From NCBI GenBank assembly GCA_046331705.1, contig JAXLQJ010000048.1:1-57109 (forward strand): a stretch of 57,109 nucleotides of DNA, given 5' to 3'. The notes beneath the pieces are model-generated. The model was not told where the DNA came from and ran no database searches. It worked only from the letters and a program-made list of their open reading frames with translations. The stretch's first letter is position 1, and every line of letters starts with the position of its first letter. The stretch is from a bacterium (GTDB lineage: Bacteria > JADJOY01). Of the stretch, positions 1-57,109 are shown in pieces. A program made the position numbers and the translations under genes.

Positions 1-1391
1 CGCGCGCCATCCGGGCGGGCGCGGGTACGCGCTCGCACCTCGATCCGACCGCCCTCGGGAGTGAACTTGATCGCATTGGAGAGCAGGTTTCCCAGCACCA
101 GCTTGAGCTTCTCCTCGTCGACGGCGACTCGACCCGGCACCGAAGGATCCACCGCCAACTCCACGCTCAGGCGCTTGTTCGAGATCAGCGGCGAGCACGA
201 ATCGACCACCGCGCGCAGCGTCGCCGCCAGATCCGTGGGCACGCGCGCGATCTCGATCTTGTCGGTCTCGAGCCGCGCCGACGTCAAGATCCCCTCGATC
301 AGCCGCAGCAGGTCCTGGCCGCTGCGGTGGATGAAGCCCACCTGCTTCTCTTGCTCGCCGTTGAGCGGGCCGCTGACCCGATCCCGCATCACGCCCGAGA
401 GCGTCAGGATCGAATGGATCGGGCTCTTGAGCTCGTGGGTCATGTTGGCGAGGAACTCGTTCTTGAGGCGCGTGGCCTCGAGGGCACGGCGGTGCTCGAC
501 CTCGAGCTCGTGGTGCTTGCTCTCGAGCTGCAAGGTGCGCTCGCGCACCAGCCGCTCGAGCGTGGTGGCGCGCGACGCGATCTCCCACAGCGCGACACCG
601 ATCACCAGCGCGAGCAACCCGCCGAGCCCCAGGATCAGCCAGCCCGGCGCGTTGTGGCGCGCGGCATCGGTGGTGGCGTACGGATGAACGGTCAGCACGA
701 TGCGCCGCGTGCCGACCTGGATCACCTTCTCGAGCGCGTAGCGGCCGTCGAAGCGCCGCTCGGCCTCGCCATCCACCAGTCGGAACACCGAGGCACCGCG
801 ATCGTCGATCAGCTCCGCGCCGAGGCGGTTGCGGAGCGCCTCGCTGAAGAGATCGCCGACGACCTCCTTCACCGACAGCACCGCGACCACGTAGCGGCCG
901 TGCTCGGCACCGCCGAGCTGCGCCGACGCGACGAAGCCGCGATTGCGCTCGGGCAGATCCACGATGCGCGTGAGACGCACCCCGAACCACGCCGGCTCCG
1001 CCGTCGCGATCCAGCTCGCCAAGAGGTCGGGCGAGAGCCCCACCCCGCCGTAGCGCTCGGGCTCGACGGCGAGCAGCCGTCCCACCTCGTCGGCGAGGAT
1101 CAGGGCCTCGAATCCGGTGCTCTGCGCGCGCAGACGCGAGGCGAAGACCCGGAACTGGTCGGCGTCCACGTTGCTGCCCGCGACGGCGGCCATCGCCGGA
1201 AACGAGGCGAGCGCCGCCAACCGCTCGCGCAGCGACGACTCGAAACGCAAGCGAAACTGATCGGCGGCGATGTCCGCGGTCGAGAGGAACTGCTCGACGA
1301 GCACCCGATTGGAGAACCGCCAGAACGCACCCGTCACCGCGAGCAGCGCGGTCACGATGGCGATCGCCCCGATCTGTCGCACCCGCCGCAT
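1..1391 (-). CDS. Membrane sensor histidine kinase (two TM helices around an extracytoplasmic CHASE/Cache-like region, HisKA, HATPase); runs off the left edge
   Basis: Not in the ORF track; translated by hand from ATG at 1391: MRRVRQIGAIAIVTALLAV..., second TM GWLILGLGGLLALVIGVALW, H-box EFLANMTHELKSP, N-box VLGNLLSNAIKFT. Confidence 0.9.
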   Translation of the reverse strand, partial: MRRVRQIGAIAIVTALLAVTGAFWRFSNRVLVEQFLSTADIAADQFRLRFESSLRERLAALASFPAMAAVAGSNVDADQFRVFASRLRAQSTGFEALILADEVGRLLAVEPERYGGVGLSPDLLASWIATAEPAWFGVRLTRIVDLPERNRGFVASAQLGGAEHGRYVVAVLSVKEVVGDLFSEALRNRLGAELIDDRGASVFRLVDGEAERRFDGRYALEKVIQVGTRRIVLTVHPYATTDAARHNAPGWLILGLGGLLALVIGVALWEIASRATTLERLVRERTLQLESKHHELEVEHRRALEATRLKNEFLANMTHELKSPIHSILTLSGVMRDRVSGPLNGEQEKQVGFIHRSGQDLLRLIEGILTSARLETDKIEIARVPTDLAATLRAVVDSCSPLISNKRLSVELAVDPSVPGRVAVDEEKLKLVLGNLLSNAIKFTPEGGRIEVRARTRARPDGA

Positions 1392-1454
1392 GATTCGCGA
1401 GCCTAGCAGGCTGCTTGCTCGGGGGGGTCGAGAATCCCCCGTGAAGCCATCGAC

Positions 1455-1943
1455 TCAGAGCTTGTAGCCGAAGCGCCGCAGCAGCTCGCGACGCGCGCGG
1501 GCGTCGTCGTCCGTCTCGACACCCGTGGGACTCGCGCCGTCGACCACACCCAGGATGCCGCGGCCGTTCGCCGTGCTCGCCACGATGACCTCGAGCGGGT
1601 TCGCGGTGGCGCAGAAGATCGAGCACACCTCCGGCACCTCGCGGATGGCGCGCAGCACGTGGATCGGGAACGCGCCGCGCAGGAACACGGCGAACGTGTG
1701 TCCGGCGCCGATCGCCAGCGCCGTCTGCTTCGCCAGCTCGACGAGATCCGCCGCGGTGCCGCTCAAGCGCACCAGACACGGGCCGGACGCCTCGCAGAAC
1801 GCGACGCCGAACTGGATTCCCGGCACCGAGCCCACCAGCGCTTCGTGAAGATCCTCGACGGTCTTGATGAAATGCGATTGCCCGAGGATCACGTTGACGC
1901 CCTCGGGCACGGCGACCGCCACCGCTTCCAGCGCGACGCTCAT
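1455..1943 (-). CDS. Adenosine-specific kinase family (DUF355-type) protein
   Basis: C-terminal 162 aa of ORF 1455..4154; family signatures NVILGQSHFIKTVEDL, FCEASGPCL, VPEVCSIFCATANP, GRGILGVVDG, RRFGYKL; ATG overlaps the upstream stop (ATGA). Confidence 0.88.
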   Translation of the reverse strand: MSVALEAVAVAVPEGVNVILGQSHFIKTVEDLHEALVGSVPGIQFGVAFCEASGPCLVRLSGTAADLVELAKQTALAIGAGHTFAVFLRGAFPIHVLRAIREVPEVCSIFCATANPLEVIVASTANGRGILGVVDGASPTGVETDDDARARRELLRRFGYKL

Positions 1944-4372
1944 GGTTTGGCCTCGCCGGCGGCGCCCACGGCCTTGTCGCGCTCGCGCATCACGATCTTG
2001 GCCAGCTCGTCGAGCCGCGCCGCGACCTTCGCGTAGAGCGTGCCCTCCGGATAGGAGCCGTCGGCCCGACGCTCGCCGGCGGGCAAGCCGGTGAGCAGCT
2101 CCAGCGCCTCCTCGACGCGCTCCACCGCGTAGATCGAGAACTGCCCCGCGCGCACGGCCTCGACCACGTCGGCGCGCAGCCCCAGGTGGCGGACGTTGCG
2201 ACGTGGCAGGATCACGCCCTGCTCGCCCGTGAGGCCCTGGCGGCGGCAGGTCTCGAAGAAGCCTTCGATCTTCTCGTTGGCGCCGCCGATCGGCTGGACC
2301 TCGCCGAGCTGGTTCACCGATCCCGTGATCGCGAGGCTCTGGCGGATGGGCACCTCGGCGAGGCTGGAGAGCACGGCCGCGAGCTCCGCGCACGCCGCGC
2401 TGTCGCCCTCGACCTCCGAGTACGCCTGCTCGAACGTGAGCGTGGCCGTGAGGGCGAACGGGTGCGTGCCCGCGAAGCGCCCCGCCAGATAGCCGGCGAG
2501 CGTCATCACTCCCTTGCTGTGGATGCTGCCGGCGAGATCGGCCTCGCGCTGGATGTCGATCACTCCCTTGGTGCCGACGTAGGTGCGCGCGGTGATGCGC
2601 GACGGCCGACCGAACGCGATGTCGCCCAAGAGGTGAACCGAGAGCCCGTTCACCTGGCCGACCACCGCACCGGCGACGTCCACCATCAACGTCCCTTCTT
2701 GGATCTCGTCCTGCACCCATTGCTCGGGAAAGCCCGAGCGGCGCCGCTTCCGCGCGATGGCCGCGTCGACGTCCGCGGCGCCCACGCGCTCGTGGCCCGC
2801 CTGCCGCGCCCAGAACGCCGCCTCGCGCACCACGTCCGCGAGCAGGTTGAGCCGCAGCGAGAGTCGGTCGTTGCGCTCGGCGAGGCGCATCGCGTGGCGC
2901 ACCAGCGCCGCGATCCCCGGCGCGTCGAAGTGCGGCAGGCTCTCTTCCTTCACCACCCGCGCCACCCAGCGCGCGTACTCGAGGTCGTGCTCGGCGGTGC
3001 GCGGCACGTCGGGCTCGAAGTCCGCCTTGACCTTGAAGATCTTGTGGAACTCCTCGTCGTACGCGAGCAGCAGCTGGTAGAGCATCGGCGGCCCGAGCAG
3101 CACCACCTTGAGCTCCACGGGCATGGGCTGCGGACGCAGCGACGAGGTGCTGAACCCGACGAACTCGGAGGGGTCCTCGATCACCAGCTCGCGCGTCTTG
3201 ATGACGCGACGGAGCGCCTCCCACGCGAACGGCTGGCGCAGCACCTCCATCGCGTTGAGCACCAGGAAACCGCCGTTGGCGCGTGCGCAGGCACCCGCCT
3301 TGATGTCGCCCAGCTCGGAGTAGACGACGCCGAACTGCGAGCGGCGCTCGATCTTCCCGATGACGTTCGCGTAGGTGGGATGAGGCTCTTCCACCACCGG
3401 CGCACCGCCGTCGGCGGCGTGCTCGACGACCAGGTTCACCTGATAGCGCGAGAGGTCCGCTTGCTTCCCGGGCAGCTCGAGCCCCGGCATGATCTGGGCC
3501 GATTCGCGCTTCAGGAAATCGCGGTAGCTCTGCTCGATGTCGGTGGCGAGCTGGGTCAGGAAATCGAGCACGTCGGGCAGCGCCGTGTAGATCTGGCGCA
3601 TCGCATCGAGCCGCGAGCGCGTGAGCTGGCGCACCACGCCGCGATCGAGGTCGCGCAAGGTGCGCTCGGCCTCGTGGTCGATGGCGTGGACGTTGGACTG
3701 GAGCTCGCGGATCCGGCCCTCGATCTCCTTGAGTCGCGCAGCGAAATCCGCCCGCTCGGTCTCCGAGAGCGCGGCGCGCTCCTCGTCCGTCATGGGGCGG
3801 CCGTCCTTGAGCGGAAAGAGCGAGAAGCCGATGGGCTCCTCCTCGAAGCCGAAGCCCCGCGAGCGCGCCAGCTCCGCGACCGCGCGGAACTCCGCCTTCT
3901 TGCGCGCCGTGAACTCCTCGAGCAGCCGCGCGCGGCCCTCGATGTACTTCGAGCTCTCGAACGCGACCGGCAGCTCGCGCTTGAGCATGTCGATCAACGC
4001 CTCGATGCCGCCCCGGAACGCCCGCCCCTGCCCCGCGGGAAACGCCAGACAGCGCGGCCGCGACGGGTCCTGCACGTTGTGGACGTAGCACCAATCGCGC
4101 GGCGCGGTGCGCCCGGCGGCGATCGCCTTCACCCGCTCCATCACGATCGTCCACTTGCCGGTGCCCACCGGCCCGGACGCGAACACGTTGAAGCCGGTGT
4201 CCCGCATGCTCAGCCCGAAGTCGAGCGCTTCGAGCGCCCGCTCCTGCCCGATCGGCCCCGCGAGCGGCTCGAGCTCGCGCGTGTCCAGGAAGCCGAAGGA
4301 AGTGGGATCCACCTCGGGCGCGAGCGCGGCGGGGTCGAGCTTGAATCGAGATTCCGCGGATGCTTCAGCCAT
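1940..4372 (-). CDS. Lon-like protease, LonC/AAA_32 type (peptidase S16)
   Basis: IGQERA, Walker A GPVGTGK, degenerate Walker B LVLNAMEVL as in LonC, Ser-Lys dyad VEGDSAA ... GGANEKIEGFF. Confidence 0.9.
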   Translation of the reverse strand: MAEASAESRFKLDPAALAPEVDPTSFGFLDTRELEPLAGPIGQERALEALDFGLSMRDTGFNVFASGPVGTGKWTIVMERVKAIAAGRTAPRDWCYVHNVQDPSRPRCLAFPAGQGRAFRGGIEALIDMLKRELPVAFESSKYIEGRARLLEEFTARKKAEFRAVAELARSRGFGFEEEPIGFSLFPLKDGRPMTDEERAALSETERADFAARLKEIEGRIRELQSNVHAIDHEAERTLRDLDRGVVRQLTRSRLDAMRQIYTALPDVLDFLTQLATDIEQSYRDFLKRESAQIMPGLELPGKQADLSRYQVNLVVEHAADGGAPVVEEPHPTYANVIGKIERRSQFGVVYSELGDIKAGACARANGGFLVLNAMEVLRQPFAWEALRRVIKTRELVIEDPSEFVGFSTSSLRPQPMPVELKVVLLGPPMLYQLLLAYDEEFHKIFKVKADFEPDVPRTAEHDLEYARWVARVVKEESLPHFDAPGIAALVRHAMRLAERNDRLSLRLNLLADVVREAAFWARQAGHERVGAADVDAAIARKRRRSGFPEQWVQDEIQEGTLMVDVAGAVVGQVNGLSVHLLGDIAFGRPSRITARTYVGTKGVIDIQREADLAGSIHSKGVMTLAGYLAGRFAGTHPFALTATLTFEQAYSEVEGDSAACAELAAVLSSLAEVPIRQSLAITGSVNQLGEVQPIGGANEKIEGFFETCRRQGLTGEQGVILPRRNVRHLGLRADVVEAVRAGQFSIYAVERVEEALELLTGLPAGERRADGSYPEGTLYAKVAARLDELAKIVMRERDKAVGAAGEAKP

Positions 4373-6293
4373 CGCTTCCTCGCTCTTCCATCCAGGGGCT
4401 CGCCAGGTCCGGCACGGTTGGCTTGGCCGATGGGGATCGTCGCGACAAGCCGGGGCCGGGCCCGAACTGAAGCCGGAAGTATCGGGCGTAGATGCCGTCG
4501 CGCGCGACCAGCTCGTCGTGGGTCCCTTGCTCCTTGAGCTCGCCGTGGGAGAGCACCAGGATCCGGTTCACGTCGCGAAGGGTCGTGAGTCGGTGGGCGA
4601 TCACCACGACCGTGCGGCCCTCGATGAGCCGGTTCGTGGCGCGCTTGATGACGTCCTCGGTGCGCGCGTCGATCTGGCTGGTCGCTTCGTCGAGCACCAG
4701 GATCGGCACGTCGAAGGCCAGCGCCCGCGCGAAGCTCACGAGCTGGCGCTCGCCCGCCGAGAGGTTGGAGCCGCGCTCGCGCACGCGGGTGTCGAGACCT
4801 TCGGGCAGCCGATCGAGGAGCTCGACCAGTCCCAGCGCGTCGGCCGCTGCGCGCGCGCGCTCGATGCCCACGGCGGGATCGCCGAGATGGATGTTCTCGA
4901 GGATCGTGCGCGAGAACAGGAACACGTCCTGGAGCACGATGCCGATGCGCCGGCGCAGCACGTCGAGGGGAAGCTCGCGAATGTCCACGCCGTCGATCTC
5001 GACCCGGCCCGCGCTCAGCGGATAGAGCCCGAGCAACAACCGCGCGACGGTCGTCTTGCCCGATCCGGTGGGGCCGACCAACGCGATCTTCTCGCCGCGC
5101 GCCACCTCGAAGTCGATGCCGCGCAGCACCTCGACTCCGTCGCGATAACCGAAGCGGACGGCGCGATAGGCGATCCTGGGCAGCGCGGCGCGCGGCGCGG
5201 TCACCACGGACGCCGCAGCCGGCACCGCCAGCGCGGGAGCACCCGCGGTCCCCGCCGCAACCACGCTCGGACCGATCGTCTCCGGCGCCTCGTCGAGAAG
5301 CGCGAAGATTCGCTCGCAGCTCGCCATCGCCGACTGCATCACGGCGTATTTCGCCGAGAGGTCGCGGATCGGCGCGAAGAACTTGTTCACGTACTCGAGG
5401 AACGCCACCAGCGTGCCGAACGTGATGAAGTGCTTGGCGATCCCCACGCCGCCGAACCACAAGAGCGCTGCACCCGCCAGCGTTCCCACCATCTCCACCA
5501 GCGAGAAGAGCAGCGCGTCCGACTGGATCGCGCCGAGCGCCGCGGCGCGGAAGCGCCGGTTGAGATCCTCGAAACCGCGCGAGCGCGCCTCCTCCTGGGC
5601 GAACGCCTGCGTGATCAGGAGACCCGCGAGGCTCTCGCTGACGTAGCCCGCGAGGTGCGCCATGGCGCGTCGGATCGCCCGATACGCGGTGCGCAAGCGC
5701 GCCCGCAAGACCAGCACCACCGGCACGAAGCACGGCACGATCGCGAAGGTGATGAGCGCCATCTTCCAGTCGAGCGCCAGCATCACCGTCATGATCCCGA
5801 CCAGCGTCACGATGTCGCCGAAGAGCGCGAACACGCCCGCCCCGAACATCTCCTGGACGCCATCCACGTCGTTGGTGATGCGCGCCAGCGTGCGCCCCTG
5901 CGGGTTGCGGTCGAAGTACGCGGCGGGCAAGCGCTGCACGTGCCGGAACAACGCGGCGCGCATGTCGCGCACCACGAGCTGACCGACCTGCTGCATGCTG
6001 ATCGTCTGCAGGTAGCGGGTGCCCATCTCGGCGACCAGCACCACCAGGAAGCCGAGCGCCACCCAGCCGAGACCGGCCAGATCCTTGGGCACGATCGCGC
6101 GGTCGATGGCGGTGCGCAGCAAGAGCGGCTGGGCCAGCTCGAACACCGTCACGAGCGGCAGCAGCGCGGTGGTGACGATCAACGTGCGGCGGTGGGGGTG
6201 CACGAAATCCCAGAGCCGGCGAAGCAGCCGCCCGTCGTAGGCGGAGACCACCCGATCGTCGGGCTCCTCGAACGCGGTGCCGTGGACGCTCAT
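4365..6293 (-). CDS. ABC exporter, fused permease/ATPase (MdlB-like half)
   Basis: TM domain, GPTGSGKT, LSAGERQ, LVLDEAT, IAHRL. Confidence 0.93.
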   Translation of the reverse strand: MSVHGTAFEEPDDRVVSAYDGRLLRRLWDFVHPHRRTLIVTTALLPLVTVFELAQPLLLRTAIDRAIVPKDLAGLGWVALGFLVVLVAEMGTRYLQTISMQQVGQLVVRDMRAALFRHVQRLPAAYFDRNPQGRTLARITNDVDGVQEMFGAGVFALFGDIVTLVGIMTVMLALDWKMALITFAIVPCFVPVVLVLRARLRTAYRAIRRAMAHLAGYVSESLAGLLITQAFAQEEARSRGFEDLNRRFRAAALGAIQSDALLFSLVEMVGTLAGAALLWFGGVGIAKHFITFGTLVAFLEYVNKFFAPIRDLSAKYAVMQSAMASCERIFALLDEAPETIGPSVVAAGTAGAPALAVPAAASVVTAPRAALPRIAYRAVRFGYRDGVEVLRGIDFEVARGEKIALVGPTGSGKTTVARLLLGLYPLSAGRVEIDGVDIRELPLDVLRRRIGIVLQDVFLFSRTILENIHLGDPAVGIERARAAADALGLVELLDRLPEGLDTRVRERGSNLSAGERQLVSFARALAFDVPILVLDEATSQIDARTEDVIKRATNRLIEGRTVVVIAHRLTTLRDVNRILVLSHGELKEQGTHDELVARDGIYARYFRLQFGPGPGLSRRSPSAKPTVPDLASPWMEERGSDG

Positions 6294-6300
6294 GCGGCAC

Positions 6301-8049
6301 TCATGCCAGGGCCTCGAGCTCGCGCTCCAGGCGACCCTTGCTGAGCAGCTCCGCGAAGAGCCCGCCCTTCGCCACCAGCGTCGCGTAGCTCCCCTGCTCC
6401 ACCAGCCGCCCGCGATCCAGCACCACGATGCGGTCCATGCCGCGGATCGCCTCCAGCCGATGGGTCACGAGGATCACCGTCTTGCCCGCGAGCTCCCGGT
6501 CGAGACCCGACAGGATCTCGTCCTCCGTGCCCGCATCGACTGCCGAGAACGGATCGTCGAGAAGCAACGCCGCCGGCGACGGCGCGAGCGCGCGGGCGAT
6601 CGCGAGCCGCTGGCGCTGCCCCACCGAGAGCTGGACCCCGCGCTCGCCCACGCGCGTGTCGTATCCGTCCGGCATGCGCGCCAGGTCGCCGGCGAATCCC
6701 ACGGTGCGAATCAGCGAATCGAGCCGCTCCGTGCCATCGCTCGCCGCACCCAGCTCGACGTTCTCGCGAACGGACGCGCTGAAGAGAAACGGTTCCTGGG
6801 GCGCGAAGCCGAAGCGCGCGCGGACCTCGGCGGGCGCCGCCTGCGTCACGTCGACCCCGTCGACGAAGACCGTGCCCGGCGCCACCTCCCAGAACCGCAT
6901 CAAGAGCCGGAGCAACGTCGACTTGCCCCCGCCAGTCGGTCCAACCACGGCGACGCGCTCGCCACGGGCGACCACCAGGCTCAGCTCCTCGAGCGCCGGC
7001 TCCGCCGCGCCGGGATAGCGAAACGTCAGATCGCGGATCTCGATCGTGCCACCGGCCCGCGGCAACGGCACCGGATTCGGCGGTGCCACCACCGCCGGCT
7101 CGGCATCGAGGATTTCCTTCACGCGCACCATCGCGCTGCGGCCGCGCTGGAAGATGCTGAGCATCCAGCCGAGGGCGAAGGTCGGCCAGATGAGCATGCC
7201 GACGTATCCCGCGAACGCCACCAGCCCACCCAGACTGAGGCGAGCGTGGATCACCATCCACCCGCCGCCCAGCAGCACCAGCAACGTGCCGAGGCCACCG
7301 ACCGTGGCCATCAGCGGGAACAGCACTCCCTGGGCGCGGATGTAGCCGACGCTCGCGGCGAAATGAGCGGCGTTGGCGCGTTCGAAGCGCTCGACTTCCG
7401 CGTCCTCCTGGGCGAACGCGCGCACCACGTCGCGGCCCGCGAGGTTCTCCTGGATGGCCTCGGTCAGCGCGCCGAGCCGTTCCTGCGACTCGCGGCTGCG
7501 ATCGTAGAGCCTCCCCACGAAGCGCTTCGCCGCGAGCCCGAGGATCGGAAACGGCAACAGCGTGAGGCCCGTGAGCAGCGGCGAGAGCGACAGCATCGCG
7601 AGCAGCGTCGCGCCGTAGATCACCACCGAGTTGAGCGCGTTGAGCAGGCCGGGCCCCAGCACCATCCGCACGCTCGCCAGGTCGTTCACGACTCGCGACA
7701 TCACGTCGCCGGTGGTGACGCGGTCGAAGAAGCTGGGCGTGAGCGCCTCCAGGCGGCGGAACACGTCGTTGCGCAGCGCGAACTCGACGTTTCGCCCCGC
7801 GCCGAAGACCGCGAAGCGCGAGCCGATCCGCAGCAGCGCTGCGAGCACGGCGAGCGCAGCGATCCAGCCCACCAGCATCGCGAGCCGACCGGTGCCCCGG
7901 CCACCGCCGAGGTCGTCGATCGCCGCCTTGAGCACCAGCGGCGTCGCCAGCGTCGCGAGGTTGGTCAGCGCGAGCAGCACCGCGCCGATCGCGAAGAGCT
8001 TGCGCTCTCGCAGGAAGTAGGGTTTCAGCGCGGCGAACAGCTCGAGCAT
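6301..8049 (-). CDS. ABC exporter, fused permease/ATPase (MdlA-like half, degenerate site)
   Basis: GPTGGGKST, LSVGQRQR, Walker B LLLDDPFSAVD (Asp in place of the catalytic Glu), typical of heterodimeric exporters. Confidence 0.93.
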   Translation of the reverse strand: MLELFAALKPYFLRERKLFAIGAVLLALTNLATLATPLVLKAAIDDLGGGRGTGRLAMLVGWIAALAVLAALLRIGSRFAVFGAGRNVEFALRNDVFRRLEALTPSFFDRVTTGDVMSRVVNDLASVRMVLGPGLLNALNSVVIYGATLLAMLSLSPLLTGLTLLPFPILGLAAKRFVGRLYDRSRESQERLGALTEAIQENLAGRDVVRAFAQEDAEVERFERANAAHFAASVGYIRAQGVLFPLMATVGGLGTLLVLLGGGWMVIHARLSLGGLVAFAGYVGMLIWPTFALGWMLSIFQRGRSAMVRVKEILDAEPAVVAPPNPVPLPRAGGTIEIRDLTFRYPGAAEPALEELSLVVARGERVAVVGPTGGGKSTLLRLLMRFWEVAPGTVFVDGVDVTQAAPAEVRARFGFAPQEPFLFSASVRENVELGAASDGTERLDSLIRTVGFAGDLARMPDGYDTRVGERGVQLSVGQRQRLAIARALAPSPAALLLDDPFSAVDAGTEDEILSGLDRELAGKTVILVTHRLEAIRGMDRIVVLDRGRLVEQGSYATLVAKGGLFAELLSKGRLERELEALA

Positions 8050-8186
8050 GGGTAACTATCTACCGTGGATCGTTCGCCGAGGGACACCGCCGACCCGAGG
8101 GATCCCAACCTTCCCAGCGCGTTCGACGCCGGGCAGCGCTCCGCCGCGACCACGCCTGACGTGGGGGCGATCGGCGCCAGCGACGC

Positions 8187-10832
8187 TCACGACCCGGCGG
8201 CGCCAGGGCCGGCGAGAATCCGCAGGTCCTCGGGAGTGATGCCGTAGAGCGCGAGCGAGCGCGCTTCGAGGTCCGCCTCCCAGCCCGCGCGCCGCGACAC
8301 CGCCTCGTCGATCTCGGCGTGCAGCCGGTCGAGCACCGCCAGCAAGAGCTTCGCCTCGGCCTCGGTGCGCGGCACCTGGAACATCCGCTCGATCTCGACT
8401 CCGCTGTGCCCCACCAGCCGGCGGACCTCCGTCTCGAGCAGCGCGTGGATCAGCCGCGCAACCTCCGGCGAGCGAGCGGTGAGCACCAAGTCGTCGCCGA
8501 TGCGCACCTCGTTCTCCTCGCGCACCAGCGGCCCCGCCACCTCGAGCACCGGCGGCACCCGATGGGAGAGCAGCGTTCCGGTGGCATCGCGCAACGGTAC
8601 GCGGCGCACCCACGCCTCCTGCGCCAGACGATCGATCGAGGCGAGACGTTCCATCGCCTTCTGGATCGACTGGTTCGCGCGCTCGATGCCGTCGAGCGCC
8701 GCGAGCCAGCCCGGCTGCTGTGCGCGCGGCGGCAGCCGGATCGGCACCTTCGCCAGCGCGTCGCCCAGGCGGCGTTCCGGTGGCGCGCCCTGGTGGTGCA
8801 CGTAGACGCTCGCCCAGCTCGCGTTGAGCAAGCCCACCACCAGCCGCGGATCGTCGCCCGCTCCCAGTCGCGGCACCAGCCGGACCACGGCGCCCACCGG
8901 CTCGAAACCCGTCGCGTCCCAGGCCGCGTAGAGCCGGCCTCGATCCCAGCGCACCAGGATCGCCGGCGGCTGACCATCGGCGGGCTCGGCGGCGTGCTCG
9001 GCGCTGGGCGGTACCCACCATTTGTCGGACCAGCAGATCCAGAAGCGGCCGAGGTCGCGCCCCGGTCCGATCGCCCGCCGTGCCAGCGGATCGCGCGGAA
9101 CCGTGGTGCCGAGCACCACCTCGTCCGCGGGATGTCCTTCCTCGAGCTCCGCGATCTCGCTGAGCGGACGCGCGCCCGACTGGAGCCGCTCGACGACTCC
9201 CTCCACCACGGGATCGAACCCGAAATCGGGCTTGCCGCCGCGCCCCCACAGCACGCGAGCCAGCGGTGCTGCGATCGCCTTGAACGGTCGCGCCTCGAGC
9301 TGATCGAGGCTCGTGAGCCCGCGCACCAGGTGGATCGCCGTCATGCCGTCGGCCTCTTCCGGCACGACGCCATCGCTCCGCTTGACCAACATGCGCGCGT
9401 CGGCGGGCGCGCCTGGGATGCCGGCGAGCTCGAACAGGAACGTGCCCCCCGGGGCGGCCGCGAAACGCGTGAGCAGCGCGCGCGGTGTCTCGCGCTCGCC
9501 CAGGAGCACGACCGTCGCGATTCGGCCGTGGGGGACCTCGTTCCACGCCGGGGCCTCGAACGGCGCCGGCTCGACCACCACGACGTCGCAGGCGGGTGTC
9601 TGGTCGTTGAGCAACCCGAGCGTCGACGGCGGCGCCATGCCGAGCAGCGCCGCTTCCAGGCGCAGCTCGCTCAGCACCGTGCGACCGAGGGAACGCACGT
9701 GCCATGCGCTCGGCAACCGCGCACTGCCGCGATGGGCGGCGCTCATCACCATTGACGCGGCGCCTGCGCCGGTGGCCGCGACCCAGAGCGCGTCGCGCAC
9801 GCCCTCGGGCAGGACGCGGGCGAGCGCCGGGCCCCAGAAGCCGCCCTGGGAGCCGGCCTCGCCGCGCGCGAGCTCGCGGACCTCGCCCAGGTCGAGCTCT
9901 CCGATGCGGTACGCGGCGAGCAGCCGGCGCACGGTGTCGTGCGTCGAGTCCTCGGGTAAATACCAATCGAACACGCCGCCGCCGTAGAGCGACGGATCCT
10001 GCCGTCGTAGCCGCTCCACCGAGCGCATCGCCGCCCCACCCTTGCCGTCCGGAAAGGCGGGCGCCCCCTCGCGACGATCGCGCGTCTCGAGCACCAGCGA
10101 GGTGATCATGCGAAGCGCGGCGACCCGCGCGGTCATCGCCAGGTAGAGCAGCAACCCGTTCTCGGCGGACGTCGCCCAGCGCCGGTAGCCGTCCTTCACG
10201 CGCTTGGCCGTCTCCTCCTGGCCCGCGGGCGGCGACGCGCGCTCGAGCAACGATTGCATCAGCGCACCGAAGCGCGACTTGAGCTCGAAGCTCACCAACG
10301 AGGGAACCACCAGCAGATGCCGTCCCAGCGCCGCCTTGATCTCCGGCAGCCTCGGGTCGAGCAGCTCGGGCGGCGCCTGGCCGCGCAGGCGGCACTGGAC
10401 GGACTCGTCCAGCATCGCGATCTCGCGCAACACGCTGGCGCGCGCCCGCGCCTCGTCCGGCGGCCACGCGGTCAGCCGTACCGGCGTCTTGCCGCGCATC
10501 TCCCAGACCTCGAGCTCGCGGCCGTCCGCCAGGATGCCGAGCGGCGTCTTGGCCTGGCGCATCAGGCTGTTGTGCAGCACCGGGCGGGCGTGGACCAGCC
10601 CGCTGCTCGAGCGCTTGCGGCAGCCCACGCTGATGAGCGGCTCGCCGGCGCGGTCCCGAACCAAGAGATCGGCGCCGGGATCTCCCGCCGGATGATCGAC
10701 GATCAGGTTGTCCGGGTGGCCGAGGCGATTGAGCAGCGGCACCACCACGCGATCACGCAGCTCCTCCGGCGGGATCGCCTCCTGGCAGAGGATGAGCTCG
10801 AGATCCCGAAGAAGGCTGTCCGACTCCGCCAT
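8187..10832 (-). CDS. Type IIG (Eco57I/TaqI-C-like) restriction-modification-like protein with apparently inactivated motifs
   Basis: Colinear remnants: HSDR_N-like N terminus (EELRDRVVVPLLNRLG, ADLLV...PLISVGCRK, GILADGRE), LYGGGVFDWY, DVVVVEPAPF at the NPPY position, GRDLGRFWICWS, VGLLNAS, C-terminal LYGITPEDLRIL; ATG at 10832 (alternative GTG 10895). Confidence 0.6.
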   Translation of the reverse strand: MAESDSLLRDLELILCQEAIPPEELRDRVVVPLLNRLGHPDNLIVDHPAGDPGADLLVRDRAGEPLISVGCRKRSSSGLVHARPVLHNSLMRQAKTPLGILADGRELEVWEMRGKTPVRLTAWPPDEARARASVLREIAMLDESVQCRLRGQAPPELLDPRLPEIKAALGRHLLVVPSLVSFELKSRFGALMQSLLERASPPAGQEETAKRVKDGYRRWATSAENGLLLYLAMTARVAALRMITSLVLETRDRREGAPAFPDGKGGAAMRSVERLRRQDPSLYGGGVFDWYLPEDSTHDTVRRLLAAYRIGELDLGEVRELARGEAGSQGGFWGPALARVLPEGVRDALWVAATGAGAASMVMSAAHRGSARLPSAWHVRSLGRTVLSELRLEAALLGMAPPSTLGLLNDQTPACDVVVVEPAPFEAPAWNEVPHGRIATVVLLGERETPRALLTRFAAAPGGTFLFELAGIPGAPADARMLVKRSDGVVPEEADGMTAIHLVRGLTSLDQLEARPFKAIAAPLARVLWGRGGKPDFGFDPVVEGVVERLQSGARPLSEIAELEEGHPADEVVLGTTVPRDPLARRAIGPGRDLGRFWICWSDKWWVPPSAEHAAEPADGQPPAILVRWDRGRLYAAWDATGFEPVGAVVRLVPRLGAGDDPRLVVGLLNASWASVYVHHQGAPPERRLGDALAKVPIRLPPRAQQPGWLAALDGIERANQSIQKAMERLASIDRLAQEAWVRRVPLRDATGTLLSHRVPPVLEVAGPLVREENEVRIGDDLVLTARSPEVARLIHALLETEVRRLVGHSGVEIERMFQVPRTEAEAKLLLAVLDRLHAEIDEAVSRRAGWEADLEARSLALYGITPEDLRILAGPGAAGS

Positions 10833-10925
10833 GAGGTGGCGCGATCCGAGGATTCCGTGACGAGGTGGTGAAGCGAGCGAAGCCGCGCGCGGCACACGAC
10901 GCGCTCGAATGCGCCGCTGAACGCC

Positions 10926-11014
10926 GAGCCGCGGAAGGGTACTCGAACGGTCTCCGCCGCTTCAAATGATCCGCGCCGCCTTGTGCCGCCGTGCCGGATC
11001 GCCCACCCGGCTCG
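10926..11014. repeat. 89-bp direct repeat, copy 1
   Basis: gagccgcggaagggtactcg...gcccacccggctcg; 88/89 identical to 12287..12375. Confidence 0.95.
10936..10965 (-). promoter_or_regulatory. Putative sigma70-like promoter for the RM-like gene
   Basis: Minus strand TTGAAG-N18-TACCCT, about 100 bp upstream of ATG 10832; lies inside the direct repeat. Confidence 0.4.
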
Positions 11015-11076
11015 AAGACCGGGGTGAAAGCGTCCGCTTTCGGCGTTCGGGAGGTAGAGGGCGGTCCCCAAGGGGG

Positions 11077-12281
11077 ATGCTGCCGATGCTCTACGGTCCG
11101 ACCGCGCTGGAGCGGGCGATGCGGATTCGTGAGGTGATGCTTCGAGCGATGGCGAGATCAATTGATCCAGGCGAGCGACATCCTGGGCATGGATCCACGG
11201 TCTCGCGGCCGGTGGAAGGCGCGCTTCGAGAGCCACGGTTACGACGGCTTGCTCGACCGTCGCCGAGGTCGGCTCCTCGGCCGCCGCACACCCGCGGCGG
11301 AGCTCGAGCGCGTGCCGCGGCTGTACCGGCGACACCTACACCGGCTTCAACGTCCGCCACTTTCACCAGATCGCGCAGCGAGAGCATGCGGTGACGCTTT
11401 CGTACACGACGGTGAAGACGGCGCTGCAGGCGGCTGGCCTGGCACGCCGACGGCGGTCGCGGGGCGGCACCGTCGTCGCCGCGAGCCGAAGGCCTGCCGG
11501 GCGATGCTGCACCTCGATGGCAGCCCCCACGCATGGCTGGCGCTGTGCCCCGACGAGAAGCAGACCCTGATCGCCCTGGTCGACGATGCCACCAGCGAGC
11601 TGCTCTACGGTCGGATCGAGGAAAGCGAGAGCACGGACACGGTCATGGCGGGGTTAAAGGCGGTGTTTGAGCAAGAGGGTCTGCCGATGACGCTCTATAC
11701 GGACTGCGCGAGCTGGGCGGCGATCACGCGTCGTGTCGGCGAGGCGCCCGATCCGATCCGGAGATGCGGACGCAGGTCGGCCGCGCGTTGGATCGCTTGG
11801 GGATCGAGCACATCCGGGCGCGCTTCCCAGGCGCGAGGCCGGAAGTGAACGAGTGAACCGGACGTTGCAGGACCGCCTGGTCAACGAGCTACGGGTGGCC
11901 GGGATCCGCACCGTGGTCGACGCCAACCGCTACCTCGAGGAGCGAGCCTGTCCGAGTACAACCGATTGTTTGCGCGCCCGGCTCGGGACCCCGCGTCGGC
12001 CTTCGTGGGGCTGGGGGCGTGGACCTGAATCAGGTGCTGTGTCACGAACACGAACGGGTCGTGGCAAGGACAACACCGTGGTCCTGGAGAAGGCGCGGCT
12101 GCAGATCGCCAAGCAGCGGGCGTCGCAGCTGCGAAGGGATGCGGGTCCTCGTGCGGCGGCACTTGGACGCCAGTCACACGGTGTGGCGAGCCGAGCAATG
12201 CCCTCGGACGGTTCGACCGTGACGGCAACCTCTACCCCTGTTCCGCGCACCGACCCCTCGGGGGTCGGTGAGGCCGCCTGA
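11077..12281 (+). pseudogene. Frameshifted IS1202/ISNCY-type DDE transposase
   Basis: Fragments spread over all three frames: ERAMRIREVMLRAM, GYDGLLDRRRG, YTGFNVRHFH, HRRRREPK, MLHLDGSPHAW, VDDATS, LYTD, TQVGRALDRLGIEHI, ERVNRTLQDRLVNELR. Confidence 0.88.
12248..12270. other. Perfect GC hairpin near the 3' end of the IS remnant
   Basis: caccgacccc-tcg-ggggtcggtg (10-bp stem). Confidence 0.6.
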
Positions 12282-12286
12282 GATCT

Positions 12287-12375
12287 GAGCCGCGGAAGGG
12301 TACTCGAACGGTCTCCGCCGCTTCAAATGATCCGCGCCGCCGTGTGCCGCCGTGCCGGATCGCCCACCCGGCTCG
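12287..12375. repeat. 89-bp direct repeat, copy 2
   Basis: One mismatch relative to 10926..11014. Confidence 0.95.
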
Positions 12376-12554
12376 GCGTCCGCGCGGCAGCATTGGCTCG
12401 ACCACCGGCTCGGCGGCGCGCGCCCGCGCACCACCGCGACGGGCTGCGCAGCGTCGACGGTGGCAAATCAACACGGGGACGAATCGTCAACGCGGACTGC
12501 GCGCTGCTGCCCGGAGACCGCCGAAGATCGTTCAGGAATCTCGCGCGGCGGCGT

Positions 12555-12570
12555 CGGCATTCGCATTGCT
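12555..12570 (+). promoter_or_regulatory. Putative sigma54 (-24/-12) promoter of the cytochrome operon
   Basis: CGGCATTCGCATTGCT: GG-N10-GC with GGCA and TTGCT, about 70 bp upstream of the first gene. Confidence 0.6.
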
Positions 12571-12642
12571 CAAGGTCGCCTTGGCGGAGCCCCTGCTCCG
12601 CCAAGGTGCGGGCGAATGCGCGATGCGATCGAGGTGGCGGGG

Positions 12643-13608
12643 ATGGCGGTCGGGATGACTGCTGACGCCGCGCGTGGCGCGCGTGTCCTGGAGCACCGCG
12701 GCGCGAAGCGGGCGCGTGCGGCGGGGCGCGCGCCGACCCGGCGCGGGCTCACGATCTCCTCGCTGCTGCCGCTCGGTGCCTTGGCGGCCGCCACGATCCC
12801 GGTGGCGATCGAATGCCACCTGGAGATGACCGCTCCCGAGCGCAGTGCCTACGCTTGGCTGCAACGCACCGGGTTCGTCGCCGAGGGCCCCATCGCGTAC
12901 GAGCCAGGGCACGGCTTCGGCCTGCTGCTCGGCATCGCCGGCTCGATCGCGATGGTGGTGCTCACCGGCTACTCGGTGCGCAAGCGCGTGCCTCGTCTCG
13001 CGCGGCTCGGGAAGCTGCCGCGCTGGCTGGACGTTCACGTGGCCCTCGGCCTCGCGGGGCCGATGCTGGTGCTCTTCCACACCGCCGGACGACTGGGCGG
13101 GATCATCTCGGTGGCGTTCTGGTCGATGGTGGTGGTGGTCCTGAGCGGCGTCCTGGGAAGGTACGTCTACGCGCAGGTGCCGCGCACCATCGCCGGCCGG
13201 GAGCAGAGTCTCGCCGAGCTCGACCAGGAGATCGCGGCGCTCGAGAGCGAGCTTCCCGAGCTGGCGGCGGCCCGCGCGTCGCGCGGCTGGGCCCGGCACG
13301 GCGCGCAAGCCGACGCGCGCGGCGCGCTGGCGTGGGCGGCGCGTTGGATCGACATCGGGCGCGCCGGCAGGCGCGAGCGGCGCGAGCTCGAGCGCTGGCT
13401 CGCCGAGCGCGGCCTCGATCGCGGCGAGCGCCACGCGGTGCTCGCACGCGTGCAACGCATGAACGAGGTCGAGCGGCAGGTCGTGATGCTCGAGTCCACC
13501 CGTCGCGTGGTGGCGCGCTGGCACGCGCTGCACGTGCCGCTCGTGGGCCTGCTCTACGCCATTCTCGCGATCCACGTCGCCGTGATGGTGCTGTTCCACG
13601 CGCGCTAG
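12643..13608 (+). CDS. Inner-membrane protein, ferric-reductase-like/diheme cytochrome b type
   Basis: About 5 hydrophobic helices; two H-x13-H pairs (HVALGLAGPMLVLFH, HVPLVGLLYAILAIH); YSVRKR, SGVLGRYVY; start uncertain (12643 follows GAGGT; 12655 possible). Confidence 0.75.
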   Translation: MAVGMTADAARGARVLEHRGAKRARAAGRAPTRRGLTISSLLPLGALAAATIPVAIECHLEMTAPERSAYAWLQRTGFVAEGPIAYEPGHGFGLLLGIAGSIAMVVLTGYSVRKRVPRLARLGKLPRWLDVHVALGLAGPMLVLFHTAGRLGGIISVAFWSMVVVVLSGVLGRYVYAQVPRTIAGREQSLAELDQEIAALESELPELAAARASRGWARHGAQADARGALAWAARWIDIGRAGRRERRELERWLAERGLDRGERHAVLARVQRMNEVERQVVMLESTRRVVARWHALHVPLVGLLYAILAIHVAVMVLFHAR

Positions 13609-16182
13609 ATGAGATCGAACGCCGTGCGCCAAGCCCGACTCGCGGGCGATCGTCCGCGGCCGCGAGCGCTCCCCGCCGGGACGTCCAGCGTGCCGGGCGT
13701 CGACTCGTGGGCACCGGCGCGGACGAGCGCAAGCCCGTCGCTGCGCCGGCGCGCGGCAGCGCTGGCGTGCTTCGCGATCGCGCTCGTCGTGGGCATCGCC
13801 GGCGCGGCGCCGGCCGCGCGGGCCCAGGGCCTGAGCGAGTTGGTGAGCCCAGGGCCGCTCAGCCAACCGCACCACGAGCTGGATCGCCTCGACAAATGCG
13901 GCGCCTGTCACGCGATGGGCAAAGGCGTTCCCGACGAGCGCTGCCTCGCCTGCCACGAAGCGCTCGCCAAGCGCATCGAAGCGAAGCGTGGCCTGCACGC
14001 GCGCGTCGAAGGCCGTTGCATCGACTGCCATCACGACCACAAGGGCAGCGCCTTCGACATGGTCCAGCTCGACGTGCGCCGCTTCGATCACACCCGCACC
14101 GGCTGGAACCTCGAAGGTCGCCACCAGAAGACACCCTGCGCCCGCTGCCACACCGCGAAGGTCGCGCGCGAGCTCGGCATCCGCGGCGAGACCTACCTGG
14201 GTCTCGAGACCGCGTGCACGAGCTGCCACGAAGACGTCCATCGCGGTCAGTTCGTCGACGCGAGCGGCAAGTCGCCCGCGTGCACGAGCTGCCACTCGCT
14301 CGACGGCTGGAAGCCCGCGCGCATCGACCACGACCGCACCCGCTTCCCGCTCGCGGACAAGCACGCGGGTGTCGCGTGCGCGAAATGCCATGCGAACGGC
14401 CGTTTCAAGGACACACCACTCGAATGCGCGTCCTGCCACAAGGACCCGCACAAAGGTCAGTTCAGGGACACACGCGGCGAGGCGCAAGCGTGCAGCGCCT
14501 GCCACAACGCCGCGAGCTGGAAATCGACGCGGGTCGACCACGACCGCACTCGCTTCCCGCTCACGGGCAAGCACGTCGCCGTGACCTGTGCGAAGTGCCA
14601 CGCGAACGGTCGCTTCGAAGGCACGCCGCTCGATTGCGCGAGCTGCCACGTCGATCCCCACAAGGGCCAGTTCCGCACCGCATCCGGCGCCCTCGAGGGC
14701 TGCGCCAACTGCCACGACGCCACGAGCTGGACGCGCGAGAAGATCGATCACGCGCGCACCCGCTTCCCGCTCACCGGCGGCCACGCCGACGTGGCGTGCG
14801 CCAAGTGCCACGCCCAGGGTCGCTTCAAGGACACCCCGCTCGCGTGCGCGTCGTGCCACAGCGATCCGCACCAAGGGCAGTTCAAGGACGCGCGCGGCGC
14901 GCCGCAAGCGTGCAGCTCGTGCCACGACGACCTGTCGTGGAAGACCACGCGCATCGATCACGCCACCACGCGCTTCCCGCTGGCCGGCAAGCATGCCGAG
15001 GTGGCGTGCGCCAAATGCCACGCCGAGGGCCGCTTCGCCGGCGCGCCGCTCGATTGCGCGAGCTGCCACGAGGACCGCCACCAGGGCCAGTTCCGCGAAG
15101 TGAACGGCGCGCTCACGCCGTGCTCCGCTTGCCACGGCGACAGCGGCTGGAAGCCGGCGCGCATCGATCACGCCAAGTCGCGCTTCCCGCTCACCGGCAA
15201 GCACGTCGACGTGACATGCGCCAAGTGCCACGGCGACGGCCGCTTCCGGCCGCTCGCCACCGCTTGCGTCTCCTGTCACAAGGACCCGCACCAGGGCGGG
15301 CAAGGCAACGACTGCACGACGTGCCACTCGACCTCGTCGTGGAAATCGCTGACCCAGGGCGCCCACACCGAGCGATTCCCGCTGACCGGTGTGCACGCGG
15401 CCACGCCGTGTGCCTCGTGCCACGTGAAGGCGGCGCAATTCGTCGAGCACGATCCGGCGTGGGGCGATCCGGAGAGCTGTGTCGGTTGCCACGCCGATCC
15501 GCACCGCGGTCAGTTCGACGCCACCTGCGCCGAGTGCCATTCCACGTCGGCCTGGCAGCCGATTCGTTTCCGCCACGAGAACACCGCGTTCCCGCTCGTG
15601 GGGGCCCATCGCGCCGTGGACTGCGCGAGCTGCCACGCGAGCCGCGACTACCGCGACACGCCCACCGCCTGCGTCGCCTGCCACGAGCGCGACTTCGCCG
15701 GTGCCGCCCGCTTCGACCACCGCGCGACGGCATCGATCGATTGCCAGGACTGCCATGGCGAGACCGCCTGGCTACCGGCACGCGTTCGACACGACTCGTT
15801 CCCGCTGAGCGGCGGCCACGCGGCGCCGACCTGCGAGGACTGCCACAAGACCAAGCCGTTCGGTCCGATCGACGCGAGCTGTGTCTCGTGTCACCTGGCC
15901 GATTTCACGCGCGCGCCTCGGCACGTGGCGCTCGGGCTGCCGCCTTCGCTCTGCGACCAATGCCATCGCATCACCACGTTCGCTCGCCACGAGGCGTCGC
16001 TGCCGATCGATTGCTTCACCTGCCACCGCAACGACTACCTCGGCACGCGCGATCCCAATCACGTGGCGGAGGGGATCTCCACCGACTGCGCCGAATGCCA
16101 CTCGACCGTGACCTGGGACGACGCGAGGGGCGACCGGCGCGCGCGGGTTCGAAACCGCTCCGGACACGGCGGGAAGCACTGA
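13609..16182 (+). CDS. 32-heme c-type cytochrome (c7/c3-like triheme repeats), exported
   Basis: 32 CxxCH counted; signal peptide ending ARA-Q; repeated DH..TRFPL.G.H..V.CAKCH; true start may lie downstream of 13609. Confidence 0.95.
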   Translation: MRSNAVRQARLAGDRPRPRALPAGTSSVPGVDSWAPARTSASPSLRRRAAALACFAIALVVGIAGAAPAARAQGLSELVSPGPLSQPHHELDRLDKCGACHAMGKGVPDERCLACHEALAKRIEAKRGLHARVEGRCIDCHHDHKGSAFDMVQLDVRRFDHTRTGWNLEGRHQKTPCARCHTAKVARELGIRGETYLGLETACTSCHEDVHRGQFVDASGKSPACTSCHSLDGWKPARIDHDRTRFPLADKHAGVACAKCHANGRFKDTPLECASCHKDPHKGQFRDTRGEAQACSACHNAASWKSTRVDHDRTRFPLTGKHVAVTCAKCHANGRFEGTPLDCASCHVDPHKGQFRTASGALEGCANCHDATSWTREKIDHARTRFPLTGGHADVACAKCHAQGRFKDTPLACASCHSDPHQGQFKDARGAPQACSSCHDDLSWKTTRIDHATTRFPLAGKHAEVACAKCHAEGRFAGAPLDCASCHEDRHQGQFREVNGALTPCSACHGDSGWKPARIDHAKSRFPLTGKHVDVTCAKCHGDGRFRPLATACVSCHKDPHQGGQGNDCTTCHSTSSWKSLTQGAHTERFPLTGVHAATPCASCHVKAAQFVEHDPAWGDPESCVGCHADPHRGQFDATCAECHSTSAWQPIRFRHENTAFPLVGAHRAVDCASCHASRDYRDTPTACVACHERDFAGAARFDHRATASIDCQDCHGETAWLPARVRHDSFPLSGGHAAPTCEDCHKTKPFGPIDASCVSCHLADFTRAPRHVALGLPPSLCDQCHRITTFARHEASLPIDCFTCHRNDYLGTRDPNHVAEGISTDCAECHSTVTWDDARGDRRARVRNRSGHGGKH
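14215..15264 (+). repeat. Five tandem 210-bp (70-aa, triheme) coding repeats
   Basis: CAKCH codons begin at 14377, 14587, 14797, 15007, 15217. Confidence 0.9.
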
Positions 16183-16222
16183 TCGCGAGCGCACCGTCAT
16201 GCGACGCAACGAGAGGCGAGCC

Positions 16223-17866
16223 ATGAACGACCGCAGCCACGGCGGCTTTCCCGGCACTTCCACGGCTGGCGTCGTCGCGCGACGCCGGTCCGGCAACGGC
16301 GCGCGCATCGCGCTCGCGCTGCTCGCGGCCTGGGCGATGAGCTGCTCGGGAGGCGGATCGAGCGGCTCGGGAGGCTCGGGCGGCGGCGCTCCCCCGCCGG
16401 ACGCCACCGGCGGTGTCGACCACGCGCCCTTTCTCACCGGCGCCCACGTGACGCTCGGGTGCGACGACTGCCACCACGGCAACTACCAATCGATGTCGAG
16501 CGCGTGCGAGAGCTGCCACGCGAGCGCGCGGCCGGCGGGGCATTTCGCCGGCACCTGCGCCTCCTGCCACGACACCTCCGCGTGGGCCAGCGCGGCATTC
16601 GACCACACCGGCGTCACCCAGCCCTGCGCGACCTGCCACGAGAAGGATCGGCCGGCGGGTCACGCCCCCGGCGATTGCTCGAGCTGCCACACCCCCTCGG
16701 GCTGGACGAGCGGCACCTTCGATCATGCGGGCATCACCAAGGATTGCGCTCGTTGCCACGCCGACGATCGGCCCGCCCAGCACTTCCCCGGCGACTGCTC
16801 CACCTGCCACGTCCCCGGATCCTGGACGAGCGGGCAGTTCTCGCACCAGGGCGTCACGAGCGGCTGCGCGTCTTGCCACGAGAGTCAGCGTCCGGCGGGG
16901 CATTTCCCGGGCGATTGCGCGAGCTGTCACACGCCGGGGTCGTGGGCGAATGCGACCTTCGACCATGCCGGGATCACCTCGAGCTGCGCGTCGTGCCACG
17001 AGCCCGATCGACCGGCGGGACACTCGCCCGGCGATTGCGCGAGCTGTCACACGACCACCTCCTGGACGAGCGCGAGCTTCAGTCACGACGGCATCACCTC
17101 GAACTGCGCGTCGTGCCACGAGCAGGACCGGCCGGCGGGACACTCCCCCGGCGACTGCTCGAGCTGCCACACGCCCACCTCGTGGACGAGCGCGAGCTTC
17201 AGTCACGCGGGCATCACCAGCAATTGTGCGAGCTGCCACGAGCCCGATCGGCCCGCGGGCCATTACTCCGGAGATTGCTCGAAGTGCCACACGCCCACCT
17301 CGTGGGCGAACGCCCAGTTCAGCCACGCGGGCATCACCTCGAACTGCGCGAGCTGCCACGAGGCCGATCGCCCGGCTGGCCACTACGCGGGGGATTGCTC
17401 GGGCTGCCACACGCCGAGCGGCTGGGCGAACGCCACGTTCAACCACGCCGGCATCACGTCGAACTGCGCGTCCTGTCACGAGGCGGATCGACCGGCGGGC
17501 CATTACCCCGGCGACTGCTCCAAGTGCCACACGCCCACGTCGTGGCCGAACGCGACCTTCAACCACAGCGGCATCACCACGGGCTGCGCGAGCTGCCACG
17601 CCAGCGACGCGCCGCCCAACCACTACGGCAACACCTGCGAGAGCTGCCACAACACCAACGATTGGGGCGCCGTCGCTCACGACCACACCTTCAAGATCCC
17701 GCACAACGGCTATCGGCAGTGCACGGACTGCCACACGAATTCCAGCAACTACGCGCAGTTCGATTGCATCAACTGCCACAAGCGGACCGGTGCCGAGGTC
17801 CACAAGACCAACGACAACCAGCAGTGCTTGAAGTGCCACCCGACCGGCGAAGAGGGCGACGACTGA
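16223..17866 (+). CDS. 24-heme c-type cytochrome, probable lipoprotein
   Basis: 24 CxxCH counted; hydrophobic stretch ending AWAMS-C, then a Gly/Ser linker; GAGAGG upstream of ATG 16223. Confidence 0.93.
   Translation: MNDRSHGGFPGTSTAGVVARRRSGNGARIALALLAAWAMSCSGGGSSGSGGSGGGAPPPDATGGVDHAPFLTGAHVTLGCDDCHHGNYQSMSSACESCHASARPAGHFAGTCASCHDTSAWASAAFDHTGVTQPCATCHEKDRPAGHAPGDCSSCHTPSGWTSGTFDHAGITKDCARCHADDRPAQHFPGDCSTCHVPGSWTSGQFSHQGVTSGCASCHESQRPAGHFPGDCASCHTPGSWANATFDHAGITSSCASCHEPDRPAGHSPGDCASCHTTTSWTSASFSHDGITSNCASCHEQDRPAGHSPGDCSSCHTPTSWTSASFSHAGITSNCASCHEPDRPAGHYSGDCSKCHTPTSWANAQFSHAGITSNCASCHEADRPAGHYAGDCSGCHTPSGWANATFNHAGITSNCASCHEADRPAGHYPGDCSKCHTPTSWPNATFNHSGITTGCASCHASDAPPNHYGNTCESCHNTNDWGAVAHDHTFKIPHNGYRQCTDCHTNSSNYAQFDCINCHKRTGAEVHKTNDNQQCLKCHPTGEEGDD
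16505..17704 (+). repeat. Ten tandem 120-bp (40-aa, diheme) coding repeats
   Basis: Unit CxxCH-x3-RPAGH-x2-GD-CxxCH-TPxSW-x4-FxHxGITS; unit 1 starts at 16505 and unit 10 at 17585 (exactly 9x120); last unit diverges. Confidence 0.93.
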
Positions 17867-19245
17867 TGTGCGCCCGGCCTTCGGCCGCGATTCGAGCAGC
17901 GCGGCTCGCGCTGGCGATCGGCGTCGCCGCCGTCGCGGCGCGCGCGCAGGCCGCGTCGTTTCGCGGCGTGGTCGCCGCGGAAGGCTACGGGCTCACGTAC
18001 TCGGGCGCCGAGCAGACTTCGGCGTCGTTCGGCTTCGATCTTCGGCTGGACGGCACGAGCATCACGGACCTGGACCTCGCCACCCACGTGGATGGCGAGG
18101 TTCGAATCCCCGCGGACGGCCGCGATCTCTACGATCCGGACGTGCCGTTCTATCGCGTGAGCCGGCTCTCGCTGGGGCTCGATCCCGAGCACGGCTGGGT
18201 GGCGCTCGCCGGGCGCGAGTGGATCGTCGACGTGCCCACCGCCAGCGTGGACGGCGTCACGTTCGGCTATCGCTTCCAGAACTTCCGGCTCGGAGCCTTC
18301 GCCGGCCTCGAGCCCAATCCCTACGATCAGACGATCGACCCGGACTACACGACCGGCGGAGGGTTCGTCGGCTTCGAGGGCGACACCGCGAGCGCTGCCG
18401 CGGGGCTCGCCGTGAGCCTCTTCGACGGCAACGCCGATCGCGAGTCGATCACCGGCCAAGGTCGATGGACGCCGACCCGCGAGCTGAGCACGTTCGCCTC
18501 GCTGCGCCTCGATCTCGCCGTCGCCGACCAGGCCACGCGGCTCGGCTCGCTGGCGCTGGGCGCCGACTGGCGCCCCACCGCGGCGCTGAGCCTGGCCGGG
18601 CACTTCACGAGCTATCGGTTCCTGTTGCGGCCCGAATCGCTCGCCGACGGCGAGCTCGAGCGGATCGCGAACCCCGAGCGCCAATCCATCGATGGACGCG
18701 TGCGCTATCAGCTCTCGTCGAACCTCTACACCCGCGTCCGGCTCGCGTATCGCCTGCGGCAAGCGGTGCCGAGCTACGAGGTGCGCTTGCTTCCCGACGG
18801 CGTCCCCACCGACGGCACCGCCGGCGAGGTGTACGTGGACGACCAAGGCCGCTCGTACGTGCTCGCCGCCACCACCAAGGACGAGAGCTCGTTCGGCGGA
18901 GGCCTCGCGTTCGGCGGGCGAAAGCTCGCGTCGCTGCCCGTCGGCTGGGAGGTGGCCTACACCGGCGTCACCGGGTTCGGCCGCAACGATCACGAGGGCG
19001 CACTGAGCTTCGACTTCGACCTGGCCAGCGCGGGCACGCTCTCGGTGGGTACCGGCGTGGACCTGCGCCAGCGCGACGACACTGGCTCGGACGTGGGTGG
19101 ATTCGCGCGCGCCGCGCTCTTCTGGCTGATCGATCGCGACTGGTTCGCCCTCGGCAGCTACGAGGCCACTCTCGCCGATGGCGACCTCGACCACGCCATC
19201 CTCGCGAAGGTCGGCTACCGGATTCGACCCACCTCCCCGAAGTGA
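17866..19245 (+). CDS. Outer-membrane beta-barrel (porin-like) protein
   Basis: ATG overlaps the cytochrome stop (TGATG); signal peptide AQA-A; alternating amphipathic strands (FGFDLRLDG, VDGVTFGYRF, LGADWRP, GRVRYQLS) and terminal AKVGYRI. Confidence 0.78.
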   Translation: MCARPSAAIRAARLALAIGVAAVAARAQAASFRGVVAAEGYGLTYSGAEQTSASFGFDLRLDGTSITDLDLATHVDGEVRIPADGRDLYDPDVPFYRVSRLSLGLDPEHGWVALAGREWIVDVPTASVDGVTFGYRFQNFRLGAFAGLEPNPYDQTIDPDYTTGGGFVGFEGDTASAAAGLAVSLFDGNADRESITGQGRWTPTRELSTFASLRLDLAVADQATRLGSLALGADWRPTAALSLAGHFTSYRFLLRPESLADGELERIANPERQSIDGRVRYQLSSNLYTRVRLAYRLRQAVPSYEVRLLPDGVPTDGTAGEVYVDDQGRSYVLAATTKDESSFGGGLAFGGRKLASLPVGWEVAYTGVTGFGRNDHEGALSFDFDLASAGTLSVGTGVDLRQRDDTGSDVGGFARAALFWLIDRDWFALGSYEATLADGDLDHAILAKVGYRIRPTSPK

Positions 19246-19290
19246 GCGCGCGATGCTCGCGACCCCTCACGCTCCTCGCGGGCCGGATTC

Positions 19291-20613
19291 GTGATGTCTC
19301 TCGAGACCGTCCTGTTCCTCGCTCTCGCGGCGGCGGTGATCGTTCCGTACCTGCTCGTCGTGAGCCGCCGCGAGCGTCGCGATCGCAGCGCGCTCGAGGA
19401 GGCGCGAAGCGCCGGGCACGAGCCGGCGAGCCTCCACCCGGTCATCGACCCCACGCTCTGCATCGGCACCGCCGCGTGCACCACCGCCTGCCCCGAGGGA
19501 AACGTCCTCGGCGTCATCGACGGCCGCGCGGCGCTGGTGAATCCCAGCCATTGCATCGGCCACGGCGCGTGCCTCGCGTCCTGCCCGGTGGAGGCGATCT
19601 CGCTGGTCTTCGGCACCGCCACCCGCGGCGTCGAGATCCCCCACGTGAAGCCCAACTTCGAGACCAACGTCGAGGGGCTCTACATCGCAGGCGAGCTGGG
19701 CGGCATGGGCCTGATCCGCAACGCGATGACCCAAGGGCGGCAAGCGGTGGAAGGAATCGCCCGCGAGCTCACGGCGCGGGCGAAGAGCGCGGAGCGCTCC
19801 GATCCCGCGCTCCTCGATCTCTTCATCGTCGGCGCCGGCCCCTCCGGGCTCGCCGCGGCGCTGGCGGCGAAGAACGCCGGGCTGCGCTTCGAGATCGTCG
19901 ACCAAGAGCAGGTGGGCGGGAGCGTCTACCACTACCCCCGCAAGAAGCTCGTCGTCACCTCGTCCTTCGAGATTCCCTACTACGGCTGGGTGACGGCGCG
20001 CTCGATCTCGAAGGAGGAGCTGCTCGGGATCTGGCACGAGATCATCCACGCCGCCGGGCTCACGATACACACCGACGAGCGCGTGGACTCGATCCACCGC
20101 GAGGCCGGTCAATTCGCGATCCAGACCTCGCGGCGCAACTACCGCGCACGGCGCGTGCTGCTCGCGATCGGACGGCGCGGCTCACCGCGGAAGCTCGACG
20201 TGCCTGGGGAGGAGGCGCCCCACGTCGCTTACGCGCTCGGCGATCCCGGCGACTACCGCGGCGATCGCGTGCTGGTGGTGGGCGGTGGCAACTCGGCGCT
20301 GGAAGCCGCCGCGGCCCTCGCGGACCCGGCGCTCGCCAACCGAGTCACGCTCTCCTATCGGGGCGAGACGTTCTCGCGGGTCACGGGCACCGTGCGCGCC
20401 CAATTCGACGCGCTGGTCCGGCACGGACGGATCGAGCCCCGCCTTCGTTCGCAGGTCCGCGCGATCCATCCGCGCTCCGTGGAGCTCGCGACCGACCAGC
20501 GCAGCGAGCAACTCCCCGCCGACCGCGTCTTCATCTTCGCGGGCGGCGTGCTCCCCACCGCTTTCCTGCGCGGGCTCGGCGTCCAGGTGGAAACCAAGTT
20601 CGGCAGCGCTTGA
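19291..20613 (+). CDS. Membrane-anchored ferredoxin / FAD-NAD(P)H oxidoreductase (thioredoxin-reductase-like)
   Basis: N-terminal TM; CIGTAACTTACP and CIGHGACLASCP; ETNVEGLYIAGE; IVGAGPSG; VVGGGNSA. Confidence 0.9.
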   Translation: MMSLETVLFLALAAAVIVPYLLVVSRRERRDRSALEEARSAGHEPASLHPVIDPTLCIGTAACTTACPEGNVLGVIDGRAALVNPSHCIGHGACLASCPVEAISLVFGTATRGVEIPHVKPNFETNVEGLYIAGELGGMGLIRNAMTQGRQAVEGIARELTARAKSAERSDPALLDLFIVGAGPSGLAAALAAKNAGLRFEIVDQEQVGGSVYHYPRKKLVVTSSFEIPYYGWVTARSISKEELLGIWHEIIHAAGLTIHTDERVDSIHREAGQFAIQTSRRNYRARRVLLAIGRRGSPRKLDVPGEEAPHVAYALGDPGDYRGDRVLVVGGGNSALEAAAALADPALANRVTLSYRGETFSRVTGTVRAQFDALVRHGRIEPRLRSQVRAIHPRSVELATDQRSEQLPADRVFIFAGGVLPTAFLRGLGVQVETKFGSA

Positions 20614-20799
20614 GCACCCGCGCGGGGCCCGCATCGGCGGCCTCGAGCTGGCCCAGCGCTGCGCCGGCACCTACCTACAAACCCGCGAATCGCGCGCTAT
20701 GCTCGCTGCGCGCGATCGTGCGGCCTTCCAGCCAGTTGCGGAGGCTCGCATCGGCTCCCGCGATTCAGTCTGGGCGCCCTGGCACTCGTTCGATCTTCC

Positions 20800-23700
20800 A
20801 TGCCTCAGCCTCGCGCAATTCACCTATCGACGGCTGTTTCCGTCGCCGGCTCACAGCTGTCGCTGGTCGCAGGCCGCATCCGCGAAGCCCTGAGCGAGCT
20901 CGGCGGTGCGGAGCACATCAGCTGCTGGAGCGACGACGCGATCGTTCCCCAGCTCGAGCCGTTGGCGTCTGTGATCGACATCGATGTGCGGATCGTCCCG
21001 CCGCCGGCTCGCGCCCGGAAGTCCGAGCTCGTCCACCCGCAATCCGCGAGCGGACTTCTATTCGTGTGGGACGGGAGCGTGATCGAACGGGCCGGCTCAG
21101 TCACGTCGGCGCTCTCCCGGCTCGGCATTCCTTACCGGATCGTTCGACCATTCCGATACGACGCATTCATCTCGTATCGTCACGACTTCGCCGACATCCA
21201 GTTTGCGTCGCGATTGCAGCGCATGCTCGAACGGCGACTCCTGCCGTCCGCGTATCGCCGAGGCGGGTGGAAGCACCTCACGGTCTTCCGCGACGACACC
21301 GACCTCGTCGCAGCGACGGATCTCCCCGCTGCGCTCCGCGTCCGTCTGGAAGAAAGCCGGCGATTGATCGTCGTCTGTTCGCCGTCGGTGACGGCGTCCC
21401 GGTGGGTACCGGCCGAGGTGGAGCACTTCGCCGCGTCCCGCGGCGCAGCGAACATCAGCTATCTGCTCGTCGGCCCGGACGCGACTGCGGCCAACAGCGC
21501 GCTCGCCGCGCTGGCCGTGTCGGGCACCGAGCCGCTGGGCATCGATTTCGTCACCGCCGCGCGGAGCGTCACTCGCTGGCAACCAGCGACCCAGACTGCC
21601 ACGCGGGCGAAGGCCCGACTGCTGTCGCATTTCGTCGATCTCGATTACGCAACGCTCGCGCGCCGGGAACGCCTTCGCATCGCCCTAGCGATCCTGCCGA
21701 TTTTCGTCGTGATCGCCGCGATGGTGGAATCGTATGTGTCGTATCGAAATCGACCGCTAGCCTTGCCGTCCGCACGTGCGCTTCCGGAGCACGCTGCGGT
21801 CCAGCGAGTAGAGGCGACTCCACAACAACCCTATCCATCCGACCTAGCAATCGAACTGCCAGGTTATGTGATCGCCAGCGCCGGCACGCGCGCCGTCACG
21901 GCGCACCGCAATCGACTCGCGGTCTGGGATCGGGGCCGCAAGGTCCAGGAACATGACCAGCACGGCCAGATCGTCTACGGCCTCGACATCGAGCCCGGCG
22001 GGCGCTTCATCGTTTCCGCGGCCGAGGACGGCGCCGTACTGGTGACGGACACGCTCATCAATGCGACTGTCGCCAGTTTCCCACACGACCTGCAGGAAGT
22101 GTTCTATCGCGCGTCGTTCTGCCCTGACGACAGAGACACCGTGGTCGTCGCCGGTTGTCACGGAATCGATGCCGCACGCTCCGCGGCGCTCGGGAAGTCA
22201 CCCTCCTCCGAAGGCCTCGGTCTCGCCGTCGCCGAATGGAACTGGCGACTGGGACTGGCACGAGCCGCGACAGTAATCCCTGCCGACGCGGCGGCCGTCG
22301 ACGCCCTCAGTGCACGCTGTCGGGGCACGCAAGCCATGAACGACGTGCTGGATTTGCGATGCGACCCTCGAAACATCGAGGTGCTGTTCGGATCTCAACG
22401 GTTCACAGTGCCGCGCGGCGGGGCCGCCATGCCCGTCGCGGTGCCGCTCGTGCGCATCCCAGACGAAGACGAGCACTCGATCCGCATGGGCCGAGACGGA
22501 ATCGCGGTAGCCTCCGGGAGCCACATTGAGGTGCAATCAGGCTCGGAGACGCCTCGATGGCGCGATGATCTGGCCGCGAACCTCCGGGTGGTCGCTCTCG
22601 ATTCCGACGCGGCGGGTCGCAATCTCTTTGCGGCATTCGACACCGGCGATCCGAACCAACCGGGCGCCATTCGCCACTATCGATTCGAGGAGGCGAGGAA
22701 CGCGCGGCTGTGCAATGTCGCCGCGATCGGAGGTCCGCTTTCCCTGGACTACGACGAACGCTCCGGCACCGTGGCTGTCGGCGCCGGCGAGCGCAGTGCG
22801 CTCGCGTACGACTTCCGCAACTGCCACACCGATCCAGGCGATCCTGCCTGGGTGGCCCCGCGCGCGACGATGGACATGCTCTACGCGGCCGCCGTGGCTG
22901 CCGATGGCACACGGCTCGCGGTCGGCGGAGTCGACGGAAGCCTCTGGCTCTTCGATCTCGATGCGCTTGAGTTGCTTCAGCGCATCTCGAGTCGCCAGAC
23001 GTCAGCACGCTTCGGAGATCGTCGGATCGTCGCGCTCGACTTCAGCCAGCGAGCAGAGCGCGTCGCGGCCGTCAGCCAAGCCGACCGCAAGATCCGCGTG
23101 TGGGATCTGACGCGGGGGATCCCACCTCAGTCGTGGGCTTTCGACGGCGTTCGAGGCGCCGCCTCGGGGCGTCGCACCTACCGACGTCTCGGCAACCTCG
23201 ATGTTGCGATCAGTCCGGACGGATCGATCGTGGCGGCGGGGGACGACCTCGGCTGCGTGCACGTGTGCCAGATCGAAAGTGGCGCATGTCGCAGCATGGC
23301 GGCGTCGGGAAAGTTCGCAGGCCAGGTGTCGTGCGACGAGATGTTGGCTGAAGTACCCGAAGGAAGCGATCTGATCGCCGGCGTTGGCTTCCTCGATGAT
23401 CACCATCTCGTGACCTCAGGACACGACGGTCGCTTCCGTCGCTGGCGCGTGACCCACGACGTCGGTAAGCAGTTGACGGCCGAGCTCGAATCGTCGAGCC
23501 GATCGCTGACGGATGACGAGCCCGCCCGCGTCGGCTCGACGCCTGCTTCATCGATGCTGGGTGAGCTCAGCGTGTGGCGAGCGCAAGGGGAAGACGCGAT
23601 GGTCGCCACGTCGCGGTCGAACGGCGACGTGCTCGTGTGGGCGGGCAAAGGCGAACCGACTCGAGTCGGAGTCGCTGGCGAGGTTTCGGGATCGGTCGGC

Positions 23701-24138
23701 TTTATGCCCTCGGAGGCGGGCCCGCTAGTGGTCGCCGCTGGGCGCCACGGGACGGTGCGGCTCTGGCCGTTGGGCGGCCGACTCTCCCAGGGCTTCGCCG
23801 CTGCCGCGCTTCGACCGATCTTCACGTCCTACGGCAGTCAGACGATCAAGGGGATCGCCGCCATCGAGAGAGGTGGGCTCATTGCTTGGCTCACGCGTGG
23901 AACCGTCAACTTCGGTCGCGTCGGATTGAGCCTGCCTGCGCTCCAGCTGCACCTGCTCACCACGGGGGAATGGCTCTTCGTGGCGGAGGACGGGCACTGG
24001 TTCGGAGATGCGAGAGCCGAAACGCGATCTGAGCTCAAGATCGGCACGCGGCCCCATACCGCAACCGATACGCTCGAAGACGCGGATTCGGTGCGGCGCG
24101 GCTGGCGATCGTTTCGTCAGGCGGAGTCGATCAACTGA
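20800..24138 (+). CDS. TIR-domain / TM / WD40-repeat protein with a possible N-terminal SLOG-like domain
   Basis: YDAFISYRH, VFRD, LIVVCSP, SRWVPAEV (TIR); TM IALAILPIFVVIAAMV; WD40-like units (IVSAAEDGAVLV, LAVGGVDGSLWLFD, LVTSGHDGRFRRW). Confidence 0.85.
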   Translation: MPQPRAIHLSTAVSVAGSQLSLVAGRIREALSELGGAEHISCWSDDAIVPQLEPLASVIDIDVRIVPPPARARKSELVHPQSASGLLFVWDGSVIERAGSVTSALSRLGIPYRIVRPFRYDAFISYRHDFADIQFASRLQRMLERRLLPSAYRRGGWKHLTVFRDDTDLVAATDLPAALRVRLEESRRLIVVCSPSVTASRWVPAEVEHFAASRGAANISYLLVGPDATAANSALAALAVSGTEPLGIDFVTAARSVTRWQPATQTATRAKARLLSHFVDLDYATLARRERLRIALAILPIFVVIAAMVESYVSYRNRPLALPSARALPEHAAVQRVEATPQQPYPSDLAIELPGYVIASAGTRAVTAHRNRLAVWDRGRKVQEHDQHGQIVYGLDIEPGGRFIVSAAEDGAVLVTDTLINATVASFPHDLQEVFYRASFCPDDRDTVVVAGCHGIDAARSAALGKSPSSEGLGLAVAEWNWRLGLARAATVIPADAAAVDALSARCRGTQAMNDVLDLRCDPRNIEVLFGSQRFTVPRGGAAMPVAVPLVRIPDEDEHSIRMGRDGIAVASGSHIEVQSGSETPRWRDDLAANLRVVALDSDAAGRNLFAAFDTGDPNQPGAIRHYRFEEARNARLCNVAAIGGPLSLDYDERSGTVAVGAGERSALAYDFRNCHTDPGDPAWVAPRATMDMLYAAAVAADGTRLAVGGVDGSLWLFDLDALELLQRISSRQTSARFGDRRIVALDFSQRAERVAAVSQADRKIRVWDLTRGIPPQSWAFDGVRGAASGRRTYRRLGNLDVAISPDGSIVAAGDDLGCVHVCQIESGACRSMAASGKFAGQVSCDEMLAEVPEGSDLIAGVGFLDDHHLVTSGHDGRFRRWRVTHDVGKQLTAELESSSRSLTDDEPARVGSTPASSMLGELSVWRAQGEDAMVATSRSNGDVLVWAGKGEPTRVGVAGEVSGSVGFMPSEAGPLVVAAGRHGTVRLWPLGGRLSQGFAAAALRPIFTSYGSQTIKGIAAIERGGLIAWLTRGTVNFGRVGLSLPALQLHLLTTGEWLFVAEDGHWFGDARAETRSELKIGTRPHTATDTLEDADSVRRGWRSFRQAESIN

Positions 24139-24266
24139 CGCCACGCGCTGCTGCCGCAGCGTGCCGGCGGGCCGCGCCAGATGGCTCGCTCAGGACTCCA
24201 CGCTGACGAAACGCTGACGCTCGCACGCTACACATTGCGAGTGTCAACCCAACGAGAAGCGACACC

Positions 24267-24944
24267 ATGACCGAGCACGACGAGCTCGACCGACTCACCC
24301 TGGGGCCGATCCAAAACCCCGTGCGCGCGCTGCTTCACGGCACGGCGGCGCTGCTCGCGATCGCGGGCACGGTCGCGCTCTGGCACGTGGCCGCCGGTTC
24401 GGGCGCGGTGCGCTGGGCGCTCGCGGCCTTCGGCGCCAGCGCGGTGGCGCTCTTCTCGGTGAGCTCGCTCTACCACGGCGGCGACTGGCGGCCCGACGCG
24501 AAGAAGCGCCTGCAGCGCGTCGATCACTCGATGATCTACGTGCTCATCGCGGGGACCTACACGCCCTTCGCCGCGGTCGCGCTCGAGGGCTGGATGCGTG
24601 CAGCCGTGCTCGCGGGGGTTTGGTCGATCACCGCCGTGGGGGTCGCGCAGAAGGCGTTCTTCCCTGCGGTGCGGACGCGCTGGTCCGTGGCGCTCCAGCT
24701 CTTCCAGGGATGGCTCATCGTGCCGTGCTTGGTGCCGCTCGCCCATCACGTGCCTGCGCCGGCGCTGGCGCTGCTCGTGGGCGGCGGGATCGCGTACACG
24801 TTCGGCGCGCTCTGCTACGTGTCGCAACGGCCGCGGCTCTGGCCAGCGGTGTTTTCGTACCACGAGGTATTCCACGTGTGCGTGGTGCTTGCCGCGTCGC
24901 TCCACTACACGGCGGCGCTGCGTTACGTGGCCCTCGCCGGCTGA
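24267..24944 (+). CDS. Hemolysin III family (PAQR) membrane protein
   Basis: SSLYH, DHSMIYVLIAGTYTP, GGIAYTFGA, YHEVFHVCV. Confidence 0.93.
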   Translation: MTEHDELDRLTLGPIQNPVRALLHGTAALLAIAGTVALWHVAAGSGAVRWALAAFGASAVALFSVSSLYHGGDWRPDAKKRLQRVDHSMIYVLIAGTYTPFAAVALEGWMRAAVLAGVWSITAVGVAQKAFFPAVRTRWSVALQLFQGWLIVPCLVPLAHHVPAPALALLVGGGIAYTFGALCYVSQRPRLWPAVFSYHEVFHVCVVLAASLHYTAALRYVALAG

Positions 24945-25140
24945 CGACCGCGAGACCCGTTGCGCCGGACGCGAAGGATCGCGTCGCCATCTCCGTCAGC
25001 CGCGAGCCCGCGCGCCGTCGCGGCCCGCGCGTTCATTCGGCGAACACCGCGTGTTCGCGATGCGAACGATCGCCGCGGAGCGCGGTCGATGGAACTGGGG
25101 TTTTCCGCGTCGATTCGCACGTTCGAGCTCCTGCCCACCC

Positions 25141-25156
25141 TGGCATTGGCCTTGCG
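25141..25156 (+). promoter_or_regulatory. Putative sigma54 promoter of the patatin gene
   Basis: TGGCATTGGCCTTGCG, GG-N10-GC, about 100 bp upstream of GTG 25254. Confidence 0.6.
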
Positions 25157-25253
25157 TTGACGGCGCGCGGCGGGCGCCGTCTCGAGTCGTGGGCGCAGCG
25201 CTCGGCGGCGCAATCGGGGCGCCGCCGCAACCGAGCGCGAAGGGGATTCACGC

Positions 25254-26291
25254 GTGCAGACCGCGGACGCCGTATTCGAGGGTGGCGGAGTCAAGGGGCT
25301 TGCGTTCGTCGGCGCGCTCGAGGTCTTCGAGCAAGCCGGCTATCAGTGGAATCTGCTCGGCGGCACCTCGGCGGGTGCGATCACCGCGTCGCTTCTCGCC
25401 GCCGGATACACCGCCGCCGAGCTCAAACCGATCCTCGCAGACCTCGACTATCGCCGCTTCAAGGACAAGGGCTTCGTCGACTCCATTCCGCTCTTCGGTA
25501 AGGGCGCGAGCCTGATCTTCGAGAAGGGCATCTACGAGGGCGATTACTTCGAGGAATGGCTCCGCAAGCTGTTGAAGGCCAAGGATGCGACGACGTTCGG
25601 GAAGCTGCTCGCACCCGAGGGCTCGCTCTATCGCCATCGCCTGCAAGTGCTCGCCAGCGACATCAGCGAAGGCCGGCTCGTGGTGCTGCCCTCCGGCCTC
25701 TCCCACTACGGCCTCGACGCCGACTCCTTCGACGTGGCGCGCGCCGTGCGCATGAGCATGTCGATCCCGGTCTTCTTCGAGCCGGTGGTGCAATCGGGGC
25801 GCTACTTCGTCGACGGAGGCTTGCTCTCGAACTTCCCGGTTTGGCTGTTCGATCGCCAGCCCTCGGAGGACGAAGAGAGCGATCCGCCGCCGCGCTGGCC
25901 GACGTTCGGCTTCAAGCTCGTGGAGCCGACCGACGGCAAGCCCGCCGAGATCGACACCATCGTGTCGTTCCTCAAGGCGCTCGTCACCACGATGATGGAC
26001 GCCCACGACCGCAAGCACATCGAGGATCTCGACTTCGATCGCACCGTGCCGATCCCCACCCTCGACGTGAAGACCACCGACTTCGACCTGAGCAAGGACA
26101 AGCGCGATCGCCTCTACGCCTCGGGGCGCGAGGCGGCCGAGGGATTCCTCGAGAGGTGGGATTTCGAGAAGTACGTCGCGTCGGCGCGCGCGCCCAAAGG
26201 CTCGGTCAAGCGCGCCGAGCGCAAGAAGTATCGCGAGCTGATCGTGTCGCGCTCCCAGCAGATGCTGGGCTCGCTCGCCTACCGCTCGTGA
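25254..26291 (+). CDS. Patatin-like phospholipase
   Basis: EGGGVKG, GTSAG, SMSIPVFF, DGGLLSNFP. Confidence 0.93.
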   Translation: MQTADAVFEGGGVKGLAFVGALEVFEQAGYQWNLLGGTSAGAITASLLAAGYTAAELKPILADLDYRRFKDKGFVDSIPLFGKGASLIFEKGIYEGDYFEEWLRKLLKAKDATTFGKLLAPEGSLYRHRLQVLASDISEGRLVVLPSGLSHYGLDADSFDVARAVRMSMSIPVFFEPVVQSGRYFVDGGLLSNFPVWLFDRQPSEDEESDPPPRWPTFGFKLVEPTDGKPAEIDTIVSFLKALVTTMMDAHDRKHIEDLDFDRTVPIPTLDVKTTDFDLSKDKRDRLYASGREAAEGFLERWDFEKYVASARAPKGSVKRAERKKYRELIVSRSQQMLGSLAYRS

Positions 26292-26326
26292 GCGACCGCG
26301 CGCGGCGGGCGTGACCGCGCGCCAGC

Positions 26327-26674
26327 TCAGCCGACTGCGGCGTCGACGCGCGTGCGGACGCTCTTGGCCACCCGCCCCGCTTCGCTGAAGAAGCTGTCGA
26401 CCAGCTCCCAGGTGCGCTTCACGGCCACCTCGGGAACGCGCAGCGACTCCTCGACCGTATCGCCCACCAGCTTGGTGACCGACGAGCCGCCTTCGCGGCC
26501 GATGAGCTTGGCGAGCTCGGTGGTCGCCACCTCGACGACGCGCACCGATTGGGTGAGCGTGTCGCCCACGAGCTTGGCGGCGGGCGTGACGAGATGATCG
26601 GCCGCCTCGACGACCTCACGGGCCAGCGGGCTGAGCTCGGGCTTGGGACTCACGGCGATTCGTTGACGGGTCAT
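26327..26674 (-). CDS. Small amphipathic-helical hypothetical protein (115 aa)
   Basis: ATG 26674 preceded by GGAGG; internal repeat KLVGDTLTQSVRVVEVA / KLVGDTVEESLRVPEVA. Confidence 0.75.
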   Translation of the reverse strand: MTRQRIAVSPKPELSPLAREVVEAADHLVTPAAKLVGDTLTQSVRVVEVATTELAKLIGREGGSSVTKLVGDTVEESLRVPEVAVKRTWELVDSFFSEAGRVAKSVRTRVDAAVG

Positions 26675-26732
26675 GGCGTCCTCCGAAGCGCTGGGTCGGC
26701 TCACCGGGTCATCCGACGGCGTCACCAGCGAC

Positions 26733-26772
26733 GTATCACGATGTCGAATCAACATGTAATACATCGTGATAC
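26733..26772. promoter_or_regulatory. Perfect 12-bp inverted repeat, putative operator
   Basis: GTATCACGATGT-N16-ACATCGTGATAC in an AT-rich patch upstream of 26674. Confidence 0.6.
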
Positions 26773-26873
26773 ATCCGTCAAGACCGCAAGACGAGCGGCG
26801 GAGCCAGCGTGGAACGACCCACTCGCTGCCAAACAGGGGCTGCGCAGGCCCCTGCTCAGCTCTTGCGGTGAGC

Positions 26874-28400
26874 TCAGCGACGAACGCGGCGCGCAGGGCG
26901 GCGAGCGCGGCGCGGCGAGCGTGTGATCGTTCGTGACACATCGGCGCTCGAACGTGGCGCCGCGCGCCGCCTGCTGGAGCGCGGAACCTCGACGCACGCC
27001 GCCTCCAGCTCGTCGAGCGCACCGTGCAGCCCGTCGGTGATCTCGTGCGCGTCCGGCACATTGTCGTGGCCTGCGATGACGGCGAACGCGAGCTCCGGTC
27101 CGTAGCTCCACGCCGTCAGGTTCACGCCGATTCCATCCACGATCGGCCCCACCGAATAGAGGTGCTTGAGCTTGGCGCCGGCGATCGTCACCGGCTCCGC
27201 CGGCCCACGCACGTTCGACACGATCGCGTTCGCCGCCGGCCGGTGCAGCCGCGCCAACCGGAGGTCGCTGTACGCCCGGATCGCCCACGACGCGACCCGC
27301 GGCGGCGCGAACTCCGCCCACTCCACCAGCACCTTCGGCCCCAGCCGCTCGTGCGTCTCCTTCGCCGCCTCCGCCACCTTGTGGATGCGGCGCAGCCGAT
27401 CCCGCGGATCGGCGACGTCGGTGCAGAGCGACATGAAGACGTTCGAGAGCTCGTTGCCCGAAAGCCGGAGCCCCGTGCCGGCCTCGGCCACGGATACCGG
27501 CACGGTCGCGATGAGCGAGCGGTCGGGTGTGAGACCGCGCCGGTGGAGGTAGCGCGTGAGCGCTCCGCCCGCGAGGCCGAGCACCACGTCGTTCAGCGTG
27601 ACCCCCGCCGCGTCCTTGATGCGCTTCACCCGCGCCAGCGAGAGCGAGGTGCTCGCGAACGAGCGCGTCGGCGAGAGCGGCTCGTTGAACGGTGTCTTGG
27701 GAGTCACGAACGGCATGGGCGGATGAATCGTGCTCTCGGCGAAGCGGCGCAGCACCCGCACGCCGCCGCGCACCGTGCGCCCGGCCAGCGGCAGCGCGCC
27801 GCGCAACCGTCGCGCCTGGTGGCGAACGGCGCCGCCCACCAGCGCGAGCGCCGAAGGCAGCGGCTCGGATGCGTGCGGCGCGGGCTCGGACGCTCCGTTC
27901 GCCTCCGCCCCGCCCCCGGCCTCCCGCTCCATCACGCTCGTGAGCATCGCCGCCGAGGCACCGCCGTCGGCGACGGCGTGATGGATCTTGGCCACGAACG
28001 CGAGGTCGCCGCCCGCGAGCCCCTCGACCATCCAGATCTCCCACAGCGGATGGCCGCGGTCGAGCGGATGGCTCGCGATGTCCGCGATGACCGCGTCCAG
28101 CTCACGCGGACCGCCTGGCTCGGGAGCGGCGATGCGGTGCAGGTGGTAGTCGAGATCGAAGTGCGGGTCCTCGATCCACACCGGGTGATCGAGACCGAAC
28201 GGCACCTCCACCACGCGCCAGCGAAACGCGGGCAGGCGGTCCAGCAAACGCGCGAGCTCGTGGCGCAGCCGCTCGAAGCGGTCGCTGGGAGAGAGCCCCG
28301 CGGGTGGCTCGACCACCGCCACCTTCAGGGTGTGCATCAAGACGGTGGGGGATTCCGTGTAGAGAAAGCTGGCGTCGAAGCCGGTCAGTCGTCGCACCAT
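26874..28400 (-). CDS. Wax ester synthase / diacylglycerol acyltransferase (WS/DGAT)
   Basis: RLTGFDASFL, HPLWE, catalytic HHAVADG, TLNDVVL, SNVRGP. Confidence 0.95.
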   Translation of the reverse strand: MVRRLTGFDASFLYTESPTVLMHTLKVAVVEPPAGLSPSDRFERLRHELARLLDRLPAFRWRVVEVPFGLDHPVWIEDPHFDLDYHLHRIAAPEPGGPRELDAVIADIASHPLDRGHPLWEIWMVEGLAGGDLAFVAKIHHAVADGGASAAMLTSVMEREAGGGAEANGASEPAPHASEPLPSALALVGGAVRHQARRLRGALPLAGRTVRGGVRVLRRFAESTIHPPMPFVTPKTPFNEPLSPTRSFASTSLSLARVKRIKDAAGVTLNDVVLGLAGGALTRYLHRRGLTPDRSLIATVPVSVAEAGTGLRLSGNELSNVFMSLCTDVADPRDRLRRIHKVAEAAKETHERLGPKVLVEWAEFAPPRVASWAIRAYSDLRLARLHRPAANAIVSNVRGPAEPVTIAGAKLKHLYSVGPIVDGIGVNLTAWSYGPELAFAVIAGHDNVPDAHEITDGLHGALDELEAACVEVPRSSRRRAAPRSSADVSRTITRSPRRARRPARRVRR

Positions 28401-28418
28401 GCTCCCTCGAAGGACGGG

Positions 28419-29627
28419 TCAGGCTCCCGCGCTGCGAAAGCCGGCGTCCATCAGCACGCGGTCCACGAAGCGCGCCACCTGTCCCGACCAGAAGTAACTC
28501 ACGTGACCACCGTCGAACCAGCGGATGGTGCACCGATCCCAGGCCTGCCACAGCCGGTCCGCCTGCGCCGGCGTGGTGATGCGATCGGCGTGGCCGGCGA
28601 AGATGAAGCGCCTGTCGGAGGGGGCGCGCGAGCCCACCAGCTTGGGCGAGATGAGCCGAAAGAGCTCCTCGGTCTTTCCCCACACCGCCTGCGACCAGTC
28701 CTCGCGCTGACGCATCTCCTCGGGGCTGTGGCTCTGGAAGAGCTGCGGCAGGTCGCACACCGGGATCCCGGCGACCGCCAGCTCCACGTCCTCGAGACCC
28801 GACACCAGTGACGCCACGTACGAGCCCACCGAGAGACCGTAGATGCCGATCCGCGTCGCACCTTGCGCGCGAATCCAGCGCACCAGCCGGCGGGTGTCCC
28901 AGACCGCCTGCGTGATGCCGTTGAGCGTGTCGACGAGGTCGAACGACACCAGCGCCGAGCGCTCCATCCCCGGCGCGCGCCGCGGTCCTTGGAGCGGCAG
29001 CACCGGGAACGCGAGGTTGAGCCCCAGCGAGTGGTGCAGCGTGGACGCCCGGAATCCCGGGAAATCCATCCACGGGCTGCCGGTGCCGAGACCATGCACG
29101 CACACCAGCCACGGCCGCGTCGGATCGCCGTGGCGCAGCACCCACGCGTGCGCCGTCTGGTTCGACACGTACGAGCGCCAGCGAGCGGCACCGATCTGAT
29201 CGCGCGGCGGCTCGAAATCGCTGCGAAACGCGAGGTGCTCGAAGGCGAGGCCGGGAAACCAGCCGTGGCTCACCTCGAGGCCGTCGATGGGCGGCGGCGC
29301 CGCGTGATAGAGGCTCGGCTCGGTGAGCGCGCCGCTCGACGCGTAGAAGGCATGCGCCTCGTCCACCTCGCGGCGCACGCGCGCCAGCTCCTCGTCGCTG
29401 GGGAAGCGCTCGGCGGATTTCATGACGCCGAGCATCGCGTCGTCGATGGCGCCGCCGACGGCGCGCGACGCCGTCGCGAACGCCGAGCGATTGCGTTCCT
29501 CGGAGCGACTCGCGAACGGTGGCGGAGCAGCCGGTGCCGGGCGCGCGGGCCGCCCGAACGCCCCGCTCAGCCAGCGCCCGAATCGACGCAACCACCCCGC
29601 CGGCCTGGCCTCAGCGCTCGCGCTCAT
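28419..29627 (-). CDS. Alpha/beta hydrolase (lipase/esterase-like)
   Basis: VHGLG, nucleophile GLSVG, ADRIT, GGH. Confidence 0.85.
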   Translation of the reverse strand: MSASAEARPAGWLRRFGRWLSGAFGRPARPAPAAPPPFASRSEERNRSAFATASRAVGGAIDDAMLGVMKSAERFPSDEELARVRREVDEAHAFYASSGALTEPSLYHAAPPPIDGLEVSHGWFPGLAFEHLAFRSDFEPPRDQIGAARWRSYVSNQTAHAWVLRHGDPTRPWLVCVHGLGTGSPWMDFPGFRASTLHHSLGLNLAFPVLPLQGPRRAPGMERSALVSFDLVDTLNGITQAVWDTRRLVRWIRAQGATRIGIYGLSVGSYVASLVSGLEDVELAVAGIPVCDLPQLFQSHSPEEMRQREDWSQAVWGKTEELFRLISPKLVGSRAPSDRRFIFAGHADRITTPAQADRLWQAWDRCTIRWFDGGHVSYFWSGQVARFVDRVLMDAGFRSAGA

Positions 29628-29848
29628 CCCTCACCTCCACACCGGCTCGATGTCCACGATCCCTCGGTCTGGAGGAGTCGCCGTCGCTCGCGACGCGCGT
29701 GTCCGACCGCGCGCACCGAGGGACCGGTGCGCCTCCAAACCGACACACACGGTGCGCGGACGCGACCGCGATCGCGCCGCTCCTTCATCGCCGAAACAAA
29801 CGCGAAAATGGGCAGCCACCCGCATGCGCCTCCCGTGGTCGACCAAAA

Positions 29849-29862
29849 TAGAACGTGTTTCA
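29849..29862. promoter_or_regulatory. KstR-like (TetR-family) operator
   Basis: TAGAACGTGTTTCA fits TnnAACnnGTTnnA; ends 12 bp before the acyl-CoA synthetase ATG, in a divergent intergenic region. Confidence 0.55.
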
Positions 29863-29873
29863 ATGGAACGCCA

Positions 29874-31703
29874 ATGAAGACTCCCGACGCCCTCGCCTCG
29901 CTACCTCTCGGCGACACCCTGTCGCTGGCACTCGATCTCGCCTCCGCGGCGCGCTACGGCGTGCGCATGGCGATCGACTCGCCCCAGCTCATCCCGTACG
30001 GGATCGGCAGCCCGGCACGGATGCTCGAGTCGCGGGCCCGCCGCAACGCACGCGATCTCGCGCTGCTCTATCGCGACGAGCGCCACAGCTGGGCCCAGGT
30101 CAACGCGCACGCGAACCAGTACGCGAGCTGGTTCGAGCGCCACGGCGTCCGCCCCAAGACCGTGGTCGCGATCGTCATGGACAATCGGCCCGACTTCCTG
30201 TTCGCGCTCCTCGGCCTCTCCAAGCTCGGCGCCGTGGGCGCCCTCATCAACACCCAGCTCGTGGGCGCGGCTCTCGCACATGCCATCCACGTGAGCCGCG
30301 CCAAGTTCCTGCTGGTGGGCGCCGAGCGTCGCGCCCAGGTGCACGCCCTCGAACGCGAGGGCGCGAGCGCACTCACCAACCTGACCGTGTGGGTGGCCCG
30401 CGAGGACGGCGATTCCGATACCGATCCCCGCACGCTGCCCGCCACCATCGACGACGAGGTCCGTCGCGAGCCCACACGCAACCGCCTGCGTCTTCACATC
30501 CCCAGCAACAAAGACGTGTTCTGCTACGTCTACACCTCCGGCACCACCGGGCTGCCCAAAGCCGCCGTCATCCGGAACCAGCGCATGCTCGGCGCGAACC
30601 TGGTGTTCGGCCACCTCATGCACCGCGCCGGCCCCGGCGACGTGATCTACGTCCCGCTGCCGCTGTTTCATTCGAACGCGCTCTTCCTGGGCTGGGGATC
30701 CGCGCTCGCCACCGGCGCCGCCATCGCCCTGCGCAGGAAGTTCTCGGTCAGCCAGTTCTGGGACGACGTCCGCGCCTTCGACGCCACGTCGTTCGTCTAC
30801 ATCGGCGAGCTCTGCCGCTACCTGCTGCAAGCGCCCGAGCGCCCCGAGGAACGCCAGCACCGGCTGCGCGTGGCCGTGGGAAACGGCCTCCGTCCCGAGA
30901 TCTGGGAGAAGTTCCAGAAGCGCTTCTCCATCCCGATGGTCCGGGAATTCTACGGCTCCACCGAAGGCAACGCGCCCACCCTCAACTGGCGCGGCCGCCC
31001 CGGCATGATCGGCCGCAAGCTCCGCAACCAGTCGGTGATCCGCTGCGATCCCGAGACCGGCGAGCTGGTCCGCAATCCCCGCGGTTTCTGCGAGGAGGTC
31101 GCCGTCGGCCAATCCGGGCTCTTGGTGGGCAGGCTCAACCCGCTCTTCACGTTCGACGGCTACGTCGATGCCCAAGCCACCGAGCAGAAGATCCTCACCA
31201 ACGTCTTCAAGCGCGGCGATCGCTACTTCAACACCGGCGACTTGGTGCTCATCCACGAGGGCGGCTGGCTCTCCTTCGTCGACCGCCTCGGCGACACCTA
31301 TCGATGGAAAGGCGAAAACGTTTCCACCCAGGAGGTCGCCGAGATCCTCCACCGCGCGCCAGGCGTGCTCGACGCCAACGTCTTCGGCGTCACCGTCCCC
31401 AACGCCGACGGCCGCGCCGGCATGGCCGCGCTACGCGTCGGCCCCGGCTTCACGCCCGCCAAGCTGCTCCACTACGTCAAAGAGCACCTCGCCGTGGCCC
31501 AGCGCCCGCTCTTCGTCCGCGTCCTCGGCGACGCCATGCAGGTCACTTCCACCCTCAAGCCCAAGAAGGGCGAATACCGCGCCCAGGGCTACGACCTGAA
31601 ACGCGTCCGCGACCCCATCTACGTCCTACGCTCCGGCCGCTACGTGAAGCTCACCCCGAAGCTCCTGACCCAGATCCAAGCCGGCACGATCGCGCTCGGG
31701 TGA
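29874..31703 (+). CDS. Long-chain acyl-CoA synthetase, FATP/FadD6 type
   Basis: YVYTSGTTGLPKA, YIGELCRYL, EFYGSTEG, FVDRLGDTYRWKGENVST, GRAGMAA. Confidence 0.95.
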   Translation: MKTPDALASLPLGDTLSLALDLASAARYGVRMAIDSPQLIPYGIGSPARMLESRARRNARDLALLYRDERHSWAQVNAHANQYASWFERHGVRPKTVVAIVMDNRPDFLFALLGLSKLGAVGALINTQLVGAALAHAIHVSRAKFLLVGAERRAQVHALEREGASALTNLTVWVAREDGDSDTDPRTLPATIDDEVRREPTRNRLRLHIPSNKDVFCYVYTSGTTGLPKAAVIRNQRMLGANLVFGHLMHRAGPGDVIYVPLPLFHSNALFLGWGSALATGAAIALRRKFSVSQFWDDVRAFDATSFVYIGELCRYLLQAPERPEERQHRLRVAVGNGLRPEIWEKFQKRFSIPMVREFYGSTEGNAPTLNWRGRPGMIGRKLRNQSVIRCDPETGELVRNPRGFCEEVAVGQSGLLVGRLNPLFTFDGYVDAQATEQKILTNVFKRGDRYFNTGDLVLIHEGGWLSFVDRLGDTYRWKGENVSTQEVAEILHRAPGVLDANVFGVTVPNADGRAGMAALRVGPGFTPAKLLHYVKEHLAVAQRPLFVRVLGDAMQVTSTLKPKKGEYRAQGYDLKRVRDPIYVLRSGRYVKLTPKLLTQIQAGTIALG

Positions 31704-31843
31704 GCGCCCTCGGGTGAGCGCCAACGCAGAGGCCTGAGCTCGCTCGCGATGCCGGCGTGCGCCGTGACCGGATCGCGTGACGCCGGAAGGCCTGACGAAC
31801 ATCGCGGTCGATCGCGACAGGCGAGTGAGCCGGGCGCGATGGG

Positions 31844-32890
31844 TCACCGTCGCGCAACGAGCTTCTTGAGCCGGGCTCGCAGGGGGTGCGGGGTTTCCTT
31901 GGCGAGGGCGTCCATCGCGGCCTGCATCTGGGTGGTGATCTCGGTGTAGCAGCGCTCGATGATCTTGGGGTCGGTGGCGGCCTTGGGGCCGAGCTTGCGC
32001 CAGTCGATGGGTTTCAGGATCTGGACGGTGACCTTGGCGGGCAGCGGCACGCCCGGGAGTGCGGGTGAGATGCCCCAGGGAATCTGCAGGAGGATCGGAT
32101 AGGTCTTCATGCGGATGCGTTCCATTCGGAGCAGCTTGGCGAGCTTCTCGCCGCGCGTGAGCACGACGAGGGTGTGGTGGCCGCCGTGGCCGACGATGGG
32201 CACGATGGGCACCTGCTTCTCGAGGGCGACGCGGATGAAACCTTTGTGGCCACCAAAGTCGACTTTGTCGCGGTCTTTCCAGGGCCGGTACACCTCGTGG
32301 ACGCCGCCGGGATAGACGAGGACGGCGGCACCTTCGTCGAGGGCCTTGCCGACGTTCTCCCAGCTCGCGGGTACCTGGCCGATCTTCCGCATCAGGTCGC
32401 GGAAGCCGGGGATGCCGAACGCGGTGTCGAAGGCGAGGCCGATGAGCGGCTGCGCGAAGCCGCGCTGGCGGTACCAGCCAGCCATCACCGCGGCGGTGTC
32501 CGGGGTGAGCGCGCCGCCCGAGTGGTTCCCCACCAGCATCATCGGGCCGGATTTGGGGATGTTCTCCCAGCCGCGCACCTCGGCGTCGAAGTAGCGGCCC
32601 CAGATCTCCATCAGGGGAATGAGCTTCTTCAGGAACTCGGGGTCGCGCTGGAAATTGGGGCCCGCGACCTCGCGGCGGATCGTTTCGGCCCAGGAGTCGA
32701 CGAGGCCGAGGCGTTTCGCGCGGGACGGCTTCGTCTTCCGGGTGTCGCGCGCGGACGCGACGGAGCGCGTCCCTCCAGCAGAGCGGCGCGCGGGCGTGTC
32801 GGAGTCGGGCGACGCGGACGATCGCGCGCGCCCTGCGGATCGACGCTGCGTTCGTGCGTGTGCGCGCTTCGGTGTGGTCTTGGTCGCCAT
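31844..32890 (-). CDS. Lysophospholipid/glycerolipid acyltransferase (PlsC/DAGAT-like)
   Basis: VGNHSGG...PD, VYPGGVHE, HKGFIRVA, VPIVP; basic low-complexity N terminus. Confidence 0.88.
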   Translation of the reverse strand: MATKTTPKRAHARTQRRSAGRARSSASPDSDTPARRSAGGTRSVASARDTRKTKPSRAKRLGLVDSWAETIRREVAGPNFQRDPEFLKKLIPLMEIWGRYFDAEVRGWENIPKSGPMMLVGNHSGGALTPDTAAVMAGWYRQRGFAQPLIGLAFDTAFGIPGFRDLMRKIGQVPASWENVGKALDEGAAVLVYPGGVHEVYRPWKDRDKVDFGGHKGFIRVALEKQVPIVPIVGHGGHHTLVVLTRGEKLAKLLRMERIRMKTYPILLQIPWGISPALPGVPLPAKVTVQILKPIDWRKLGPKAATDPKIIERCYTEITTQMQAAMDALAKETPHPLRARLKKLVARR

Positions 32891-32901
32891 GGTTCCCTCG
32901 C

Positions 32902-34056
32902 TCAGGCTTCCGTGCACTGGGCGGCGAGGCTCGAGAGCACCACGCCGCGCATGCCGAGCCGGATCACGTCGCGATCGAAGCCGTTGGTGAGGCACACGAA
33001 CGAGATCCCGGTGGCGGGATCGGCCCACGCCACCTGCCCGCCCGCCCCCGGATGGCCGAAGGCCTGGGCGGACACCTCGGAGCCGAAGCCGCGGTAGACC
33101 TTGTCGTCATCACCGGCGATGACCACGCCGAGGCCCCGGTGCGCGCGGCGCCGGATCATGGGGTCGATCAGCTCGCCGGTCCTCACCTCGAGGGCGCGAG
33201 CGATCGTCGCGGGCCGCCACACGCGGTGCTCGCCGTCGCGCGCTGCGAGGTCGTGAAGCAAACCCTGGTAGAAGAGCGCCAGCGCGGAAGCGGTGGCCAC
33301 GGCGCCGCTCGCGGGCGCGCCCACGGCGCGGACGTCGGCGCGGTTGTAGGCCTCGAAGTACTTCTCGTCGTCGGTGACGCTGGGCGGAAGCGCGATGCCG
33401 AGGTCGCGCAGCATCTCCGGCGCGGGGCGCTCACCGACGTGCACCACCGGCGCCACGCGATCCTCGAGGCCGGCGGTGTCGCCGAGGTGAAGATCCGCGA
33501 TGCCGAGCGGGCGCACGATGCGCTCGCGCACGAACTCCCGGAAATCCTGGCCGGCGCGGCGCTCGATCACCTCCGCGAGCACCCAGAAGCTCGTCATCGG
33601 GTGATAGACGAAACGGCTGCCCGGCTCCCAGTCGAGACGCCATTTGCGGAAGCGCTCGAGCCGGCGCTCGCGATCGTTCCAGTCGAGCGGCGCGAACGGC
33701 GCCACCGGGAAGCCGGAGGTGTGCGTGAGGAGCTGCTCGATGGTGACGCGCTCCTTGCCGTTGCTGCCGAACTCCGGGATCACGTCCACCACGCGCTCGC
33801 TCACGTCGAGGCGCCCGTCTTGCTCGAGCAGCCACGCTGCCGAGGCGGTGAGGGCCTTGGTGCACGAGAAGATCGTGTAGAGCGTGTGCTCGTCGGCGGC
33901 GACGCCATCCTTCGCGAAGGTGCGCGCAGCGATCACCTTCCCGTGCCGCGCCACGGCGAGCTGCAACGACGGCAGCACGCCCTCGGCGACGAAGCCGGCC
34001 GCGATCGTGACGAGCTCGTTCACGGCGGCGGGTCGGATCGTTGCTGGCGTGGACAT
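32902..34056 (-). CDS. Serine hydrolase, beta-lactamase fold (esterase)
   Basis: FSCTK (SxxK), LLTHTSG, EPGSRFVYH, FGHPGAGG; GAGGAG RBS. Confidence 0.9.
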   Translation of the reverse strand: MSTPATIRPAAVNELVTIAAGFVAEGVLPSLQLAVARHGKVIAARTFAKDGVAADEHTLYTIFSCTKALTASAAWLLEQDGRLDVSERVVDVIPEFGSNGKERVTIEQLLTHTSGFPVAPFAPLDWNDRERRLERFRKWRLDWEPGSRFVYHPMTSFWVLAEVIERRAGQDFREFVRERIVRPLGIADLHLGDTAGLEDRVAPVVHVGERPAPEMLRDLGIALPPSVTDDEKYFEAYNRADVRAVGAPASGAVATASALALFYQGLLHDLAARDGEHRVWRPATIARALEVRTGELIDPMIRRRAHRGLGVVIAGDDDKVYRGFGSEVSAQAFGHPGAGGQVAWADPATGISFVCLTNGFDRDVIRLGMRGVVLSSLAAQCTEA

Positions 34057-34165
34057 GGTCCTCCTCACGTTGCTCGGTCTTGCCGCGCCTTCGAGTCGCG
34101 CTCGATCGCTCGCTCGCACATCGCCCGCAGGCTCCGTCGTCCGCGCCCGACCGCGGCGCGAATCT

Positions 34166-35566
34166 CTACCACGGAGTCGGCCCGCTGATCGGGCTACCCG
34201 TCAACCATCGGAGGAGCTCGCTCAGGTAGGCGAGCACGTGCAGCGTCACCAGGCGCGCCGGCCAGTCCCAGCGCCGCTCACGAAGGACGTCCGCCGCGAG
34301 CAGGAACGGCAGCACCCGGAAGCCGGTGAGGTAGTTCTCGAAGAAGATGGGATAGACGAGAACCCCCGGCAGGCAGCCGAGCGCGAGCACCAGCACCCAG
34401 GACGGATGCCAGTCGCGCCACCGACGCCCACGTCGCGCCAACCAGCTCCCCAGGATGACGTGGGGGAAGAGGTTTGCCGACCCCGGTAGCGCCGCGAGCA
34501 CAGCGAGCACGGCGACGCACCTCGACGATCCACCGCGGATCCACACGACCAGGGCGAGCGATCCGAGGAGCACGATGCCTGCGTCGCCCACGGCCTTCTT
34601 CTTGACGTCCAGAGCGAGCGTGTCGAAGTCCGAGATCTGGAGCACGCCCGGTACGTAGTCGCCCATCGGCTCGCCTTTCGCGCGAGCCGTCTCGATGCGC
34701 GACTGCTGCTCGTTCTTCCACACGACGGCCCACGCCGCGGCGCGATCAGCGAAGAGATTCTCGAGCGTCGGGACGGCGCCGGCGACGGCCAGGGCCACGG
34801 CTCCCAGGTAGAGCCAACCCCTGGCTCGCCGGAACGCGAGGAGCGCCACGCCCGCCACCGCAAGCACACCGCAGGCGATGAACGCGTAGAGATGGACCTG
34901 CACGAGCAGGCCAAGGCTCAGCGGCAGCGCGATCGCGGCGAGGAATCCCGGCAGCGTCCGCCGGGTGCAGAGCGGCACGAGCGCGAGATAGGTCGTCGTG
35001 AGCACGAGCAAGAGCATGAACGGGTAGGCACGAATCTCGACCGTGTGCCACGTGGGTGCGAGGCAGAAGAAGACGAGCGCCAGCGCCGCCGAGACACGCG
35101 GAAGCACCATTCGCCAGAGCATCACCCACACAGCGGCCGACGCGAGCCAGATCGACACCCCGATGCTGCGACCGAGTGTCAGCGCGTGCTCGCCAGGCGC
35201 GAGGAGCGTGGACCACAGCACGTACGGCAGCGGCAGGTGCCACAACACCGCCGCGCGGAGGTACGCCGGCGACGAAAGCCCGAACTCGGCCGCCGACCGC
35301 ACGTACTCGAGATAGAGAAACCGCTCGTCGTCGCTCCCGTCGCTGACGCAGGCGCGAAACACCTGCGCGACCAGGGCCAGCACGCGCAAGCCCAGCGCGA
35401 TGACGAGCGCCGTGCGCAGCCGATCGCGCTCCCAGACGACGGCGCGAACGAGGCCTTGCGTGACGTCGTCGAGGCGTCCGAACCAACGCGCGATCCGCGC
35501 ACGAAAGCGATCCAACCGGCGTGCGTGCCCGGGCGCGCGAGCGAGCTCGTCGAGCGACGCGCTCAC
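34166..35566 (-). CDS. Polytopic membrane protein, possibly a GT-C glycosyltransferase
   Basis: Many TM segments; acidic SDDE in the first loop, WHLPLPY, EIRAYP; start uncertain. Confidence 0.55.
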   Translation of the reverse strand: MSASLDELARAPGHARRLDRFRARIARWFGRLDDVTQGLVRAVVWERDRLRTALVIALGLRVLALVAQVFRACVSDGSDDERFLYLEYVRSAAEFGLSSPAYLRAAVLWHLPLPYVLWSTLLAPGEHALTLGRSIGVSIWLASAAVWVMLWRMVLPRVSAALALVFFCLAPTWHTVEIRAYPFMLLLVLTTTYLALVPLCTRRTLPGFLAAIALPLSLGLLVQVHLYAFIACGVLAVAGVALLAFRRARGWLYLGAVALAVAGAVPTLENLFADRAAAWAVVWKNEQQSRIETARAKGEPMGDYVPGVLQISDFDTLALDVKKKAVGDAGIVLLGSLALVVWIRGGSSRCVAVLAVLAALPGSANLFPHVILGSWLARRGRRWRDWHPSWVLVLALGCLPGVLVYPIFFENYLTGFRVLPFLLAADVLRERRWDWPARLVTLHVLAYLSELLRWLTGSPISGPTPW

Positions 35567-35657
35567 GGGCTCCCCGCCGGTGCCGCGCGACGCCCCACCC
35601 CGGCCCAAGGGCGTGAGGCACGAGAACCCACTCGCTCGCGCTGCGGTTCCGACGCCG

Positions 35658-36698
35658 TCATCGCGGGTCCTCCCCAGCGGGTGGATGCACGAGGCGCGCT
35701 CCGGCGATGGCGGCTTCACCGCCCGAATGCGCCGGGAGGTACTTCGCCAGCTGCGCCGCGAGCACACGCCCGGCGAGCTCGTGCCCGCGCCTGTCCGGAT
35801 GCTCGGGTCCACACTCCGAGGTCAGCCCGGCGGGGCTCGCCGCGAAATGGGGGCGCAGGTCGAGCGTATCGAATCCTCGATCCCGCGCGAGCTGCAGCGC
35901 GAGATCGTGATGTCGCGCGGACAAGGCGTCCGTGCCGTGCACGTCGAAGCGAGGGAAAACCGCGACGACCACACGAAAGCCGTGCTCTGCGGCGAGCGCG
36001 TGCAAACGGTCGAAGCCGAGCTCCGGGCGCGGATCACCGTGCTCGACGAACGGCAGACGCGCGGCGAGAAGGCGCACCAACGCGCTCCGGTCGATCGCCG
36101 CACGGACGACGGGCCGCGAGTAGCGCCGCAAGAGTGGCCAGCCCTGCTGCTCGCGGAAGCTCTCGATCTCCCTGGCGGCCTCGCCGAAGTCGTTGAGCGA
36201 GAACGCCACGACCACCACGTCGGGACCGAGGCGTAACCCCTTCTCCACGAAGAACGCGACTTCCTGCTCGGTGTCGTAGCCGGAAACGCCGAGGTTCACG
36301 ATGTCGACCGTGCAGGGCGCTCCCGTCACGCACCCGAGCTCCCGGCTCGCGACCTCGGTGAAGCGTTCGCCGATGGGGAACGGCTCTTGCCCTGAATCGC
36401 AATATCCGTAGGCCACCGAGTCGCCGATCACGACGACGCGAACCACGCCGGGTGGCTTCGTGGCGCTCCGTTCTCGGTCGCGGTATCCGCTGGCATTGAT
36501 GTCGTGGTGGCCGGGGTTCGGTACGTAGCGAAGCGCCCGGTTCGGGCTCGACACGAACGCTCCCCAGGCGGTGTCGAGCTCGATGACCGCAACCTGCGGT
36601 GCGACGCCGGTCGCGCGCACGAGCACTTCCGCGAGCGCCATCGTCGCCACCACGATCACCAACCAACCGATGGCACGGGTTGCGATGCGAACCTGCAT
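35658..36698 (-). CDS. SGNH/GDSL hydrolase, N-terminally anchored
   Basis: IGDSVAYG, NLGVSGY, FSLND, EHPDRRGH. Confidence 0.85.
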   Translation of the reverse strand: MQVRIATRAIGWLVIVVATMALAEVLVRATGVAPQVAVIELDTAWGAFVSSPNRALRYVPNPGHHDINASGYRDRERSATKPPGVVRVVVIGDSVAYGYCDSGQEPFPIGERFTEVASRELGCVTGAPCTVDIVNLGVSGYDTEQEVAFFVEKGLRLGPDVVVVAFSLNDFGEAAREIESFREQQGWPLLRRYSRPVVRAAIDRSALVRLLAARLPFVEHGDPRPELGFDRLHALAAEHGFRVVVAVFPRFDVHGTDALSARHHDLALQLARDRGFDTLDLRPHFAASPAGLTSECGPEHPDRRGHELAGRVLAAQLAKYLPAHSGGEAAIAGARLVHPPAGEDPR

Positions 36699-36795
36699 GC
36701 GGAGCCCGACGAATCTTAGCGAGGGTCCCCGAGACACGCGAGCAGGTTCGCCGGGGCGCCGAACCGGACAAGCGCGCGTGCCGCGGCGCGGGCGA

Positions 36796-37440
36796 CTACG
36801 TCAGATCCGCGAGAAGACGCGGCTTCACGATGCGGGTCCACAGGTGATAGCCGGCCGCGTTCATGTGCAAGCCGTCCCAGCGGTAGAGCTCGCGGCGTGG
36901 ACGGCCGCGGCTGTCGAGCATCGGTGTCGCGACGTCGAGGTACGCGACGTTCGACATCTCGGCGGCGATCCGGGCGATGCCCTCGTTGGTGCGGGCCATG
37001 CGCGGCCATTGCTTCGCGCGCAACGGCGATGGCTTGATCGAGAGCAGGTAGATCGGCAGGGACGCGCCCAGGCGCTTGCGAAGCGACGTCACGAACGCCT
37101 CGAAGTCGGCCACCACGCTGCGGGTGGAGCGCGGGCTCAGCCGCCCCAGGTCGTTGTCGCCGGCGTACATCACCACCGCGCGTGGCTGCGTCGGAAAGAG
37201 GATTCGCTCGGCGTAGTGGGTCACGTGGGCCGCGTGGGCACCACCGAAGCCGCGGTTCACCACGGCGAGCGGCCACATGTCCTCCTCGAGCGTCGACCAG
37301 AACCGGATGCTCGAGCTGCCGGTGAAGACGATGCGTCCAGGCTCGGTGCGAACGGCGCGCTCGCGGCGCTCGAACGCACGGATCTCCCGCTCCCACATCT
37401 GAGGGCGCGCGATCCACCAACCGAGACGTTTCCAGACCAT
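36796..37440 (-). CDS. SGNH/GDSL lipase/esterase
   Basis: FTGSSSIRFW, NRGFGG, YAGDND, DGLHMN. Confidence 0.9.
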   Translation of the reverse strand: MVWKRLGWWIARPQMWEREIRAFERRERAVRTEPGRIVFTGSSSIRFWSTLEEDMWPLAVVNRGFGGAHAAHVTHYAERILFPTQPRAVVMYAGDNDLGRLSPRSTRSVVADFEAFVTSLRKRLGASLPIYLLSIKPSPLRAKQWPRMARTNEGIARIAAEMSNVAYLDVATPMLDSRGRPRRELYRWDGLHMNAAGYHLWTRIVKPRLLADLT

Positions 37441-37573
37441 CGAGCCGAAATCTGGCGCAAGCCGACCGCGCGCGGAAGGTGGCGAGCGCGCGCAATCGAG
37501 GAGTGACCGGACGGACCAGGACCTGCTCGCCCTCCGCGATCCCGCGAAAGCGAGGGCGGCCGTGAAGCCGGAT

Positions 37574-39631
37574 CTACACCGAGGGCCCGTCCGTATCGTC
37601 GTCCGGGCTCGCATCGAATCCGAGCGCCGCCTCGACCCGCTCGGCGAGCAGTGCCAGCTCGCCCAACGCGCGAACGTGGAATCCGTGCATTCGCAGGCGG
37701 GCATCGCGTGTCTCGCGAGCGATCGCCATCACGTCGTCGACGGGTGGGATCGAAGGCACCACGCGCTCGCCGAGCGAGGCGGATGGGCCGCGCCCGTCGT
37801 CGAGGACTGGCACGCTGGCGAGCCGTTCCTGAAGCTGGCGAAGTTGGATCTGCGTCGCGCTGACGCGCGCGACGAGCAGCGTCGTGAGCGCCGTGTTCCC
37901 CGCCTGCACCCCCGCGATGTGCCGGGCGAAGTAGTCGGCCGCGGCGCCGAGCGCCCGACTCAGCTCGCGTTGATCGTCCAGCGCCGCGACCACCCTGCGG
38001 AGGTACGTCGCACGGTCGATGACGCTTCCCGCATCGCTCGCCAGCCGCGCGGCGATGTCCGGGAACGCGAGCGCATCCAGTGCCGCGTGAATGCGCGTGC
38101 ACGCTCGCTCACGAGACTCGGCAGACGAACGAAGACTCGCCTCGCCGCCACCTGCGGTCGCAGCGCCGCTCGCGAGCGCAACCGCGGCGCGCGCCGAAGC
38201 GAGCGCGCGAACCGCGTCGCCGGCGCTCGCCGGCGGCGACGGCCGGCCTCCGTCGAGCATCCCGAGCTCGCCACCGTCGTCGGGGTCGCCGAAGAAGCGC
38301 CCGAACGCCGCGAGGGCGTGCTCGGCGAGCGCACGACGTTCGTCGAGATGCTCGCGGGAGACGAGGTGATCGAGGCGAATCTCCTGGCCGAGCTCGGCGC
38401 GGTAGAGCACGAGGCTCGCGGTGCGGGCGAGCGCATCGAAGTCGCGAAAGAGTGCCGTCCCTGGCAGCGCGCTGCTCACCACTCCATCCCGGGACGCCCG
38501 CCGAGCCTGGCGAATGCGCTCGCCGGGGCTGGGATGCGTATCCAACCAGCGGGACTTGCCACTCAGCACTTGCTTGCGCACCGCTTGGATCTCGCCCTTC
38601 TCGAGTCGAGCCGCGCGATCGGCGACCAGCCGGGGCAGGTTGTCGGCGAGCTTTCGGCTCGCCCAGGCGCTGGCGAGCATCGCGCGCGCATCGGCGAAGC
38701 CTCGGCGCAACAGGTGGAGCCGCACCAACGCTCGCTCGAACCCAGCGCTACCCGCGATCTCCACCTCGTAACGATCGGCGTCTCGCTCCATCTCGCGCAC
38801 GAAGCCGACGCTGGCCGCGTGGCCGAGCACGACGAACACGGCGCACACCGCGCGCGCCATCCCGATGGTGAGCCGAGTCAGCAGCAACGCGAGGGTCACG
38901 GTCGTCGAGCCGCGCTGCGCGAGCGCGGTACGCGCGAGCGCCTCGTCCCAGCCATCGCGCTCGAACGCCATCCGCGCGAACCACAGGCTCACGCCGCGCA
39001 CCAACGTCATCAAGCGCAATCCCGCGCCTTGCGAGAAGTGACCGAGCTCGTGCGCCAGGACACCGGTGAGCTCGCGAAGATCGAGTCCCGCCGCGAGCGG
39101 CAGACCGATGGTGAGCACGAGCTGGCGGCCGAGCCGCAGCGCGCCACCGCTGCGCAGGCTCGCGAACGCGTTCACGTCACACGTGACCTGGATCGAGTGC
39201 GGAAGCGGCGCGCCCACGTAGCGGGCCAGCTGCTCGACGTACGCGTAGAGCACCGGCTCCTGCGCGCGGCTCAGGCGATGCCCGCGGCTCCGGGCGGGCG
39301 GCGGCGCGAAGAGTGGCTTGAGCAAGAGGAGCGCGAGCACCAGCCCCGCGATCACCGGACCGACGTACGCAACGATCGAAAGCTCGAACGCCCAGATGTC
39401 CAGTCGATCGAACGAAAGCCAGTCGACGTGTTCCCCGAGGTGCCAAGCGACGCCGACCACGACCGCGACGATGAGCGCGAGGTATGCCGCCACCAGCGTC
39501 AGCAGCACTCCCGCGACCACGACGAGCCCGAGCCGATAGGCGAGCGAGAGACGGATGGGCGACATGCGACCCGCGAGCTGCCGGATCACGTCGGCAACCG
39601 GCGAGGTCGCGATCAGTCCCGTCGTCGTCAT
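37574..39631 (-). CDS. M48 (HtpX-like) membrane zinc metallopeptidase with C-terminal extension
   Basis: VNAFA, LAHELGHF, EMERDAD, THPSPGERI. Confidence 0.88.
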   Translation of the reverse strand: MTTTGLIATSPVADVIRQLAGRMSPIRLSLAYRLGLVVVAGVLLTLVAAYLALIVAVVVGVAWHLGEHVDWLSFDRLDIWAFELSIVAYVGPVIAGLVLALLLLKPLFAPPPARSRGHRLSRAQEPVLYAYVEQLARYVGAPLPHSIQVTCDVNAFASLRSGGALRLGRQLVLTIGLPLAAGLDLRELTGVLAHELGHFSQGAGLRLMTLVRGVSLWFARMAFERDGWDEALARTALAQRGSTTVTLALLLTRLTIGMARAVCAVFVVLGHAASVGFVREMERDADRYEVEIAGSAGFERALVRLHLLRRGFADARAMLASAWASRKLADNLPRLVADRAARLEKGEIQAVRKQVLSGKSRWLDTHPSPGERIRQARRASRDGVVSSALPGTALFRDFDALARTASLVLYRAELGQEIRLDHLVSREHLDERRALAEHALAAFGRFFGDPDDGGELGMLDGGRPSPPASAGDAVRALASARAAVALASGAATAGGGEASLRSSAESRERACTRIHAALDALAFPDIAARLASDAGSVIDRATYLRRVVAALDDQRELSRALGAAADYFARHIAGVQAGNTALTTLLVARVSATQIQLRQLQERLASVPVLDDGRGPSASLGERVVPSIPPVDDVMAIARETRDARLRMHGFHVRALGELALLAERVEAALGFDASPDDDTDGPSV

Positions 39632-40098
39632 GTCGAGCGATCTCGGCCGAGCGCTGCGGCGCGGGAATCTGGCCCAAGCGGCGCGCCGGTGGAAGATGAC
39701 GAGCGCGTGCGACGCACGGCCAACCCAAGCGCCGAGCCCAGCTCGGCTTCCCGGAACCACGCGCAACGGCGGGCGGACGTGAGGCGCCCTGCACCGGCTT
39801 GGTCCTATCGCTCCCGCCGAGGCTCAGCGGTAGGTCGTCCTGCACGTCGTCGACTGCGAGGATCACTCCAGCGCAGAGATCCGTGCAGCTTCGCCCATTC
39901 CGATCGACTCGATGAAAGCCGACCGTCGGCCGCACGCAGGCGGAGATCGAGCCGTCACTCGCGCTGCGTGAACAGCAGCAGGGGGGACGCGCGAAGGGAT
40001 GCGTCACGCCGGCGCGTGCTTGGTGGCGCGCGGACGGCGCGGAGGTTCACTCCCGCCGATCGTCGTCCTGCCCCCTCACGCTTGCGCCGGCGGAGCAC

Positions 40099-40536
40099 TC
40101 AGTCGCTGGGCCAGTGGTCGTGACGGCGGCGGCGCTCGGAGCGGTAGTTCGTGACTTCGAGGCGCAACCCGTCGGGATCGCGGAAGAACGTGGCCACGTA
40201 GTCGAGTGCGTATTCGGGAAAGACGCGCGGCTCGCTGGCGTCGATGCCCGCGGCGCGCAGATCGTCGGCGACGCGCCGCACGTCGTCCGCGCTCTCCACC
40301 CGCAGGCACAGATGGTGCAATCCGGGTGCATACGGATCGTGCGCGGCCACCACGCGCGCGGGACGGATCACGATGCCGAAATGGCGATTGAAGTACTGGA
40401 CGTGGCGCTCGCCGTCGATCGGAAACTCGTTCTTCCGGAAGTCGAGCGCCGCGAACACGCGATCGTAGAACGCCTCCGAGCGGGTCAGGTCCGCCACGGT
40501 GACGTAGACGTGGTCGAGGCCGAGGACGTCGGTCAC
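40099..40536 (-). CDS. VOC/glyoxalase family protein
   Basis: LDHVYVTVADLTRSEAFY, GLHHLC, FFRDPDGLRLEV; GTG overlaps the upstream stop. Confidence 0.9.
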   Translation of the reverse strand: MTDVLGLDHVYVTVADLTRSEAFYDRVFAALDFRKNEFPIDGERHVQYFNRHFGIVIRPARVVAAHDPYAPGLHHLCLRVESADDVRRVADDLRAAGIDASEPRVFPEYALDYVATFFRDPDGLRLEVTNYRSERRRRHDHWPSD

Positions 40537-42086
40537 AGCGTCTTCAGGTATTCGATGACGGCGCGCCGCTCGTTCGACGTGAGGCGATCTCCGAACGTGT
40601 GCCCCGCGTTCGACTGGCTCCAGTACGTCGTGTCGTAGACGTGCTTGCGCTCGCCATCGGGAGCGTCCGCCTGGCCGTACGGCACCTCCACCCACGGCCA
40701 GCCCAGCGCGTCCTCGTCGAAGTGCGTGCTGTCGTAGTCGACGCGCTTCCAATGTCTCGGGCGCGCTTCGCTGTTCAGCACCAGCTCGACGGTCGGCACG
40801 GAACCGTTGTGGAAATAGGGCGCCGTCGCCCAGATGCCGTCGAGCGGTGGCGCCATGTAGCCCGGAAACGGATCGGCGGGGGTCATGCGCGTGATGCGGC
40901 CGTAGAACGAGCCGTTGTACCACTCGACCAGCTCGGGGGCGTGGATCACGCCGGCGTTCGCCACCACCGGATCGGTGCCGATCACGTCGAGCGGAAAGAG
41001 CAGGTTGGGATAGGTGTCGCTCGCGTCGTCGTCGGGATCGGCGGCGTACGTGCCGTGGCAGTTGGCGCAGCGCGCCAAGAAGACCGCCCTGCCCTGCCCG
41101 GCCAGATCGCGGTCGATGCCGCGGGTGTAGTGCGGCGCGAGCAGCGTGCCGATGTAGGTCTGCATGTCCTTGAACATCCCGTCGACGCGGCGCGCTTGCT
41201 CCACGTCGTCGACGCACACCGAGGTGGCGAGCGCCATCGTGCCGCGGTGATCGCCGCGCGCCATGCCGTTGTAGAAGAGCGCGTTCTTCTTGTGCGCGCG
41301 CCACCACGGCGGCGGATCGGACGTGACGCGGGCGTCGTCGAGCGACATGCGGTTGCCGTGCTCGTCTCGCGGCTCGAGCGGCGCCCGGAGCTCGTCGCTC
41401 CACGCGAGCGTGTCGCGGTCGTGGTGCGCCATGAGCACCACGGCGACGATCTCGGCGGGGTTGTTCCCGACGGTGCGCATGCGCGTCTGGGTGAGCGCCC
41501 GCGATGCGCTGAGCATCCGCTGCAGGTTGGCTTTCTCGGCGTCGCTCAGCCCCAGCAAGTCGAGCAGGCTGTCGGGGAGGTCGAGGGCGGGCAGCGTGTT
41601 GGTCCAATCGGCGGCGGCGTTGCCGAGCCCCACGTAGAGGTTCCCGTCGAACTCGCCACCGTGGCAGGTGAGGCAATTCGAGTTCACGACCTCGGCGCCG
41701 TTGGGCGCCGTGAACGCGTTCATGGAGTACGGCATGCGGCGGTTGTGCCCCTCACGCCCTTCGATCGTCTTGCCGCTGCCAAAGCTGCCGAGAAACGGCG
41801 CGAGCAGCGGATTGCCGACGATCTTGTACGGGATGCCGCAGGTCATGTAGCCGCCGTTGAGCAGCATCGCGCGCCCTGCGGCGGGGTCGCCGGGATCTTG
41901 CGGCTCGGCCGGCAAGACCACGCTGCCGTATGGCCCGCGCTCACCGCGCCACGGTGCGGCGCCATCCGACGAGCCGCACGCGGCGAGGGTCACGAGTGCG
42001 AGTGCGAGCTGCGTGAGCGAGAGCGAGCCACGCAGGCGGCGTTCGCGCGGCGCGCACCGAAGGTCGAAGCGTGTGGTTGGCTTCAT
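40533..42086 (-). CDS. Diheme c lipoprotein, RoxA/RoxB (rubber oxygenase)-like
   Basis: Lipobox LAAC; CLTCH and CANCH; APPLDGIWATAPYFHNGSVPT; NAGHTFG...IEYLKTL. Confidence 0.75.
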   Translation of the reverse strand: MKPTTRFDLRCAPRERRLRGSLSLTQLALALVTLAACGSSDGAAPWRGERGPYGSVVLPAEPQDPGDPAAGRAMLLNGGYMTCGIPYKIVGNPLLAPFLGSFGSGKTIEGREGHNRRMPYSMNAFTAPNGAEVVNSNCLTCHGGEFDGNLYVGLGNAAADWTNTLPALDLPDSLLDLLGLSDAEKANLQRMLSASRALTQTRMRTVGNNPAEIVAVVLMAHHDRDTLAWSDELRAPLEPRDEHGNRMSLDDARVTSDPPPWWRAHKKNALFYNGMARGDHRGTMALATSVCVDDVEQARRVDGMFKDMQTYIGTLLAPHYTRGIDRDLAGQGRAVFLARCANCHGTYAADPDDDASDTYPNLLFPLDVIGTDPVVANAGVIHAPELVEWYNGSFYGRITRMTPADPFPGYMAPPLDGIWATAPYFHNGSVPTVELVLNSEARPRHWKRVDYDSTHFDEDALGWPWVEVPYGQADAPDGERKHVYDTTYWSQSNAGHTFGDRLTSNERRAVIEYLKTL

Positions 42087-42258
42087 GCTGCACCTGGGCT
42101 ACCTGCCCACCGGTAGGTTCGAGGTGCGCGGATCGTACACCAGCGTGGTTGCGCGCGCTTCCCGACAGGATCCCGACAGAAATCCGGTCTCGACAGCGCG
42201 ACGAGCCGGCGCGACGACGGCGCGTGGGGGACGGACGCGGCGGGCCGCGTCGCCCGGA

Positions 42259-43737
42259 TCAGTCCGCGGCCGCGGGTGCGGCGGCGTCCAGAAAGCCGGC
42301 GCGCACGGCCTCCATGAGCGCGTTGTGGCCCTGGGCGGGCAGATAACCGTAGTTCACGGTCCACACGATCGCGCCGCCGAGCCCTTGCGTCCTCGCCCAG
42401 GCTCCTTTCGCCGCGATCGAGTCCGCATCCTCGTAGCTCAGGTACGTGATCGGCGTGTTGCCCCAGCGCATCCACGCCGGCGCGTAGCTCACGTAGCGCT
42501 GCTTCGCGACGTCGTCCCAGTGGACGGTGCCGCTGGCCTGCGCGAACGCGCCGTCCTCCACCAATCGCACGTAGTTGTTCTCCCAGTCGCCCGATTGCGC
42601 CCAGGAGCTCGCGCCGATCGGCTGCCGCGGACCGGTCACGCCGTTCGTGTAGTAGAGGCCGTAGAGCCCGATGCCGATGCCGAGCTTGGCCGCCGGCACT
42701 CCCGCCGCCTCGTATTCGGCGATGCTCGCCTGAACCGAGGTGGGATAGGTCGGCCCGGCACCGAAGAGCGCCGAGTGGTGCCACGAGCTCCAGCCCGGCC
42801 ACGTGTCGGCCATGCCGTAGGTCATCAGGTTGTACTGGTCGACGAGCGACGCCACCTGCACGTGCCACGGCGTCACGGTGGCGTAGTTGATGTTCGTCCA
42901 GAACGCCGGCCACGTGAGCACGAAGGGTTGGTTGGGCGGCTGGTAGCGCTCCTCACGCCCAGCCGCGGCGCGCAGCTCGGTGAGCAACGCGACCACCTGC
43001 GATCGCTGCGCGGCGGTGTCGAGATGCTCCTCCCAGTCCACGTCGACGCCGTCGTAGTTCTTGGCCACCGCCTTGGCGATGATGCGCTCGACGAAGGTCG
43101 CGCGCACCGATGCGTTGGCCGTCGAGACATCGAAGCCCGCCCCCTCACCCGCGCCGCCCACCACCAGCAGCGCCTTCGCTCCGTTCGCGTGAGCGCGCGC
43201 GATCAGCGGGTCCTCGACGTAGGCGTGGCCGGTCCCCGCGCCTTCGACGAGCTGCCCCGCGGTTCCGCCCAGCGTGCCGCCACCCGGCGCGTAGCGAGCG
43301 AACGCGAGATGCGTGAGCGTGCTCATGTCGACGGCGTCCACCGCGACGTCGGGATCGGATCCGGTCCAATCCCAGAAGTAGCCCGCGTAATAGCCCGTCA
43401 CCCACAGACCCGAGCGCGGCGATCCCGTCACGGTCACGACCACCGATCGGCTCGTCGCGGTGCCGGCGTTGTCGCAGCGCAGCGTGTAGGTGGTCGTGAC
43501 GGTGGGCGAGACCGACTGGCTGCCTTGGATCGGCTTGGCGCCGCTCCAGCCGTCGAGCGCCGTGCACGAGCCCGCCCGCGCTTCCCACGCGAGCAAGGTC
43601 GATTCCCCGACGGCGATCGTCGCCGGAGTCGCGGTGAACGAGACGATCTCGGGCGGGATGCAGGCGGCGAGAAACGCGAGCGTCAGCAGCGCGCTGCGCC
43701 CACCACGGCCATGGATGGAACGGACGAGAACGGACAC
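42259..43737 (-). CDS. Glycoside hydrolase family 18 (chitinase-like) lipoprotein
   Basis: Lipobox LAAC, Ig-like segment, YDGVDVDWE (DxDxE), LMTY, LGGAIVW. Confidence 0.9.
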   Translation of the reverse strand: MSVLVRSIHGRGGRSALLTLAFLAACIPPEIVSFTATPATIAVGESTLLAWEARAGSCTALDGWSGAKPIQGSQSVSPTVTTTYTLRCDNAGTATSRSVVVTVTGSPRSGLWVTGYYAGYFWDWTGSDPDVAVDAVDMSTLTHLAFARYAPGGGTLGGTAGQLVEGAGTGHAYVEDPLIARAHANGAKALLVVGGAGEGAGFDVSTANASVRATFVERIIAKAVAKNYDGVDVDWEEHLDTAAQRSQVVALLTELRAAAGREERYQPPNQPFVLTWPAFWTNINYATVTPWHVQVASLVDQYNLMTYGMADTWPGWSSWHHSALFGAGPTYPTSVQASIAEYEAAGVPAAKLGIGIGLYGLYYTNGVTGPRQPIGASSWAQSGDWENNYVRLVEDGAFAQASGTVHWDDVAKQRYVSYAPAWMRWGNTPITYLSYEDADSIAAKGAWARTQGLGGAIVWTVNYGYLPAQGHNALMEAVRAGFLDAAAPAAAD

Positions 43738-43911
43738 GGGCTTCGCCTCCTCCCGACCCCTCGGTCATCGGCGACTGGATCGGCGATCGTCGTCGCTCCC
43801 CCCGTGGCCATCATCCTAGATCGATCTCGGCTCGAGCGGTGCAACGGTTTTTCGCCCGGGACGCGGCCGGTGGGTCCCGGCGTCGACGCGGACTCGGTGA
43901 GCGCGCGCGGA

Positions 43912-44622
43912 TCAGGTCGTGCCGTCGTGCTCGTCGGGCACCGGGCGCGTGAAGCCCAGGAGCTTGAGCGCGCCGGACGCTGCGTGACGCAGCAACCGAT
44001 AGAGCGGATCCTCACGGGGACGCTCCGCCGGCACGAGATTCCACGGAACCTCGGGCAGCGGCGCGTCGATCACCACCTCGTGCCCTTCCACGTGCTCCGT
44101 CCAGCGTGGGAAGAGCTCGTGGAAGAGCGTGAGCGCGTCGTGATTCTCGGCGAGCGCCCAGCAACGAAACGCGCGCACCTTGCGCTCGCGCGCGGCCGCG
44201 ATGAGCCGGAGCAAGAGCAGGCAGCCCAGGCCCTTCCCCTGCATCTCGTCGAGCACCGTCACCGCGGCTTCGGCCACGTCCGGCTCGCCCTCGAGGCGAA
44301 TGAAGCGCGCCACGCCGAGGCCTTGCTCGGCACCATCGGCGCCGATCGTGGAAGCGCCGATGGCGAAGTGGTTCTCACCGTCGACGTCGGTCAGATAGCG
44401 CGCCTCGGCACCGGTGAGACGGGGCTTGGCGGTGAAGAAGCGGTAGTAGCGGGAGCGATCCGAGAGGCGCTCGAATCCCCGCTCGAGGAGCGAGCGATCG
44501 TCCGCCCGCACCAGGCGCATGGTCACCGCGGTGCCGTCGCGCAGCGTCGCTGGCTCGCGGTAGTGCTCGTCGAATCGTCGCTCGCTCACGTCCGATCCGG
44601 GCGCCTGCGCGATCTCGCTCAC
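43912..44622 (-). CDS. GNAT N-acetyltransferase
   Basis: LRDG, LSDRSRYYRFF, GVARF, AEAAVTVLDEMQGKGLG; GTG overlaps the radical SAM stop. Confidence 0.85.
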   Translation of the reverse strand: MSEIAQAPGSDVSERRFDEHYREPATLRDGTAVTMRLVRADDRSLLERGFERLSDRSRYYRFFTAKPRLTGAEARYLTDVDGENHFAIGASTIGADGAEQGLGVARFIRLEGEPDVAEAAVTVLDEMQGKGLGCLLLLRLIAAARERKVRAFRCWALAENHDALTLFHELFPRWTEHVEGHEVVIDAPLPEVPWNLVPAERPREDPLYRLLRHAASGALKLLGFTRPVPDEHDGTT

Positions 44623-45806
44623 GTGGGATGCGGGAAGAGCAGCGTACGCAGCCACCGACCGGTGGCGAAACGCGCCACGTGCTCGTGCGAGGAAAGGTGG
44701 TCGAGAATCGAGCGATAGGGAACACAGCACTGCCGGCACACGGGCAAGCCCCGCGCGACGTGGCCCCGAAAGGCTCGATAACCGTCTCCGTTCCAGAGCG
44801 CGGCGAGCGGCGCCTCGCGCAGGTTGCCGAGCTTCCATCCGTCGAGCGACTGGCACGCGAGCAGATCGCCATAGGGCCCGATCATCGCCACCCCCCACGG
44901 CCACGTGCAGCCAGCCTCGGCGCGCTCGCGCACCGGTTCGCCGAGCAAGGGATCCGCCTCCACGGCGATGCGACCGCGACGACGCGCTTCGTCGATCGCC
45001 AGCCAGAAGGCCGCGGGCAGCGCTCCCGGCGCGCGTCCTCCCACGTGCGACTGGCGCGAGAACTGGAGCGTGGCGACACCGCGCGCTCCGAGCCGATCCT
45101 CGGTCGCCGCCACCACGTCGCGGCCGAGATCGCTCACGTGATGGAACGCGATCCGGCTGGCGCCGGCGCGCTCCGCCACCGCGATCAACGGCTCGAGCGC
45201 GTCGCGATTCTCCGGAAGCACGGTGACGTTCACGAAGACCTGCGGATTCGGGCGCCCAGCGCCCCGCTTCGCCTCGTCGAGACGCATCAGCCCCGCGACG
45301 ATTCGCTCGAACGCGCCAGCGCGCCCGCGGATGCGATCGTGGAGCTCGCCCACGCCATCGAGCGAGACCCACAGCACGTCGAGCCCGCTCGCCACCAGCC
45401 GCTCCGTCGCGGCCTCGTCGAGGTGCAAGCCGTTGGTCTGCAGACGCACGAACGGGAACCGCGCGCTCGCCGCATCCACCACGTCGAGGAGATCGGCGCG
45501 CAGGAACGGCTCGCCGCCGGTCAGGATCACGCTGCGGGTTCCGGACGCGGCGGCGTGATCGAGGAGCGCGACGATCTCGTGGCTGGCGAGCGGCGTGCGC
45601 CCCGGCTCCTCGTAGACGCCTTGCCAGAAGCGGCACATGCGGCAGCGCAGATCGCACTCGGCGTTGAGGACGACGTAGAGCTGGACCGGTGGTCCGGCCC
45701 GCTCCGTGCGAAGCGCCAATCGCGTGAACGCGTGCGCGCCCGCGAGGGCGCGCGTGACGCCGCGGCGCGTCCCTTCGCTCGCGGACCTCGCGGGCGTCGT
45801 CGGCAT
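44619..45806 (-). CDS. Radical SAM protein with SPASM/twitch domain
   Basis: CDLRCRMC, TGGEP, TNG, VSLDG, C-terminal CTWPW...GDLLAC...CRQCC. Confidence 0.9.
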   Translation of the reverse strand: MPTTPARSASEGTRRGVTRALAGAHAFTRLALRTERAGPPVQLYVVLNAECDLRCRMCRFWQGVYEEPGRTPLASHEIVALLDHAAASGTRSVILTGGEPFLRADLLDVVDAASARFPFVRLQTNGLHLDEAATERLVASGLDVLWVSLDGVGELHDRIRGRAGAFERIVAGLMRLDEAKRGAGRPNPQVFVNVTVLPENRDALEPLIAVAERAGASRIAFHHVSDLGRDVVAATEDRLGARGVATLQFSRQSHVGGRAPGALPAAFWLAIDEARRRGRIAVEADPLLGEPVRERAEAGCTWPWGVAMIGPYGDLLACQSLDGWKLGNLREAPLAALWNGDGYRAFRGHVARGLPVCRQCCVPYRSILDHLSSHEHVARFATGRWLRTLLFPHPT

Positions 45807-45847
45807 GAGCGCTCCGAGCGCGTCCCGCTGGGCGCGCGGCGCAGCGC

Positions 45848-47287
45848 TCAGGCTGCCGCCGCCACGGCCCCGGCCGTGGTGTGTGCGGGGCGCGGATCGT
45901 TCCGCCAGCGGTCCGGCTCGACCACCAGATCGCCGTCGCGGGCGACGTGCCAGCCGTAGCGAACGAAGGGCAGCCACGGGATGCCGGTCGAGCGCTTGAG
46001 CCCGAGCGCGTACGCCACCCGCCCGAGGACGAAGAAGAGCGGGTTGCGCGGCAATCGCACCAACCGCCGCACCACGCGCGGCGACAACCGCAGCGCGACA
46101 CACAGCGCCATGATCTGCTGCAGGTTGATGAGATCGTCCGGCGGACGGCGCTCGCGCACCTCGGCGAGCTGCGAGAGCGGGGCGCCCGGATCGACGCGCA
46201 GCACGTCGGAATCCACCACCACGGGACGGGTCGCGACGTTCATCGCGTAGGTCTCGAGGGCGAGCTCGAGGTCCTCGCCGGGTGAGCCCAGGATGTTGTT
46301 GGCCTGGAAGCGAATGCCGTGCGCGCGCAGCCGCGCGGCGGCCTCCACGTACGCCGCGTTGGTCTCACGCTTGCCGAGCACCTCGCGGCGAAGCTGCTCG
46401 TTGCCGCTCTCGTAGGCGCAGATGATCGAGTGGCAGCCGCTTCGCGCGAGCTCGCGAACCACGGGCTCGGTGAGAAAGGCCGGACGCGCGACACCGCGAA
46501 ACGGCAGCCGCACGCGCTCGCGATAGAGCGCCAGGAAGCGGCTCACCCAGGCCTCGCCGAGCAGAAAGAGCGTGTCCTCGAACTTGAACATCCGCACGTC
46601 GAAGCGGCCGCGCGCCCACACCAGCTCCTCGACGACGTTCTCCGGAGAGCGCTTGCGGATCGGCTTGCCGTTGCCCGCGTACATCGCGCGCTGGGTGGGC
46701 ACCACGCAGTACGTGCACAGCTCCGTGCAGCCGCGTCCCGTCATGATCGGGTACGTCCAGCGGTAGAACGCACGCACGAAGGGATAGCGGAAGTAGTCGC
46801 TCGGATCGGCGAACGGCAGGCGGTCGAGGTCGTCGATCAAGCGGCGCGCGGGGTTGCGGCGCCAGCGTCCGCCCGCGCGGCTCCACACGTTCGCGATCGC
46901 GGCGGCGTCACGGCCGGCCTCGAGCGCGGCCAGGAGCTCCGGCAGCGCCTCGTCGCTCTCGCCCCGACACACGTAGTCGACGCTCTCGTCCGCGAGGAAG
47001 TATTCGGCGTCGAACGTCGCGTACGAACCGCCGGCGAGGATCGCGCCGCGAAATCCGTGGCGAGCACGCAGCGCGCGGGCGGTGTCGCGCGCCCACGACT
47101 CCACGCCCAAGACGGTCGGCAACGCGATCGCGTCGGGGCGCTCGCGTCGCAGCAGCGCCGCCACCCCGCCGCGTTCCTCGGGCACGATCGCGAGCGCCAC
47201 CTCGTGACCGGCCGCGCGAGCGGCGGCAACGCACGCGGTGGTGCCGTTCCAGATGATCGGATCGAGTTGGAGGAAGAGCAGCTTCAC
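45848..47287 (-). CDS. B12-binding-domain radical SAM protein
   Basis: GGSYAT, VCRGESD, LDRLPF, GRGCTELCTYC, YESGN. Confidence 0.88.
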   Translation of the reverse strand: MKLLFLQLDPIIWNGTTACVAAARAAGHEVALAIVPEERGGVAALLRRERPDAIALPTVLGVESWARDTARALRARHGFRGAILAGGSYATFDAEYFLADESVDYVCRGESDEALPELLAALEAGRDAAAIANVWSRAGGRWRRNPARRLIDDLDRLPFADPSDYFRYPFVRAFYRWTYPIMTGRGCTELCTYCVVPTQRAMYAGNGKPIRKRSPENVVEELVWARGRFDVRMFKFEDTLFLLGEAWVSRFLALYRERVRLPFRGVARPAFLTEPVVRELARSGCHSIICAYESGNEQLRREVLGKRETNAAYVEAAARLRAHGIRFQANNILGSPGEDLELALETYAMNVATRPVVVDSDVLRVDPGAPLSQLAEVRERRPPDDLINLQQIMALCVALRLSPRVVRRLVRLPRNPLFFVLGRVAYALGLKRSTGIPWLPFVRYGWHVARDGDLVVEPDRWRNDPRPAHTTAGAVAAAA

Positions 47288-47481
47288 GCGAGCGCCGGCG
47301 AACGTGTCTCGGGAACGAGGACGGGTGCGGTGTCGCTGAGCGGGCCGATCATTATCCGGCTCACTCCGACGACCGTCAAAGCGACGTGCGCTTCGCGAAC
47401 GGTGGCGGCGATGGCGAGCCCCGAGTACCATCGGGTCCGATCGCGCATGACACGCACACGCCTCGACGACGGAGGAACACG

Positions 47482-47916
47482 ATGATCACCGTGCAGTCGA
47501 TCCTCAAGACCAAGGGCCACACGATCCACAGCGTCAGCCCGAGCGCGAGCGTCTTCGACGCCCTGCGCAAGATGGCCGAGCACAATTGCGGCGCGCTGGT
47601 GGTGATGGACGGCGACAAGCTCGTGGGGATGCTCTCGGAGCGCGACTACGCCCGCAAGGTGATCCTGATGGGCAAGATGTCGAAGGACACGCCCGTGCGC
47701 GACATCATGACCCACGAGGTCATCCACGTGGCGCCCGACGCGAGCGTCGAGGCGTGCATGGGGCTCATGACCGAGAAGCGCTTCCGTCACCTGGTGGTAC
47801 GCGATGCGGAACGCGTGGTCGGCGTCATCTCGATCGGGGACGTGGTGAAGGCGGTGATCGACGAGCAGCGATTCACCATCGAGCAGCTCGAGCTCTACAT
47901 CGCCGGCAACGTGTGA
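47482..47916 (+). CDS. CBS-domain protein
   Basis: GMLSERDYARKV, VRDIMT, RHL, GVISIGDVVK; GGAGG RBS. Confidence 0.93.
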   Translation: MITVQSILKTKGHTIHSVSPSASVFDALRKMAEHNCGALVVMDGDKLVGMLSERDYARKVILMGKMSKDTPVRDIMTHEVIHVAPDASVEACMGLMTEKRFRHLVVRDAERVVGVISIGDVVKAVIDEQRFTIEQLELYIAGNV

Positions 47917-47954
47917 GCGGCCCGCGGCCCTGAGGCCCCGGGGGCCACCCGCGC

Positions 47955-50444
47955 TCAGGGGCTGGCGGCCGCGGAGGGCGCGCTCACCACGAATTTCCGC
48001 AGCACCCGCAGACCGCCGTCGCAGCTCGGGCCGCCACCGCCCACACAGGTGTGCTCCTCGCGCACGCCCTCGCTCGGTGCGAGCGCGGTGTGCCCATCCC
48101 ACGGCAGCGCGAGCGTCCGCCGGAAGCCTGCAGCCTCGATCCGCACCCGCTGCGGGCTGAAGACCAGACGCTGCGACGCGAGCGGTGCTCGCGCGGCGCG
48201 CTTCGCTGCCGCGGTGCTCGCGAGCGGCGCCTCGGCGTTCTGCGGCACCACGGCCCACACCGGCAGCGACGGCCAGGTGAGCGGATCGGCGACGTCGATC
48301 TCCGCCTCACCCGACCAACCGTGGGGACCGACCACACCCACGATCGGCGCGCCGAGCCAGGGCTCGCCGTCGATGGTCACCTGGGCACCCGCGAGCCCTT
48401 GCGCCGCGTCGCCGGCGCGGACCACACCCACCAAGCCACGCCATCGAGCGAGCACCCACGGACCCGCGACGTCGACGAAACGATTGTCGTGCTCGATGCG
48501 TGACTGATTGACGGGCTCGGCTTCGATCAGCAGCACGCCGCCCGCACCCGCGCCCTCGAGCACGTTGGGTCGCGCCTGCGAGCCGATCGTGAAACGCGGC
48601 GCGCGCTCGGGCGCGAGCCGTGCCGCCTCGGTGCCGGTCGCCTCGATGGCCACACCGCGCGCCGCGCGGATGCGATTGCCGAGCACCGCGACCTCGCCGC
48701 CCTCGAGGCGGATCGCGGTCTGGCTCTCCTCGATGGCGTTGTCCTCGATCCTGACCGCCGTGGCGCCCTCGCCGCGCGGCGACACCCGCGTCGTCACGCC
48801 GGCGATCCGGCTCGCGAGTATCGTGTTGTCGAGGATGCGCACGTCGTCCACGGGGCCATCGATCGACACCGCCTCTTGCGTGGTGACCACGCGGTTGCCG
48901 CGGCGCGGCCCGGGGCAGATCGCGGCGAGCGCATCCTTCTTGGCGGCGTCCCCGCCGCCGATCGTCACCCCGCTCGCCCCCACGGCGACCTTGACCGCAT
49001 GGGTCGCCCCATCCACCGTGTTGCGCACGATGCGCGTGCCGCGCGCGCGGGTCACCGCGATGGCGACGTGCAGCGCGTCGAACCGGTTGCACTCGATCAC
49101 GTCCGCGTCGCCATCGTCGACGAACACGCCCATCGTGGCGCCCTCGTGGGCGCCGCGGATCCAATTGCCGCGCACCTCGGTGCCACGCACGTGGGGCGGC
49201 TCGCGGGTCGAGCCGTTGGCGCGCCCGCGCGCGACCAGCACCGCGGTGCCGGTACGCGCGCGAAACACGTTGAGGTCGGCGGGATCGGGATGCGCCGCGC
49301 GCACTCCGATGACGACGCCGTCGATGTCGTCACCGGGACGCGGCGCTCGCGGCAGCGGATCGGGTCCGGTCACGGCGACGTGGGTCTGACCGCGGCCGCT
49401 GAAGAGGTTCCCCCGGACCCAGACGTCGTGCCCGCCGGGCTCGCACTCGAGGTTCCGCTGGCACGGGCGATCGATGGCGAGCCCGACCGTCGCCTCGCGC
49501 GCCGAGATCTCGAGCCCCGCGATCACCACGCCGCTGGCGACGACCTCGACGACGGCCTTGCTGTTCTCGCGATTGGTGCCCGGCTCGGGCCCGAGGATCA
49601 GCGGCAGGTGCGCGGGCTCGATCGCTTGCACGAGGTTGCCGGGGGTCGCACCTGGCTGGCTGTAACCATCCACCACGGTCTCGGCCCGCGAGATCACGAC
49701 GCCCTCGCCGGAGAGCTCGATCGGCGCGTACACGGACGCGCTCCCCATGCAGCCCTGCGGCTCCAGCGCGAACACGATTCGCGGCGCGGGCGCGCCAGCC
49801 GGCACCGCGTCGGCACGACACGCCGCCCAGCGCAGCGTGCCCACGGCGTTCGGCGCGCGCTGCACCGCATCGCAGCCACGCGGAGCGCCGAGCGCGGGTG
49901 CCGCGGTTCCGGCCGGATCGTCACCGCGTACCACGCAATACTGTGCCGCCCCGGGCCAGCCCGGACGCACGCTGGCCTCGCATTCGAGCTGGTTCACCGC
50001 CGCGAGGCCGGCGTCGCGATCGCACGCGTCGCTCACGTCCGCGCGGATTCGGGCCCGCAGCTTGGGGAGATCGTCGTACGCGGCCTTGCCGTCGTCGCGA
50101 TCGAGCTGCTGCTCGAGGCGGTCCAGCAAGGGGCAGACTCCCGCGCTGCACCAATCGCCGCCGCTCTTGGGCGCGGTCGCGGCGACCGGACCCGTGGGAC
50201 CGCGTCCCGAGGCCCACATGCGTACGCGCGCCATCGCCGCCGCGACCGTGCCGCTCGCGGGGCCGGCGCCAGGCGTGCTGGATGCGCCTGCAGCGCTCGC
50301 CGGCGTCTGCGCGACCGGCGCGCGGAACTTCATGAAACGGGAGCCGGGCTCGGCTTGCCCGGATTGCGCGTGAGCTGGCGTGACCACGCTGAGCGCGACG
50401 AGCAGCGCACCGATCGCGAGGCGCACGCGCGTCGGCTCCCCCAC
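47955..50444 (-). CDS. Secreted right-handed beta-helix repeat protein
   Basis: Signal peptide AHA-Q; GTLRWA, VDGYSQPGA; repeated (V/I)xGNx(I/F) rungs. Confidence 0.7.
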   Translation of the reverse strand: MGEPTRVRLAIGALLVALSVVTPAHAQSGQAEPGSRFMKFRAPVAQTPASAAGASSTPGAGPASGTVAAAMARVRMWASGRGPTGPVAATAPKSGGDWCSAGVCPLLDRLEQQLDRDDGKAAYDDLPKLRARIRADVSDACDRDAGLAAVNQLECEASVRPGWPGAAQYCVVRGDDPAGTAAPALGAPRGCDAVQRAPNAVGTLRWAACRADAVPAGAPAPRIVFALEPQGCMGSASVYAPIELSGEGVVISRAETVVDGYSQPGATPGNLVQAIEPAHLPLILGPEPGTNRENSKAVVEVVASGVVIAGLEISAREATVGLAIDRPCQRNLECEPGGHDVWVRGNLFSGRGQTHVAVTGPDPLPRAPRPGDDIDGVVIGVRAAHPDPADLNVFRARTGTAVLVARGRANGSTREPPHVRGTEVRGNWIRGAHEGATMGVFVDDGDADVIECNRFDALHVAIAVTRARGTRIVRNTVDGATHAVKVAVGASGVTIGGGDAAKKDALAAICPGPRRGNRVVTTQEAVSIDGPVDDVRILDNTILASRIAGVTTRVSPRGEGATAVRIEDNAIEESQTAIRLEGGEVAVLGNRIRAARGVAIEATGTEAARLAPERAPRFTIGSQARPNVLEGAGAGGVLLIEAEPVNQSRIEHDNRFVDVAGPWVLARWRGLVGVVRAGDAAQGLAGAQVTIDGEPWLGAPIVGVVGPHGWSGEAEIDVADPLTWPSLPVWAVVPQNAEAPLASTAAAKRAARAPLASQRLVFSPQRVRIEAAGFRRTLALPWDGHTALAPSEGVREEHTCVGGGGPSCDGGLRVLRKFVVSAPSAAASP

Positions 50445-50446
50445 GC

Positions 50447-51916
50447 TCAGGCCACACCGCCGAAGAGCGCGAGCAGCACCGCCGGGTCGCGGATGACCTT
50501 CTCGCTCGGGGTGCGCGGGATCGCACCGATGGCCCAATGCTTGGGCACCTTGAAGCCGGCGATGCGCGCGCGCAGTGCGGCGCCGAGCTCGCCCGCGTCC
50601 AGCGTGGCGCCCGCCACCGGCTCCACCACGGCGGCGATCGCCGCGCCCCATTTGCGATCGACGAGGCCGAAGACCACCGCCTCGCGCACCTGCGGCAGCG
50701 TCCGCAGCGCTCCCTCCACCTCTTCCGGGTACACGTTCATGCCGCCGGTGATGATCATTCCGCCCTCGCGACCGATCAGCGTCAGGGCACCATCGGCGGC
50801 GAGGTATCCCCAATCGCCGACGCTCAGGTAGTCGCCGTGGCGCAGCGCCGGAGCTTCGTCCTCGGAGCCCGGTCCGCGATGGTAGTCGAGCATGAGCGTG
50901 GGGCTTCGCACGTACACCCGCCCGGCGGTGCCGAGCGGTGGCTCGCTGCCGTTTCCATCCAGGATCGCGAGCGTCACGTTGGGCTCGGGAAATCCCACGG
51001 TGGCGGCGTGGCTACGTTGCTTCGCCGGTGGCAGCGTGGTGACCGTGCCGGTCTCGGTGGTGCCGTAGAACTCCCACAGGACGCCTTCGCCGAGCAACTC
51101 CACGAGCTCGAGCCGGGTGTCGACGTCGATGGCGCTGCCCGCGGTCCACGCCACCCGCAACCGCGGACGCGGCGCACCGCCGCGAATCGCCTCCAGCAAC
51201 ATCCGCCACTGGGTGGGCACCAGGAAGAGCGTCGAGATCTCACCCGACGCCGCGAGCCGCGCGACGCGCTCGCCATCGAAGTGGGCGAGCACCAGCTGAC
51301 GGGCGCCGAGCGCGCGGTGGATCGTGGAGAAGATGCTCGGCCCCGAGTGGTAGAGCGGCCCCGCGACCAGGTGCACGTCGGAGGCGCGCAATCCGTAGGT
51401 CGCGATCGACTGCTCCACCCGCGCTTGATCGCCGGCGCGCGGCCGCAGCACGCCCTTGGGACGGCCACTCGAGCCCGAGGTGTAGAGAAGCTGCGCCGCC
51501 GACGACGGCACGGGAACGTCCGCGAGCGGCGCCCGCTCGACGCACCGGGTCCAGCTCCAATCCTCCATCGCGATGGCGCCCGGCGCGAGCGCGGGATCGC
51601 CGAGCACCAACCGCGGCTCCGCGTTGGCGAGGATCCAATCCCGCTCCGGCGGAGCGAGCCGGCTGCCCACCGGCACGAACGTGAGGCCCGCCTGGATCGC
51701 GGCCTCCTTGAGCAAGACCCACTCGGGATGATTCCCGCCGACGACGGCGAGTCGATCTCCCGCGGCAAGCCCACGGCGCGTGAGCTCCCGCGCCACGCCG
51801 CCCACCCGCGACGCCGCCACGCCGTACGTCCAGTCCCCTTCCTCGGGGACGTCGAGCCAAGCCCATCCCACGCGATCCGGCTCGCGCCTGGCGAGCTCGT
51901 TGAGCGTGCGAGTCAT
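50447..51916 (-). CDS. AMP-binding enzyme / acyl-CoA synthetase
   Basis: YTSGSSGRPKG, FYGTTETG, VGDWG, GGMNVYPEEVE. Confidence 0.92.
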   Translation of the reverse strand: MTRTLNELARREPDRVGWAWLDVPEEGDWTYGVAASRVGGVARELTRRGLAAGDRLAVVGGNHPEWVLLKEAAIQAGLTFVPVGSRLAPPERDWILANAEPRLVLGDPALAPGAIAMEDWSWTRCVERAPLADVPVPSSAAQLLYTSGSSGRPKGVLRPRAGDQARVEQSIATYGLRASDVHLVAGPLYHSGPSIFSTIHRALGARQLVLAHFDGERVARLAASGEISTLFLVPTQWRMLLEAIRGGAPRPRLRVAWTAGSAIDVDTRLELVELLGEGVLWEFYGTTETGTVTTLPPAKQRSHAATVGFPEPNVTLAILDGNGSEPPLGTAGRVYVRSPTLMLDYHRGPGSEDEAPALRHGDYLSVGDWGYLAADGALTLIGREGGMIITGGMNVYPEEVEGALRTLPQVREAVVFGLVDRKWGAAIAAVVEPVAGATLDAGELGAALRARIAGFKVPKHWAIGAIPRTPSEKVIRDPAVLLALFGGVA

Positions 51917-52827
51917 CGCGCCAAGATCGCGCGCAGCGCCGCATCCGGCTCGGTGAAGCGAAACACGTAGCCGAGCTCGAGCGCGCGCTTCGGCACCGCG
52001 CGCTGGCCATCGAGCACGACCGTGGCCGCTTCGCCGAACGCCAGCTCCACGCCGGCGCGGGGCGCGGGCAACCAGGACGGCCGCCCCAGCACGTGCCCGA
52101 GGGTCTCGGAAAGCTCACCGTTGGTGACCGGATGCGGGGCGGTCGCGTTCAGCACGCCGCTCACCTCCGACCGGTCGATCGCGAACAGCACCAGCCCCAC
52201 GAGATCGTCGAGGTGGATCCACGACACCCACTGCGCACCGTCGCCGATGGGTCCGCCGACGAAGAGCTTGAAGGGCAGCAGCATCTTGGGCAGCGCCCCG
52301 CCCTCCTTGCCCAGCACCACGCCGATGCGCAGCACGGCGGTGCGCACTCCGAGCGCGTCGGCGCGCCGTGCCTCGAGCTCCCAGTCGCGACAGACGGCGG
52401 CCAGGAAGTCGCTGCCGCACGGCGCCTCCTCCGCGAGCTCCGCAATCCCCGACACACCGTAGTAGCCCACCGCCGAGGCGCTCACCAGCACCGCCGGGCG
52501 CTCGTCCATCTGCGCCATCGCCTGCACCAGCGCGCGCGTGCCGTCGACGCGACTGGCGCGGATGCGCTCCTTGCGCGCCTCGCTCCAGCGCGCGCCGAAC
52601 ACGGGCTCGCCCGCGAGGTTCACCACCGCGCTCACGCCCGCGAGGCCGGCGGCGATCCCGACCGAGTCGTCCGGATCCCAGCGCACCGCCACGACCTCGG
52701 CGTCGAGGCGTTCGGCGGCCGCCTCGGGATCCCTCGTGAAGGCGATGACCTCGTCGCCGCGCTCGGCGAGCGCGCGCGCCACCGCGCGGCCGACGAAACC
52801 CGTGGCACCCGTGATCGCAACGCGCAT
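51913..52827 (-). CDS. TIGR01777-family (YfcH-like) NAD-dependent epimerase/oxidoreductase
   Basis: ITGATGFVG, VVNLAGE, SASAVGYYG, SWIHLDD. Confidence 0.93.
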   Translation of the reverse strand: MRVAITGATGFVGRAVARALAERGDEVIAFTRDPEAAAERLDAEVVAVRWDPDDSVGIAAGLAGVSAVVNLAGEPVFGARWSEARKERIRASRVDGTRALVQAMAQMDERPAVLVSASAVGYYGVSGIAELAEEAPCGSDFLAAVCRDWELEARRADALGVRTAVLRIGVVLGKEGGALPKMLLPFKLFVGGPIGDGAQWVSWIHLDDLVGLVLFAIDRSEVSGVLNATAPHPVTNGELSETLGHVLGRPSWLPAPRAGVELAFGEAATVVLDGQRAVPKRALELGYVFRFTEPDAALRAILAR

Positions 52828-52897
52828 CGACCTCGCCCCCCGCGGCTGCGCCGCGCGGACGGGGCGCTGCCCCGTCCGTATCCACTCGCGCCGCCCC

Positions 52898-55057
52898 TCA
52901 GCCCGGGTTCACCTCGCAGGACCCCGCGCCCGCCGCCGGTAGATAACAGCGCTCCACGTAGTCCATCACCATGCGATCGGTGTTGAAGCGCCAGCCCAGC
53001 GTGCGCACCGCGCGCTTGACCCGCGCCAGCCAACGCACCGGCAGACCCCAGGAATCGCGCTCGTAGAAGAGCGGCACGATCTCGTCCTCGAGGACCCGCA
53101 TCAGGTCGGCCGCATCGCGCTCTTCCTGGACGCCCGAGCTCACGTGGACCTCGCCGGTGCCGATCGCGAATCCATTGTGACCGTCGTAACCCTCGGGGAA
53201 CCAACCGTCCAGGATCGAGAAGTTGAGGCCGCCGTTGAGCAGCACCTTCTGGCCGCTGGTGCCGCTCGCCTCGAGGGGCCGCGTGGGATTGTTGAGCCAC
53301 ACGTCCACGCCCTGCACCAGGTGCCGCGCGACGTTGATCTCGAAGTCCTCGATGAACGCGAGGCGTCCCTGGAAACCGACGTCCGCCATCGACTGCACGA
53401 TCTCGCGGATCAAACCCTTGCCGATCTCGTCGTGGGGATGCGCCTTGCCCGCGAACACGATCTGCACCGGGCGAGTGGGATCGGTGAGGATGCGCTTCAG
53501 CCGCTCCCGGTCGCGCAGGATCAGCGTCGCGCGCTTGTACTGGGCGAAGCGACGCGCGAAGCCGATCGTGAGCACGTTGGGATCGAAGGAGTCGGCGACG
53601 CGCCGGGCCACCGCCGGGTCGAGCCCCTCGGTGCGCTCGCTCTGGGTGATCAGGCGGCGCCGCACGAAGCGCACCAGCTTCGACTTGAGGATCTGCAGCG
53701 TCTCCCAGAGCTCGACGTCGGGGACCTCGTCGATCCCCATCCACGTCTCGGGATGCGCCAGGTGGATCGGCCAATCGGGCCGCAGGTGGCGATCGTAGAG
53801 CAAGCGCATCTCGGGCGCGAGCCAGGTGGGAACGTGCACGCCGTTGGTGATGTGGCCGATCGGCACCTCGGACTCGTTGCGCTGCGGCCACAGGCCGTGC
53901 CACATGCGCCGCGTGACGCGTCCGTGCAAGGCGCTCACACCGTTGGCCTTGCTGGCGCACTTGAGCGCGAGCACGGTCATGCAGAACGGCTCGCCGGCGT
54001 CTTGCGCGTTCACGCGGCCAAGCGAGAGCAAGCCCTCGCGCGTGAGGCCGAGGCTCTCGCGCATGCCGAGCAGGTGCTCTTCCGCCAGGTCGGGCTCGAA
54101 GCGGTCGTGACCGGCCTCGACGGGAGTGTGGGTGGTGAACACCACCTTCTGACGCACCTCGCGCATCGCGTCGACGAAGCTCAACCCGTCGTCGTGCATG
54201 CGCTGGCGCACCAGCTCCAGCACGGCGAAGGCGCTGTGTCCCTCGTTGAGGTGCACCACGCCCGGCACGATGCCGAGCGCCGAGAGCGCCCGCACACCGC
54301 CCACTCCCAGCAGCAGCTCCTGCCGGATGCGCGTGCGGCGGTCACCGCCGTAGAGCCGCGTCTCCACGCTGAGATCGAGCGCGCCGTTCTCCGGCAGGTG
54401 CGGATCGAGCAACACCAGGATCACGCGGCCCACGTCCACGCGCCACACCCGCGCACGCATCACGGTGCCGTTGCCGATCGGCACCTCGATCACGACCTTC
54501 TGGCCGGTGCGGCTGATGGCCTCGCGAACCGGTTGCTCGGCGGTGTCGAAGTTCGAGTAGCTCTCGCGCTGATAGCCGGATCGGTCGACCCATTGCCGGA
54601 AGTAGCCCTCGCGATAGAGCAGGCTCACGCCCACCAGCGGCAGCCCCAGGTCCGAGGCGCTCTTGAGGTGGTCGCCCGCGAGAACGCCCAGGCCGCCCGA
54701 ATAGAGCGGCAGCGACTCGTGCAGGCCGAACTCCGCCGAGAAGTAGGCCACCGGGCGTGCGAGCAGCGCGCCGGCGTGCGCAATCGCCCACGTGCGCGTG
54801 TCGGTGAGATAGGTCTCGAGGCTGCGATACGCCCCCTCGATGCGCGCGTTGAGCTCGAGCTCGTGCGAGCGCTCGATGATGACCGCGTCGCTCAAGCGCT
54901 TCAGCATCGCCACCGGATTGTGATCGCAGCGCCGCCACAGATCCGGATCCAGCGAGCGAAACACCTGAACCACTTCCGGGTGCCAGGCCCACCACAGATT
55001 CTGGGAAAGGCGCTCGAGCTTGAGGCGCAAGAGCTTTGCTTCGTCACGCGTGATCAT
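52898..55057 (-). CDS. glgP: Alpha-glucan (glycogen) phosphorylase
   Basis: NLWWAW, YSGGLGVLAGDHLKSASD, HLNEGH, FARRFAQYKR, PLP motif EASGTSGQK. Confidence 0.95.
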   Translation of the reverse strand: MITRDEAKLLRLKLERLSQNLWWAWHPEVVQVFRSLDPDLWRRCDHNPVAMLKRLSDAVIIERSHELELNARIEGAYRSLETYLTDTRTWAIAHAGALLARPVAYFSAEFGLHESLPLYSGGLGVLAGDHLKSASDLGLPLVGVSLLYREGYFRQWVDRSGYQRESYSNFDTAEQPVREAISRTGQKVVIEVPIGNGTVMRARVWRVDVGRVILVLLDPHLPENGALDLSVETRLYGGDRRTRIRQELLLGVGGVRALSALGIVPGVVHLNEGHSAFAVLELVRQRMHDDGLSFVDAMREVRQKVVFTTHTPVEAGHDRFEPDLAEEHLLGMRESLGLTREGLLSLGRVNAQDAGEPFCMTVLALKCASKANGVSALHGRVTRRMWHGLWPQRNESEVPIGHITNGVHVPTWLAPEMRLLYDRHLRPDWPIHLAHPETWMGIDEVPDVELWETLQILKSKLVRFVRRRLITQSERTEGLDPAVARRVADSFDPNVLTIGFARRFAQYKRATLILRDRERLKRILTDPTRPVQIVFAGKAHPHDEIGKGLIREIVQSMADVGFQGRLAFIEDFEINVARHLVQGVDVWLNNPTRPLEASGTSGQKVLLNGGLNFSILDGWFPEGYDGHNGFAIGTGEVHVSSGVQEERDAADLMRVLEDEIVPLFYERDSWGLPVRWLARVKRAVRTLGWRFNTDRMVMDYVERCYLPAAGAGSCEVNPG

Positions 55058-55268
55058 GACCAGAACCCGAGCTTTCTCGAGGGAACTCCGCTCGCGCGGC
55101 AACCCGCGGCAACGATGAAATCGACGAACGACACGGACGATCGAGCGATCACAAGAGGCGAACTGTATCTCCCCCATTCCGCGGGAAAAGGGGCTCGCGC
55201 AAGATCGCGTTCCCGTGCGCCGCGGGGGCCAGCGCTGGCCCGATGGGACCAGCGGTCCGGGGCCGCGC

Positions 55269-56726
55269 TCACACGGAGCGCGTGGGCGGCTCGAGCGTGT
55301 GCGTGGCGGGCTCGGCCGGCGCGGCGTCGTCGTGGATCGTCACCACGTTTCCGCCCGCGGCCTTGCTCTGGTAGAGCGCGGAATCGGCGGCGGCGAGCAG
55401 CGCGTTCACGTCGGCGAGCGGCGTGCGGCCGAGCGCGATCCCGATGCTCGCGCCGATCTCGACGGTCTGGCCCTCGACGACGATCGGGCGGGCGACGGCG
55501 TCGATCACCTTGTGACCCAACGCCAGCGCCTCCTCCGGCCCGCGCACCGCGAACTGGATCAGCACGAACTCGTCGCCGCCCATGCGCACGCTCAAATCGT
55601 CGCGGCGCGTGACGTGGACCAGACGCTCCGCGACGGCCTTGAGCACCTCGTCGCCCAAGCGATGACCGAGACGATCGTTCACCCCCTTGAAGCGATCGAG
55701 GTCGATGAAGTGCAGCGCGATCTGCTCGTCGGAACGGCGGCGCGCATCGTGTCGCAACCGCTCCAGGCGCTCGACCAGGTGCTGGCGATTCGAGAGCCCG
55801 GTCAACGAGTCGTGGAACGCCAGATGGCGAAGCTTCTGCGCCTCGTGCTGCTCGGTAAGGTCCTGCAGGACGCCGTCGAGAACGATCTCGCCGCCCCGCG
55901 CCCGCGGCACCGGACGTCCCTTGAACGCCGCCAGAAACGACGTGCCATCGCTGCGCAGCGCCCGGATCTGAATGCTGAATTCCCGTTCGGCGGGAGGCGC
56001 GGTGAAGAGCGTGCGGATCACGCGATGGTGCGCGCGATCCACGCGCGCGAGCAGCTCCTCGAGCGTGGAGGGCAAGGGCTGCTCGCCGCCCATCCGAAAG
56101 AGCGTGCGCGCGATCGGATCGAGCTGCAGACGGCGCTCGCCAGGATCCCACCGCCAACCCGCCACCGAGGCGATCTGCTGAAGCTCGAGCGCCCGAGCCT
56201 CCGCCGCCGCCAGCGCATCGATCCGCCGGCGCCGCCCGACCAACCGCCACACCGTGCGCGCGAGCGCCGTGAGTCGTTCGGCGTCGGTGGAATCGTACGG
56301 CGCATCGCGATTGCCGACCCCCATGAGCACGCGGCACGCGCCCCCCTCGATGACCGGCACCCCGAGATGACGCGTGAGGTGCGCGTGGCCCTCGGGATAA
56401 CCGCGGCGATCGGGCAGCGATGGATAGTCGTTGTGGATCACCGCCCGCCCGAGCCGTGCGGCGTCCGCCCACACCCCCGCGGCATCGATGGGGTAATGAC
56501 GGTCGAAGACCGCGGTGCAGTACGCGAACGTGCCGCGCGACCACGCCACCAGCTCGATCGTGCGCTGATCGTCGTTGACGAAGTGCAGATAGCCGATGCG
56601 GCTCTCGCTCAGCTCGACCGCCAGATCGATGGCGCGTTGCACGAGCTCCTGCTCGCTCGCCAACCACGCGAGCTCGTGCAGCTCGAGCTGCACCGCGAGC
56701 TCGCGCTCCTGGATGCGGACGCTCAT
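55269..56726 (-). CDS. GAF-PAS-GGDEF diguanylate cyclase
   Basis: GAF (GYPEGH), PAS-like segment, DLDRFKGVND, intact RxxD I-site and GGDEF. Confidence 0.92.
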   Translation of the reverse strand: MSVRIQERELAVQLELHELAWLASEQELVQRAIDLAVELSESRIGYLHFVNDDQRTIELVAWSRGTFAYCTAVFDRHYPIDAAGVWADAARLGRAVIHNDYPSLPDRRGYPEGHAHLTRHLGVPVIEGGACRVLMGVGNRDAPYDSTDAERLTALARTVWRLVGRRRRIDALAAAEARALELQQIASVAGWRWDPGERRLQLDPIARTLFRMGGEQPLPSTLEELLARVDRAHHRVIRTLFTAPPAEREFSIQIRALRSDGTSFLAAFKGRPVPRARGGEIVLDGVLQDLTEQHEAQKLRHLAFHDSLTGLSNRQHLVERLERLRHDARRRSDEQIALHFIDLDRFKGVNDRLGHRLGDEVLKAVAERLVHVTRRDDLSVRMGGDEFVLIQFAVRGPEEALALGHKVIDAVARPIVVEGQTVEIGASIGIALGRTPLADVNALLAAADSALYQSKAAGGNVVTIHDDAAPAEPATHTLEPPTRSV

Positions 56727-56968
56727 CGAGCCTCGCTCGTGCGGATCCCTGACTCCGGGTGCCGGACGGATCCTACTCCCGCGTCCGCGCACCTGCCATC
56801 CGCGCGCGCCGCGCGCGCCGAATCACGCGCGCCGCGACAGCACCGCCGGCGCGCTCGCGCTCCCCGGCCGCGCAGCCGCCACGCCGCGTCTGCGCCGCGC
56901 CAACAGCGCCTATTCGCTCCGAGCGGGCTGTGCTAATTACTCCGACTCGCTCGCGAACGCGAGCGCAT

Positions 56969-57046
56969 GGTGGGTGTAGCTCAGTCGGTTAGAGCGCCAG
57001 GTTGTGGCCCTGGAGGTCGTGGGTTCGAATCCCATCACTCACCCCA
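56969..57046 (+). tRNA. tRNA-His (GTG)
   Basis: Cloverleaf with G-1, acceptor GTGGGTG/CACTCAC, anticodon GTG at 57004-57006, TTCGAAT loop, C discriminator, encoded CCA. Confidence 0.97.
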
Positions 57047-57059
57047 CGGGAAGTTGAAT

Positions 57060-57085
57060 CGCCTCGGCCGGTTGCGGCCGGGGCG
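57060..57085 (+). terminator. Hairpin downstream of tRNA-His (possible terminator)
   Basis: cgcctcggccg-gttg-cggccggggcg; only a weak T tract follows. Confidence 0.5.
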
Positions 57086-57109
57086 TTCGCGTGTTCAGAA
57101 CGACCAAGT

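Follow-up and report, generated by a model that had tools for sequence, protein, structure and literature searches.

Do the cytochrome, porin and flavoprotein genes of this bacterial locus encode a route by which electrons could pass between cytoplasmic NAD(P)H and the cell surface, bypassing the quinone pool? The DNA analysed (the window, 57,109 nucleotides) carries five tightly packed, co-oriented genes, A-B-C-D-E, at 12655-20613 (+):

A, 12655..13608, + strand: inner-membrane protein, putative di-heme cytochrome b, 317 aa
B, 13609..16182, + strand: exported multiheme cytochrome c, 32 CxxCH, 857 aa
C, 16199..17866, + strand: multiheme cytochrome c, 24 CxxCH, 555 aa, lipobox-like AMSC
D, 17866..19245, + strand: predicted outer-membrane beta-barrel with signal peptide, 459 aa
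E, 19291..20613, + strand: membrane-anchored cytoplasmic Fe-S/FAD/NAD(P)H oxidoreductase, 440 aa

The translations confirmed the original prediction of five co-oriented open reading frames with two abutting or overlapping junctions. The TAG of A ends at 13608 and the ATG of B starts at 13609, and a single A is common to the TGA of C (17864-17866) and the ATG of D (17866). The intergenic gaps are 16 nt (B-C) and 45 nt (D-E). Gene A had been started at 12555, where we found no in-frame start codon; the candidates are 12616, 12643 and 12655, and a 317-aa database gene call fits 12655. Both flanks are unrelated to the set (upstream, an HTH ORF and a 902-aa unknown; downstream, a TIR-WD40 protein). 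We consider it probable that the five genes form a single electron conduit across the envelope, which is fed by cytoplasmic NAD(P)H, not by the quinone pool, and runs outward in a NOX-like manner.

The AF2 model of A (pLDDT 80.5) has five transmembrane (TM) helices, and a cytoplasmic helical hairpin lies at about residues 186-251. TM3 carries W124-x3-H128-x13-H142 (317-aa numbering), TM4 carries S164-G-x-x-G168 (SGxxG) and TM5 carries W289-x3-H293-x13-H307. Two H-x13-H pairs had been claimed for this protein, and all four histidines were invariant in alignments of 21 and 32 sequences. W124, S164, G165, G168 and W289 were invariant or nearly so in the family alignments. In NOX/FRE proteins, two helices supply the His pairs that bind the b hemes, each pair with a spacing of 13 residues. 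The His motifs make A a putative di-heme cytochrome b. Membership of the ferric reductase/NOX transmembrane domain family (PF01794) was considered and rejected: A of the window gave no match, and E is not FNR-like. Among 32 A-family members, weak matches were obtained to DUF4405 (23/32, best E 8.9e-6), Ni_hydr_CYTB (7/32) and Ferric_reduct (2/32). A of the window scored 15 bits against DUF4405 (PF14358; E 0.036), below the gathering cutoff of 26.7 bits, which suggests a remote relative of this family and not a member. Heme b binding has been demonstrated for one DUF4405 protein, according to the available part of PMC11334425. The structural matches of A (CybB, Z 8.4; designed 4D2, Z 7.7; FdnI, Z 6.9) were within noise for helical bundles.

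The motifs of A equal those given for the inner-membrane protein of the predicted porin-cytochrome clusters PCC3 and PCC4 in the available text of He et al. 2017 (PMC5566968). As far as that text goes, PCC3 comprises four-gene clusters, found in Fe(II)-oxidising and other Proteobacteria, that are predicted to feed the quinone pool. PCC3 combines a porin with two multiheme cytochromes (MHCs), both very rich in hemes: one is periplasmic, and the other carries Ser/Thr/Gly/Ala-rich repeats. The fourth component, in the inner membrane, is ~300 aa long and has five TM helices, with SGxxG in TM4 and a W-x3-H-x13-H motif in each of TM3 and TM5. The window has the inner-membrane motifs (in a protein of 317 aa), the outer-membrane barrel gene and heme-dense MHCs (32 in 857 aa, 24 in 555 aa). 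The proposed resemblance to PCC3 was thus upheld, and this predicted type, as far as it is described there, was the only match for the five-gene set, which corresponded to no characterised complex. Gene order and carrier taxa differ, the likeness being judged by the published description and motifs; of the at least 576 loci that encode A, the best 80 included none with a Betaproteobacteria label. The available PCC3 descriptions (PMC5566968, PMC8788666) do not mention a flavoprotein, whereas the fifth gene, E, is conserved in the window type. In PCC4 subgroup II, the inner-membrane protein shares the His motifs of A and is preceded by or fused to a Fer4_11 Fe-S protein (PMC5566968, available text), an arrangement that we also observed in L011, L143, L145, L149-L152, L157, L165, P0039 and P0040. 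PCC4 has no extracellular MHC and, in that text, no described NAD(P)H flavoprotein, whereas the window has E and no cNMP-polyferredoxin.

Under the hypothesis published for the PCC3/PCC4 inner-membrane proteins (PMC5566968, available text), A would be a cytochrome b that reacts with quinol/quinone and connects the cytochromes with the quinone pool, and E would be accessory or unrelated, e.g. in redox repair or regulation. The structural neighbours of A do include the quinone-reactive FdnI and cytochrome b6, at Z scores within noise. Shorter A relatives with the same His motifs adjoin 8-10-heme cytochromes, and 6/14 of their loci have no cytoplasmic partner nearby, so the A fold may also work with another donor. 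For the window we regard a quinone-linked A as unlikely, and the evidence against it comes from E.

E begins with a hydrophobic TM helix and continues with an Fe-S domain (C57-x5-C63-x3-C67-P and C88-x2-H91-x2-C94-x3-C98-P), an FAD site (GAGPSG) and an NAD(P)H site (GGGNSA ... SYR). Pfam cutoffs were reached for Pyr_redox_3 (PF13738; 154.3 bits, cutoff 30) and Fer4_10 (44.3 bits, cutoff 25.5). G181, G183, G186, G331-G333, C57, C63, C67, C88, H91, C94 and C98 were invariant, and both dinucleotide motifs (G181-x-G183-P184-x-G186, and G331-G332-G333-x-S335-A336 with R357) were invariant or nearly so. E therefore combines a two-dinucleotide-binding flavoprotein fold with a ferredoxin domain, and the anchored Fe-S/FAD oxidoreductase was recovered as expected, with a Fer4 dicluster domain. 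The cluster types are uncertain, because the first Fe-S motif has just three Cys (28/32 sequences) and the second uses a His. E was rejected as a YpdA (171.5 bits, equivalog cutoff 339.9; TIGR01292/TIGR04018 test) and as a TrxR (78.7 bits, cutoff 343); its only six cysteines all lie within the Fe-S domain, and it has no redox-active CxxC.

A and E might also export electrons with E acting as a ferredoxin-linked or other flavin-dependent module that is not fed by NAD(P)H. The nucleotide preference of E is a prediction from its sequence, and many distant A relatives are paired or fused with cNMP-binding polyferredoxins that lack a flavin domain, partners that hint at a ferredoxin-level or regulated donor. 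We consider such a donor quite improbable for E, given the conservation of both dinucleotide motifs and the nearest solved relatives. In a profile search of the PDB, these were the NADPH-dependent YpdA/Bdr (7a7b, 1.4e-49), followed by TrxR-like ferredoxin-NADP reductases.

We searched 185,579 species genomes, found at least 576 loci encoding A and kept the best 80, calling E orthologues at E <= 1e-50. Among these best 80, an E orthologue was present in 62/80 loci, and in 41/43 of those with at least 8 kb downstream and at least 2 kb upstream of A. In 41 loci no more than 200 nt separated E from A, and A, E, D and at least two MHCs (each with at least 10 hemes) occurred together in 42/80. In the two long loci without E (L022 and L075), a membrane-anchored FAD_binding_6 + NAD_binding_1 + Fer2 protein stands directly upstream of A. 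E is here displaced by a non-homologous, FNR-type NAD(P)H/2Fe-2S protein, which argues both for an NAD(P)H-type donor and against an accessory E. The second sample comprised 29 loci from 27 of 43 matching genomes (401 genomes searched). An E-family gene (E < 1e-100) was found in 20/29 of these loci; other loci had a ferredoxin + Pyr_redox_2 pair or a cNMP-polyferredoxin adjacent or fused to A, and L146 had A and a 16-heme cytochrome only.

E and A also occur as single-ORF fusions (L147, 753 aa; L142), and one Atlas cluster, whose 56 members are 805-aa Fer4 + Pyr_redox proteins, matched residues 15-317 of the A structure (TM-score 0.70). An A match was found in 27/28 genomes with full-length E (E at <= 1e-120), a co-occurrence that speaks, like the fusions, against a quinone-linked A with an unrelated E. 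One genome had an E-like match (3.8e-92) without A, and in G344 A and E were on separate contigs. The expected conservation of the flavoprotein beside homologous cytochromes was thus seen in the long-flank loci, in the second sample and as fusions in two genomes. Judged from these gene neighbourhoods, E is a core part of the cluster.

The predicted complex of A with E, a check proposed with the original prediction, passed with scores of 0.68, 0.68 and 0.67, compared to 0.01 for the best of three controls. The pass mark is reached by 116/157 solved complexes and 2/215 mismatched pairs, counts that hold roughly here because custom alignments and two riding hemes were used in the A-E runs. Between runs, at least 80% of contacts agreed, and partner pLDDT was at least 74. 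Sequence comparison gave no PDB relative of A (best E 0.89), which makes it unlikely that the pass reflects a memorised structure. In the model, the TM helix of E (5-24) packs against TM4/TM5 of A. The Fe-S domain of E (54-65, 77-79, 96-101) sits on the cytoplasmic face of A (110-125, 168-180, 283-292), and the contacting A residues flank H128 and H293. The predicted interface thereby places the Fe-S domain above the heme site on the cytoplasmic side of A, which further weighs against the quinone-pool hypothesis. Because E is fused to A, displaced by an analogue and docked on A, a merely accessory role would not be expected.

B and C contain exactly 32 and 24 CxxCH motifs, in agreement with the 56 c-hemes counted earlier, and a motif search found no CxxxCH or Cx4CH in either. 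They are the most heme-rich ORFs of the 8.17 Mb genome (next ORF, 14). B has a signal-like N-terminus, RRRAAALACFAIALVVGIAGAAPAARA, and Pfam matches to Cytochrome_C7, Cytochrom_c3_2, Cytochrom_CIII and MtrC-MtrF_II-IV; it putatively spans the periplasm. In nearly all related loci, a B-type MHC comes after A or E. The signal sequence of C ends in a lipobox-like AMSC and is followed by a Gly/Ser linker and about 11 tandem paired-CxxCH modules (Paired_CXXCH_1, 100.6 bits). The claim of a 24-heme surface lipoprotein held in part: AMSC is present in C, but by a crude regex a lipobox on the second cytochrome occurs in only 3/60 related loci and is unconserved outside the window's genus. We infer the cell locations of B and C from signal peptide and lipobox, and C is a putative surface cytochrome.

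The AF2 model of D (26 sequences; pLDDT 72, pTM 0.69) is all-beta with about 22-24 strands. All 50 matches listed by Foldseek (E down to 5e-8) and all 50 listed by VIA were outer-membrane barrels or porin-derived designs, the VIA matches including OccK7 (Z 18.6, 277 aligned) and the SusC-like BT1762 (Z 18.1, 393 aligned). D-family HMM matches sit after the second MHC (54 ORF matches among 82 loci). These models support the assignment of 17866..19245 as a beta-barrel, and D is a predicted outer-membrane protein.

In the conduit that we favour, the N-terminal helix would tether E to the cytoplasmic side of the membrane. NADPH or NADH would be oxidised at its TrxR/YpdA-like FAD domain, and electrons would move to two Fe-S clusters. 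The Fe-S domain would dock on the cytoplasmic face of A near the cytoplasmic-side heme b (H128, H293), electrons would pass through the membrane to the heme b on its outer side (H142, H307), and they would continue to the 32-heme periplasmic B, through barrel D and to the 24-heme C at the surface. The conservation of A with E, the fusions and the complex model support this path, which had been proposed from NAD(P)H through FAD, Fe-S and heme b to the cytochromes and porin. In function, A and E would resemble a split NADPH oxidase/ferric reductase, built of non-homologous parts and joined to a PCC3-like porin-cytochrome complex.

NOX/FRE proteins and the split bacterial MsrQ-Fre pass electrons from NAD(P)H via flavin and two stacked b hemes to an acceptor outside the cytoplasm. 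The logic here is the same, and fused and split forms occur in both. The dehydrogenase of the window type is instead TrxR/YpdA-like with an Fe-S domain, not FNR-like (L022 and L075 excepted), and its domain comes first in E-A fusions. A is no Pfam Ferric_reduct member, and in place of O2 or a periplasmic enzyme, the acceptor would be a porin-cytochrome wire of 56 hemes. The plan of the set, with an MHC in the periplasm, a barrel in the outer membrane and a lipoprotein MHC at the surface, is shared by MtrCAB of Shewanella and Pcc (OmaB/OmbB/OmcB) of Geobacter. MtrCAB and Pcc differ in being fed by quinol dehydrogenases (CymA, ImcH, CbcL) and in having 8-12 hemes per protein, and B (68.3 bits) and C (38.2 bits) were far below the cutoff of the MtrA/DmsE decaheme family (TIGR03508, 192.2 bits). 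In Tmc/Hmc of Desulfovibrio, too, a single transmembrane path is formed by a multiheme cytochrome in the periplasm, a cytochrome b in the membrane and an Fe-S protein in the cytoplasm. Their Fe-S subunit is HdrD-like (CCG), electrons flow inward to sulfate reduction, and both an NAD(P)H flavoprotein and an outer-membrane part are absent.

The original prediction allowed flow in either direction; the outward half is favoured and the inward half is not. Net outward flow is most likely, because it is downhill and helped by the membrane potential; acceptors might be Fe(III)/Mn(IV) minerals, humics, electrodes or O2. The conduit would pump no protons and so would be a means to regenerate NAD(P)+, dispose of electrons or acquire metals reductively, not a form of classical respiration. 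The lack of an obvious energy gain from outward flow without proton pumping counts against the conduit.

Inward, electrons from Fe(II), cathodes, Fe(0) or a reduced partner cell would enter through C, D, B and A, and E would reduce NAD(P)+ for biosynthesis. Multiheme wires and flavoproteins are reversible in principle. NAD(P)+ has a reduction potential of about -320 mV, and its reduction would be uphill from Fe(II)-type donors in a module without visible energy coupling; electron entry into a negative-inside cell would probably cost extra energy. The cultured carriers among the best 80 of at least 576 loci were Maribacter, Arenibacter, Yeosuana, Luteirhabdus and Rubrivirga, which we take to be aerobic heterotrophs, not lithotrophs. 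PCC3 was first found in Fe(II) oxidisers (PMC5566968, available text), but the PCC3 genes of Sideroxydans ES-1 were downregulated on Fe(II), according to the available part of PMC8788666. We judge an inward wire highly improbable. The same gene set in many bacterial phyla points to a widespread, predicted quinone-free electron export. The carriers were labelled Bacteroidota, Gemmatimonadota, Rhodothermales, Ignavibacteriota, Acidobacteriota and 'Deltaproteobacteria bacterium'.

We identified five co-oriented ORFs within 12.3-20.6 kb of the window (window G+C, 70%), and the ORF calls and translations bear out their predicted adjacency. The genes are as follows:

12655-13608, + strand: A, inner-membrane protein (possible starts 12616, 12643 and 12655; the 317-aa database gene call matches 12655)
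13609-16182, + strand: B, cytochrome with exactly 32 CxxCH motifs
16199-17866, + strand: C, cytochrome with exactly 24 CxxCH motifs
17866-19245, + strand: D, predicted outer-membrane barrel
19291-20613, + strand: E, Fe-S/flavin protein

The original prediction placed the start of the first gene at 12555, where there is no in-frame start codon. Its heme-motif counts agree with ours, and so do its two tight junctions: the A stop abuts the B start, and the C TGA and D ATG share one base. The two remaining intergenic spacings measure 16 and 45 nt. No other ORF in the 8.17 Mb genome carries as many heme motifs as B or C, and A, D and E each occur in it once. A scan of 10800-21200 for sigma-70 promoters and terminators returned no sites, and is uninformative at a GC content of 70%. 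DNA of the gene cluster is present in activated-sludge and wastewater sequencing runs of 12 studies.

We assessed the domain content of E. An N-terminal hydrophobic helix with an Arg/Glu run is followed by a ferredoxin-like domain and a Pyr_redox_3 flavin domain in which both dinucleotide motifs are kept. The nearest profile was YpdA/Bdr (1.4e-49), along with TrxR-type ferredoxin-NADP reductases. A function as disulfide reductase was ruled out because all six Cys of E lie within the Fe-S domain. The two Fe-S motifs (within residues 57-99) are unusual and non-canonical across 32 sequences: the first has three Cys and lacks the second Cys in 28 of them, and in the other an invariant His replaces the second Cys (C-x2-H-x2-C-x3-C-P).

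To define related loci, we scanned 185,579 species genomes with a pattern built on a narrow 8-sequence alignment, the 21-sequence alignment being too diverse. This gave at least 576 loci with A relatives, and the best 80 were kept. These 80 of at least 576 were labelled Bacteroidota (45), Gemmatimonadota (14), Rhodothermales/Balneolales (7), Ignavibacteriota (4), Acidobacteriota (4), 'Deltaproteobacteria bacterium' (1) and 'Alteromonas' (1); 4 were unlabelled. Among them, an E orthologue occurred in 62/80 (whole genes, E 1e-93 to 1e-136) and the full gene set in 42/80. The other 18 had no whole E at E <= 1e-50: 15 stop near A at a contig end, L047 holds a 197-aa E fragment, and two (L022 and L075) are long-flanked. 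Where at least 8 kb downstream and at least 2 kb upstream of A were available, 41/43 of the best 80 loci encoded E, which upholds the prediction that the flavoprotein is kept beside homologous cytochromes. In this same set, E lay no more than 200 nt from A in 41 loci, mainly Bacteroidota (order A-E-B-C-D), and 3' of the barrel in 21, as in the window (order A-B-C-D-E). Chance adjacency of five unrelated genes was ruled out by this conservation of the gene set. A second sample (29 loci from 27 of 43 matching genomes, 401 genomes searched) contained an E-family gene in 20/29. Three further loci had a small 2x[4Fe-4S] ferredoxin and a Pyr_redox_2 flavoprotein, others had cNMP-polyferredoxins beside or fused to the membrane protein, one was cut by a contig end, and one held A and a 16-heme cytochrome only. 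E is thus a conserved core component of the cluster.

Displacement, fusion and co-occurrence gave three further lines linking E to A. L022 and L075 (Acidobacteriota labels), the only long-flanked loci without E, carry another reductase directly upstream of A, membrane-anchored and with FAD_binding_6, NAD_binding_1 and 2Fe-2S domains. Judged by its domains, it appears to be a non-homologous replacement of E, with a different fold and the same chemistry. L147 (753 aa) and L142 encode the E domain and then the A domain in a single ORF, and an Atlas cluster of 805-aa Fer4 and Pyr_redox proteins (56 members) matches the A structure over residues 15-317. The fusion also sets the topology: because the cytoplasmic C-terminus of E runs into helix 1 of A, H128/H293 lie on the cytoplasmic side and H142/H307 on the outer side. 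A was present in 27/28 genomes having E at <= 1e-120, the exception being a 750-contig relative; one weaker E-like match (3.8e-92) fell in a genome without A.

Several loci showed additional neighbors. In 19 loci the opposite strand encodes a ResB+CcsA fusion protein for cytochrome c biogenesis, in 18 a ~265-aa protein without assignment lies directly 3' of the barrel, and in 18 a TPR protein separates A from the first cytochrome; such loci include L026 and L037 among the Bacteroidota, and L017 and L024 among the Gemmatimonadota/Rhodothermales. Some Saprospiraceae-labelled loci, L043 and L069 among them, have an additional copy of E, encoded on the opposite strand, and L038, listed with these, has two barrel paralogues. 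At L140 (G387:C42), A and E are adjacent and the next gene encodes not a multiheme cytochrome but a 660-aa NarI-like + Fer4 + CCG (HdrD-like) protein, 2.6 kb beyond which the contig ends.

The two predicted H-x13-H pairs of A (H128/H142 and H293/H307) proved invariant or nearly so in alignments of 21 and 32 homologues, within W124-x3-H128-x13-H142 and W289-x3-H293-x13-H307, as did S164-G-x-x-G168. The A model (pLDDT 80.5) shows five TM helices plus a helical hairpin on the cytoplasmic side. The available text of He et al. (2017; PMC5566968) describes a five-helix inner-membrane protein in the predicted porin-cytochrome clusters PCC3 and PCC4, with helix 4 carrying SGxxG and helices 3 and 5 each carrying W-x3-H-x13-H, and proposes that it holds two b hemes and contacts the quinone pool. 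These motifs mark A as a putative PCC3/PCC4-type inner-membrane protein. Weak matches to di-heme b families were found among 32 A-family members (DUF4405, 23/32; Ni_hydr_CYTB, 7/32; Ferric_reduct, 2/32), the window A itself falling under threshold; heme b binding has been demonstrated for a DUF4405 protein, according to the available text of that study (PMC11334425). Foldseek of the A model against the PDB returned nothing at E <= 0.001. A VIA-wide comparison matched CybB (Z 8.4), 4D2 (Z 7.7), a b6f chain (Z 7.4), FdnI (Z 6.9) and Dcytb (Z 6.5), standing among ABC-transporter and complex I helices; we did not count these di-heme bundles as support because they are within noise for helical proteins. 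The A family is modest in size yet widespread, with 4478, 2756 and 980 cluster representatives among 1.84 billion at E <= 1e-3, 1e-10 and 1e-30, and matches in 43/401 sampled genomes. Smaller two-gene units also exist (L153, L154, L155, L158, L160 and L161), in which an 8-10-heme cytochrome is paired with a membrane protein of 180-250 aa that bears two W-x3-H-x13-H motifs (in L155, L158 and L160, one of the two was found). Near these six, neither a barrel nor a reductase was detected.

We then considered a predicted complex in which A and E, each with a 32-row alignment, were combined with two hemes. The A-E complex scored 0.68, 0.68 and 0.67, and the best of three controls scored 0.01. The calibration mark for this score was reached by 116/157 solved complexes vs 2/215 mismatched pairs, counts that are only rough here because custom alignments were supplied and a ligand was included. 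The runs shared at least 80% of contacts, with a partner pLDDT of at least 74. In the model, the TM helix of E packs on helices 4 and 5 of A, and the Fe-S domain (including C57, C63, C98 and P99) contacts A residues 110-125, 168-180 and 283-292, the cytoplasmic ends of the His-bearing helices. Sequence comparison gave A no relative in the PDB, so the predictor is unlikely to have reproduced a memorised structure. The predicted complex supports A-E binding, short of proof.

B and C are c3/c7/MtrC-like multiheme cytochromes (Pfam, NCBIfam), and both score far under the MtrA/DmsE cutoff. B begins with a Sec-type leader; in C, a lipobox-like AMSC precedes a Gly/Ser linker. A lipobox was found in 3/60 second cytochromes of related loci by a crude regex, with ORF starts uncertain. 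D had no Pfam match. Its AlphaFold2 model (26 homologues) is a signal helix and then all-beta (pLDDT 72, pTM 0.69), and every match listed by Foldseek or VIA is an outer-membrane barrel or a design derived from a porin, in line with the predicted beta-barrel. Among the matches listed, the longest alignments were to 22-strand barrels (SusC-like BT1762, Z 18.1, 393 residues aligned), and TonB-dependent receptors reached Z 15-17. MtrB was not among the best 50 matches listed, which is no evidence of differing folds.

Compared by described features, the window cluster has every PCC3 feature examined. In the available text of He et al. (PMC5566968), PCC3 is predicted only and comprises four genes with no flavoprotein mentioned; PCC4 subgroup II has an Fe-S gene beside or fused to the membrane-protein gene, which, as far as that text goes, is consistent with the wider partner pattern found here. 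The openly available full texts covered describe neither a flavoprotein or NAD(P)H module in PCC3-type clusters nor the cluster in Bacteroidota or Gemmatimonadota; PMC5566968 Tables S3-S6 may list neighbors.

In the proposed path, electrons would pass from NAD(P)H to the FAD of E and its two Fe-S clusters, then to the inner and outer heme b of A, and on to 32-heme B, barrel D and 24-heme C. A putatively His-ligated cluster of E may be the exit site onto heme b. Outward flow, which is downhill and assisted by the membrane potential, is the best reading; inward NAD(P)+ reduction from Fe(II)-type donors would be uphill, and no coupling device is visible. Lacking proton pumping, the conduit presumably has less in common with classical respiration than with NADPH oxidase, ferric reductase or the electron export by which fermenters regenerate NAD+. 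A may also be linked to quinones, and shorter A relatives adjoin decaheme cytochromes without a cytoplasmic partner in 6/14 loci.

Our tentative proposal, to which we give somewhat under an even chance, is that extracellular electron transfer includes a widespread class so far unrecognised, in which an NAD(P)H-to-surface wire works like NOX and independently of quinones. Its carriers would mostly be aerobic or facultative heterotrophs, its role would be other than respiration, and the His-ligated E cluster would be the exit. The wire may combine an Fe-S flavoprotein with a di-heme b protein, a barrel and giant multiheme cytochromes. Carriers may occupy oxic, particle-rich habitats (marine Flavobacteriaceae, Saprospiraceae, Gemmatimonadota, Rhodothermales and the activated-sludge bacterium of the window), and may use the wire to acquire metals by reducing humics or particulate Fe(III)/Mn(IV), to shed excess reductant, or to produce extracellular superoxide. 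Carriers among the best 80 of at least 576 loci include cultured marine isolates, which we take to be aerobic heterotrophs, so the idea is open to direct genetics and biochemistry. The cultured carriers in this set are Maribacter sp. PR1, Arenibacter echinorum DSM 23522, Yeosuana marina JLT21, Luteirhabdus pelagi A3-108 and Rubrivirga sp. IMCC45206.

The quinone pool supplies the electrons in known porin-cytochrome conduits, and the connection of PCC3/PCC4 to metabolism has so far been guesswork. If the proposal is true, extracellular electron transfer would here be wired on a different principle, through a conserved module dedicated to NAD(P)H that is in some cases fused to the membrane cytochrome and in others swapped for an analogue. 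The cluster would then be the bacterial equivalent of the NADPH oxidases and ferric reductases of eukaryotes, extended over two membranes, and possibly a compact part set for coupling cytoplasmic NAD(P)H to electrodes.

The flanks are unrelated to the cluster. Upstream are a 902-aa ORF without Pfam match or other assignment (8187-10895, - strand) and a 228-aa ORF with a transposase-like helix-turn-helix, HTH_29/HTH_32 (11162-11848, + strand). Directly 3' of E (20800-24138, + strand) is the gene for a 1112-aa protein that has TIR_2 at its N-terminus and also contains WD40 repeats; this protein may serve defence or signalling unconnected to the cluster. Neutral-lipid genes occupy 24267-37704 (HlyIII, patatin, wax-ester synthase/DGAT, AMP-binding enzyme, acyltransferase, beta-lactamase-fold protein and two GDSL lipases). 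At 40533-42086 (- strand), beside a GH18 chitinase-like gene, is the gene for a 517-aa protein in which RoxA-like and cytochrome c domains are combined. Three other contigs of the same genome (C19, C22 and C8 of G000) carry further multiheme cytochrome clusters with 10-14 CxxCH per ORF.
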